Shown here piece after piece: positions 1 to 64,000 of a stretch of DNA of 64,000 nt. Position 1 is the first letter of the stretch; each line of letters starts with the position of its first letter. The stretch comes from Geosiphon pyriformis uo1 (taxonomy: Eukaryota > Fungi > Glomeromycota). The notes below the pieces were generated by a model. That model was not told where the DNA came from. It did no database searches and saw only the letters and a program-made list of their open reading frames with translations. Where the stretch lies: assembly GCA_016748015.1 (NCBI GenBank), contig JAAOMT010000003.1, forward strand, positions 252,373 to 316,372, in the 5' to 3' direction. Position numbers and translations under genes: made by a program.

Positions 1-1032
1 TAGAAACTCTTTTTCCAAATCAGGTGGGTCAATTCGAAAAGGCGCATTCATTCTTGATCTTACTCGTTTATCCACTGGTGAGTGATAAATTCTCGACTGA
101 TCAATTGTCTCATATAATTTTTGAGCTTTAATAGCATTTACAGCTTCAATTGCTTCAACGCCACCATTCTCTAACAAATGCTCGAACACTAAATGAGCCA
201 TGTAAATAGAAAACATTGGCGGTGTGTTGTACAAAGAATTGTGATCTGACATGGTTTTGTAATCCATAATAGTTGGTACAACAGGTAACCCCAGTTCATG
301 AGTATCGATCGATTTGGCGGGCGTCAACAAATCCTCACGAACGATCACCAAGGTAACCCCAGCAGGGCCGATGTTTTTTTGTGCCCCAGCATAAATCACA
401 CCAAACTTGGCAACATTTACACGACGTGACAAAATGTTCGACGACATATCACACACAAGTGGAACTGACGGATCTACTTCGGGGACATGGTCAAACTCCA
501 CCCCGTTTACCGTTTCGTTATCGCAATAATAAACAAAAGCAGCCTTAGAACCGCTTAGCTTCCACTCTGATTTAGGGGGGATCGTCCCAAACTTACCTTT
601 AGCCTTCTTCACATCAAAAACTATATTCACATTTGAGTATAACCTCTTCGCTTCTTGTGCAGCTTTCGCAGACCAAGATCCAGTAATTAGGTAATCTAGC
701 GGGGGATTAAAATCTTCATTTTTTATCGTCGAACCTAAGTTTTGTTTTTTTGCAGCCAGCAAATTGTACACTACCGCCGAAAACTGGGTATGCCCACCCC
801 CCTGCATGAACAGTATCTTGTAATTTTTGGGGATATGGAGGAGTGAGCGGAAGTCACGCTGAGCTTTGTTCAGAAGATCTTCGAATTCTCGGGAGCGGTG
901 CGAAAGTTCCATGATTGACATGCCAAGATTATTGTAGTTGAGAAACTCAGATTGAGCGCGAAGTAGGACCGAAGTTGGTATGACTGCCGGGCCTGCGCCA
1001 AAGTTCCATATTTTCGGGGGAGAGTTTGTCAT
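1..1032 (-). CDS. SER1: Phosphoserine aminotransferase, 3'-partial (runs off the left edge; no intron seen)
   Basis: Manual translation from ATG 1032: MTNSPPKIWNFGAGPAVIP...MSIMELSHRS...LFMQGGGHTQF...DYLITGSWS...YAGAQKNIGPAGVT (PLP lysine motif)...SLYNTPP...RSRMNAPFRI. Absent from the ORF track because there is no stop in the window. Confidence 0.97.
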   Translation of the reverse strand, partial: MTNSPPKIWNFGAGPAVIPTSVLLRAQSEFLNYNNLGMSIMELSHRSREFEDLLNKAQRDFRSLLHIPKNYKILFMQGGGHTQFSAVVYNLLAAKKQNLGSTIKNEDFNPPLDYLITGSWSAKAAQEAKRLYSNVNIVFDVKKAKGKFGTIPPKSEWKLSGSKAAFVYYCDNETVNGVEFDHVPEVDPSVPLVCDMSSNILSRRVNVAKFGVIYAGAQKNIGPAGVTLVIVREDLLTPAKSIDTHELGLPVVPTIMDYKTMSDHNSLYNTPPMFSIYMAHLVFEHLLENGGVEAIEAVNAIKAQKLYETIDQSRIYHSPVDKRVRSRMNAPFRIDPPDLEKEFL

Positions 1033-1040
1033 CTTAATAA

Positions 1041-1103
1041 TTAATTTCGAAAGTAATAAGAGGATGAGTAAATGAGATTTGGTGCTTGAAAATTTTTACT
1101 CAT
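1041..1103 (-). promoter_or_regulatory. Candidate uORF (MSKNFQAPNLIYSSSYYFRN*) with a 10-bp inverted repeat upstream of SER1
   Basis: ATG at 1103, TAA at 1043-1041, 8 nt before the SER1 ATG. GATGAGTAAA (1063-1072) and TTTACTCATC (1095-1104) are perfect inverted repeats. Confidence 0.35.
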
Positions 1104-3336
1104 CTGATCGTAGTAGGTGATAGGCCGCAAATTATTTTTAGCAGGATTATCAATTATAATTGTTGTTTCTTGAAAAGTTTAAGAATTATCTGTACTGTAA
1201 GATTCCCAACTTAAAACAGTTTCTTTGACCTGAGCTTGGGCTTTAGTGATAATTGATATCTTCACAGCCCGCTCGGTGAGGCTTGTCGTGTTATGCGCGT
1301 CAACATTGAATCAAAAGAGATTAAATAGGAAGCCAATTTACATAATATTCTCAAAAAATCAAATATCACCTCTACGAACTTTTTTGCCCTCAGAGTAATT
1401 TAGTTAATTGCCTTAATCTGTTCATACATCCACATTTACCAAACTAGCAGCAAGAAAAAAAGCTTATATACCAAAAAACATGTTATTAATGAGTGGTATT
1501 AACATATAAAAAGCTTATTATCAAGTATTACAGTTACATTTGTTTTACCAACCTAATTTAATTCATCAATATTGGTGAAATACATATTTTTTTAAAAAAA
1601 AGACCATGTTAAAATTATCATTAAAATTGGTAAAGTTTTTGTATAAATAACATTTTAATATTTTGATAAATACAACATGTATATTTTATTTTATAATCTT
1701 GATCTTGAAAAACTTGTACAATTATAGTTACAAATAATATTTTAAATATATAAAACCAATTTGCAAATTCTAATACTTATATTATATATTTATATACTAT
1801 TATTTACTAATTAAATAAATAAATATATTTAACATATAAATGCTAATTAATTAATTAATTAATTAATTAATAAATAAATAAAAATTGTCTATAAATCAAC
1901 TTCAAATTTTTTTTGGAACCATTTCACACTGAATATATATTTTTTATAATCTATTAAAAATGTATTACTCGAAATCTCAACAAGTTTCAGGTTAAAAAAA
2001 CACAATAATACTTTTGCTTTTACATTATCCATCATTATATTGTCTCCAGTATTAGATTTAATTCATACACACTTGAAACTTTATCATTTGAAAAAAGGAT
2101 TTTAAACTAATTCAAAAATGAAACTGAATTTTTTTGATTTTACTTACAGGTGAATAGATAAACATGTGAAATGTTTTTTTGTATGATAGAGGCGTAGATA
2201 TTCACGTGGATTTTCGTGTTGCTTGTGTTTTGAAGCAGACATTAATTTCGAGAGCTGATGAATTGGGTTTAGACTAACAAAATTCAAAAAGAACGGAATA
2301 CTAAAAGACGAAACCCTCCAAAGATTGCAACAATTTTCAAATCAATTAATTAAATCATTAAATTAAATTTTTATTCTGCTGTAAAGTTATATCTTGACGA
2401 GTTTGGTTTAAAGCGTAGTATATGAGAGAAAAGATTTTAGTCGTGAAATATCGAATTATCTTCCAGACGAAATACTCTATAGCTCTAATAATGAGGATCA
2501 ACTAAAGGGTTTTGATTTAATAAACATGTCCGTTTTCTAGAGTTGGGAATCCCAAGCAATTTGAGAGGTTTTCCAACTGAAGAAAATCTATTACACATTC
2601 TTTTAAGACTCTTCTGACATCAATTATTTAATTTATGAAAAAAAACTTTGACCACATATTTTTTTGGAGATTACAGAACCAGAGAATTCTTTGGATTTTT
2701 ATGATATGTAATATGAAATAGGGTAAAGAATGATTTCGTTTTTGTGACACAACTCTTGACCATAATTTAAAATCTCCGACTCCTTTGGTTTCTCTCGGTA
2801 CCAATATATCCCCGAGAATCTTATTTAAAATGATAATATTTTTCAAAAGAATCTCAGTATGCACATTCATCCCAAGTTATCTCTCATCCTCTTGTTATAG
2901 CTTAAAACTTTGGTTGTCTATGGTATATGTAAATTATTTGAGAAATCCAAAAATATTACATAGATCCATTCTCTATATTAGAATCCATAAGATTTTGATG
3001 CTGAGATTATCATGGTAGGGCTAAAAATATGGTTTCTAGCTTGGTGATACAAAAGAAAATTCACAAATAAAACTTTTTGTTGATCAAGGTAACCCAAAAG
3101 GTATGCATGCTTGGTTTATCAAGATTTGCATGATTGGGGTTGCCAAGATTAGCACGGGAAGGCAGAAATACAATAATTGAAAGTCGAGCAATTAAGTAAA
3201 AGGTAATAGTGGCAATAAGTGCCTATAAATTATTTTGAGGTGGGATGAATGTAAATGGAATAAGTGCTAGTAAATTATGTGAGTGTGTACAAAAATATTA
3301 AATCATGCTGAGAGAAACATAGGAGACACACAGTTC

Positions 3337-4542
3337 TCAAGGTTCATTTAACTCGCGCACAAACATATTATCCGTATTGTAATCTCGAACAACAGGTGAA
3401 AAGTCGACTGGTTGAATTTTTTCCTTGAAATTTCGAGAAGGCTATTAATTCAAAAGTTTGGAATAGGTTAAGGACGAGAACCGCATGTAATATGTAGAAA
3501 ACAATAGAACAATATTTTATGAAAATTGGAAATAAGCATAAAATGATATCAGCAAAGGATACAGATAATTTCCATTTTCGGAAAATCCAAATGCCAATAG
3601 CTGCAGCTATTACAATAGCTCCCACTACGATAGCAGCGGTCATAACACTACCACCACCAGAATCACTACTTCCACCAGAGCCACTTGAATTTGCGCCATT
3701 GGAGCTTGAGGGGGTACTTGTTGCAGACTCTAGGGAATACGATGTCGAGGTGACGTAAACAATGCTGTTTCCACTAGTTGTTTTACTAACAACTATCGAA
3801 CTTTTCGTTACTGGGGTAGATTGAGAGGCATTTGAGGATCCCTCTTGAGCTGATGAGGTGGGAGATTGTGTCGGCTAAATATATTAATCAGAAAGTATTA
3901 GTTGTTTCGCATTTTTGAGTTTTTATTATTCACGACAATTTAATGGAGGAAATTGGCAATTCTTCAATATTTTCCATTGATTAGAATCATATCGTGGAAT
4001 AATATTTAGTAGAAGCCAACTCTTTGACCATTTACTTATCATTAGGGATATAGATTTCTTACCTTATCTTCACCGGACTGTGTGGATGATTTTGACTAAA
4101 TTTTATTAAAAATCAAAGTGAGAAACAAATCGATTGAATGTTATCAAATCAAATAACTCTTTAATATATTTACAGACTGAGAACTTGATTGTTGATTGGA
4201 TGATTGGGTGGGTGTAGATGTTGATGATGAGGATGATGATGATGAGGAGGATGATGATGATGATGATTGGTTAGAAGGTTGTGATTGACTATTAGTCTGT
4301 GATGGTGGGGAAGAGGAGTTCGTTTCTTTGGTATTCCCAGTTGATGGTTGTGAAGCTGGATTAGAATTCACAGGCACTCCAGGACCGAGAGTCAGCTGTA
4401 CAGGAGGAGCACGCTTATTTAAACGAATAAACCGTTTATTAATATTGCGAGCAGACACCTTGGGAAAATTTTCGGAATTGGCAAACAATAAGAAAAGAAT
4501 AACGAAAGCTAGAGTGAAAGACTTGAGCCGTAAACTAGTCAT
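3337..4542 (-). CDS. Secreted-type Ser/Thr-rich single-pass membrane protein, 272 aa, 4 exons (4542-4174, 4095-4063, 3874-3563, 3441-3337); architecture like Mid2/Wsc cell-surface sensors
   Basis: Three phase-0 GT..AG introns give one open frame. It has a hydrophobic signal peptide, two KR dibasic sites, a poly-Ser/Thr stalk, a TM helix (AAIVVGAIVIAAAIGIWIF), an RKWK stop-transfer and a short tail LSPSRNFKEKIQPVDF...VRELNEP*. Confidence 0.85.
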
Positions 4543-7500
4543 CTTTTTAAATTTTTGTATGACTGAGAAAGGTGTTTAATCAAAGATGCTGGTTTCCTAA
4601 AAGAAAATTCTTTTTTTAGTAAAAAAGGAGCATTTCAAAAATACAATATTCGCATCTATATTTTTGAAGGTCTGTGGAATACATACCGAAAAAAAGACTA
4701 TACACTCTTTTCTTTGTAATAGAAGTTGAGTAGAAAGGATCTGTGGTAGCCAGACACACGACCCTATTAATCTCTTCGGTTGGTTATGTATACAGGATTA
4801 TATAGGAATCTTCTCCCAGTGGGGGAAGAAGACAATGGTGTCGATACCGGAAAAACTCGAATTAAAAAAGCGGTTAACAGTGAGTTAATGAAGAGTGACT
4901 GAAAAGAAGAAATAGTTGTGAGGGGAGGGGAGAAGAGAAAGAATGCCAAAAGAAAACGGATGAAAGTAGAGCAAAAAGTGGAGCCAAAAGGTTTAAATCA
5001 GATACAAGAAAATAATTTAGCTAAAAACGTGGTCAAATAAAGAAGCAAACACTTTTTCAAAGTTGGGCAAGTCCTAAAAACCCAAGAAGTGAGAGAAAAG
5101 AGAAAAAGAGAGGAGACTTACAGGTAGTTGAATTGAGGGGCGAACAAGAAACGCTAACTCGTCACACACAACTCACAAGAACCATTTTGTTATATCGCAG
5201 GTTGAACTTCCAATGTTGTTCAAAATCGATAGTCGTTGGTTTTTCGTATGCCAAGGAAGCGAAGATGATTGGTTAACACGGTGGCAACCAAATGAAGCAC
5301 GAATCTTGCAGCTTCTGTTTATTGATCATACGACTGCATTAAATGATTCTTTTTTATTTTTGAAATTGGGCTACCGGGAAGTATTGGAAACAACCGAACT
5401 TCTTTCCCGCATGATGTCAAATTTGGGATGTTTCAGTTTGGACGTAATAAGTTCAGGCTAATTTTGATCAAACTCACGATAATATATGTATATTGTTGCA
5501 TTCACGAATAATAGCTGAGATGGTGAATTTAAAAATGAAAAATTTGTCTTCGAATTGCATTGACTTAAACAGTCAAGGGCAACAAAATCTGCATACATAC
5601 ATATCAATTGCTAATCAACACACAAAGACATTAGACGTTACTCAAGAATAGGTTTTTAAAGAGGGAGAGAGAGATAGGAATTTCAAATGCGAATCCTAAC
5701 TCTTGATCATCCAAACTTGATGTTCTAACAGTTTTTAAAATTAGAAAAAGACAAAGATTGTCTGAGTAACCATATTTATATTTGAATAAAAAAAAGGTAA
5801 AGCCGAAAAAGGGGTTATGAACTTTCTGATCACATTTTTTTTATTCAAATTGAAGGGAAAAATGAATTTCAAAATTTAAAAAGGGGATTTCTCTTGTTTC
5901 GAAATGATTTAAAAGATTTTATGAATTTGACTTGTAAATTTATTTGGTTAATAAATGAGGATTTTTAAAAAAAATGTTATAAAAGATTTAATTTAGGTTT
6001 TTTTTTTAAATTGATTTTTTTAAGATCTTTTTTAATATTTTATTAATGATTTCAATGCTGTGCATGAGATAAATTTATATTAAGATTTTAAGCGGAGAAA
6101 TTTTAATTGAGGAACTTCTTTATTTGATCCTATTTTTTATAAATATTTATAATAATGCTTAATTTTGGTATTGTTTAATTTCTAATTTTGTTAAAAAAAG
6201 TTCTTTTTATGATTAAAGTGTTTTAAACAGTATATATATATATGTATACAATTCATTATAAAATTTCACAGATTTTTTAATTACAAAGATAAATTTTAAA
6301 TATTTTGCTTTTCATAAAATAACTTTAAATTTTTTCCAATTATTCTGAAAATTTTAATTACTCGACCATTTGCGTACAATCAATAAGAGAGATACTTTAT
6401 TGGCCAATAACTAAAAGAATAAATTTCTAAAATAATGAAAAGTAGTATTTAAGAAAGGTGAGCATGAAAGTTTTATAATTGATTTAATAAATTGGGAAAA
6501 TGTGAATACCCTTTCCCATTTAAAATCTAAGAGATATTAAATCTCATGAGATTCATCAAACAACTTTTCAGAACTTTGTTTTCAAAAGAATTAATTTTTA
6601 TTTTAAAGATTTAAAAAAAAGAAAGTTTTTCCATCACTTGTAACAAAATAAATATTACGCTCCATAAATAATGCCTTATTGGATGATATTGAATAAGAGT
6701 TTTTTTAACTGGGCAAAGTTATGTAATGGGTACTAATTCTTTCTCTGAATAGTTTAAAAATCCTTTGAAACCTCATTTTTGCAGTCCCATTTTTGTAATA
6801 TTTTTAATCTTTAGTTGTACAATATTGAAAAATTGATAAGATATGACAGTACCATTACGCAATGTCAAACATTTGGCGTGTATTTTTAAAGAATGAATAC
6901 AAAACTTGCTCATTTCCAATTTTTATTATTATTAAATAAATCTCATAAATTTGCCAAAAAAACTCAATTCTTGCATGAAAAATTTTAACCACCTTTTTAT
7001 TAGGGTATTTTCTCGTTGTAATTTGAAAATTTTCACCCTTTTAATGAAAGGTGGTTTGACCTAACGAAAATTTCTTGACTGTCATTTCCTTTCCACTGTT
7101 CTTCAGATTCTTTCCTTAAATTTCACCTCAGCTTATTTCCTTTTTCAACTATTCTTAGACTTTTTATAATTAGTTCGATTCCTTCAAAAATGACAACAAT
7201 AGAATGCAAAAAAAATTTGAAAGATGTAAAATCAAATGACAGCTATTAAACAAGGACCCGAATTTATTATGAAAGTTTTTTCAGGACCATAATGATCCCC
7301 CAGGAATTATTGTCAATGTTTATGGCTGAAAATTTTTTCGAATTTTCATAATTAGGAGATTTTTGGCTTTTAGCATGAACCGAAAACATTTAGAATTTCA
7401 GACTTTCTTTGATAATCATAAAATATTTTCAACCACTAGGACATCGTTACGAAACCCATACAGAACATACATTTACTGCGTGGATAATAGGCCATACACC

Positions 7501-8973
7501 GGGTATCGAACTCATACCGTTCTAATCACTGATTTTAAGTTCTCCCTGGGTTCTTCTCACGTTTCGCAAACGGGTGAAATTGTTTGTTTGCCAAAAAATA
7601 ATCAACCCCCACGTGGGGTTCAACAGTTGATGCGAGATTATGTATAAAATGAAAATAAGTTAAAGAAAATCAATTGAAGAAGGTGAGGCTGTATATGTGG
7701 AAATTTGAAGATATTTTCATCTCATATTTCCTCTTTCTTCATTCTTTTCTTTCATCAACATCATTAAAACTTTTCATCTCCTGAAACCTACACAAAATCT
7801 TCTGGAAATTCTCTGGGATTACTCAAGAATCACAACCGCAATCAAAAACGCCATACGACAAAATGGCTACCCACACTCTATCACAGCCGAGTACTCACTA
7901 ACCAATCACGTAATAAAAGTTGAAGCATGTACTTCTCTCTGAAAATTTACACGAAACCCATTCATTAGAGCATTATGTTTTATGAATTGTGTTTTATCCC
8001 GATGGATTTATGTACACGAAAAGTTTCAAACAGTTGAGAAGCAGATGGCAGATGAATATTACTGCGGATCAGTGATTGGAGGCCAATTTGAATAATGTTG
8101 TTCGTTGTGCCAAGTATTGATAAGAATGATTCAAATAGAGTAACAAAGCAAATAACATGAGTGGTAGAAGAGAAATCTAATATTTTTCTAATGAATTTCT
8201 TAATTCCACTAACTTCAATTTCAATTATTCTAATTCAGATACAGGAATGTGAGAAAAATTTTTAATAATTTCATTCCTTCAATTTTCAAGTAACATAAAA
8301 TTGTAATGTGGTGGATTTTTTTGTTTCATACTTTTATTATCTATATTTAGCAGCAAAATCTGAAAAAACTTGAAATTAATTATATCATATTATAAATTCT
8401 TTTGAGATTTTTTTCAACCCATTCATTTTAATGGCGGTTTGCAACATTAATATTTCTCAATAAAATTGAAATCAAGACTTTATATTGATCATAATAAAAT
8501 AATTTAATTTAATTTTGAAATATATTATTTTGAACTATGTGTTATTATTTAAATAAAATAACCATTTTTTTCATAAAACATATTAAATTGTTCATATTAA
8601 AAAATTCAAAATAATCAAATTATTATTTTTTTTCATTCATATTTATAAAATTATATTAACTACAAAAATAAAGAACTTTTTTGAAAAATAAATAAAAACA
8701 TATATTGTAAAATAAATTATGTTATTATTAAAAAATAGTTCAAGTATTTGAGTTAATAAATTTTAATTTTAATTTCTTTTTCAAGTAATAATTAATCAAA
8801 ATAATTTTTATTTTTAACATATCAATAAAAATTATAAAAAACTTTTTTCTCTCCTTTATCCCAAATTCCTAAAAAAGAGTCATAATTTGAAAGAAGTTTT
8901 TTTCTGTTATTTCATACTGTTATCCGACACTTTACAAGAAACAAATCCTTTTGTTGTTGATCTGACTGCTTCC

Positions 8974-10818
8974 ATGAGTGATACTGGTGCTAAAAGAAGA
9001 TCAACCAGAGTTCCGACTTCTGGTTCAGTTGGTAGTGATTCAAGTCATAAGATCAAGAAACCTCCTGGTGATGCTAAGCTATCAAGTAATAGTGTAACTC
9101 TCAAAGGTAGTGGGTCTAGTCAAGTAGTTGGGCAGTTTAATAGCATGGATACTGATGGGAAGGCTTCTGAAGATAAAGGAGTATCTGATTCCAAGATGAA
9201 TACACCCTAAGCCAAGTGTTTCAATAATGGTGCAATTATTGGCTCCCCCTTCAGCTCTTTTAATTATGACATGGAGAAGAAAGAAGAGGTTTCTCTTCCT
9301 TTTCATAAGTCTTTCTCTTTGGATAAGGCATGAATTGATTCCAAAATCATTAAAACTCAGGTGGAAGTAGCTGTGAAAAAATCTTTCACTTTGGACATCA
9401 ATCTTTCAGCTGTAGAAAGGAAATTGGCAATGGCCAAAACTCAGATCATAAGGAAATTATTTTCAGGAATCAATGGTTTTGGGAGGGCCACTACCTCCTC
9501 AAAATTTGAAAAGATCATCAGATCAATGTTTACTTTGTCAAAAAGCATGAAAAAGGCCACGTCATTGGTCAGAGAAAATAACATCATAGTAAACAGTGAT
9601 CTTAAGAGACAAGGAATTCGCTTAGATTGAGCCGTAGTAATCAAAAAAATTCCCATGGATACACCAAAAGAAATGATTGTCACCACAGTTTCTGAGTTTG
9701 GACAAATTAAGTCGATCAAAATCCAACTTATTGGTTTATGGCAGAAGACTGTGGTAGAATTTGCCAAATTGAAACAGGCTGTGTCTTTGGCTGTTAAATG
9801 GTCTTTTCTAATTGGTAAAAACTCAGTTTGTGTGACTATGGCAGTGGGTAATCATGAAACTTGGACATCTAGAGATCAGTTCAGAGCACTTTTGTTTATT
9901 TTGCCAGTGAGAACGACTGCCCATGATCTCGGTGATCTATTGGATAGGGCTGGTGGTAAAACTTGTATAATCAACCGTTTTTTGGAAACTGGAAATAGAT
10001 TTCACTGTGCTGTGGTTGGGTTTGTGTTTGACAAATTGTTGAAGTCTGCTTTTTGTATGGAACCTATTCTTGGTGGTGTGAGGCTTTTTTGGGCTAGATT
10101 GGATCTGGTTTGGTGCGAGTGGTATGGGAAATTTGGCCACTCTGCTTTGGAGTGTGATCCTGAGATTGTTTCTACTTCTATGTCTTCCAAGTCTTTTAAA
10201 AGGGTTGTCTCTGATGAAAACCACCTTCAGTTGGCCTGTTTATATGTGAAAAAAAGTGTGCCTATTTCTTGTCCGGTTGCTTTTGGTGGCAAATCATGGG
10301 CCCAAGTAGTCTCTTTTGTACCTTCGTTTAATAATCCTCGCTTTGGTTTTGATCCTGGTTTTGACTTCTTTTCTTCTGGTGCTTCAAGTGTAATTGGTTC
10401 ATCTCCTCATATGGTTCTTGCTAGTATATTTTTGGAGACTCGTTTTGCTTCTTTGGAGCATTCTGTGGAGCTTTTTGTGGATAAAGTGTCTGGTATTGTG
10501 AGCAAACTTGAAAATTTGGTCTTGGTGCCCCCAGCTCTTATCTTTTCTTCTCAGAATTTGGTGGTCCCAGTTGTGATAAATGTGGAGATTAATTCGGATA
10601 TGGCTCTGGATGATCCTATGTCAATACTTCTTCCCTTCTCTTTGGTTTTCTTTAGTACTTCAGAATTAGGTTTGAGTAGTTCAAAAATTTTGATCTCAAA
10701 AATAGGCTGTTTGGAGTTAAAGTTGATGGCCCTCGAGACTTCGGTTTGTTCAGTTTTGAAGAAGTTAGATCAGATGTGTATTGGTTTGGGTTCTGCAGTT
10801 TCTTTTTTACCTCAATGA
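8974..10818 (+). pseudogene. LINE-a ORF1 (RRM-like domains, degenerate CCHC knuckle, C-terminal coiled coil), with premature stops
   Basis: ORFs 8887-9210, 9361-9630 and 9655-10818 share one frame, separated by stops. IPMDTPKEMIV..FGQI..LWQKTVVEF; CEWYGKFGHSALEC. Confidence 0.85.
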
Positions 10819-13800
10819 GTAGTTTCATGTGAAAAATTGCTTCATGCAATATTAGAGGGATGAACAATCCTGCTAAGCAAGCTGACGTCATTCGTTGGCA
10901 TAAGGAAATAGACAATATGATCTCAATAATTACCGAAACAAAATTAAAGGGTAGAATTTGTTCTTGGATTGCTGATAGATTTCCTGGAGTATGTGTATTC
11001 ATTTCCAGTCTGGATTCTGGTTATTTAGGTTCTGGTGTGGCAATAGTTATGAATACTGCTCTGGTAAAACATGTATGCAAGATCTCTGAGGTACCCGATT
11101 GGCTTCTTTCTGTTAGGCTGCTTTTCAAAAATAAACTCTTGGTTTCTGTTTTGGGTCTGTATGCTGGCACTTCACCATTAACACACTTTTCGCAAGCAAG
11201 TAATGTAAACATCTTGATTTCTAAGGCTGTAAACGAATCTTTTTTTGTGATTTTGGGTGGCAATTTTAATGAAAATGGCTCCCATAAAAGTGCCAGTTTC
11301 AAAAAGTGTGGTAGCTTGGGCTTGGTCAACTCTCTTGTTGGTAATAATTTTCTAAGAGCTTTAATATGGAGCAATTCTAGAGGTGTGGCAAAGACAATAG
11401 ATTACATATTTGTTTTTTCCAATTTGGTTAACGCAATAGTGGATTGTAGTATTCTGGATGTTGGTAAATTCTTTAATACTGATCACCAATCTATTTCTGT
11501 ATCAGTTAGTTTGGGTGGTTTGCTGAACACATATCTATGTTCACTTCGTAAACAGACCAACAAGAACCATTGGAAGTATAACTTCAAAAATGCTAATACT
11601 GCTTTATAGTTAAAATTCAGGGAGGTGATGGTGGTAAACGCTGCTATGTTTTCTGATGATTTTGTAACTGCCAATGAGCTTTCAGATTTGGATGCCATGT
11701 GAGATGTTATTTGTAAAACAATGCGCTTTTCAGTGGATGAAGTTTTCAAAAAAAAATGGTTTAAGAAATATGATGGAGTTTTCACCAAGAGTTCGTCCAG
11801 GTTGCACAAGCTGGAACTTCTGGTATCTAAATTGGTTAGGGCCTCTTATTTGGTTAATAATGACAATTTTGTCTCATTGCTTAATACTTGGGAGTCACTT
11901 GATTCTGATAATGTGGTCGTGATTAGGTCTCTTTTTCTCTTTGGTTTATCTTTTAATAACATTTGTTCAGCTCTGTCTAAAGTCAGAAAATCTTATCATG
12001 CTTCAAAGTTGTCAGAATCTAAATAAGCCAAGGAATCACAAATCAGATCTGCTATTGAGAAGAGGATGGAGAGCTTTGTGTTTAACAAGAGTCACATTAT
12101 TAAAAGTGTTTTGGAAAGGCCTTTTTACAAGATGGTCTTGGATCATTTGATCATAGGTGATGAGCTAATTTTGGAACCAGACTCTGTCAAATCTAAGATG
12201 GATGAGATTATGGAAGGTTGGACTCGAAAATGCAGTATGGTTCCTAATATCCCAGAAGACTGGTCTCATCAATATTAGCCTTTAGACCATGTTTTTGATA
12301 GTGCTTTTTCTAATGTCATGAGCTGTGTGGGTTTTGATGAGCTGTTTGGTGTGGTCTCAAACCTGCCTGACAGCAAAGCTGCTGGTTTGTTGGGCATTTC
12401 CAATGAACTTTGGAAGCATTGTGATATTTCGGTTCTTGGTATGTTTTTGGTGCTCATTAACTCTTGTCTTTCTGATGAATCTGTGCCCAGAGTTTAAAAG
12501 AAGGCTTGGGTTTCAATAATTCCCAAACCTTATAATTGGGAGGGCATACTCACAAACACTCATCCTATCGCTTTAATTAAAATGACTTGAAAAATTCTGT
12601 CCAAAATTCTTTTCAATAGGATTTCTTTGGCTTGTAGCAAGTTTGATGTTCTTCATGGGGACAATTTTTTAGTGCTCAAAGGCACTATGACTCAGTCTCC
12701 CATATTTGCAATTGGTTCGGTGGTCAAGAATGCTCTTGAAAAGAACTGAGAGCTCTGGCTGATTTTACAAGACATGCGAAAAGCATATGACTTAGTTGGT
12801 TGGGATCATCTTAAGAAGAGTTTAATTAGAATTAAAATGTATAGCAAGTTTATTTGGTTTTTTGGGGGTATTCATGACAGTCGTACCAACCAGGTAATGA
12901 CTGATTTTGGGTTGACAGATGGTTATTGTGTGCATGATGGCTTGGACCAGAAAGAGGTGTTTTCACCTTTTCTTTGACATATATTTTATGATCCTCTTTT
13001 GTATGAAGTCAAGAGACAGGAAAATGTGTGTGATTACAGGCTGAATTCTTATTTCATTGCTAAGACAAGGCCATGTAGAGTCTCAAGCTGGGTCAACAGC
13101 TTTTTTTGCTGCTGATGCTTTTGTGGATAATACAATCTGAGTTGGTAGCAGTTAGGTTGCAAACACAATACATTCTCAATATTGTCAGTGAGTTCTTTCA
13201 GATCAATGACATTTTTATCAACAATGATAAGACAGTGGCCATTCTTATCAACTGCAGAGTTGCGAATTCTTCTTTATTAATCAATGGTGCTCCTATTTCA
13301 GTGGCCAAAAAAGGGGAATCTTATTATTACTTAGGCATTTTTCTCTCCACTAAGGACTTATCATGACCCAGTTTGGCCAAAGCTCATTCAGATGTCTGAT
13401 TTTTTGCCAATCTTGTACTAAGGAAAGCTATCTCTGACAAACAGTTTTCATATCTGGTTTCAGTGGTTCTTCATTCTATTGTCAGTTATAGAATTCAATT
13501 TAGCTTTGTCTCTCTTAGTGTTTGTAGTAAATGGAATGCCTTGATTCGCAAAGGCCTCAAATTCAAAGCTGGACTGTCCCAGGATTTCCTTAATGATGCA
13601 TTCCATCATCCATCCCTTTATGGCTTAAAAACTTTTAAGCAAATTCAAGCTAAATGCAAGTCAGTATCTGTGGTGTGTTTTGCCAATTCTGGTGGAATTT
13701 TGGGACATCTGTTTCTTCATAGGTCTCATGAATTACAGGTTTTAAGCTGGCGCCCCTATTCATCTTTTGGTGTTCCTGGCTTGTCTGAAAATTAGCCTCA

Positions 13801-15506
13801 TAAACAATTTTTTAGTGGGTGTCATTCATATATTTAGAAATTGCAGTTTATTTTTGAGTGATGCTAGACCCAGTGCATTTCAGTTTTGCAATGGTACTCC
13901 CATGTCTTTGGTGCTTGGTGAGTCAAATTTCTCCAGGTGTCTCCTTTCACTTTGATGGTATGGTATTGCCTTTATGGAACAATTATGTGACTGTGAAGGT
14001 GGTGTTTTTGAGTGGGTGACCTTTAAGCATTGAAAGAGGCTGGATCCACGTGGCCCCATTCCTGAATAGTTCGTCTTGTTTATTAAATTTCTGGGTAATG
14101 TGGTAGCTTCTTCTGTGCAAAATCCATTGTCGGGTGATGCTAATGCCTCTAGTGTTTTGAATTCCGTTAAGTTTGGTTTGGTTCGTGATTACTTATCTGG
14201 TCTGAGTGCTGGCTGCATTTCGGTATACACAGACAGTTCTTTGTCTGGCTTGGGATCTGTTAACATGAGGTCTGGTGTGGTGGTTTTCTTTGATGACATT
14301 AACATGGGTATGGGAGTCAAAGTTTCAGATTTAATGTCATCTACACTAGTAGAATTGCAGGCAATAGCACTTGTCCTCAAGTGCGTTCCAGTGTTTAGTA
14401 GTGTTAGTTTGTTCTTAAACAGTCAGGTGGCATTGGATGCTTGCAGATCTGAATTAAGTGTATCTCATCCAGATTTCCGTAATCACTGCTGAGTAGAACA
14501 CCATCATATTGCAAATCTTGTATGCTCGAAGAGGTTGAAAATTACCTGGCATAAGGTTAAGGGCCATTCTGGTAATTTTGGCAATGACCATGCTAATGAG
14601 CTGGCTGGCCATGCTGCTTCCTCTAATTTGATTCTTCCTCCCCGGTTTAATGAAAGATACATCTTGGCTGGTGGTAATATTGTTTCAGGTAATTCTAAAC
14701 ATTTCGTTTGCGACGTTTTTTGTTCTATTCATCATCTGCGCTGGAAGTATGGTTCAGACACCAATGTTATTACTCAAGATTTGTTGGCAGACATTGATTG
14801 GCAGAGATCTGTTTCTGTCTGGCATCCCGATTTGCATATGGCTGCTGGTCCTACTGGTAAACACACTGCTGGCATTCGCACATATTTTATGAAAGCTTTA
14901 CATCACAGGCTGTCTGTTGCTGTTCACAAATGCCTTTATGATAGAGGTTACCCAAGTGTGATCTGCTTATTTTGTGGCTGTGTGGAGGTCTCTGACCATG
15001 TTTTTTTCTGTAATACTGATGCTGCTACTCGTGTTCATCTTTTGGGGAACTACGCAATGATTTGGAAGAATATTTCCAGCCTTTGTTGTTCCACTTCTAG
15101 TGTGTTACAATTTTTGTTCTCTTGTGTTTTAAACACTTCGCTCCGTATTGCTTTGTGCAAAGGATTTGTTTTTAAAAAGTGGTTTCATGAAGCAGTCTCT
15201 GTGTTTGGTGATTCTAAGAGTGCTAGTGTGAAAGTTGTGAACTTTGTGCATGTTCTGTGTCTTGTTTTTAAAGATGAAATTTGGTCAGTCTGTGTTAAGT
15301 ATTGTGTCTTTATGGAAAAGCGTAATTTGATCTCTCGTGACAGTTTTTTGCCTAATTCTAAATCTGGTCTATCTTTTGTTTACTCTGCTGGGATTATCAA
15401 ATTGTTGGGTATTGATGTTGCCTTAGGTGTTAATTTTGGTTTTCATAAGTTTAGTTTGTTTATTTCTGATGCTTTTGATATGGTTTTTGTTAGTATAAGT
15501 GCTTAA
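10815..15506 (+). pseudogene. LINE-a ORF2: AP endonuclease, RT, RNase H, C-terminal Cys/His finger; many stops and frameshifts
   Basis: CNIRG, TETKL, LGGNFN, TIDYIF, TDH (APE); QDMRKAYD, GLDQ, FVDN (RT); YTDSS, ELQA, KVKGHSG..GNDHAN (RNase H); CLFCGCVEVSDHVFFC. Confidence 0.92.
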
Positions 15507-16298
15507 TATTGTCTTGATTGGCCTGAGTGGCTGGTCATGTGTGGAAAACACATGATTTGCACCTAATTTAGATCAATTATTTGATGTATTTTATTAGTTA
15601 GTGTTTGGACTTCACTCAATAAACATAAAAAAAAAAAAAAAAAAAATTTAAATTATATAGTTAAAATAAATTCTAATAAATAAATAAAATCCAAATAATT
15701 TGGTTTTTTTGTAATTTTTGTAAATAAAAATGGTTTAAATACTTCTGTTAAATTTTCAAAAATTTTTATTGCAATTGTTAGTTGTAAACTTAATTTTATT
15801 AATAATTAATAATAATATCTAATTTTAAAAAGTTTTATGTCTGTAAGAATTTAATTTTTAAGTTATTTAAATAAATTTTTTTTCAATGTTTTTTAAAATA
15901 AAATACATATATGTGAATTCATTATAAAAAATTTTTTGATTTTAATTAAATTAGTAATTATTAACTTTTAATTTAATAAATAAATTTTAAAAAATTATTT
16001 ATTTTAATTAATTATAGTTTTTACAAAAAATTTAGATTTTTTAACCAATTTTTGCTTTAAATATTGTAAAATAAACAAAAAAATTTTATAATTATATGCT
16101 ACAAGCTTTTAATAATTTAAAATTTGGTTTAATTTTTGTTAATAATTTGGTATTTTTTTTAAGCAGTATTCAATTATTTTAATTTAACTATCACTTATTA
16201 TAATATAATAAATCTAAAATATATGTAACTTATGTTTTAATTATATATAATTAATTAATTTTAAAAAAAATTTATAAATTCTTTGTCTTCTTAATTTT

Positions 16299-18530
16299 AT
16301 GACCACGACCAAAGCAAAGAGTAAAAAAGTTACAACTGATATTTTTTCTGAAATATCTAATAAAATTTCAACCAGAAAGGCTCTTTTTGTTGTAGAAACA
16401 ACTAGGCAGAACGTTTTAAAAATCTTCTCTTTACCTAGTAATTGTGAAAAACTGTCTTTGGTAGCTATTAAAGCAACTTTCTTATTTTTGGCTGGTTTTT
16501 TATTAGTTAAAATTCCCTTAAAGAAACACATTTGGATTAGTCTCAATATTGCCTTTACTCTTTTAAAAAACCCAAAAATTTTTAATAACAGACCAGTCAA
16601 CAAGTTGGTTTTCTCTTCTATAGTTTTAATATCAGATGTTGCTAGCATCTTTTTTTCTCAAAAAAACCAAAAGTTCAGAAAAGTGGAAGCAGTTACTTGC
16701 TTCTGCTATTGTTATACTAAACTTCTTTGTAATTCCAACTGAAATTTTAAATAAGATTTTTACTGTTTTATTCAGCATATTATTTAAGATAAGCCAAGAT
16801 CAATCACTGACTGTGTTGCTAAATGTGGTGCTTTTTAGTAAATTCTTGCCAATTTTAGAAACAAAACAATTATTTTTTATTGAGTTACCTGTTCTTGGAA
16901 ACTAGGCTGATCAAATAGAAACTGATTTATCTCTTTTGGTTTCTAGTATTGCTACTGATAGTACTTGGAAAACCATTACTAGTTATTAAAAATTTGCTGG
17001 ATGAGTGGCCTCTATTTTAGTGTTTAATGCTATTTTTAAGATCAAATTGACTTATATTAAGACTGTTTTCCAGTCTGTACATGGTTTTTTGGAAGCAAAG
17101 TTAGTATTAAAAAACAATATAAAGCTCTTTTATATAGAATTTGCTTTTTAAGTGTTTTTGAAAGCTGTATTTTTGGTTGAGCTTATAAGCACTGTTTATT
17201 TAGCCACTCTTAAAATTGCCAAGTTTCTGGTAGTTTCTGAGTCTGGTTTCTCTTCTGCTGCTATTGTGCTGTATAATATGCTTTTAAGTGTGTCTGTTGC
17301 TAATATTAAAACAGCTCTTAGTGTGTTTGGTAGTGTTACTCATATTGTACTAAAGTCTGCTAACATTTGGCAGTATGTGGTTGTTTATTTTAATAAGTTA
17401 AATTCTACTGTGTCTGCTTTAAATTATTAATTAGTTTTAGTAAACAAAAATAGTGTTAGAATTTTTTTCTTGGTAAATTAGAATAAGACTATTCTGTTTT
17501 ATAATAAATTTAAGGCCAAGTTGGTCAATTTTCTTTCTGGCTGTACAGCTTTTAAAATTAATGATATAATTTTTTAAGTTGGTGATTGGACATGTTTTAT
17601 TCTTTATTCTTCTAAGTCTGGTTACTGTTTTTGATTTGCTCTAATTATATTTAATTCTTAAGCTGATTTGAATTCTACTGTTGTCAAAACTAGTATACTA
17701 AAAAAGTACCATATTTGGTAGAAAATTCCTAGTTGTTGGTGTTATTTTAAGTATCAAAAGTTAAGCTATTTGGCTATGGACTGTAAAATTTTTCTATCTC
17801 TTTTTCTCAAGTCTTCCAAAATATTTATATCACACTTTATTGGCTCTAAGTCTTATGTCAAGGCTTTTGCTTCTTTAAGCTCTTCTGGATTTCTATTTTT
17901 GTTATCTTTTGCTTCTTTTTTAATTGTTATTGGTAATTTTTTAGTGTTATTCTGATTGTTTTTTTTGGAATCTGATTTAACTAAGCTTTCTATTTTGGTT
18001 GAGTCTATTGTTAAGCCTATTGGCTTTCTGGTTACAACTTTTGAATAGTTTATCAATGAAAATTTGATTTCAAGTAGTGCTTTTGGTCTTAAAATTAATA
18101 AGATTTTGGTATATATGGGTTTTTTTAGTAAGACTATTGATAAGCTGAAAAGAGAGATAATCTCTTTAAAAAAAGAGTGCTGCATGGAAAATATTGATAT
18201 ATCTGGTAATTTGAGACATCTGATTAGTATAGATGATGATACATTTTTTAACTTAATGTTTTTTTGGGCTTATAAGCCTGTTCATATCAAAATTGATCTC
18301 TTAAAAACGATTGAATGGCTGGTTGAGTTGGTTCCTAATAGTATTGTTTTGTTTAGTATTATTCAAAAAATGTTGTCTTTGGATAAGTTTTCTTCTGTTG
18401 TATTAACATAGTATAATCTAAACTGGCTCAAGTAGCTGGTTATATATAGAAAGCATGTAAACCATATTTAACTCTAAAATATTTAGTTTATTCCTAATTT
18501 TTAATTAGTGATTAAGTCTTGCTTATTAAA
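16299..18530 (+). mobile_element. ORF1-only non-autonomous retroelement (HAL1-like), decayed
   Basis: One broken reading frame of ~700 codons (16299-18411) aligns block by block with LINE ORF1: IKTALSVFGSV..IWQYVVVYF, SVLVNKNSVRI, FKAKL..GCTAF, TCFI, and a knuckle remnant. There is no ORF2. The stop is followed directly by the LINE 3' tail homolog (18412-18460) and an ATTAAA-type end. Confidence 0.78.
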
Positions 18531-19859
18531 CTTTAATAATAATAAAAATAACTAATTATTTGAATTAATTAAATTAAATTATATAATATTTATTAATAAT
18601 ACACTGATAATTTTTAAAATTATAATTCATTAATAATATATATATAAAATATAAAATTCTTAAATTTAGAAATAATTAAATTATAAATATTAATTAAAAT
18701 AAAATTATTACTTATAACTAAACTTTTTTTTATATTTTACTTTGAATTTAAAATTTAACAACCAAATATGTTTTTTATAGTTAATTATTAAATTATAAAC
18801 AAAATTAACAATATATTAACTAATTTTAATAATAAGCTTAAATTTTAATAAAAAAATTTTAAATCAATCTTTAAAAACAAAACTTTTGATTATAATTATT
18901 ATTATTAAAAATTTTATTTAATTTTTTTAATATTATTTTTAAAAGCTATTCAATTTTTAATATAATATTTATTTTAATATATTAATCAAAATTGTAATTT
19001 TAAAATAATTAATTATAAAAAAAGTTTGGTTTTTTAAAAATAAAGATTTATTTTGTTAATTTATTAATATTATTAACTTAATATATTTTTTTTAAAAAAG
19101 TTTTTTTTTTATATTTTATTATAAAATTATTTCAAGCTTTAATACTTTTTTTACTAATTTTTTATAAATTTTTTAAGATTTAAATATATATTTTAACAAA
19201 TTATAAGTTATTTTAATAAATTATTAAATATTTTAATAAATTTAACAAATTTTTAAATATTTTACAATTTGAAATATTGTATAATTTAATTATTATATTT
19301 AATTATTATATAAATTAAATTATGTAAAAAAGCTTTATTATGTATTTAAGCTTTAAGAGTTTTAAAAAATTAAAAATTAAAAATTAAATTTATTATTTTT
19401 AAGCATAAAAAAAGCTTTATTAATAATAAAAAATATTTTATTAAAAATATTTTTAAATACTTTTTTATAAAATAGATTTAAATTATTCAATTATAAAAAA
19501 TAAATTGATTTTAAATTTTAATAAAATTAAGTTTAAAATAAATAAAATTATAAAAAATTAAACAAAAAAACTGTATTAAATATAATTTTTAATTTATAAT
19601 ACTATTAATATTTTTATTAATTTATATTATAAATATTAAGTTTATTGTTTTAATTAAAACTGTTAAAAAGATTTTTTTAAATTTTTTTAAATTGTATTTT
19701 AACTGTTATTATAGTTTGAAAATTTAATAAAAATTATAAAATAATATAAATTATTCAATTAAAATATAACATAATAATAATTATAAAAAATTAATAATTT
19801 ACATAATAATTATTATTATAAAATATTAATAATAAGCATTATTTTACAATAGTAATAAA

Positions 19860-22800
19860 TTTTTATTTTATAAATATAATTTAATTACTATTTAAAGTAC
19901 TACAATCAAATAAAATTCTAAATTAAGCATAGCTTATATTTTTTTTTTATATAACTAATTATTCAGACCAACTAAAACAACACTATATATTTATATTACT
20001 AATAATTATAAAACTACTAAAAAAACTAAATAATATTAAAAACAAAGCATATTTTAGACCAAAATTAACATAAATACTTAATTTTAAGTCAAATTTATAA
20101 ACTATAGCCAAAAACTATACTAATAACAGACCAAAAATTCAAGAATTTTTAAACTATTTGCTAAAATTAGATTTAGCTTCTTATAATAAACTTGTATTTT
20201 AGTATTAAGTAATTATATGTTAGATTAATAATTTTTAACAAAACTATATACAAAACTAATTATTCTTTAAATTGTATCTAATTATGGTTTAATTATTAAC
20301 ACAACTTTTAACAATTAATTTATAAAAACAAAGCTCTTAACTAATATTATATAATTCAACTCTAATAAAATATTTGGCCACTATAAAAACATTAGCAAAA
20401 ATTTTCAATAACTTAGTTCAATTAAAAATAATACTTAAAATAATCTTATTTTTTATATTAAGATTTAATATATACAGAAATATATAATTAGAGTTTTTTA
20501 ATAAACTATAACAAATACAATTTACATCTAAATATTCTGAATTATACAACTTTTTTCTTATTACAACTAGTAAACAGTAATATAAAGTCTTTATAAAATA
20601 AGATCATAATACAATAAATAATACACTAATAAAACTAAATTATATATGACTATCAGAATACCAAATATTAAAAGTCTTATGTATATTAAACTTACTATAT
20701 AATATTCTTTTCAATATATAATTAGTGTATTTGGCTTTCTAATTTACATATACAACAAACTTAAACAGATTTTTAATAAAACAACAAATATTTTCAAAAA
20801 CTGGCCTACTTTTAACATATAAAAATTTAAATTTTATATCTAAAAACAAAACAAAAAAAACTAAGTATTTATATTCACAAAAAAATTAACTTTCTTATTG
20901 CTTATATTCTCTAAATAATTTTTAATCTTTCTTTATATTATTAATAAATTCTTTAATATGACAATTTTACAAATATATTTTTATTTAATTTAGCACTTAT
21001 TTCAAAAATTAAGGCCAATACAATTTGTAACTAATCTATATATATTCAAAAATACTTGATTGTTTATAAACAAAATAACCAAACTTAAAACTGAAACATA
21101 TTTGAAAACAAGAACTATAGCCTATAATTTGGCTAGAATTAAGAACAATAAACCCAAAACTTTAATATTAATACTTAAATTAATTTCAAAAAAGTATATA
21201 ACAATATTATTACAAACTTTTATAAATTCAAAATACATGACCAAATTATCAGTATACAAACTTATTTGACTTAATTCAATACTTAATAAATAATCTTTAA
21301 CAAATTCAAAATTATAAAAAACTGTTATTAAATAAAACTAAATAGCCAAAGTACATTTATTAATTAGATTATTAATCATAATAAACTTGACCAAAAACTT
21401 AAACCAAGCTAAAACTAAATCTCTAAAACTGAGCTTTTTTTATCTATAAAATCTGTTTTAAATTATATATTTATTATATCAATTCAAAAGCTGATTAATA
21501 AACAAAATTCTAAACTTTTTTAATAACATAATTACACTTGTATAAATTTTTAAGTTTAGTACATCAGTAATAAGAATACTATTTTCAAACTTAATTATAT
21601 TAAACAACTTATTTTCTAAAAATAATTTACACAATAATAGTATATTTATAATATCAACCAAAAAATTGTTTATAAAATTAATCTACAATCTAATCAAAAA
21701 TTAGAAAAAATGCTAAAATATTCAACTAACTGTCTGCAAATTTATTGTCCCATACAAAAAAAATCACTTAAAATGCTCTTAGTATTAGCAAAATTAATAA
21801 AACCAACAACCAAATTTTCAGATTGTATTTGTTCAAATAATTTTAAATTATACAGAATTAGATGTAAAATAGTCTTAATAGAAAAATTTTTTAGCAAGTT
21901 AGCTTTTAACTTAAGTTTTTTTTTCAATAATCTATTTTATTTATCATATATACTCTTAAAAATATAATTAAATTGTATTTTATAACTAATAATAAACTAC
22001 AATACAATAAAAACCAAATACAAATATTGTTTCTTCAAAATATTTTTTTTCAAGACTATATTTAAAAAAAATCTGATATTAAAATAAATCTTGATTAGAC
22101 TTGGTTTGAATAAACCACTAGTTAATAAAAAAATACTAAGTATTTATAAAATTTTTTTTTTTTGGTTACTGAAATCTTTGTACTATTGATGTATAGTAAA
22201 ATTTTTTTTATTTTTTGGTTAATTAAAAATAACAACTGTTTTATTAACATTAATTAAAATATTATTAATAAAAAAAAACTTACTTACAATATCTAAAATA
22301 TATTAAGTTGTTATTATACTATTTTTAATTCAAATAATATTATCCACAAAAATATCTGCAGCAAAAAAAAAAGTCTTGTTATTCTTAAAATTAATTTTGT
22401 TAGATCTTGTAAAAAATTTAAAGTTTATTTTGTAATCATACAGATGTTTATGCTTTTTAATTTTGTAAAACAAAAAATTATAAAAAATTAAGATGAAAAA
22501 ATCTCTTTTAGATCTAGCTTATTATAAACAACATATTTATCTAAAAGCCCAAAATTTGTTATAATTCAATTAATTTTTCTATTATAAATATTCTTAAAAA
22601 TTTTAATGAAGTGTTTACACATTTTAATTTTAATAAGATCATTATATAATTAATATCATTAAACTAAATTATAAGCTTTGTGTATATTCTGCAAAACCAA
22701 CTACAATTCTTTATTTTTTTTAAAGCATTTTTAACTACAAACTTTATAACAAAAATTAGAGTCTATATTGCAATATTTTTAAGCATTAAAAAATTGTTTT

Positions 22801-25800
22801 ACAAAGTATATTAAATTTGCTATACATAAAAAAAATTTTGTTAGAGAGTATCTTGAATAATATTTTTTTTACTGTTTTAATCAAAGCAATTAATCTAATA
22901 TTAATTAACACTCTATTTTAATTATATAATTTAGAAATCATAAACATTTATATTTTTTTTTATGTAATAAGAACTGTATCTAAAATCAAACATAAATTCA
23001 AAATATTTAAAAGACAACTCAATATTAAATTACTACTATGCTTCTAAAATTCATTAAAAATTCCAGACAGATTAACAATTTTATTATCAGACAAATTTTT
23101 GACTATGTATATTAATTTATCTAACTTGATGTTAATTATAATATCAGAAAATATTCTATTATCTACATGTTTTAAAGAGACATATTGGTTAGACTACAGG
23201 TTTAGTATTATTGTTAAAACATTTTATTTTCTAGTTCAATTTTTTATAATTGTATCTATTTTGCTTTTTATCTCATTTGGCTCCAAAATTAATTTATTTT
23301 TAATTACCAAATAATTCAAAACAATTTTTTAAAAAGATGTTTCAAGATATTTCTTATCATATAATCTTTGTTAATACAGAAATTTTCTATTTTTTTTTAT
23401 AATTTTTCTAATTAAAAATAATTTCAAAGCTTTTAACTCCCAAAACTTAAACACATAATAACTTTTCTTAATCTTAAATAGATAACAAAAAATATTTTTC
23501 ACTTTTATTTTGCTTTTAACTAAAGACTGTATTTTAAAAGTTTTTAATTCATTAACTTTTAATTACACTTGTATAAAATAATTAATTCTTATTATATTCT
23601 TAAAACAAAAAACTTTTATAATTTTAGAAACCAGAATTTCTAATCTGTAAAACTTAGATAACTGTTTATTTCTGAAAACTGTAAATTTATTGTATTATTA
23701 TTTTAAAAAAACTTTTTTTGCAGAATCTACTAGAATATTTTTAAAAATTTTCTATATTATATTTATATTATCTTATTCAATTGTACTCTAAAAATCACCC
23801 ATTTTTATGAACAACTTGAAAGATAATAACTGCTTAAAACAAAACTATTTAGTTTTATTAGTTTTATTAATTTCAAACTTTCAATAATTCTTATTTGTTT
23901 GCTTATAAATTAATTTTAGACATTTATTCAAAAAATTATCTAATCTAATAAAGATTAAAACTGTCTTGTAATTTATATCAAAAAATACAAAAACATTAGA
24001 TATTTTCTGATTTATCATTATTGTCAAAAAAATTTTATTACCAAAAATATAATTAATTATTCTTTTAGAACTTTTTGAGTTGTTTTATATATAAAGTTTG
24101 GTAACAAAATTCTTAAAAAATAAGTTATGCAAACCCAAATTAAAATATTTCTTAAAAATAACACTATACTTAAAGTTATTTTTATTAAAATCATCTTTTA
24201 AAACTACATAAATATTGGTATTTACAGCTTTAGTTATAAAATTATTAATGTTGTCTGTTTATAAAAACTTAATACTAGCTAAAACACTTATATATAGTCT
24301 AATAACAAAAATAAAAACTTTGTTTTTGAATAAAAACCAAACAGAAATAAGCTAATTAAGAATTTTTAAAACTTTGGAAGCATAATAAACCAGAGAGTTA
24401 TTTACAATTAAAACAACTTTAAAACTTATGAAATTTTTATTTAAGTTAGAGTTGAATACATAAATTTTATCAAACTTATTTTTAATCTATAAATCGACTT
24501 TGATTTTAACTTGGTTTTTATAACAAACAAAACCAAATTGGCACAGTTATTATATTATTTTACAATATCTTTCTGTTTAGTTTTATTGTTTATATCTTTA
24601 ATATTGCAAATAGTAAACTTCTAAAAAAAATTGGTCATTAAGACACAAAAAATATTTTAGAGCATAAATTAATACATAACTGATTTAATCTTACTAAAAC
24701 AGAAAAATAAATATTTTAAAAACAACTAATTTTAATTCTAAATCACTTACTTTAATAGTCAAAACTTTAAAGCTGCTTATATTCAAATCTAAAGTTTTTT
24801 TTATTTTTAGTAGAAGAAAAAAAAATAATACTTGTAGATTATTTAAAACTATATTTAAGTTTAAATTCAAATCTAAAATCACTAAATCTGCCAAGATAAA
24901 AGACAAAAAAATGAGAATAAAAACCAAAAACACTAATTTCATACCATTTAGTTTGTACATAATACCAAAAACTTAATTAGCCAGCAATTTTAGTGATTAT
25001 TCTAAAAATACTAGCTGATTGCCAATCAAAGAAGTTTTTTAAAACTTAAAAAAATACTATTAAAGTAAAACATATTAGAAAATAAGAAACCAAAAAAAAA
25101 ACTAAAACAAACATAAACAGGAACAACAATTAGAAAAACTATTTGTACTCAAGATTTATTACCAAAAACAACAGATTGAAAATTAGAAACATTTTTTTTT
25201 GCATAAAAATGAGTTAGCTAAAAACAATTTTTATTTAAAACAAACTTTTTATAAATTTTTGTTAAAACTAGAACAGCTGGTTTTAAAGAATTATACTTAA
25301 GAGATAAATAGCCAAAATATCCATATTTTTTATATTAAACCAAACTTAATCTGGTTTAAAAAAGTTTTATATTACTTAAAATTGGCTCTGTGCAAAAAAC
25401 TAATTCCAATTTCTTTTCCAAATCAAAACTAATTACAACATAATAAACTTTATTGCCAATTTCAAATAAATAATTAATAATACAAGTTTTTCTATTAGTC
25501 TTTTTTAACAAGACATCAAAATTATAAGCAGTTGTTTTTATTGGCAAAGTAAACAAAAATGCTTTAAACCAATCTTTTGATATTTCAAATATTATAATCT
25601 TTAATAATCTTTGCAATATATACTAAATTTTTTCTGATTAAAAATAATTATTTTAATACTAACTAATTAGCTTAACTTGATTTAATAAACTTTACTATAG
25701 TTTTTTATCATAACTTAATTAATTGTAATCAGATTAACACAATTTGACCAAACTTGAAAAGAATTACAATAATTATTTTTTTTAATGTATTTATAAAAAT

Positions 25801-25814
25801 TTTTTTATAACTAC
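19860..25814 (-). mobile_element. LINE-b: extremely AT-eroded copy of the LINE-a subfamily, 5' part lost at an LTR insertion
   Basis: ORF 25356-25616 (FKAFLFTLPIKTTAYN..KTCIIN..CTEPIL) matches LINE-a ORF1. The ATGA junction is at 24635-24638. The tail homolog follows the stop at 19983-19985. Spacing matches a full-length ORF2. Confidence 0.85.
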
Positions 25815-26127
25815 TGTTACTGGAGGTTTTTGGTTTCTTTTTAGCTCTTGTATGTTTGTTGTAATGCTGTTAATTTACGATTATGAGAAGTGTTTGAACC
25901 TCCGATAACTGAATTTTATCTTCAAATTATCTCCTATAATTTGAACTGCTGGGCTTATAAGTGGAATGGCCAATTCTGTGCCAGTTGCTTCATGTAGTTA
26001 TGTTGTAGTAAATGTCAACTTTTTCCCAGGAATTGCTCATCTGGAAGCTCACTAAAAATGTGTAGTTACTTTGCTGTGAAAGTCAACTCTTCTACAGGAA
26101 TCTTGTCTGTAGGCTACCCTAATGATT
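25815..26127. repeat. LTR family A, partial copy
   Basis: Starts TGTTAC and is closely similar to 37288-37600; it breaks off at the Tn5 mosaic end. Confidence 0.88.
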
Positions 26128-26146
26128 CTGTCTCTTATACACATCT
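26128..26146 (+). other. Tn5/Nextera mosaic-end adapter (library artefact)
   Basis: Exact CTGTCTCTTATACACATCT, giving the 'EMCIRDR' translation in ORF 26052-26408. Confidence 0.97.
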
Positions 26147-29100
26147 CTAAGATTTTGTCATCAAGTCTTAGCTTGTATGATCCATTGCCTAAGACTTCAT
26201 GGATAAAAAATGGTCCATCCCATTTATTTTCAAATTTCTCACTCCATTGTTTTTCAGCTTTAGTTTTGTGTAAGAGAACTTTGTTTTCAATTTTAAATCT
26301 ATTGGTAACTGGAGGCAATTTGTCATTATGCCATTCTTTTTGTTGAGCTTGGGAGTGTTTAATATAGGTGGCTGCTATTTGTTGTTTTCTTTCCAATGTA
26401 CTAAGCAATATGTAGGCTCTTCATTGTAGTGTTTCTTGAAAGTTGTCTTTATTAATTGGTTGTATTGGGTATGTTTCCATTGTAAAACTAATTGGTAACG
26501 TTGCTGTTCTTCTATAAGTTAAATCAAATGGTGTGTGTTTTGTGGTATTTTGTTTTAGTGTTTTATATGCTAGTAACACTGATGGAATAAAAAGATCTCA
26601 TTCTTGCTCAAAATCAGTTGAAACTTTGGCTAATGATTTACACAATGTTCTGTTGAAATGTTCTACAAGTCCATTTGTTTGTGGATAGTAGGGCAAAAAT
26701 AATGGTCTCTTGACATTAAATCGTCCACAAATTTTTTGGATTAAATTGTTTACGAAATGTGTTCCTTGATCAGATAAAAGTTCTATTGGGCATCTATGTC
26801 TACAAATAATGTCTTCATAGATGAAGTTTGCTACTGATTTCACATCTACTCATTGAATGGCTTAGGCTTTAGGCCATTTGGTGAGATAGTCTATAGCTAC
26901 TGCAATATAACAGTTTCCTTGGTTTGTGATAGGGAGTGGTCCGACTAAATTGATACCAACTCAGTTAAAAGGCTGTCCAACTTTGATTGGGTTTAAAGGT
27001 TCTGTAGGGCAAGTTCCTTCTTTTCTTTGATAACTATCACAAGATTTAATGTATTCATGAATGTCTTTTCTTATTTGAGGCCAAAAATAATATTTTAGTG
27101 TTCTCTGGGTGGTGCTGTCTTTTTCTAGGTGTGCTGATGAAGGGTCTGAGTACATGTTATATAAAATAGTTTCTTTTTTATGTTCTTGTATTAATCTGAG
27201 TGGATTGTCTGGATTTCTGAAGTTTCGATAATAAAAATTGTTGTTGTGTAAAAAGTATTGTTTGGCTTGTTGTTGTAACCAATGTTCTTTATCTGAGGAC
27301 CAATCTGTTGGGATTTTTAATGTCTCCAAATATTGTTTAAGATTGTTGTAGTTTTCAGAGTTTATTGTTTGTTGTTTTGTTGTTAATTCAAATGGGTGTT
27401 GGTTTTGTATTTTAATCTTTTCTCATTCTTGAGAGACAATCAACATTAGTATAGAGTTTTCCTGGTTTGTGGTGTACAATATAACAGTAGTTGGCTAAAA
27501 ATCTTGTCCATCAGGTTTGTTTGGTGTTCAGCTGAGTGTTTTTGTTCTAAAGCCATTTGAGTCCAATATTATCAGTGATAATATCGAATTCTTTGGGTCT
27601 GAAGTAAAGGTTGAAGTGATGTAGGGCCCAAATTACTGCTGCAGTTTTTAATTCTGTTGCAAAGTAGTTTTTTTCAGCTGGTTTTAATGTTTTGCTAGCA
27701 TAAGCAATTACTTGCTCATTTCTATTGTCATCTAACTGTAATAAAATAGCACCAAAGACAGTATAAGAGGCATTTGTTGCTAACCAAAATCAGTTGCTGA
27801 AATCTAAGTAAGCGAGAATTGGAGCTGTCATTAGTTTTTTTTTAAGGATTTCAAATGCGTTTTGGTGTTCAGTAGTCCATTTGTATTCGACGTTTTTGGT
27901 GGTAAGCTGGTTGAGAGGTTTTGCGATTTTTGGAAATCCTTCGATAAACTTCCAATAGTAGGAGGCTAACCTTATAAATCCTCTTAGTTCTGTAGTGTTT
28001 TAAGGAGTTTTGAAGTTTTTGACAGTGCTGATTTTTTTAGAGTCCAGTTTGATTTCATCTTTACTAACAATGTAACCAAGAAAGGCCAAGCTTGTTTTTC
28101 TAAAGTAGTATTTTTTGATGTTGAGTTTCAGTTTTGCTTTTTGTAATTGTTGAAAAACTTCTCGCAGGTGTTTTAAGTATAATTCAAATAATGGAGAATA
28201 AACATCAGTATTGTTAAGATAAACGACTACTGACTTCCAAAGAAGTCCTTTGTACACAATATCCATTAATCTCTGAAATGTTGCTGGTGTATTGCATAAT
28301 TCAAAAGGCATTACATTGAATTCGTAGTTTCCTCCTTGGGTTGTAAAGGCTGTTTTGGGACAATCTTTGGGGTCCATGGCAACTTGCCAATATTCGCTTT
28401 CTAGATTTAGTGTTGAAAAGTATTTGGCCTTTTCAAGAGCATCCAACATATCATCAATTCGGGGAAAAAAATAGGCATCTCCAATGGTGATACTGTTGAG
28501 TTGTCAATAATCAACACAAAATCATATCTTTCCATTTTTTTTTTAACTAAGACCACAGATGAGGCTCATAGACTCATTGATGATTGGATAAGCCCATTGT
28601 TGAGCATCCATTGTACTTCTTTGCAGATAAATTGGTGGCTTTCTGGAGCAACTTGGTAGGCTTGTTGTCACCTTGGTTTGATATCTCCTGTATAGATTTG
28701 GTGTTGGACCAAATTGGTTCTTCTTAAGTCATTGTTGTTTTTGGCAAAGATATCAGCAAATTCTGCAATTAGCTTTTTGAGTTGGCTCTGTTGTTATGGT
28801 TCAAGTTGTCCCATGTTGATTTGAGATAGTTTTTCCATGACAACATGGTAGTTTTCAGAGCTGGGGTTTGGGTTGATTTTTGGTAGTAAATGTCCAATAA
28901 TTTCAGAGAAATTGGGAACTGTTTGGGGTAATTTTTGTTGAAAGATATTATTGTGAATAACTCCAATTTCTAAGTTATTTAATAAAACTATGAGGAAATT
29001 GTTGGAATTATAAAAAATAACTCAGATTTTCTTTGTTTCTTCTGGAATATAAATGTTTGGGATCGAGATATTATGTTCCAAGCAGATTTGTTCATTGGAC

Positions 29101-31768
29101 TCAAAAATTTGTTGTGTGGTTGTTGGCTTTTCACAAGTGTAAATTTCAGGCTGTTCTCTAAAGGGTGAAATGGTAATTGGTTATAGAAGTTGTAAAATCT
29201 GGTGAGATTTTTTCTGTTCGTTGAGGGCTATGTTTACTGGAATTGTGAATCATTCAGTTGAACCAAAATCTTGGGTTTCTCTTTCACTTTTTTCCAATAG
29301 TTCTCTTTGATTGACTAATTGTAAACCTGAAATGTTAATTAAGAGTAAATAAATGGCTTGGGCAATTTTCTTGGCATGTTTAATCTTAAATGACTTGTCA
29401 GTTTTGTTTTGGAGTATTACTGTTATGTCACCAGTATATCTAGCATCGATTATTTCTCCTTTGACATTGATTCTTTTGCTTGTCAGAGAGGACTGGGAGG
29501 CAATTTGAACCATTGCTCCTGGTGGGATTTCGAGAGCAATTTTGAGGTTGATTTTTGTGAGAAATTTGGGTTTGAGAATAAGAGTATTTTTGTCTGGATA
29601 TCTTAGATCATATCCAGCATCAATTTCATGTGCTTTTTTGGGTTTTATTCCTTGTCCATTGTTGTTGAAGTATTTGAGTTGTAAGACAAGCTGATTTTCG
29701 ATGAGATAGATGGGTGTTGTTTCAATTTTTTCTGTTGCTTCAGGTTTTCCAAATTCAATTTTGTATTCATCACTTTCGCTGGGCAAGAGAATGCTAAGAG
29801 TGTAGCATTCAGAACACCATTGTTCATCACAAGGCATTATGTATTCTTTACATAATTTAATGTTCATTTGTTCTAACTGTTGAGCTTAAGCTTCTTTAGT
29901 CAGGTAGGTGTGACTTGCAATTTGATGGTACACTTCTACTTCATCTTCATAATTGAATCCAGTTAATTCCATGATGTATTCAATGTATTCTGCTTCTTTC
30001 ATTTGACGAACATCTTCTTTGGTAGCTTTATTAACTAATGCCATTGCTAGGTCAAAAATCATCTCAGCATCATGGGGGTAATGATAAAGTTTGTTAAAAG
30101 CATTATTGTATGCTGCATTAAAAAGTGTTTTTCTTTTGACTTTTTCTGAAATTGATAAAGCATATTGGCAGGTTTGATTGCAGATTCCTCCTCTCATTGC
30201 TACATCAATCTAATTGCATTCTTCCAGTAGCATATCTCCACAAGTCAAACAAGAAGTGTTGTCCTATTTTCTGCTTTTTTTTATTAGATGGCCCCATTGT
30301 TTTCTGTGATAAGCTTTGCAGTAATAACAAGTATAATTTTTATATTCTTCTTTAGGTAAAATGCAGGCTCCCATTGAGGAGAGTTTCTTGTGGCAGTTTT
30401 TGCATTTGAGTGGAATATAAGAGTGTTATTTCTTTGGTTCTGGTTTAGAATATGAGATGTTCCATCCAGGGGTTTCTGGTTCCTCTGGATATGAGTTTGT
30501 TGCAAAATATGTTTGCTCAGTTTCTTCAACCCAGTTAGATGTTGATTCAAGTGCCATAAATATTTTGACTACAGGCTTTTCTTCCTCTCCTTCAAATTTG
30601 AAAACAGGAGCTTTCTCTGATTGTTTGTTGAATGTACCACAAATAGTGGGTATTCAGACATGTTGTCCTTGATAGGAGAGTTGTAATTCTTGGGTTTTTC
30701 AGTCTAATTTTGCATTGGCTTTTTGGAGCCAATCATTTCCGACAAGGACTTGATACTGAGGCGTATCTATTACAAGAACTTTAACTGGAATGGTGATTCC
30801 ATCAAGAGTGAACAGAAAATTGTCAATTTCTCCTACTGGAGTCTTTTTCATGCCATCGGCAGTAACAATTACTGTTTGAGCTGGTCAGTCAACATTTCTC
30901 TTTAACTGTTGCATTAACTGGTAGGTGATGATGCTTCCGGCAGATCCACTGTTTAGAATCAAGCGAATTGCCTTTCCTTTGACTTCTGCTTCAGTATATA
31001 TAGCAGTGATTGTTTTTTGTTTATTGGCAGCTGCATTGCTAAGCAGGAATGGTAACTTATTTGCTTTGAACTCAAAAGGAAATATATCTGAAAGGTTGGC
31101 ATTTTCAGCAATTCTGGCTGGTGGGATTGTGGTAGGAGTATAGAAAGGGTTTTGTTGTCATGCTACAGCTCTACTTTCTGAGAGTGCAGTATGGTGAAAA
31201 TCCTGTTCTTTAGGTATTGTAAGATAGCTAGGTTGAGTATGATAATGGGTGAGTCTTGGCTGAACTGGATTTCAGGGAACTAATTAGTTATTTGGGTTGA
31301 TTCTGTTGTTGTTTGTTGTGAATCGGTTTTGTGGTGCAAATTGGTTTTGTTGAACCAATCTTCGAGCAGGTACTTGGTAATGTTAAATGGGTTGTCGATA
31401 CTGTTGTTGCATTGGCTGTGGAGCAGGTTGATAGTAGTCAGTTTAATATTACAGTCTTGGTGGATAGTAAGCTGGTGGTAGTGGTAGTTGGTAATAAGAT
31501 TGTTGTGGCGAAGGATAACATTGATTACTCCTGTTTTGTTAGTCTCATTGTAGCTTTCTGCAATCTCTTTTCTAGTGGCCAGGGATTCCACAGTAATGGC
31601 AATTCTGAGGCTGGTTATTAGAGGATGATACAAAGTTGTTTTGATTCCGTCTTTGGGGTGGTTGATATCTTTGGGATTGCTGTTGTTGTTGGTTGGTGAA
31701 ATAGTTTTCGACTTTCTTTGTGAGTTGGTCAATTTTCTTTTCAGCTGCTGAACTGGTCTCTTCAATGG
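26147..31768 (-). mobile_element. Gypsy-A internal region: partial gag, protease, Cys-rich domain, dUTPase, RT, RNase H, then separate integrase; decayed
   Basis: Gag CHYCGIPGH*KRDC; protease LILNSGSAG (D>N); RT KTAFTT..YEFNVMPF..YLNN; RNase H LATNAS; integrase LLSDQGTHF, PQTNGLVE, GPF motif. Domain order RT-RH-IN is Ty3/Gypsy-type. Confidence 0.93.
29250..29660 (-). pseudogene. dUTPase domain inside Gypsy-A pol
   Basis: Trimeric dUTPase motifs: DAGYDL, ASQSSL (RSS), IIDARYTGDI, AQAI, RETQDFGST. Confidence 0.9.
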
Positions 31769-32658
31769 TGTTACGGGATGGTTTTCTTGTTATATTTAAT
31801 TGCTGATATCCCACTTTAATTGCAATCAGTCTTTCATGAGTTCCTCAATTCTATTTGTGTGATAATGTCACTGTTACACTGAAGGCTTTCTTTTTACTGT
31901 TGCAATGTAAGTTATTTTTTAATTCTTGATTGTGGTGTGTGTTTATGTACTCCTTTTCAGAGGCTGAACTGAAATTTACCCACTGTCTGGGGTCTTCTCT
32001 GAAGCTATCCTTACAATTGCCTGATGTGTTTCTCTAATCTAGAAACACAGAATGTTAATGGTCTTTAGCACTTTTCTAATTCTTACAATAAAGCTTTTAT
32101 CAATTAGTAACAACGTGAATAATCTTGATCAAGGATTATTCTTCCAAGGGATTCAGTTGATAAATGATAGTTTCATTCAATAAATAATACAAGTAAGTTT
32201 CTTAATACTTTGGGTTGTGATAGTTCTGTTTTAAATATTTTTTTTCATTTCTTTTTGATTTTTAAAGGTTTCTTGGGATATTTAATTTGAAAGTATGATT
32301 TAAAGTAGAGTTTGTTGGATAAAATTGGATCTGTTGCTTGATAAGTTATGATTTTTATTACTTGATTGATTATTTCCCAATATTAAAACTACTGTATATA
32401 TACATGTTTGTAGTTCTATGAGAAAATACTTTCTTTTTGATATTTCAACCTGGTGTTTGCTGTTATCACCAGTTGGTGTTAGCTGCTATTGTAAACTGGT
32501 GCTTGCTACTATCACAAGATAGTGTTTGCTACTATCGCGAAATGGTGTTTGCTACTATATTAATTATTACCTTTCTAAGATTATTACTGTGCTATATTAT
32601 GATTGAATAGTTTGTATTATTTTTATGATTCTTTTTGCTAAATTCTTAAACCATAACA
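31769..32658 (-). repeat. LTR family B, 3' LTR of Gypsy-B (890 bp), inserted in Gypsy-A gag
   Basis: TGTTACGG...CCATAACA termini; near-identical to 57821-58602; adjoins a polypurine tract; ~21-23 bp subrepeats at 32450-32560. Confidence 0.92.
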
Positions 32659-32673
32659 TTATCCCCTCCTTTC
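32659..32673 (-). promoter_or_regulatory. Polypurine tract of Gypsy-B
   Basis: Minus-strand GAAAGGAGGGGATAA lies immediately 5' of the LTR's TG. Confidence 0.85.
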
Positions 32674-35600
32674 AAGATTGAGCTTCGTCGAAATCGAAGT
32701 TAATTTTTTCATTAAATTCTAAGTTACTATAGTGATTCAATACTATGTTATTAATTTGTTGTTGTAATTCTTGAAATTGCGAGTTGGTAAGTCGTCCAAT
32801 ACTGTTGGTTGTTATTATGTTCATGGTTGGGTCCAACAATAATTTGTGACAGTTTTTAAATGCTTTGAAAATTCTGTAAACTGTTTTTGAATGGAATGTA
32901 GTGTTGGTTTTTCCAATGAAAGGTTCTAATAGTTGGATAGTTGTTTTGTCAAACACTCTAGTTGAGTCTTTTGAGTATAATGTTTGTATGTTCAAGNNNN
33001 NNNNNNNNNNNNNNNNTTCTTTTTATGTATGTTATTTTGGAGCTATTAACTGTGATTTCTAGATCGGATTTTAATTGTTGTAAGCTTTCAACTAATTGTT
33101 GAGTTATATTGTTGATGTTTTCTGGAATAAGTATCATTGTTTTAATTTTGACTGTTATTTTGGAATTTTTTGCATGTGTTTTTATGGTTGTTAAATCATT
33201 TTTGCTGTGATCTAAGATTAATTATCTTTTTGAATAATGTTCAATTAAAACTATTGGTTCTAAATCTCGTGGAATTTGTTCTGGTAGAATTAAAGATAAT
33301 TGTGTTCCAATTCTGGGTGTTTTTGTTGTTATTACTGGTTTACTGTAATAGAATTTCAGCCAGTTACCATGTGCTGCTTTTCTTAATATTTTATCATCTA
33401 GTCTTAGCTTGTATGCTCTATTTCCAAGTATTTTGTGAATATAAAATGGTCCATCCCACTTGTGATCAAATTTTCCACTCCACTGTTTTTCCATTTTTGT
33501 ACGATGCAACAATACTTTATCTTCAATTTTGTAGCTAATTATATTATCTGGTAACTGGTTATCATGTCTCACTTTTTGTTGTTTTTGTGATTGTTCAATA
33601 TTTTGTGCTGCTTTTCTTCTTTTGTTTTTTAAAGTTCCCATTAATTCGTATGTTCTTCTAAGTAGTGTTTTTTGGAATGTTGTTTCCATGATAGTGTTAC
33701 TTGGATAAGTTGGGATAGTAAGTTCAATTGGTAATGTGGCTTTTCTTTCATAAACTAGTTCAAACGGTGTGAATTGTGTAGTATCTTGTTTTACTGTTCT
33801 ATATGCTAGTAGTACTGCTGGTATGAACAAATCCCATTCTTTTTCATGTTCATTACTAATTTTCGCCAGTGATTTGCATAATGTGCGATTAAATCTTTCA
33901 ACTAATCCATTTGTTTGAGGGTGGTATGGTGATGACAGTGGTCGCTTGATTCCAAATTTTTGGCTAAGTTCTTTTAAGGTGCTGTTTACGAAGTGTGTGC
34001 CTTGATCTGATAGCAATTTTTATGAACATCCATGTTGGCAAATTAAGTCTTCATGTACAAATTAAGCTATGGAAATAGCATCAGCTGTTTTAATAGCTCT
34101 AGCTTCTGGCCATTTGGTGAGATAGTCTATGGCTACTGCAATATAATGGTTGTTTCTTGTTGTTATTAGTAAGGGTCTAACTAAATCAATTCTGATTCTG
34201 TCAAATGGCTGTCCAACTTTTATTGGTCTTAACAATTCTGTTGTTTTTGCTTCTCCTCTTCGTTGGCATGGGTCACAATTTCTTATGTATTGGATTATGT
34301 CTGAACTCATTTTTGGCCAATAGTAATGGCTAGTTGCACATTGGATGCTTGCTGTTTTTCCAAAGTGGCCTGAATGAATATCTGAGTGCATGTTAAATAA
34401 GATAGTTTCTTTTTCATCCATGGTTATAACTCTTAATAGATTATCTGGATTTTGTCAATTCCGGTAATAAAGTATGTGATTTTGGATAAAATAGTGTTTT
34501 GCTAATTTTTGGAGCTTAATTAGCTCTTTTACTGGCATTTCTTTGTCTATTTGTAGTGTTTTCAAGTATTGGCTGAGGTTTTTGTAAAGGTAGTTGTTCA
34601 TTGTTGTTGTGACAGATGGGTTGGTGATTTTTATGTATGTCTCATTCTTGACAAACAGTCGGCATTAGCATTTTTGGTACCTTCTTTGTATTTGATAATA
34701 TAATCATATGGTGCTAACATTTGTGACCATCTGATGTATTTTCCTTTTAGCGCTTTCTTGTTATTTAACCAGACCAGACCTCTATGATCTGTCGTAATCT
34801 CAAAGAGTTGGTACTGTAAATATGTGTTAAAGTGAACACAACTCTAAACTACTGCTAAGTATTCAAGTTCATGTGTTGCATAGTTTTGTTCTGCCATACT
34901 GAGACTTCTGCTGGCATAAGCAATTACACGTTCTCTTCCATTATCATCTTTTTGTAACAGAATGGCTCCAAGTCCAGTTCCAGAGGCATCTGTGGCCAAA
35001 CTGAATTTCTTGTTGAAATTTGGATAGATCATTATTGGTGATTCAATGAGCTTTTGTCTAAGGTACTCAAAAGCTTTTTGTTGTGCTTCAGTCCATTCAA
35101 ACTTCATATTTTTAGATAGTAGGTAATTAAGGGATTTGGCAATGTTTGAAAAGTTTTTTACAAAGTGGCAGTAGTAAGATGCGAGTCCTAAAAAGCTTCT
35201 AACTTCTGAAACATTTTGAGGTACTGGAAAATTTTTCACTTTGTTTATTTTTGATGGATCTGGTTTTATTCTATCTTTTCTAACTATGTGTCCTAAAAAT
35301 GCTAGCTCATTTTTCCCAAAGAAACATTTTTCTAGATTTAGTTTAAGTCCAGTGTGTCTCAATCTTTCAAAAACTTGTTGTAAATGTTGGAAATGATCTG
35401 TGAATTTTGACAAGAAAACATTTGTATCATCCAAGTAGACAACAACGGATTGCCACAGGATTCCAGAGTAAATTACGTCCATTAGTCTTTGGAATGTCGT
35501 GGGAGCATTTGTTAATCCAAATGGCATTACATTGAATTCATAATTGCCATTTTGTGTTGTGAATGCTGTTTTATGCCTGTCCTTTGGGTTCATTTTCACT

Positions 35601-35739
35601 TGCCAGTACTCACTGGTTAAGTCCAGTGTAGAAAACCATTTTGCTTCTCCAAAAACGTTGAAGATTTCGTCAATTAACGGTATTGGGTATGAGTCTTTGG
35701 TTGTTTTGCTGTTTAGTTTGCGATAGTCGATGCAAAATC
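32659..35739 (-). mobile_element. Gypsy-B internal region: RT, RNase H, separate integrase, extra 3' ORF; 5'-truncated
   Basis: FCIDYRKLN, YLDD, LATDAS; HHCC (HSDIHSGH..CDPC), SDQGTHF, PQTNGLVER, WDGPF. N gap at 32997-33016. Confidence 0.93.
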
Positions 35740-38700
35740 AGCTCATCACCTACCACCAGGTGGTTTAAAACCACTTTGCAGAAAAGGCACTCCAGAACAC
35801 TTTGAATAATATGACCCTTGTTTAACTCAAAGCTTTCCATTCTTTTGTCAATTGCTGACCTAATATGAGACTCTTTAACACGTTCTGATTCCAACAACTT
35901 AGACAAACAGTAAAATTTCCTAATCCTGGCCAAAGTTGACCAAATAGTATCAAAATGGGAACCCAAAAGAAAAAAAAACTTAACAATAGAGGCATTAGCA
36001 GAATTAAGACTGCTCTACAAATCAAGCAGGGAAACAAACTCCTCATGAGAAACCAGATGCAAAGCCCTTACAATTCTTGACACCAAAAGTTTTAATTTAT
36101 GAAACTTGGAGGATGCTTTATTAAAGACACTATTATAGTCCTTTAACTATTTCTTCTTGAAAACACCCTCAGTTAATAAACACATAACCTGGCAAAGAGC
36201 ATTTCACATTGAGTCTAAATCTGAATTATTTACAGCAGCACAAAACTTATTATGAAACATGGCAGCATTTGCTGTCATATCCTTTTTGAACTTGACCCAT
36301 TTATTATCATCAGCACTCTTAAAATTGTATTTCCAACAATCTTTATTCGCCTGTTTGCACAGTGAGTTCAGCCACACATCCAGTAAACCACCAAGATTCA
36401 CAGAGACAGAAATGGCATTATGATTGATATTAAAATATTCAACAACAGCAGCCACATTACAATTCACTATTGCATTGACCAAATTAAATAAAACAATAAA
36501 ACAAATAAGTAATCAATAGTTTTGGCAGTACCCCAAGAATTGCTTCATGTCACTGATTTCGCAAATGAGCTCCCACCCAAAGAATTGACTAAATTCATAT
36601 CAAAACATTTTTTGAAGCTAGTACTCTTGTAAGAATCATTTTTATTAAAATCACCATCCAAGATAACGAAAGAAGACTCATTTACAGCCTTAACAATCAT
36701 AGAATTAATATTATCTGCTTGAGAAGAACATGTCACCAGAGAAGCCCCAGCATAAAGTCTCAGAATCAACACAGAAAGTTTATTTTTGAAGAGTAATCTG
36801 ATAGAAATAAGCTGGCCAGAAACATCCAAAACCTTACACACATGCTGAGCCAAAGAATTGTTCATAATTATTGCCACACCAGAACCCAAATGGTCAGCAT
36901 CTAAACCTGAAGTAAAAACCTGAACACCATCAAACTTGTTCATGATCTATGGACAAATCTTACCTTTCAGCTTAGTTTCAGTAACAATTGAAATCAAATT
37001 GCCCACGTTTTTATGCCAACAAACAATGTTATCTTGTTTTGCAAGATTGTTTATGCCTTGAACGTTACACATAGCCACCTTTTAAATGATGTTAGTCATT
37101 GAGAGGAAAGTGTTTCAGAACCCAAACCAGCATTTTCCAACCTGGCCAAAAGGCCCATAATAGTTTTAGATAAATTATCCAAAGTATTCTCCAACTTAGA
37201 AACTACTGACAGATTGTAAACAACCATCTCAGCAACAGTTTCACCACTAGTGACTGCACCCAAACCCTCACTCATTACTGTATCTACTGTTACCAGAGAT
37301 TTTTGGTCTCTTCTTAGCTCTTGTATGTTTGTTGTAATGCTGTTAATTTACGACTATGAGAAGTGTTTGAACCTCTGATAACTGAATTTATCTTCAAATT
37401 ATCTCCTATAATTTGAACTGCTGGGCTTATAAGTGGAATGGCCAATTCCATGCCAGTTGCTTTGTGTAGTTACATTGTAGTAAATATCAACTTTTTCCCA
37501 GGAATTGCTTATCTAAAAGCTCACTAAAAATTTGTAGTTACTTTGCTGTGAAAGTCAACTCTTTTACAAAAATCTTGTCTGTAGGTTACCTTAATGATTA
37601 TAATAAGAAAATAAAAGAAAAAAAATAAAAGAAATATAAAAGAAAATTGAATTCTGTCAAGGAAATTGTTTTTGATCCAGGCCTGGAGTCACTAACAGTT
37701 TATTGAAATTAGTAGCTAATCAATTTCAAAACGTTAGTTGGTTTTTGAGAATTTTCCAAGTGTAATAATTAAAGAATTTGGGAGTTTTTTTTTGAATTAT
37801 TTGATATTTATTTCTTTTTGTGTATATAGAAATGGTTCTAAGTAATAAATCTAAAATAAGATACATTTTTTCAAAAAAAGAAGCTCTTCTTTTATACAAT
37901 TTGTCATAACACTATTCTATAAACTTGAACTTTGCTATTTTCTATAATTTCACTGAACTAGAGATACATTTTGGCAAACTATAAATTATTTCTGCAAACT
38001 ATTAGATATTTCAGTGAATTATCAATTATTTTGGCAAATTTCTACAAATTTTGGTGAACTTTTTGAATGTTATATAGTTTGGTGTATTGCATGATTGATC
38101 ATCACAATTAAGTTACATTTGTGTTATGTACAAATTGGGTTATTAATTAAATGATAATTTCAGATATTTTTTTAATGTAATAAGTGATAATTTGGGACAA
38201 TAATATATGCTAACTAATAATAAAAATTATAAGGGTAATTTCATGCTAAACAATATCTCTAATTTCATTTGGTAACACTGCCCCTTAATTCTGTAATGAA
38301 GAGGTCATCAATGGCTAACATCCAGGACCATGCTGGGAAACCATTGGTCCAAGTGCATCCAACTTCTTGGCCAGCTTATCAACTTGCTTAGCAAGACTGG
38401 CAAGACTGCACTCGAGAGTAGCAAACCTATTATTCATATCCAAAGAAAACTGAAGGGAAGGTACAACAGCTGACTGCAAACTGTTACCAGAAAGAGATGA
38501 CGAAACCACACAAAAACTGGAACCACCAGCAACTTGAGTCCAAGTTTTACTAGTGAAAACCATAAAACAGGAGATAAGAGCCAGCTTCTTCTTATAAATG
38601 CTAGCCAGACAAACTCGATTCTGTTTAAAAAATACCCATTTGTCACAAACACCAGAATTCCCACCCAAAGGATAGTTGATTGTAATATGACCAAATTGTT

Positions 38701-40098
38701 TGCACTGAGTACAACTGGCCAAAGAAAGACCAGTCCACTGCAAACTCACACCCTTGAAAATAAGAACGGTACCAATAGCAGCCAACTTGGATGCCATTCT
38801 CAAAACAAATAATCACACACCTATTATGAACATATGAGCTCGAATTACAGCCAATAAAACATGTTCTCCTACTATAAGCCTCCACTAACTCAGAAAAATT
38901 GTGTGCAGTAGTACCAACTGAAAGAGTGTACAACAAAGCATGATAACAGTTCCTTGAAATCCATAGCTCCTTGTCATTAATGGCCAAAGCCACGCACACA
39001 AAATCCTTACTCACGAGAACCAATCATTTAAAAGCAACCAAACAGACAGTCTTAGTAGACTCAAATTCTACCAAAGCCCAATCAACTGCATCTTGATTGA
39101 TTTAATTTTGCCAAATTTGAAGAACACTGTCTCAATTACTGATTTGGAAAGATCTACTGGGATCTCCTTGATGATTATTTCTCAATCCGAACAGCTGTTG
39201 ATTTTTTTGAGATCATTATTCACAATAATTTTTTTATTGATCGCCATTTCTTTGGCCTTATTCAAACTAGACTCACTTATGAAAGTTGACCGAATGACAC
39301 CAGAAAATTTTGAGGAAGTTGAGGCTTCCCCAAAATCATCAATTTTGTAAAAAATTTTTTTTATTGAAATGAGCTTATCACTATTAGTTTTGTCAGGCAC
39401 AGCAAACAAATTCACATCCAGAGCAAATGATTTAATTGGACCAAAACTATGACTCTCAAGGATATGTAACTTGAAAGGATGCATCTAATTAGATCCAAAA
39501 TTTTTAGGAAGTGGCAACATGAAAGCTTCATTGTCATTGTTTACATTGTCAAAAGAAGGTGCCTTAAGAGGTTGTTCTAACACAATTGTTTTGGTGTGAG
39601 TTTTTCACGGCGTTACATTATTTATGGTATTATTGTTTACTGAGGTATTTGAATTTGCATAACTGGTCTCTTCTGCAACTGTGTTTTTCATGTTATCAAC
39701 ATCTGACAGGCTGCTGATACTGCTGATTTTGCTTCTCACTTTACTGTCCCAAGACACCATAGGTTGACCACCAATGACACCAAGATCCTCGAGACTCAAG
39801 AGTTCAGCAGATGAATTGACTACACTATCATCAGCAGCAGGCTTCTTTGGCTTTTTATACAATGCACCACGAAAGTAAACATTCTCCACATGCTTTTTTT
39901 TGGTGCCAAGACAAATTCTCAAACTGGCCAAACCTAAACCCGAACCACCAGCAGAAGAGCCTACCAGTTCTATTACAACAAAAATAGGTATACTGAAAGA
40001 AATAACTTAAAGTGAGAAAAGAGAAAAGGGAAAAAGGAAAGCTATTCTATCAATAAATTCTTCACTCTCATTGTGGTTAGAGAATTGATGAGAAAAAA
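35733..40098 (-). mobile_element. LINE-c (subfamily B): 5' UTR, ORF1, APE and linker; 3'-truncated and interrupted by solo LTR-A
   Basis: Its 5' UTR and ORF1 start match 63400-63558. CTQCKQFGH knuckle; ATGA junction at 37096-37099; APE motifs (TETKL, LYAGAS, GDFN). Confidence 0.9.
37288..38277. mobile_element. Solo LTR family A (990 bp)
   Basis: TGTTACCA...TGGTAACA termini with a 4-bp TSD, CTAC (37284-37287) / CTGC (38278-38281). Removing it restores the LINE-c ORF1 frame. Confidence 0.9.
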
Positions 40099-43000
40099 AA
40101 GTTATTTGTATTATGCAAATATTATATTTAATAATAGCAAAAAAATTTTAAATTAGTTTTTAAAAAAAAATTTATAAATACATAATAATAATTAAAATTT
40201 AAAAAAAATTTTATATTATAATATTAACAAAAAGTTTGTATTATAATATTAATATTATTATACAATCAAAATTAAAAAACTTACAAAAAACTAATCACAA
40301 TTAAATTAAAAATATTAAAAATTAATATGCCAAGAAAATATTTTTATAATATTATATATAATAAATTTAATATTTTTTATAGAAATAATTTTTTAGTTTT
40401 AAAAAATATTTTAACTTAGTTTCTTGTTTTTATTGTAAATTTTGTAGTAAAAAATACTTTAAAAAAAATTAAAAACTGTAATAAATTTTGTAAAATATTA
40501 GTTTTATTTAAAAACAGTTTGATTAAAATTAAAATATATAAAAAATTTATCGGATATTTTGGTAATATATATATTAATAAAGTTTATTAAGTTATAATTA
40601 ACTTTGATTTAATTAATAGATATAAAATACATAATAATTTAAATTAAAATAATTTTTTTTTGTTATATAAAATAAAAAAATATAAAACTTAGTTTAATTT
40701 TGTGTAAAAAATATGTGTAAAAAATAGAATATATTGTTAAAAAAAACTAAAAACTAAAAACTAAAATAATTTGGTTAAAATTTTTTTTAATATGACTGTA
40801 TATTATTTTTTATTATATAATATAAAAACAGTTAAGTAGATTTAAGTTAAAAACAAAATGATAAATTTAATTATTTATTAATATAAATAAGATTCTTAAT
40901 AAATTTTTTAATTATTAAGTTTTTGATTTACAAGTTTTAAAATAAATGCTATAATATTTACTTTAGTTTTTAATTAAATTGTTAGTTAATTTTTTGAATA
41001 ATTTTCTGGCTAATATAACTTGTATTTTTTTAAGTATGATGTGTTTTTTGTTTTAAAAATAAAATTTTTATAATATAAATATACTATATTAGTTAATTTA
41101 ATAGTGTGGTTTAATTATTTAAGCAGTTTGATATTGTTTTTATAAACCAATTATTAAATAGTTATAGTTTTTGTTTTAGTTTAAAAAAAAATTTATTATT
41201 AAAGAAACTTGATTTTAAAAATCTTATTTTTTTGTAGTTTAGTATTGTTATAAATTTTACTAAAGTTAATAGTTTTATTAATAATAATTTTTTTACTTTA
41301 TTTTATTATATTATTAATGCTTATTTAATTTTAATAGCTTTGGAATAATTAAGATAAGTTTGTATAAAAAATGTTTGAATGTGGTTTTAGTTTATATAAA
41401 TAGTTCTGTTAAAATTTTGGAATTTTTTAATATTATTAGTAAGATGTTCACATTTTTTTGAATCTGAATTTGGGTATTAGATATGTGGTTTATGAACTGA
41501 TATTACTGATTTTGGCTGAGTTGCAAGTAATTGCTTTGGTTTTGAATTGTGTTCTAGTTTTAAGTATGATAATTGTTTATTTAGATAATTAAACATCTTT
41601 TGTTTCATATAAGTTAGAACTGAGTCTGTCTGGTTCTGATTTTTTTAATTGCTACTAAATAAAAAGATAGCACATTTGTAATATTATTTATGAAATTGAA
41701 TAACTAAGTTACCAAGAAAATATTTGCAAAACTAAATTTATTAGCATTAAAAATTGGCTTTATAAATGAGAAATGCTTTTAAAATAAAAGATTCAAAATC
41801 ATATTTAGCAATTGAGGTAATTTCTTTGGGAAATTAAATAATTGATATTAAAACTCACCTTGTTAATATTATATTATCTAATAAATTTTTTATCATTAAG
41901 AAGATTAAAAATTATAAAGAAACAATGACAGAGATATTTCGAAAGTGAAAATAAAAATGAAATTATTATGCTTGAGTAACATTTACCCATTTATTATAAG
42001 GGGCTTAGTCATAAACTTTAAAGTCTGGTATCCTATTAAATTTACCCTTAACATTAATCATTAGCATCATCAGTATTACTTTGGATTATTTTGGTCAACT
42101 TATTACATTTAACGTGCATTAAGATCGAGTGACATATTATTAAAAAAATTGGTGCGAATGAATGTGATAAAGGTATACTTGGGGTTTTTTATAAGAAATG
42201 TTTCGGGAAGTTGACACTGTAATGAGAAATTAAAATAAAGCCATTGTATAATAATTTGAAAAAAAAGCGAGATTATATAGAGGGTCATTTTAAAATTGTT
42301 TTGGGGAATCCGTGCATATTTCAATAATGATATTTAATAAATGTAAACAGACTAAAAATTAACATTAAGGAATGTAAAATGAGATAAAATTTACTAAGCC
42401 ATTTTAAAATAGAATAATTTATTTATAATATTTTTACAGTTCTATTTGAAAAAGTTTTTTGTTGCGTAAATATTTTTTAAATCAAATTTATAAAGAATAA
42501 AGGTAAAGCGAAAATCTTCAATTCAGATAAATTCTTTGATGGAAACCTGGAATCTAGCATTAGTTTGAGAAAAAAAACTTGAATTTAAAAGTAAATTGAA
42601 TTTATTTTTTCGACCTAATAACTTGTTTCAAATGCTAAAAATTATTATTTTACCCACTAAAAATAATGCCATATTTTACAATAATGATATTAAAAATAAT
42701 AAAACACTTAAATTGGATTCAATTATTCTTAAAATGTCAAGAGGGTTTTTTCGTCGGTCAGTTAAAATTTTAGAAAATTTTGTAAAAAAATAAAAACACA
42801 ATTGAATAGTATTTTCAGGAATAAGATTTTCAGTTTTTATATTTTTTAAGATTCAAAAGTTACAAAAATTTAATTTGGATCACCGAATCTCCAGAATTTT
42901 AAAATACACTGTGAATAAATGAGTTTTATAGGAGAACCTAGAAAAAATTTTTAAAGATGAATTTCTATTTAATAATAATCTAATATAATTATTTCAAGAA

Positions 43001-44709
43001 ATTAGAAATTTTTATTAACTTGGTCATTAATTACTAAGAGTAAGCAAATAATAATAATATTTTAATTTAATATCTCTGATCTTTAATAATCCAAGTTTCC
43101 TATTTTATATTTTGACCAAATTAATTTTAGCTTTTTCAAAAAATTCGCAATAATATCACGATATTTTAAACCAACCATTTAATTTACACTACGATAAAAA
43201 TTGAGGAGATTTTATTTCATTCTCTTGTCTTAACTATGTTCATGTTATCAGTTTTTTATAGAGCAATTATTTTAAAAAATTTTATCAAAAACAAAAATTA
43301 TTACTAAAGTGTTAGTCAAATTAGTTATTATTTTGAATAACCTAAAAATTATATACATAAATAATTTCAATTAAATCCTAAATAAGTAACTTTAAACATT
43401 AATAGCAATGAAGGTAATAAATTGCCAATATCAAAGGAATATTTCTGGTTATGGCATCTTCAAATTATTTTTTATATCCATATATCAGGCAGTTGAGAGA
43501 TTGGCTCTTGCTATTATGTGGCTAGAAAACAAATTTAGTGAACTGAGGAATAGCTATATAAAAAAAGAGATTATCAATAAGGAGGAATTGCAAACTCTGT
43601 ATAATATGTCATACTAACTTGAATTCCAAATACTGTCAAATATATCACTCCCTTTTTATTTTTTTGTGAATTTTCAACTTAAACAATATTTTAATAAAAC
43701 AAATATTTATAAATATAAATAGTAAATATGTAAATTTTATTATTATTATTATTATTATTATTATATTGTTTTTTATAAATATTTCATGGTGTGTATTAAG
43801 ACGGCCTTGAGCGTATGGAAATAAGTAATCAACTAAATTTTATTATTTTAATATTTCGTTTGTGTGATGGCCCATTAATCATATACTTGTTTTAAATTTA
43901 TAAAATTGATTAATATTTACTAAGTTTAAACACTAAAATTTTCTTCAAGCTTTATTTCAAAAACCCTTGCATTTAAAATCAACAATGGAAAGAAAGTGTT
44001 TATGATTATTTCTTGATTCGGTTTTCCAAGACTGATCTAAAATCTGTAAAAAATGAAAAAGTTTTTTCTATTTATTCAAATCTTTTTGGTCCTGATATAC
44101 AGAAATAAAAGCGTTCCGAAATTTTTTTTATTTAAAACTTTTCATTGAAATTTGACCGACTACTCCAAACCACTTTTTGCTAAAATTACTTACTGGCCAA
44201 CATGGAAATTTGTATAATTTCGGAAATCTATTAATTTTTCACCTCTATAGTATATATGTAAGTTTTATAATAAGACTGGTCAACATAATTATTTTACATT
44301 TTTATTATTCCGAAACGACTTAAAATTATATGACTTAAAAACCATTTTGCAAGTACCATCTTTTATTCTGAAAATTTTTAAACTTGTCAACAGGAAAAAT
44401 CCTGATCAAGGAAATTTAAGCCATAAATTTCCTGTAAACTTTAAATTGTAGTTGGACTCTTTCCAAGTATCGGGGTTGCGCAGCCAAATGCCGTGTATCA
44501 TATTTGGTCTAGTTCACTTAACTTATTTCACTCATGAAGTAATGACCGGTAAACAACGCCCCTGTTTATATGTGTATCATTATCATCTAATCCAACACCC
44601 TAAAGTGTTTTTCCACTAATTGTAATATCTTGATACTTCAAAAAATGACTCTTTTTATTTGTTACAAAGTTTTAAGCTGATAGTAGCTGTTAAAACTAAT
44701 ACTCCATGT

Positions 44710-45400
44710 AGGATTCTTCGTTAAGAAGCGACTCAATTAACAAAAGAACTCTTTATTATCCGAAAATTTTACAGATGGGACCCCTGATGACGAATCTCAA
44801 ATGAGTTTAGCCTTAATTGACAGGGCTGTTGACCTACTTGCGAATTTTAAAACTGAACATATTAAACACCTCGTACCAGTTTTATCTGCTATTTTCGCGA
44901 TAAGACCCCAAGTTTTTCATACCGATTATGACGAGCATTTGCTTGTTTTCACCCCTGTGGAAGATTTTACAACGGATTCTGAGTGGGCAAAATGTCTTGT
45001 TGATTTTTTTAATAACTTGATATCAAACCGTCGTGTTGGTGTTTCTTTGGAAGAGGTTTTTTATCCACATTAAAGTTTTACTCCCTATTAGGGATAATTT
45101 ACTAAATTACTCAATGAACTTTTTGCAATTCATTATAATTTTTTAAAAGACAATTAATTATCTAACTTTGATGCGGCAACTTATCCTTTTGATTCGTTTC
45201 TTTGTCAAGTTGATAAAAATTTACGAGCTTGATCCTATGCTATATCTTGACGAAGAGCATAAGAAAAAAATTACCAGAAGCTTCGAACTTCTCGAACTAA
45301 CTCTTTATGGCACTATCGATTCTTTGTCACAAGAAAATGGAATGAATTTTGATTTGTTTCGAGGTACGTTTTGGTTCAATTAATATTTCTGATTCATAGT
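44710..45400 (+). pseudogene. Possible degenerate host gene of unknown function
   Basis: CpG-retaining, coding-like composition; ORFs 44801-45073 and 45168-45383 are flanked by in-frame stops; no motif recognised. Confidence 0.3.
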
Positions 45401-48400
45401 TTGAAAAATTTAATTTAATGTATAATTATTATTAGAAAACCTTTCAAGTCTTTCACATGATAGGACAGATTTGAGCTCATTGTTGAACCAAATTTCCAAA
45501 ATTCTTGAAGATGAATTAAATAAACAAAGAAATAGTCGTAGACAATGGAGTCTTGGAACAGTGGCTGAGGGGTTGTGAGTTGATTTCTATTTAAAATTGA
45601 TTTTCTATTTACCATTTTTGTTTAAATATATAATTTTCTCTTTCACTAAACTATCAAACTTCAGGTAATTTTAGAAAAATAACTTAATATGATTTGAATG
45701 TTTATAGCTTGTATTCATTCGACAAAAATCGTTTAATATTTTAAAAAAGATATTACCGGTTTTGGTCTCAGCGCTTTAGGTGTTGACACCATGGTTGATT
45801 CCGAATATATGCCCCAAGACCTTCAAACAACCATCGGTCCTCAATGAGATGGAAGAATATATAGAGCATAATTTGATGGCTACTAATTCCAACCTTAAAA
45901 TTAGAGAGATTAGTTTGATTGGATCATTTAAAGTTTTCCAAAAAAAGTGAAGGAAACGCGACAATCTCTTAAGAGTGGCATTTTTTTCCATACGCCCCGC
46001 CTTACCTAATTTCCCAAAGAGAAGCAGTTTTTTGAAAGAAGTTTTTTCGTTTTTGCATTATTTCTTTAACAATTTCACAAGACAATACAAATTCCTTTGT
46101 TCTGGAATTGACAGCCATTAATAGTAATATGGTGAAAATGAAGTCAGCTAGAGAGTCTGTTTCTGGTCAGTAGTAGTTTTATTCAGAAATTGAAAAAAGT
46201 TGACAAGAAGTAAAAACCTTTGGTGATAAGGTGGATCTTTTTTTTGGTGAGTTGGTGTTTTTGGGTAAGCTATTAGGTGTTGAGTAAATATGTAGACATG
46301 AAAACTAATACGAAGTATGTGTTAAGAGTACTTTTGGTAATGATAGTAAAAGTAAAGCATCCTTGGACTTTCAGACTAATATTTTCAAAGTAAAGAAAAT
46401 TAATACTGGCAAAATAATGGCTCTTCTATTAGGTATTATTGATTATAATACTAAAAATAAGAAAATGTTTTTTCCATTTTTCCATTCCATTGTTTTGGAA
46501 TTTATATTTATTTTTAAAAAAAGTTTAAATAAAGCTAGAATTTTGGCTGTTAATAAAAAAATCTTGGTAAATTGTAATCTTAAAAAACAAGAAGTATATT
46601 TAAATTAGATTGTAATTATTAAAAAAAATTTATAGATGTTTCCAAAAAAGTAATTGTCTTAAATTTAATAAGATAATATTAATCTAATTATAATTAATTA
46701 AATTATAACAAAAAATTATAATAGAATTTGCCAAATTAAGTTAAACTAATCTGTTAATTTAAATAATCTTTTTTTTAATTGGCAAGAATTTAATACATAT
46801 AATTAAGATTAATAAAAACCATATAACTTAAAAACAAAAAACAGATTTAAAATTATGTTGTTTATTTTGTTTATAAATATTACTATATATAATCTTGAAA
46901 TCTTTTTAGACAAAATTAATAAAAAAATATGTATTATTAATTTACATTTTTATTATTAACAATAAAGTAAAATATGTTATTGTTTATTTTAAATTAAAAA
47001 AAATTTAAATAAAACTTATTAAGTGTGTGCAAATATAGACTGAATTCTTATTCTGTTTCCAAGAGTAGTCATGCTGAATCTCAGGCTGGGCTTTCTTCTT
47101 TTTTTGCTACTGGTGCCTTTGTCAATGATACAATTTGGATTGGTAGCAATCAGAGTACTACTTAGCATATTCTTAATATTGCAAGTGATTTCTTTCAAAT
47201 TAATGACAAAACAGTAGCTATTTCTATTAATAGCAAAGTTAGCACTTCTTTTTTTTCCATTAGTGATACATCTATCTCTATTGCTAAAAAGTGTGAATTT
47301 TATTGATACCTGGATATTTTTCTTTCAACTAAAGATCTTTTGAAGCCTAGTTTGGCTAAGACACATTCGGACATTTGCTTCTTCATCAATTTGGTTCTAA
47401 GAAAAGTAGTTTTAGATAAGCAGTTTTCATATTTGGTGTTAGCAGTACTTTATTTTATAGTAAGTTATAGAACACAGTTTAGTTTTGTTTCAGTTGGTGT
47501 GTGCAACAAGTGAGATGCTTTAATTCATAAGGAGCTGAAGATCAAGTCTGGCCTGCCTTTTGACTTTTCAAATGACACAATTTACCACTCCTCTTTTTAT
47601 GGTTTGAAATTTTTTGTGCAAATTCAATCTGAAAATAAGATTGCTTCTCTTGTTAGCTTTGTAAACTCTGGTAAAATTCTGGGTTATTTGTTTTCTCATA
47701 GATCTCATGATTTGCAAGTTTTTTGTTGGCATCCTGTTCATTCTTTGTGCTTTCCAGTTCGTATTCATGTTAGTGCTTCTAATAATTTCTTGGTGAACAT
47801 AGTTCGTGTTCTTTGTAATTGCAGTTTTTTATTGGTGGCTCTCTGGCCAATCCTTTTCATAGTTGTGGTGGGGTTCTCATGTCTGTTGCCCTTGGTGAGT
47901 CAATGTTTTCAAGTTTTTTCCTTTTCTTCAATAATATAATATTGTATTTGTGGATCAACTTTGTAATTGTCATGGTGCTGTCTTTAATTGGTACATATTT
48001 AAGCAGTAGAAAAGACTGGACCCCTGTGGGCCTGTTCCTGAGTGGTTCAAACTCTTCACTGTATTTCTCAATAATGCGGATTTGTTTTCACCTTTTCTCT
48101 TAGTGTCAAATAGTGTTGATCCACTGAATGTTCTTGGCTCTAATAGTTTTATGTCTGTTTGTAATTATCTGTTTCGGGTTGGTACTGGTAGTTTATCTGT
48201 ATATATGGATGGGTCTTTAAGGGGTTTGGGCACAGTTGGCTGTAGGACTGGTGCTGCTGTTTTTTTTGAAAACATAGATTCAGGTCTAAGTGTAAAAGTA
48301 TCAGATTTGATGTCATCTACTTTGGCTGAAATATAAGCTATTGCATTAACTCTAAAGTGTGTTTCCATGGCTAAATCTATTTGCTTGTTTTCAGATAGTC

Positions 48401-49198
48401 AATTTGCTTTGGATGCTTACAAGTCAAAATTGGTCTTGACATGTCCCGATTTTTATAATCAATGTTGGATCAAGCATCACCATATAGTTAATCTTATTTG
48501 CAGTAAAAATTTGAGTGTTAGTTAGCACAAAATGAAAGGTCATTCTGGCTTCTTAGAGAATGACTGTACTGATTCAGTCACTGGTGACATTTCTATTTCT
48601 GATTGATTTCTTTCATCTTATCTGAGTGAACATTTTTTGGTGGCTGATAGCAGTATTATTTCTGGCAATTCCAGATATTTTGTTCATAATATTTATTGTT
48701 CTGTTTGTCATGTGCATTGGGAGGTTAGTTCTGGCTCAAGTTTCTGTCTTGTGATTTGTTTTCTGAGATTGATTGGCACCAGTTTTCATTGGTATGGCAT
48801 CTTAATTTGCATATGGCTGCTGGTTATACCAGTAAGACATTGGTTAATGCTCATACTTATTTTATGAAAGCTTTATATTGTCAAAATATGAAAAGAGTTA
48901 ATTCACATAATTAGGCATAAATCATTTCTTAATTTTAAGTACTTAAAGGAAACATACCTCAATATTTTTCGGAATTCTAACCAATATTTTAATTCGAGAT
49001 TTGTTTTTTATATCCACAATAGTGGTTAATCTAAGAATTCGGATAATTGTCATAAAATTTTAGAATCGTAAAATTACCATTCAATTGTCAGTGGTCATTT
49101 AAAAGCGCCTTTATGATAAATGTTGTTACTCATAGAATATAGGAAGTATATTATTATTAGCAAGTAGATATTAGCCAATCAGAAGTAGATGTAGTAAA

Positions 49199-49350
49199 TA
49201 TGGAATTCCAGGATTTTTTTCAGAGGAATTGTAGAATTCCAGGAATTTCAGGATTCTCTGGCGAAGAATTGCAGGATTCCAAAATTCCAGGATTCCTCTC
49301 ATCAGGAATTGCAGGATTCCTGTCACAAGGAATTGAAAAATTGAGGAATC
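49199..49350. repeat. Degenerate GGAATT(C/G)CAGGATT array
   Basis: About ten related 9-21 bp units visible. Confidence 0.8.
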
Positions 49351-49643
49351 TCAAATATGTATATATAGCAGTAGTGTTAAAAACAGAAAAAGAGAAAATT
49401 GACACCAAGAATTCTTAGCTTAGTTACCACAATCCTCAAATAAATAATTATTTATTATATCAAATTCATTCTTCATTATCAACACTTCATGTTGATAGTA
49501 ACTGATACTTAACCATACTGGAACAATAGCTCTTGATCATGGCTATTGATGGGATACTAACTTGCAAATTGTCTTGGCTTATTTTTTATTTTCTCTTTTA
49601 TCTTTTTTTTATTTTCTTTGTTGTCTACTAACTTGATTAAAAG

Positions 49644-49811
49644 ATTTACTCCTAGAGGACTTACGGAGAAATAAAACTTATTTAAACAATACTTACTTTT
49701 GGAGGACTTATGAAGGAATAAAACTTACTTAAATAATACTTACTCTTGGAGAACTTATGGAGAAATAAACTTGCTTAAACAATACTTACTCTTGGAGGAC
49801 TTACAGAGAAA
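49644..49811. repeat. 47-bp tandem repeat, ~3.6 copies
   Basis: Unit ACTTACTCTTGGAGGACTTATGGAGAAATAAAACTTACTTAAACAAT, no spacers. Confidence 0.9.
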
Positions 49812-51979
49812 CTGACATCAGAAAACAGCACTGGTATATACTTATGGAGGATATCGTACCAGGAGAATTATCAACCATCAAGCTGAGCAAGCAATTAATA
49901 AAACTATGGTTTCAAGAAACTACTAATAAACTGTTACCATTGAATCTCTGTTTATTATACAAAGAACTCAATTGGAAAACCTTCAGATAAAATACCTTCA
50001 GATTATCATCATCACCAATCACTTTGAGCACCAAGTTACGGGTTTATTATTCACTCAATACCCCAAAGAATTACCTGTAACAATGTTATCCCAGTGTGCT
50101 GTGTTTGTACTGTGACAAGATAGAAGTATTAGATCATGTGTTTTCCTGTAAAGTTAACAAATCTACTTGGCATCAAATTCTGGAATCCCATGTGAATTCT
50201 TGGAAGTTACTTTTAGGCCTTTTCTATTTTTCTTCAGATGTGTTCTAGTCATTGTTGATCTGTAATTCTGATTCTTTTTTGGTAATGGTTCTTTTTAAGT
50301 ATTGTGTTTTTGACAGTTGGTTTTGTGAGGTTATTTCTATTTTCTGAGATTCCAAGATTGCTTGTTGTGAAGTTGTTAAGTTTGTGTACTCCCTCAGTCT
50401 TGAGTTTAGGGATAATGTCTGGTTGGTTTGTGTTAGATATTATGCATATATGGAAAAGAATGGCTTGATTTTTTGTAATAGTTCAGTTCTTATTTCAGTC
50501 TCTGGTTTGGCTTTGAGATTTTTTTCTGGTACAGTTAAGATGTTTGGCATAGCTGAGGCTTTTGGTGTGCATTTTGGATTTTGCAAATCTTGTTTGTTTT
50601 TCTCTGAAATAGGTGATTTGGTTTTGGTTTATATAGCTGCATAGTGTTGTTCTGATCAGCCTGAGTGGCTGGTCGCATGTAAAAAAAGCATAGTATAGGT
50701 CATTTCTTTAATGTATGAAACTAGACTGTGTTTAGATCTTACTCATTAAATAATAATAATAATAATAAAAAAAACTTATTATACAATTTTTGTTTTTGGT
50801 AAAATTAATTTATTATGAATTAAATTAAATTTGGTTTATTATAAAAAATGTGAATATTTTAGATGTTTTAAGTTAAATACAACTTTTTTAAGATTAATTC
50901 AAAAAAATTTTATAAATATATGTTTTTAAAGATTAATTAATTTTATTGTATTAACTTTTATGTTAAAAAAATTGTTTTTATTTTATATTAATTGTTTTTA
51001 ATAAAAAATTATAAACTTAAATAGTTTTTTTGATAATATTTTTAATTATAATTTTTATATAAACTTGATTTTATTTGATGTTATTTTTAATTTTGTTTTT
51101 TTATCAATAATATTAAAATTAAATATGTTAAAATATAGTTTAAAACTTTTTTTAAATTAGATTTTAATAATATTTTTTAAGTTATATACTTTGTTTTTAT
51201 CTGTTTTTTTGATATTAAAATATAGCTTAATATATTTGTAATAATTTGTTACAAAAAAAATTTGTAACAATCTCAAAAAAGCACATGATTTAATATTATA
51301 ATACATAACTTTATTTGTTTTGTCGATCAGTTTTAAATTATGTAATATTAATTATTTTTATTAGTTAAAAATAAATTACATATATCATATTATATGGTTT
51401 TTAAATTTGATATATATTATTTATATATTGTAATATAAAAACAAATCAAAATTTTTGGTGTAACTGCTTTTATTTTTACATAACAAAAAGTTTTTTTTGT
51501 TTTAAACAATACTTAAATTATAAGAAAAACTTGTATATTATAAATATAAGCATAAAAATTTGTGTATTAAATATAAACTATAGATTTTAAAGTGTTAAAA
51601 ACAACAAATTATGTAAAGTCTAACTTTTTAAATTATTTTAGATAACATTTATTTAAATATATTAATTAGTACTGTAGTTAATAGTATATTAACAATTTTA
51701 AATATAACATTCTATATATTATGAATTATATTAAGATTAATATTTTAATGTAAATACAGGCCAAAAAAAAATAACCAGTTTGCTTTTAAAAAAAGATATG
51801 TATATATGTCTAATAAAAAACCATGTATTAAAAGACTAAAGTTATTTTTATCCTAATTTAAAACCTATTTTTAATGTAAAGCTGACTAATTAATTTCAAA
51901 ATCATGTTAGTGAAGACCTATCCCAATTAAATAACCAAGTATTTATAAATAAAGATAAAATTTTTGGTTATAAATTCAG

Positions 51980-54380
51980 TTATATTAAGTGTTAAATTTT
52001 TTTACATTTATTTAAATATAAGACTTTGTATTGGTTATGTTTTAAAATATAAGAAGATATTGATATAATTATAAAAACTTATAATAAACAACAAAAATTT
52101 AGAGTTATTCAAAAGAAATTAGAATAATATCCAAACAACAGCATTAAACATTACACTTTTGAATATAAATTTGGCAGCCAATATAAACCAAAAAAAAATT
52201 AATGTTTAAAATTATCAGAACACCAAATTAAAATATTAAGAATATAGTTGACATGTTAATATCAACTGTACCAAAAACTTATGCAAAATAATTTTTATCA
52301 TTCTTAACAATATATACAATTATTTATTATATTCTAACACTAGAAAATATGATTTGATGTATCAAAAAATTTCAGATGAAAATCTTCAAAAGATTTAATT
52401 TTTTATAAAATGTACAAATCTATTAATTACAACTCAAAAGAAATTATTAAAAGTAAAATTTTTAATAGTATTTATTCTCGATTATGACTTTACAAATACA
52501 ATACAAAAATTTAAAGTTTATGATAATAAAAAGCACAATATATCCTACTTGTTGACAACTTTTATAAATTACAAATCAAATGATTTTAAATGGGTTATAA
52601 AATTTGAAATTAATGAAAATTGGCTTATTCATATATTTTGGATGTCTTTTAAACAAGTTTTTTTTTGGTTAATATATCATAATATTGTTCTAAATAATAA
52701 TACAGTAAAAACCAACTGCTATCAGATGTCACTTTCTCTCTTTCTTATTGTAGACAATAACACAAAATTTTATTTTGTTATATAAGTTTTTATATTAAAT
52801 AAAACTGCTAATTGTATAAATGAATTTTAGAATACATAAAAAAAGCAACAATAACAAAACTATTAGTGTTTATTACTAATATTAATTTTGCAACAGATAT
52901 AGCAGTTGCTTAAGTATATAAAACAACTTATTAAATTTATTATATTTTTTACATTAATAAAAACTTATTAAAAAATCTTAAGTTAAAACTTTACAATCAA
53001 TATAAAAGCTTTGTTTACATTTTTTTTTATGTTACAATAGTTTATATAAAGAAAATTTCTATAAACAATAGTTACAACTTACAAAAACATGTGTTAATAC
53101 CAAAGATTATCTAATAAAAGCTCTTTATTCTAACTAATAAGCATAGATCTATGTATTTATATCAAAAATATTTACTGCAAGAATTTAAATTATCTTTTAT
53201 ATTAAATGTCTTAACAATATTATTAAATGCATGCTTTCAGCAAATAGCAATTTGTGTAATTTTGCTAGTATATTAAATACAAAACTTGAAAATAAGACAG
53301 AATAAAATTGTTTTTTTGAATATTGTATACTCTTATTTTATATGAAATTTATGTCAATTGGTCATGATCTCTTTCTTAAGATCAATAAATAAATAACTCA
53401 ATATTTTACATTTCATATCTTATTTATGAAACATTTAGAAATAGTACAATATCTATATTTTATAATAAGTTAATTATCATTAAATATTAATACTTATAAT
53501 AAGATAAGAAAATTTATTTCTTAGTGTACTTTTTTAAGTTATTTATCTAACAACATTTTAATATTTAAGATTTTAGTCCTAATATAATAGATAATTTTAT
53601 TAAGAATCTGTATGATATAAAACAAATTTTATTGAAATCAATAGTTATTGAAATCAATAAAAAAAATATCAAAGAAGTATAGAAGATTACAAACCTATAA
53701 TCAGAAAACAACAAGTATTTATATTTTATTATAATTGTTAATTCTGTTTTTTATCTTTATTTATGCTTGTCTAATATATTTTGTAATATTGTTTGTTGCC
53801 ATTATTTTCAAGTAATACTATATTCAAAAATTATAAAGTTTTACATTTAAATGATATCTTTACAATAATATATTAATAAAAAAAGAGACAATAATTTAAT
53901 TATTGAAGCTTTTTGCTTCACAAATTAAAAGACTATAAAAGATTTTTTTGATAAAATAATAATCCCAAATTTTTTAATTATACCTAAGATTATTACCAAT
54001 GTTTTATACCTTGTAGTATAGAAGAAACAAAAATATAGTAAAGTGTAGAAACTTATATAACAGATTGCTTAGCTTACTATTGAATATAATAATTATAGTG
54101 AGATAATAATATAATTAAAACAATTTATTGGCCAACATAAAAAAGTAGTATTTACATTTTAAAATCAAGACCAAATCTTAAAAAACAATCAAATTGATAA
54201 TGCTAATAAAAAAAATAAGCTTAAACAATTAAAAATTTATTAGTATTATAACATAAAAAATACCCAAAAACCAAATATTATAAATCTGCTACTGAAAAAA
54301 AAGAAAAACCATATACAAAATACACTTGTATTAAATATAATTTTTTAGAACACAATAATACAAGATATCAAAATTAGGTA
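51980..54380 (+). pseudogene. Mutator-like (MULE/FAR1-type) transposase relic, heavily AT-eroded
   Basis: IFWMS..YHNIVLNNNTVKTNCYQMSLSLFLIVDNN is the first catalytic-Asp block (D.T.KTN.Y..PL). A SWIM-like remnant lies at ~53760-53815 and a terminal knuckle remnant at ~54320. Boundaries are approximate. Confidence 0.8.
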
Positions 54381-55904
54381 AGATTTAGTCAATTATTTGT
54401 TTATTTTTTACTTTGCAATAACTAAATATTATATTTATTTTTAGTAAAATTAATAATTTAACTTTAATTTGTTCAATAAAAATAAATAATACACATTATT
54501 ATTATATATTATTTTTTTAAAATTTAATAAAATTTTAAATCTTAATTAAAGTTATTTTCGAAGTAGTTTTATATAACAGATTGTTATAACTAGATTTATC
54601 TAAAAATTTAAATATATTTAAAAAATTTTATAATTAAGTTTTTTTGATAAAAAACAAAATTTTAAGTTTTAATAATTGGTAATATTTTGTATTTACTTTT
54701 TCAACATAATAATTAGTTTATTTTGGTGTTTTTTATCTTCTTAGTAAGTTATTTAATTATTAATAAATTAATTTTATACTTAATTTTATATTTTTTATAT
54801 TAATATTTATAATATTATAAATTTGGTATTTATTTTTTTTAATTTAATAGTTTAATAAAAAAAACAATTAAATAATTAAAAAATAAAATAAACAAAAAAT
54901 AAAAATTATTCTTTTATTAATAATTATAATCAAAAATTGATTTAATATATTAAAGTCTTTAAATGTATGTTTTTAATATTTATTGTTTTATTAAATAAAT
55001 ATAAACAGTAATTTATTTGTTAGAAAATTTTTTATTAATAAATTTATTATAAATAATTAATTTAATTAAAATATAAGTAATAATAAAAAAACTGTTTTAA
55101 TTATTAAATTTTGAAATACTTTTTTTTTATTGTTATTATATATATATAGCTTTTATAATATTAGATATTTTAATATTTTTAACTATTTTTATATTTTTTA
55201 AGTTATTATTAATATTTATAATATTTTTAAAATTTTTGGTATTTTTATTAATATTTTTAGAATTTTTAAAACTTTTAGTATTTTTAAAATCTTTTTAAGT
55301 ATTTTTAAAATTTTGGATATTATGTTATTATTTTCAAAAAATGGTAAAAATAATAAATTAACCAATAATAAATTAGAAATAATCAAATAATATAATATTA
55401 AAAATTTTAAAAATACCAAAATTCTAAGAATATTAATAATAATTCAAAAAATATATATAAATAAAATATTTAATATTATAAGAGTTATATATATATAGTA
55501 ATAATATTAAAAAACCATTTATTTTATATAATTAAATCAATTTTTTTTAATTATTTACATTTATTATTTATAATAAAACTTATTTACTAAATTTTTGAAT
55601 TTATAAATTATTATTTATATTATTAAAATACTTATTTTTATTTTGCTTATTAAAACAACAATAATTTTTAATTATAATTATTAACAAAATATTAATTTTC
55701 TAATTTTATTTTATTTTATTTTTTGTTTGTTATTTAATTTATATTAAATTAATTAATTAAAAAATAAGTATTAAGATTATAATATTATAAATATTCTAAT
55801 AAAAAATCCAAAAATAAGCATAAATTTAATTTATTAATAGTTAAATAGTTGACTAAAAAGATAAAAACCATTAAAATAAATTAATTTATTTTTTATTTAA
55901 CACA

Positions 55905-58900
55905 TTTAATGAGTATAGCCCAATTACTATCTAGTACATAAAGCCAAACTAAGAGGCTCAAACTAAATGTGACTCATGCACTTTCTACATGTGGCTAGCC
56001 ACTCAGGCCAGACAAGGCAATACTACACATCTATAATAACCTGCACACTGCCACCTAGACCAGAAAAGAAACAATAAGACTTCTGATGACCAAAGCTAAC
56101 AGCAAAAGAATTGGCCACACCAAGCAATCTTACAACACCATTAGACAAAACTGAAGACACACCACGAGAGAGCCCAGAAACAACACCACCATCACAAATC
56201 AGACTAGTCTTTTCCATCACCACCTGGTGGCTGGCCCTAGCCAACCATACTTTAGCATGATGTAACTTAACCACGAACCTGACATAATCAACAATCTGAG
56301 TAGCTGCCACCTTCCTATTCTCAAAAATACTGTAAGCTTCTTCATACCACTCTCCCAGCACAAACCCTTTGCAAACCAAAGTGTACAACCCAACATCAAA
56401 GAAACATTGAGACAAAACTTGCAACATGGCAGAAACAAGGGAACTGTCAGCCAAAGCTAACTAATGGGCAAAAGCCTCAGCCAAAATTTCACCATGAACA
56501 CCAGACTCATGAACACAAGTAAAAACGTGGTCAGAGAACTCCATCCCACCGCAAAACAAACATAATACACTAGGGTAGTGCTTATCATACAATCTTTTTC
56601 TTATCACCACCAGCAATCTTCTGTGTACAGCCTTTATAATATAAGTACGAAGCATTGAGGATACCCAGCTAGTGAATCCAGTGAGCATATGAGAATCAGG
56701 ATGCCACACTTTTGCTGTGACAGCCCAGTCTATACAACCAATCATCACTTCCAGAACCACATTACAACCAGGCCCAGCTTCTCAATGAGCACAACAAACA
56801 GACCAAAAAATATTCTTGATAAAATGATGGGCATTACCAGAAACAGCAACACCCCCAGCAACCAAAAAATGTTCACACACATTGGCACAAAGGGAAAAGG
56901 GAGATCCAGAGACAGCCCTAGCAGCCAAGTCAGCTTCCACATTACTGAGAATTTCAGAGTGGTCTTTTACCTTAACTTAACTCACACTAAGATCCTTATT
57001 CCTGACCAAATTGAAAATATGATGCCTCTCCAGCCAGCATTGATTACGGAAATCAGGGGTGACCAAAGACATTTCAGACACACATGCGTCAATAGCAGCC
57101 TGGCTGTCAAGACATAACACCACAGTACTTGAAGAAGGAATACACTCCAAAGCCAAAGCGACAGCCTGCAATTCGGCTATAGTAGATGACAAAAAGCCAC
57201 TAACAGCGATACTAATGCTCTTATTCAAGACCGGAAAGTATGCAGCAGCACCACAGGTGATCTCAACAAAGTCTGCATTCCTCAAAGACCCATCCGTAAA
57301 AACTTCAAAAAAGCCTGACCAAATGTTATGCAATTCATCTTTTACTGCAGAAAATTCCCCAAACTCCAAAATGTCCAAACCAAGCTTTTCCACAGAGCCA
57401 ATAGAACCAGAAAATGAACAACCCTGATTCTTCAAAAACTCAGAAGAAACCAAGAACCAATGAGGCACAGAGCCATGCAGATCCAGTCTCTTCCAATAAC
57501 AAAAAGTTTTCCAATCCAACAAAACACTTTTTTTATCAAAAAGCCAATCACCAAAAGTAACACCAAAGTGTCTAAGAGATTTGACCAAGTCAAAATACAG
57601 AGACTTTCCAAGAATAAAAGACAATGGAAAATGACCAGGACTATGAAATACAGTGGAGAGATTGTTCACCAAAGAAAGCTCATTGCCCAACAAAATCTTT
57701 ACCATCCCAGCCAAAAAATTGTTTACTGGACTAACACACAACCTGACCAGAAACTGCAAAAGATCCAAAGGAGCCCAACCAAGAATCTGCAGATCCAAAA
57801 ACCTATGTCTAAACAAACACTGTTACGGGATGGTTTTCTTGTTATATTTAATTGCTGATATCCCGCTTTAATTGCAATCAGTCTTTCGTGAGTTCCTCAA
57901 TTCTATTTGTGTGATAATGTCACTGTTACACTGAAGGCTTTCTTTTTACTGTTGCGATGTAAGTTATTCTTTAATTCTTGATTGTTGTGTGTGTTTATGT
58001 ACTCCTTCTTAGAGGCTGAACTGAAATCTACCCACTGTCTGAGGTCTTCTCTGAGGCTATCCTTGCAATTGCCTGATGTGTTTCTCTAATCTAGAAACAC
58101 AGAATGTTAATGGTCTTTAGCGCTTTTCTAATTCTCACAATAAAGCTTTTATCAATTAGTAACAANNNNNNNNNNNNNNNNNNNNTGATAGTTCAGTTTT
58201 AAATATTCTTTTTCATTTCTTTTTGATTTTAAAGGTTTCTTGGGATATTTAATTTGAAAGTATGATTTAAAGTGGAGTTTGTTGGATAAAATTGGATCTA
58301 TTGCTTGATAAGTTATGATTTTTATTACTTGATTAATTCTTTCCCAATATTAAAACTACTGTATATATACATGTTTGTAGTTCTACGAGAAAATACTTTT
58401 TTTTTGATATTTCAACCTGGTGCTTGCTGTTATCACCAGTTGGTGTTGGCTGCTATTGTGAACTGGTGCTTGCCACTATCGCGAGATGGTGTTTGCTACT
58501 ATGTTAATCATTACCTTTCTAAGATTATTACTGTGCTATATTATGATTGAATAGTTTGTATTATTTTTATGATTCTTTTTGCTAAATTCTTAAACCGTAA
58601 CAACACCCAAGAATACCAAAGACATTAGAGAATATTATCAAAGCAGCAATCTTCCCTTCTGACTGCACCTGCTCAAAAGACTTCAGGCCATACAATAAAG
58701 AATAATGCAAAGCAGCATCAGAAAAATTACAGAGAAGACAAGCCTTAAACCTAAAACCCTTTCTAACCAAGACATCCTATTTGTGACAAACATTAGAAGA
58801 GACAAAACTGAACTGAATACGATAGCTAACAATAGGCTGCAAAACAGCCGACACCAGATAAGAGAACTGTTTGTCTGTAATAGCTTTCCTAAACACAACA

Positions 58901-61900
58901 TTGATAAAAAAATGCACATCCACATGAGTCTTGACAACACTTGACTTGGAGAGCCTCTCAGTTGACAAAAAAATACCTAGATACTGATGTGCTTTCCTTT
59001 TTTTGGCAATAGAAATTGGCTGACTGCAAATGCTTAGTAAAGCAACTTTAACATCCTGATTGATGGGAATAGCTACCGTTTTCTCACTGTTGATAGAAAT
59101 ATCATTGATTACAAAAAATTCACTGGCAATGTTCAGAGCATATTGAGTAGAAGCCTGACAATTCCCAACCCAGATCATATCATCAACAAATGCACCAGCC
59201 GAAAAATACAATGTCAAACCACCATTGCTCTCAATTCTGCCAGACTTTGAAACAAACTTAGTATCAATCCAGTACCCACACAATTGTTCATGCCTCTTAA
59301 CCTCACACAAAAGTGGATCATAAAAAATTCTCCATAGAAGTGATGAAAAGACCTCACCCTGATCCAGCCCATTATGCACCTTATAACCACCAGACAAACC
59401 AAAGTCAGTCATTACCCTATTAACTCTATTCTCATGAATACCACCAAAAAATCTTATAAACCTCTCACACATCTTGACACACCACAAACTAGCCCTTAAA
59501 TAATACCACTCAACTGAATCATAAGCTTTCCGCATATCTTGCAAGACCAACCATAACTCTTTATCCTTCTCAATGGCATCCTCAATCACTGAACCAACAG
59601 CAAACACTGGAAATTGTGTAGACATACTCTTTAGCACCGAAAAATGGTCACTTTAAAGTATGTTGAACTTGCTACAAGCCATTAAAATACGATTAGACAG
59701 AACCTTAGAAAAAATTTTCCTAGCAGTCTTAATCAAAGCAATAGGCTGAGTGTTTGTAAGAACTCCATCTCAGTCGTAAGGCTTAGGAATCATTGACACT
59801 CAAGCCCTCTTTCACAAAACAGGCACCACACCAACAGACAAACACTTATTAAACAGCACCAACAGACACCCCAAAACCACCTCACCACCATGTTTCTACA
59901 ACTCATTAGGAACACCAGACAAACCAGCAGCCTTGCCATTAAGCAGACCACCAACAACAGAAAGTAACTCATCCATACTAATTGCACTCATAACACCCAA
60001 AAAGACATCATCCCGAACATGGTCCAAAGGTGTGTACTGATGAGCCCAAAGATCAGGAAGCTCTGACTGCACAAAGCGTTTTCTCGTCCACCCCTCCATT
60101 ATCTTATTCACGCTTGACTTCACCTCTTCAGGCAACAAAACCAGATCATCATCAACTATCAAGTGATCCAACACCACTTTGCGAAAAGGCTTTTCCAACA
60201 CACTCCTGATCATACTACCCTTATCCGAACAGAAATTATCCATGTGCTTTTTAATCGCCTTCTTAACCGAAGCTTCCTCAGCCAATCTCGACTCAAACAT
60301 CTTCGACCTTCTGTAATCTCTGTGAACCAATGACAAATGCCTAACAACAACATCAGATTTAACTCCCAAGCCAACCAAGTTCTTAAAAGCATGAGTCTTT
60401 GCATCATCCAGAGTTGATCATTTACTCACAAGACAATTAGTACCCAGCAAGTCACCCGAGCAAAATTTTTTGACAATCTTGGCCACCAACAATTCCAGAC
60501 CAAAAAACTTAGAAGAATGTTTGTTTCTTGAATACTTGAATTCACTAAACCAATGTCTCGAAAATGTTGCATCAGCAGAATCTATTACAGCTCCCACCAA
60601 AACTGCCCATATAGCATCCACATCACCACGCATTTCAGCACCAGAGAACACTTCACCCAAAAACAAGAGTTTTGCCGAAGAGAGATCCTTAAACTTAGCC
60701 CATCCAGCACAGTCAACATTCTTGATATTAAACTTCCAACGATCTTTATTTGCCTGCTTGCACAAACTATTCAATTGTACATCAAGAAGCCCACCCAAAC
60801 CAACCAAAACCACAACTGCCCTGTGATCAGTGTCAAAGAAATCTGAAACAGAGACAACTTGATGACCAACAACAGCAAAAAACAAATTACCACCCACAAA
60901 AATGTAATCAATCATTTTCCCAACCCCTTTTGAATTGCTCCATGTATGAGAATCAGCCAAATAATAACCAATGAATGAATTAACCAAACCCAAACTCAAA
61001 CAAAACTTGAAACTAGCACTTTTATCAGATCTATTCTCATTAAAGTCCCCACCCAAGATAACAAAATTGTTGGAGTTGACAGTCTTTGCAATGAGAGAGT
61101 TAACTTCAGAAGCCTAACCAAACCTAGCCCCAGAAGAGGCACCAGCATACAACTCCAAAACAGTAACCGAAAGCTTGCCCTTAAACAAAAGCTGAACAGA
61201 AACAACCCAACCAGGAATCTCTTCCACTTTAAATACATGACGAGCCAAAGAAATGTTCATAATAATTGCAACTCCAGCACCCATAAAATCTTTATCCAAT
61301 CCTGAAGAAAAGATTCACACTCTATTAAATTTATCTTTTATCCATGGCCCAGAAGAGAACCTCAACTTTGTCTCAATGATAAAAAAAACCATGTTTCCTG
61401 AGTTTACATGCCAACAAACAACATCTGCTTGCTTCACAAGAACATTGATACCCTGAACATTGCACGTAGCAAATTTTCAGACCAAACTACTCATTGAGGC
61501 AAAGGAAGAGCCAACAAACCCGATCCAGAATGCAAATGATCCAACCTACTCAAAACCGAGTGAATTGATGCCTCCAGAGCCATCATTTTTGACTCCAAAC
61601 TGCCAATCTTGGCAGTCAGAACCTTAGAACTGCTCGGACTGAAGTCAACAACCAACTCACCAACATTGGGGAGAGAGGAGGCAGATGATGGCAACATACC
61701 ATCCAAAGCCAAACCTGAGTCCATATCTGAAACAATAGCAGTTGGAGACACTAAAGAAAGAGCTGAGGGAAGAGGTGCCAAAGACACCAAGTCAGCAAAA
61801 CTCAATTTCTTTAAAATAAGTGAGACCTGATCCGAAAGAATTTTCATGGAGTGTTCTAGTACAGCTAGTCGACCACCCAAATCAATGGCACCAGACAAGG

Positions 61901-63558
61901 AGAAATCTATTGAAAAAGCTTTCAAACCCGAGATCAAACCAACACCAGGAGCACCTGAAGAGACAACACAAGAGGGAGAGCTGCCTGCCACTTGGGCCCA
62001 TGTCTTTCCACCAAAAGAAACTGGGCGAACAATTGGTGCCTGCTTCTTTCTATAAATATTGGCCAACTACACCTTATCCTGAGAAGTCACTGCACATTTC
62101 TCACGACCACCAGACCTCTTATCCACAGAACAGTTAACAGCAGTATGACCAAACAGTTTGCAATGAGCACAACTGGTCAAAGAAAGACCAGCCCAATGCA
62201 AGTCCACACCCTTAAAGACCAGAACCAAACCAATAGCAGCCAACTTAGATGCCTCACTTTCAAAACAAATTACAGCACACTGATCATGAACATATGAAGT
62301 TGAATTACGGCCTATAAAACAAGTTTTCCTATCATAAGTCTCCACCAATTCAGACAAATCATGAGCAGTCATGTCAATTGGAAGAGTATACAACAAAGCC
62401 CGAAACCTATCCCTTAATACCCACGATTGTTTATCATCAACAGCCTTTGCTATATGAACAGAATCTTTTTTCACAAGAACAGATCATCTAGCTGTGACCA
62501 AATTAGCTACCTTCAATGATTCAAATTCTACCAGGGCCTTTTGCCAAAGACCAATGAGCTGCATCTTGATTGACACAATTTTTCCAAATTTAGAAAACAC
62601 TGCCTTAACCACAGATTTGGAAAAATCAACAGGGATCTCCTTGATTATCACCTTCTGATTCGAATGACTGTTTACTTTTCTGAGATCATTATTTATCATG
62701 ATTTTTTCACTAATCACCATATCTTTTGTCCTGTCCAAACTTAATTCAGAAGTGAATGTAGATCTTATTACACCAGGAAATTTTAAGGGAGTCAAAGCTC
62801 CTCCAAATTCATCAATTCGATAAAAGATTTTTTTAATTGCCATTAACTTATCAACATTTGTCTTCCCAGGTACTGCCAAAACCTCAATATCTAATGTGAA
62901 AGATTTTACTGGCTCGAAATTCCTTTTTTCTGGGGCACATGACCTGATATGCGGCACCTGATTGGCACCATCAAACTTAGGGGGAAGAAGCTTTAGCACA
63001 TCATTGTCATCACTCATATGGTCGAACAAAGGTTGCTTTGGTGAGTTGCCCAGCACATATGTTTGAGTACGAGTCTTTCTCAGTGTAGTTTCGTTCATGC
63101 CATCATCTTCACCTGATTCCGCATAGCAGGTTTCTTCGGCCACCGTGTTCATCATATCTTCAACATCCAAGAGACCACTGACACTACTAGTAACACTGTC
63201 AATCTCACTGCCCCAGGACATCACAGACTCGGTACTAGCACTATCAATATCCTCCAGGCTCAGCGATCCAGTAGACGAGTCGACCACATTACCAGCAGCA
63301 GGCTTTTTCGGTTTCTTGTAAGATGCACTCCGAGAGTAGACTGTATCTATGCGCTTTTTCTTCGCACTCTGGCGGATTCCCAAACCAGCCAAAACTGAGT
63401 CAGAACCACCAGCAGAAGAGCCTACTGGTTCTATTACGACAAATAGAGGTATATTAGAAGAAATGACTTGGTGAATGAAAGGTAAAGGAATAAAGTAAAG
63501 CAATTTCTCCTAAAAAATTTTTTGTTTTCACAGTGGCCAGAGGATCAATGAGAGAAAG
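55905..63558 (-). mobile_element. LINE-e (subfamily B): full-length, best-preserved copy, interrupted by LTR-B
   Basis: ORF1 ~63435-61491 (CAHCKLFGHTAVNC). ORF2 61494-56023 with MGGDFN, IDYIF, DTDH, QDMRKAYDSV, GLDQG, AFVDD, FTDGS, AELQA, LDSQAA, CLFCGGMEFSDHVFTC. Tail hairpins at 55975-56015. Confidence 0.95.
57821..58602. mobile_element. LTR family B: solo LTR, or a collapsed full element (contains an N gap at 58166-58185)
   Basis: Perfect 8-bp terminal inverted repeats TGTTACGG/CCGTAACA and a perfect 4-bp TSD ACAC (57817-57820, 58603-58606). Confidence 0.92.
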
Positions 63559-64000
63559 TTTTTTGTAATAGTTTACCAAAATTAAATTAATTATTATATT
63601 AAAAAAGTAAAATACCAAGTATTATTAATTATTATCAAATTAAATTTTTGTTTTTTATACAAAAAATTTTAACACAAAATTTTTAAATTTATTAAAATCT
63701 TTAAATTATATTATTAAATTACAATATTAACTAATAGATAATTAAATTATTTTTTTAATCTTAATATATAATTAGTTAATTATTTTTTCTATTTTTTTTA
63801 AAAGACTAAAAAATATATGTAAAATTAACTTATTGATAATTAAATTATTTAATAAAAAAATAATAAACACCAAAATAAATTGATTATTATGCTGTAAAAA
63901 TCAAATATTAAGTATTATTAATTATAATTAAATTTTTATTTATTATATAAAAAACTTAATTAATATAAAATTTTCAAAATACATTTACCAAAAACAGCAT

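What the first reader, a model, noticed from the sequence alone, without database searches (positions are those of the whole stretch)
19860..25814. RIP-like near-total G/C erasure of a 6-kb LINE
Seen: this copy stays collinear with LINE-a, but most G and C have become A and T in all contexts (e.g. AHDLGDLLDRAGGK becomes AYNFDVLLKKTNRK), well beyond CpG sites. The MULE relic and the ORF1-only element show the same, while nearby genes keep their CpGs. Known: RIP is described in Dikarya, and TE CpG methylation is reported in arbuscular mycorrhizal fungi. Inference: a repeat-directed hypermutation process, or non-CpG methylation, in an early-diverging fungus. If it is RIP-like it might imply a cryptic sexual cycle.
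Basis: partly seen in the sequence, partly recalled or inferred. Interest (0 to 1): 0.75.

Follow-up and report, generated by a model that had tools for sequence, protein, structure and literature searches.

The report
Repeat-confined C-to-T decay in Geosiphon
In the symbiotic fungus Geosiphon, old jumping-gene copies have turned about 60% of their conserved C and G letters into T and A while a broken ordinary gene beside them shows no such change, likely because silenced, methylated repeat regions mutate slowly and steadily; the outcome resembles the fungal defence RIP but lacks its burst signature, so it gives no evidence of hidden sex.

Summary
The window is Geosiphon pyriformis (Glomeromycotina). 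The LINE at 19860-25807 has changed 434 of 732 conserved G/C by C:G>T:A, against 20 of 995 reverse transitions and about 4% transversions. About 36% of G/C survive; only CpG is nearly gone. The change is strand-symmetric and hits CpA, CpC and CpT alike. In younger copies CpG decays about 6-7 times faster than other contexts. A MULE DNA transposon relic and 236 other LINE gene models show the same skew. A neighbouring non-TE pseudogene shows 0 of 101 such changes and 10 transversions, so this is not genome-wide AT bias. Transversions and frameshifts scale with C>T load, and a lightly mutated LINE sits inside a heavily mutated one, so the eroded copies are older. RIP hallmarks fail: no CpA preference and no same-strand clusters. 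Best reading: chronic, likely methylation-linked decay confined to repeat domains, closest to Dim2-dependent mitotic mutation in Zymoseptoria. I found no report of it for Glomeromycotina. Methylation and enzymes are untested.

The parts
19860..25807 (-). Heavily eroded LINE copy B (the finding): ORF1 remnant to about 24521, then ORF2 remnant (endonuclease-RT-RNase H by homology); 5' end cut by an LTR
   Evidence: 434/732 conserved G/C changed by transition; GC 17%, 1 CpG; domains from Pfam on relatives; 3' limit read by eye
25808..26127 (.). LTR-like repeat at the 5' break of B; sister copy at 37281-37599 (92% identical)
   Evidence: 22 transitions (9 at CpG), 2 transversions; 36 contigs of other copies carry LINE-like sequence past this point
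8900..15625 (+). LINE A, lightly eroded comparator
   Evidence: 117/904 C:G>T:A; 2 frameshifts
55905..63530 (-). LINE C, lightly eroded comparator, with a solo LTR at 57821-58602
   Evidence: 122/896; its gene model is G9A89_023152
35733..40090 (-). LINE D (partial, interrupted)
   Evidence: 78/381
47021..50775 (+). LINE E, younger, inserted into LINE F with an identical target-site duplication of about 11 bp
   Evidence: 74/334; junctions
46140..47020 (+). LINE F, 5' part, heavily eroded host of E; erosion fades toward the adjacent unique DNA
   Evidence: 26/43; outer 2/13 vs inner 45/58
50780..51260 (+). LINE F, continuation after E (GC 10%)
   Evidence: blastn match to B continues in register
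40093..41720 (+). LINE G, heavily eroded RT and RNase H pieces
   Evidence: 70/124; inner 57/78 vs outer 14/38; one search shows about 0.5 kb missing between the pieces
16280..18450 (+). ORF1-like element of a distant family, intermediate erosion
   Evidence: spectrum not reliably measurable
52129..53464 (+). MULE/Mutator transposase relic, heavily eroded (DNA transposon control)
   Evidence: 38/75 C:G>T:A, 1/130 reverse, 3 transversions
44717..45944 (+). Non-TE pseudogene (premature stop at 44738) of a three-member Geosiphon family; negative control
   Evidence: 0/101 C:G>T:A, 10 transversions in 288 sites; CpG o/e 0.94
1..1032 (-). Host class-V aminotransferase gene (phosphoserine aminotransferase-like by recall); negative control
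   Evidence: PF00266, 1e-39; GC at four-fold sites 67/159, CpG o/e 0.94
18450..19860 (.). Extreme AT tract (GC 7.6%, no CpG), likely the end state of older repeats
   Evidence: repeat origin is inferred, no homology shown

Best explanation
Transposon copies in Geosiphon lose C:G to T:A at a very high relative rate on both strands and in every context while neighbouring non-repeat DNA does not, and this is likely chronic decay of methylated cytosines in silenced repeat domains, with this LINE likely so eroded because it is old. Shown: the spectrum, its confinement to repeats, CpG about 6-7 times faster than other contexts, independent rather than clustered events, and the insertion order of E into F. 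Inferred: (i) repeat domains would carry dense CG methylation plus lower CHG/CHH methylation from a DIM-2-like enzyme; (ii) methylcytosines would deaminate, spontaneously or on the enzyme, and be fixed as T one at a time during vegetative growth; (iii) targeting would follow a chromatin domain rather than pairing of homologues; (iv) the AT-rich end product would feed back by offering AT-rich targets to L1-type endonucleases. The effect is RIP-like: open frames are destroyed and copies lose similarity.
For: Spectrum: 434/732 vs 20/995 vs 73/1727. Across 236 of 236 aligned gene models from other copies, C:G>T:A load spans 0.02-0.25; the slope of reverse transitions on it is -0.002+-0.011 and of transversions 0.0125+-0.004 per opportunity. 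LTR pairs differ by 15/30 CpG sites, 33/334 non-CpG G/C sites and 5 transversions in 1081 bp. Context in young copies: CpG 71/108, CpA 111/990, CpC 137/818, CpT 73/550. Confinement: pseudogene 0:10 vs B 434:93, Fisher p=5e-8; vs A+C p=6e-5. A DNA transposon is hit and strands are symmetric, so it acts on genomic dsDNA. Clock: transversions 0.033 in B vs 0.005-0.007 in A and C at the strictest sites; frameshifts 9 in B vs 7 in A+C+D+E, about 1.8 vs 2.1 per kb per unit C>T distance (my arithmetic); E (0.22) is inserted in F (0.60). Independent events. Erosion fades toward unique DNA in F and G. Literature: AMF methylate CG in TEs (PMC8647823); the AMF clade is stated to hold DNMT1, DNMT2, DNMT5, DIM-2 and RID (PMC8298701); Phycomyces has CG 3.4%, CHG 0.5%, CHH 0.9% methylation, enriched on TEs, and a DIM2 (PMC11258239); Dim2 raises mitotic C>T more than tenfold in Zymoseptoria repeats (PMC8016269).
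Against: No methylation data or methyltransferase gene of Geosiphon was seen; no genome was held. The AMF methylomes I read report CG calls only (passages). In Zymoseptoria the mitotic mutator is more than 98% CpA and spares CpG, unlike here. A mild 5'-T preference (TC 191/268 vs AC 147/279) is not predicted by this model. The non-repeat control is one pseudogene with 10 changes, all at non-synonymous positions and partly accumulated under selection. The edge-fading cut points were chosen after seeing the data, and G may be two joined pieces. The 236 proteins are the top 120 of 228 and top 120 of 614 hits, favour copies intact enough to get gene models, and may include two models from one element.
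Confidence: 0.6

Rival explanations
1. Cytosines in repeat chromatin are lost without non-CG methylation: a host cytosine deaminase acts there, or uracil and T:G mismatch repair fail there, with CG methylation explaining only the CpG excess.
For: Mild 5'-T preference in B (0.71 vs 0.53) and genome-wide (Asp/Glu first position 0.16-0.17 vs Ala 0.09); flat 3' context; repeat confinement and edge fading fit equally.
Against: No strand-coordinated clusters, which processive deaminases on single-stranded DNA usually leave (expectation recalled). Strand symmetry and the MULE relic exclude editing of retro-cDNA. Reverse transitions do not rise, so general repair is not failing.
Confidence: 0.2
2. Canonical RIP: a RID-type enzyme mutates paired repeats before meiosis, at a low dose over very many sexual cycles.
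For: C:G>T:A specificity of roughly 30-40 to 1 over transversions per site and confinement to repeats. RID is stated to be present in the AMF clade (PMC8298701, passage citing earlier work that I could not read). The composite RIP index is weakly positive in B (0.17) and negative in genes.
Against: CpA is not preferred. In Neurospora 91.9% of clusters are single-stranded (PMC7296669); here strand imbalance per copy is 0.72 against 0.82+-0.10 for independent events, and models with 50 or fewer whole-element single-strand rounds give 1.11 or more (25 simulations each). No excess of same-strand pairs at 3-1500 bp. A pseudogene with an 88%-identical paralogue protein is untouched. Other sources confine RID to Pezizomycotina or Ascomycota (PMC5751038, PMC13297926).
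Confidence: 0.1
3. Genome-wide AT-biased mutation plus age, with genes held at higher GC by selection or biased gene conversion.
For: Erosion is clock-like and nested by age; intergenic DNA is AT-rich (GC 23-30%).
Against: The pseudogene's 10 changes are all transversions. Intergenic and intron DNA keeps CpG (o/e 0.64-0.97) and four-fold sites of a host gene are 42% GC, whereas the TE slopes imply an equilibrium of only a few percent GC (my inference).
Confidence: 0.08
4. Sequencing or assembly artefact.
For: A likely library adapter sits in the assembly at 26128-26146, just past the LTR (identification recalled).
Against: Short-read contigs reproduce B base for base at depth 59-112; changes are directional, family-wide and graded by copy.
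Confidence: 0.02

Closest known systems
Dim2-dependent mitotic C>T mutation in repeats of Zymoseptoria tritici (PMC8016269, passages)
   Same: Repeat-confined, overwhelmingly C>T, needs no sexual cycle, tied to non-CG methylation
   Different: There more than 98% at CpA with CpG spared; here CpG is fastest and CpA, CpC, CpT are about equal; here the enzyme and mitotic timing are inferred
Repeat-induced point mutation (RIP) of Neurospora crassa and other Pezizomycotina (PMC7296669, PMC12543289, passages)
   Same: C:G>T:A confined to repeats, both LINE and DNA transposon, ending in very AT-rich relics next to unaffected genes
   Different: No CpA preference, no single-strand clusters, a duplicated non-TE gene is spared, load tracks age
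CpG/TpCpG hypermutation of TEs in Pucciniomycotina and Tuber (PMC3318451 abstract; PMC4352252 passages)
   Same: CpG sites in repeats decay fastest, attributed to methylation and deamination
   Different: Here most lost cytosines are non-CpG (33 of 48 LTR transitions; about 60% loss at CpA, CpC, CpT in B)
CG methylation of TEs in Rhizophagus irregularis (PMC8647823, PMC8298701, passages)
   Same: Same subphylum; explains the CpG component
   Different: No non-CG mutation signature is described in the passages read; RIP signatures are stated as not detected in Gigaspora or Mucoromycotina
Index-based RIP-like signal in Zoophthora radicans, Entomophthorales (PMC11105155, passages)
   Same: A RIP-like signal proposed outside Dikarya, possibly independent of meiosis
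   Different: That rests on dinucleotide indices and a different phylum; here the spectrum is measured site by site with controls

Membership tests
RIP (canonical) | C:G>T:A transitions far above other changes | tested here: met
RIP (canonical) | Confined to repeated DNA | tested here: met
   the control is one pseudogene plus composition
RIP (canonical) | CpA (or other narrow) dinucleotide preference | tested here: not met
   CpA 0.62, CpC 0.58, CpT 0.61 in B; CpA lowest and CpG highest in young copies
RIP (canonical) | Clustered, single-strand bursts | tested here: not met
   many very small rounds are not excluded
RIP (canonical) | Triggered by sequence homology whatever the content | tested here: inconclusive
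   pseudogene with an 88%-identical paralogue protein is spared; DNA identity and age of that duplication are unknown
RIP (canonical) | Needs RID and occurs premeiotically | not testable with these tools
   no genome held; the literature conflicts on RID in AMF (PMC8298701 vs PMC5751038, PMC13297926)
DIM-2-type methylation-linked mutation | Non-CG 5mC on TEs and a DIM-2-like gene | not testable with these tools
   no methylome or genome; clade-level statement only
DIM-2-type methylation-linked mutation | Unclustered, both-strand C>T accumulating with time in repeat domains | tested here: met
DIM-2-type methylation-linked mutation | CpA specificity as in Zymoseptoria | tested here: not met
   vs PMC8016269
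APOBEC-type editing of retro-cDNA | One-strand bias and restriction to retroelements | tested here: not met
   C>T 0.57 vs G>A 0.60; MULE equally hit
Non-LTR retrotransposon (LINE, endonuclease-RT-RNase H) | ORF1 plus ORF2 with APE endonuclease, RT, RNase H; poly(A) end and target-site duplication | tested here: met
   Pfam on window pieces and relatives; poly(A) in A and E, duplication at E; B by collinearity; LINE clade not determined

The most novel reading that the evidence does not exclude
Geosiphon runs a true RID-dependent repeat-mutation defence, context-free and delivered in many very small rounds, which would be RIP in Glomeromycotina and a molecular record of repeated cryptic sexual cycles in a lineage long thought asexual.
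Probability: 0.1. Interest if true: 0.88.

Novelty: new variant of a known kind. Interest (0 to 1): 0.55.

Why it matters
Papers I read state that RIP signatures are not detected in Gigaspora or Mucoromycotina (PMC8647823) and that RIP-like signatures are confined to ascomycetes (PMC12543289; Geosiphon does not appear in the 12 of 19 supplementary files searched). This genome shows a repeat-confined C>T process as extreme in outcome as RIP but with a different signature: CpG first, then all contexts, unclustered. If it is methylation-driven, it is a sex-independent, irreversible transposon defence in the mycorrhizal lineage, and it predicts non-CG methylation that CG-only calls would have missed. 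It also warns that RIP indices and Kimura ages mislead in such genomes, and that eroded TE frames inflate the gene catalogue.

Tried and rejected
No whole genome was held, so no direct search for RID, DIM-2, DNMT5 or repair glycosylases and no DNA-level genome-wide spectrum was possible. A metagenome scan with the RT region found no relatives: 435 pattern matches, 0 confirmed, so other Glomeromycotina were not tested. No RNA holder was listed. Runs X2 and X3 barely cover the stretch. Three-way DNA parsimony with A and C gave the same C>T level (176/306, 331/560) but is noisy because A and C are only 59% identical; I replaced it with the protein-guided method. My first LTR context count missed CpG sites mutated in both copies; corrected. 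Within-copy tests for strand runs, spatial clustering and regional strand imbalance were all non-significant in 5 of 5 copies. An apparent excess of GG>AA doublets (Gly>Asn 69 of 5253) was not pursued; adjacent-codon same-strand pairs showed no excess. RIP indices were computed but not relied on, as they rise with any AT saturation. Editing of retro-cDNA and artefact were rejected. One methylome paper was not held; the Geosiphon genome papers and the Gigaspora RIP analysis were seen only as citations. Two look-ups of earlier scan notes for RIP or hypermutation returned nothing.
Full report
Setting. A window protein is 100% identical over 96% of its length to G9A89_023152 of Geosiphon pyriformis. 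All named rows among the 120 listed hits of each of two LINE searches carry that species. No whole genome was held. The window is a nest of LINEs (A-H), Ty3/gypsy elements and a MULE relic between a few host genes.

The observation. The copy at 19860-25807 (B, minus strand) aligns to LINE A over 4239 columns at 56% identity with 59 gap columns. The quoted peptide change is present. GC is 17.3% with one CpG in 5948 bp. Short-read contigs of run X1, possibly the source sample, match 20400-25250 and 25479-25801 with no difference; 36 contigs of other copies continue past the 5' break, where an LTR interrupts B. A and C are only 59% identical, so I took ancestral states from the majority residue of 238 LINE gene models elsewhere in the genome (240 fetched minus 2 encoded in the window), using codon positions fixed by the residue. 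B shows C>T 110/193, G>A 324/539, T>C 6/528, A>G 14/467 and 73 transversions in 1727 sites. The other copies give A 117/904, C 122/896, D 78/381, E 74/334, F 26/43 and G 70/124. About 36% of conserved G/C survive in B, so 'near-total' is too strong.

Context and strand. In B the 3' contexts are flat: CpA 187/301, CpC 50/86, CpT 183/300, CpG 14/14. There is a mild 5' gradient, TC 191/268 down to AC 147/279. In the four younger copies CpG is 71/108 and the other contexts 0.11-0.17, with CpA lowest; corrected for multiple hits, CpG is about 6-7 times faster (my arithmetic). Contexts use the neighbour seen in the copy, which may itself have mutated. Two LTR pairs differ at 15/30 CpG sites, 33/334 other G/C sites and 5 transversions in 1081 bp (direction assumed). 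Both strands are hit equally. A MULE relic at 52129-53464 (Pfam MULE on 7 of 8 scanned relatives) shows 38/75 against 1/130 reverse. So the process acts on chromosomal DNA, not on retro-cDNA.

Genome-wide. In 236 of 236 gene models that aligned to LINE A with at least 100 scored sites, the C:G>T:A load runs from 0.02 to 0.25. Reverse transitions do not rise with it (slope -0.002+-0.011). Transversions rise weakly (0.0125+-0.004 per opportunity, about 0.025 per site). These models are the top 120 of 228 and 120 of 614 hits and favour intact copies.

Is it confined to repeats? The aminotransferase CDS has CpG o/e 0.94 and 67/159 G/C at four-fold sites. Intergenic and intron DNA has GC 23-30% and CpG o/e 0.64-0.97. 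A broken non-TE gene at 44717-45944 has two paralogues (88% and 75% protein identity). Where both agree it shows 0/101 C:G>T:A and 10 transversions in 288 sites; Fisher p=5e-8 against B and 6e-5 against A+C. Against the closer paralogue alone, unpolarised, 12 of 30 differences are transitions, 6 in each direction. This is one small, partly selected control, but it lies about 200 bp from LINE F, which has lost 60%.

Burst or clock? At the strictest sites transversions are 0.033 in B and 0.005-0.007 in A and C, roughly in step with C>T distance (0.94 vs 0.14-0.15). Frame switches beyond the ORF1/ORF2 junction and insertions number 9 in B and 2, 0, 3, 2 in A, C, D, E (a 4-codon block in A was treated as noise). 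That is about 1.8 and 2.1 per kb per unit distance, or roughly 200 C>T per frameshift (my arithmetic). E (0.22) is inserted into F (0.60) with an identical AT-rich target duplication, so the host was likely already eroded. B is therefore an old copy on the same line as the young ones. Erosion fades toward unique DNA in F (2/13 vs 45/58) and G (14/38 vs 57/78). The cut points were chosen after looking, and G lacks about 0.5 kb between its parts, so this only suggests a chromatin-domain edge.

RIP hallmarks. In Neurospora 91.9% of RIP clusters are single-stranded (PMC7296669, passages). Here none of 5 window copies shows strand runs or spatial clustering. Among 4468 events at 34627 sites in 236 models, same-strand pairs are not in excess at any distance from 3 to 1500 bp. 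Per-copy strand imbalance is 0.72, against 0.82+-0.10 for independent events and 1.11+-0.10 for 50 whole-element single-strand rounds. Hundreds of tiny rounds remain possible.

Mechanism. The hierarchy CpG far above CH, independent events, age dependence and domain confinement fit chronic deamination of methylcytosine in silenced repeats, with CG methylation plus weaker non-CG methylation from a DIM-2-like enzyme. This step is inferred; no methylation or enzyme was observed. Supporting passages: TE CG methylation in Rhizophagus (PMC8647823); all five methyltransferase types stated for the AMF clade (PMC8298701); CG 3.4%, CHG 0.5%, CHH 0.9% and DIM2 in Phycomyces (PMC11258239); Dim2-dependent mitotic C>T in Zymoseptoria, although CpA-specific there (PMC8016269). 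Two other papers restrict RID to Pezizomycotina or Ascomycota (PMC5751038; PMC13297926), so its presence is unsettled. A deaminase or local repair failure (0.2), low-dose RIP (0.1) and genome-wide bias (0.08) are the rivals.

Novelty. Seven library searches listed no paper describing this in Geosiphon or Glomeromycotina. PMC8647823 says RIP signatures were not detected in Gigaspora or Mucoromycotina. PMC12543289 (abstract, passages, section 9) confines RIP-like signatures to ascomycetes; 'Geosiphon' occurs in none of the 12 of 19 supplements searched, and the other 7 could bear on this. PMC11952901 (passages) treats Geosiphon TEs with no mention of RIP. PMC11105155 (passages) proposes an index-based signal in Zoophthora. 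PMC3318451 (abstract) and PMC4352252 (passages) cover CpG-type decay in Dikarya. PMC13443276 (passages) used CpG-only calls. The Geosiphon genome papers and the Gigaspora RIP analysis were seen only as citations and could contain a remark on this.

Verdict. A real, genome-wide, repeat-confined C>T decay of unusual strength and flat context: a new variant of methylation-linked repeat mutation, not shown to be RIP and no evidence for cryptic sex. Interest 0.55.

Noticed in passing
window 26128-26146: A 19-bp stretch that matches the Nextera/Tn5 mosaic-end adapter (identification recalled) sits between the LTR at 25808-26127 and an integrase piece. The junction may be an assembly chimera; 51 contigs leave the LTR here with other sequence.
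   Followed up: partly
window 29250-29885 (-), within the gypsy element about 26147-32658: The Ty3/gypsy element carries a dUTPase domain (PF00692, 1e-19) upstream of its RT. Of interest beside a cytosine-loss process, though dUTPase acts on the nucleotide pool, not on DNA.
   Followed up: no
window 47011-47021 and 50770-50780: Target-site duplication of LINE E inside eroded LINE F; both copies carry the same AT-rich state, suggesting erosion creates new LINE insertion sites.
   Followed up: partly
window 57821-58602 and 31769-32658: A solo LTR inside LINE C belongs to the family of the gypsy LTR at 31769; the 31769 copy carries 22 of the 26 derived transitions if C>T direction is assumed.
   Followed up: partly
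window 44717-45944: Pseudogene of a three-member Geosiphon gene family with no Pfam match for the paralogue scanned; its private changes are all transversions, 5 of 10 being G>T or C>A.
   Followed up: partly
window 18450-19860, 54300-55900, 15650-16270: Tracts of 7.6-10.6% GC flank the 3' ends of LINEs B, C and A; likely fully eroded older repeats, no homology recoverable.
   Followed up: no
window 3371-4542 (-): Host gene with a signal-peptide-like start, Ser/Thr-rich region and one hydrophobic stretch; no Pfam match for the piece scanned.
   Followed up: no
At least 228 and 614 database proteins match the two LINE queries, and the named ones listed are annotated as hypothetical Geosiphon genes; many gene models in this annotation are decayed LINE frames.
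   Followed up: no
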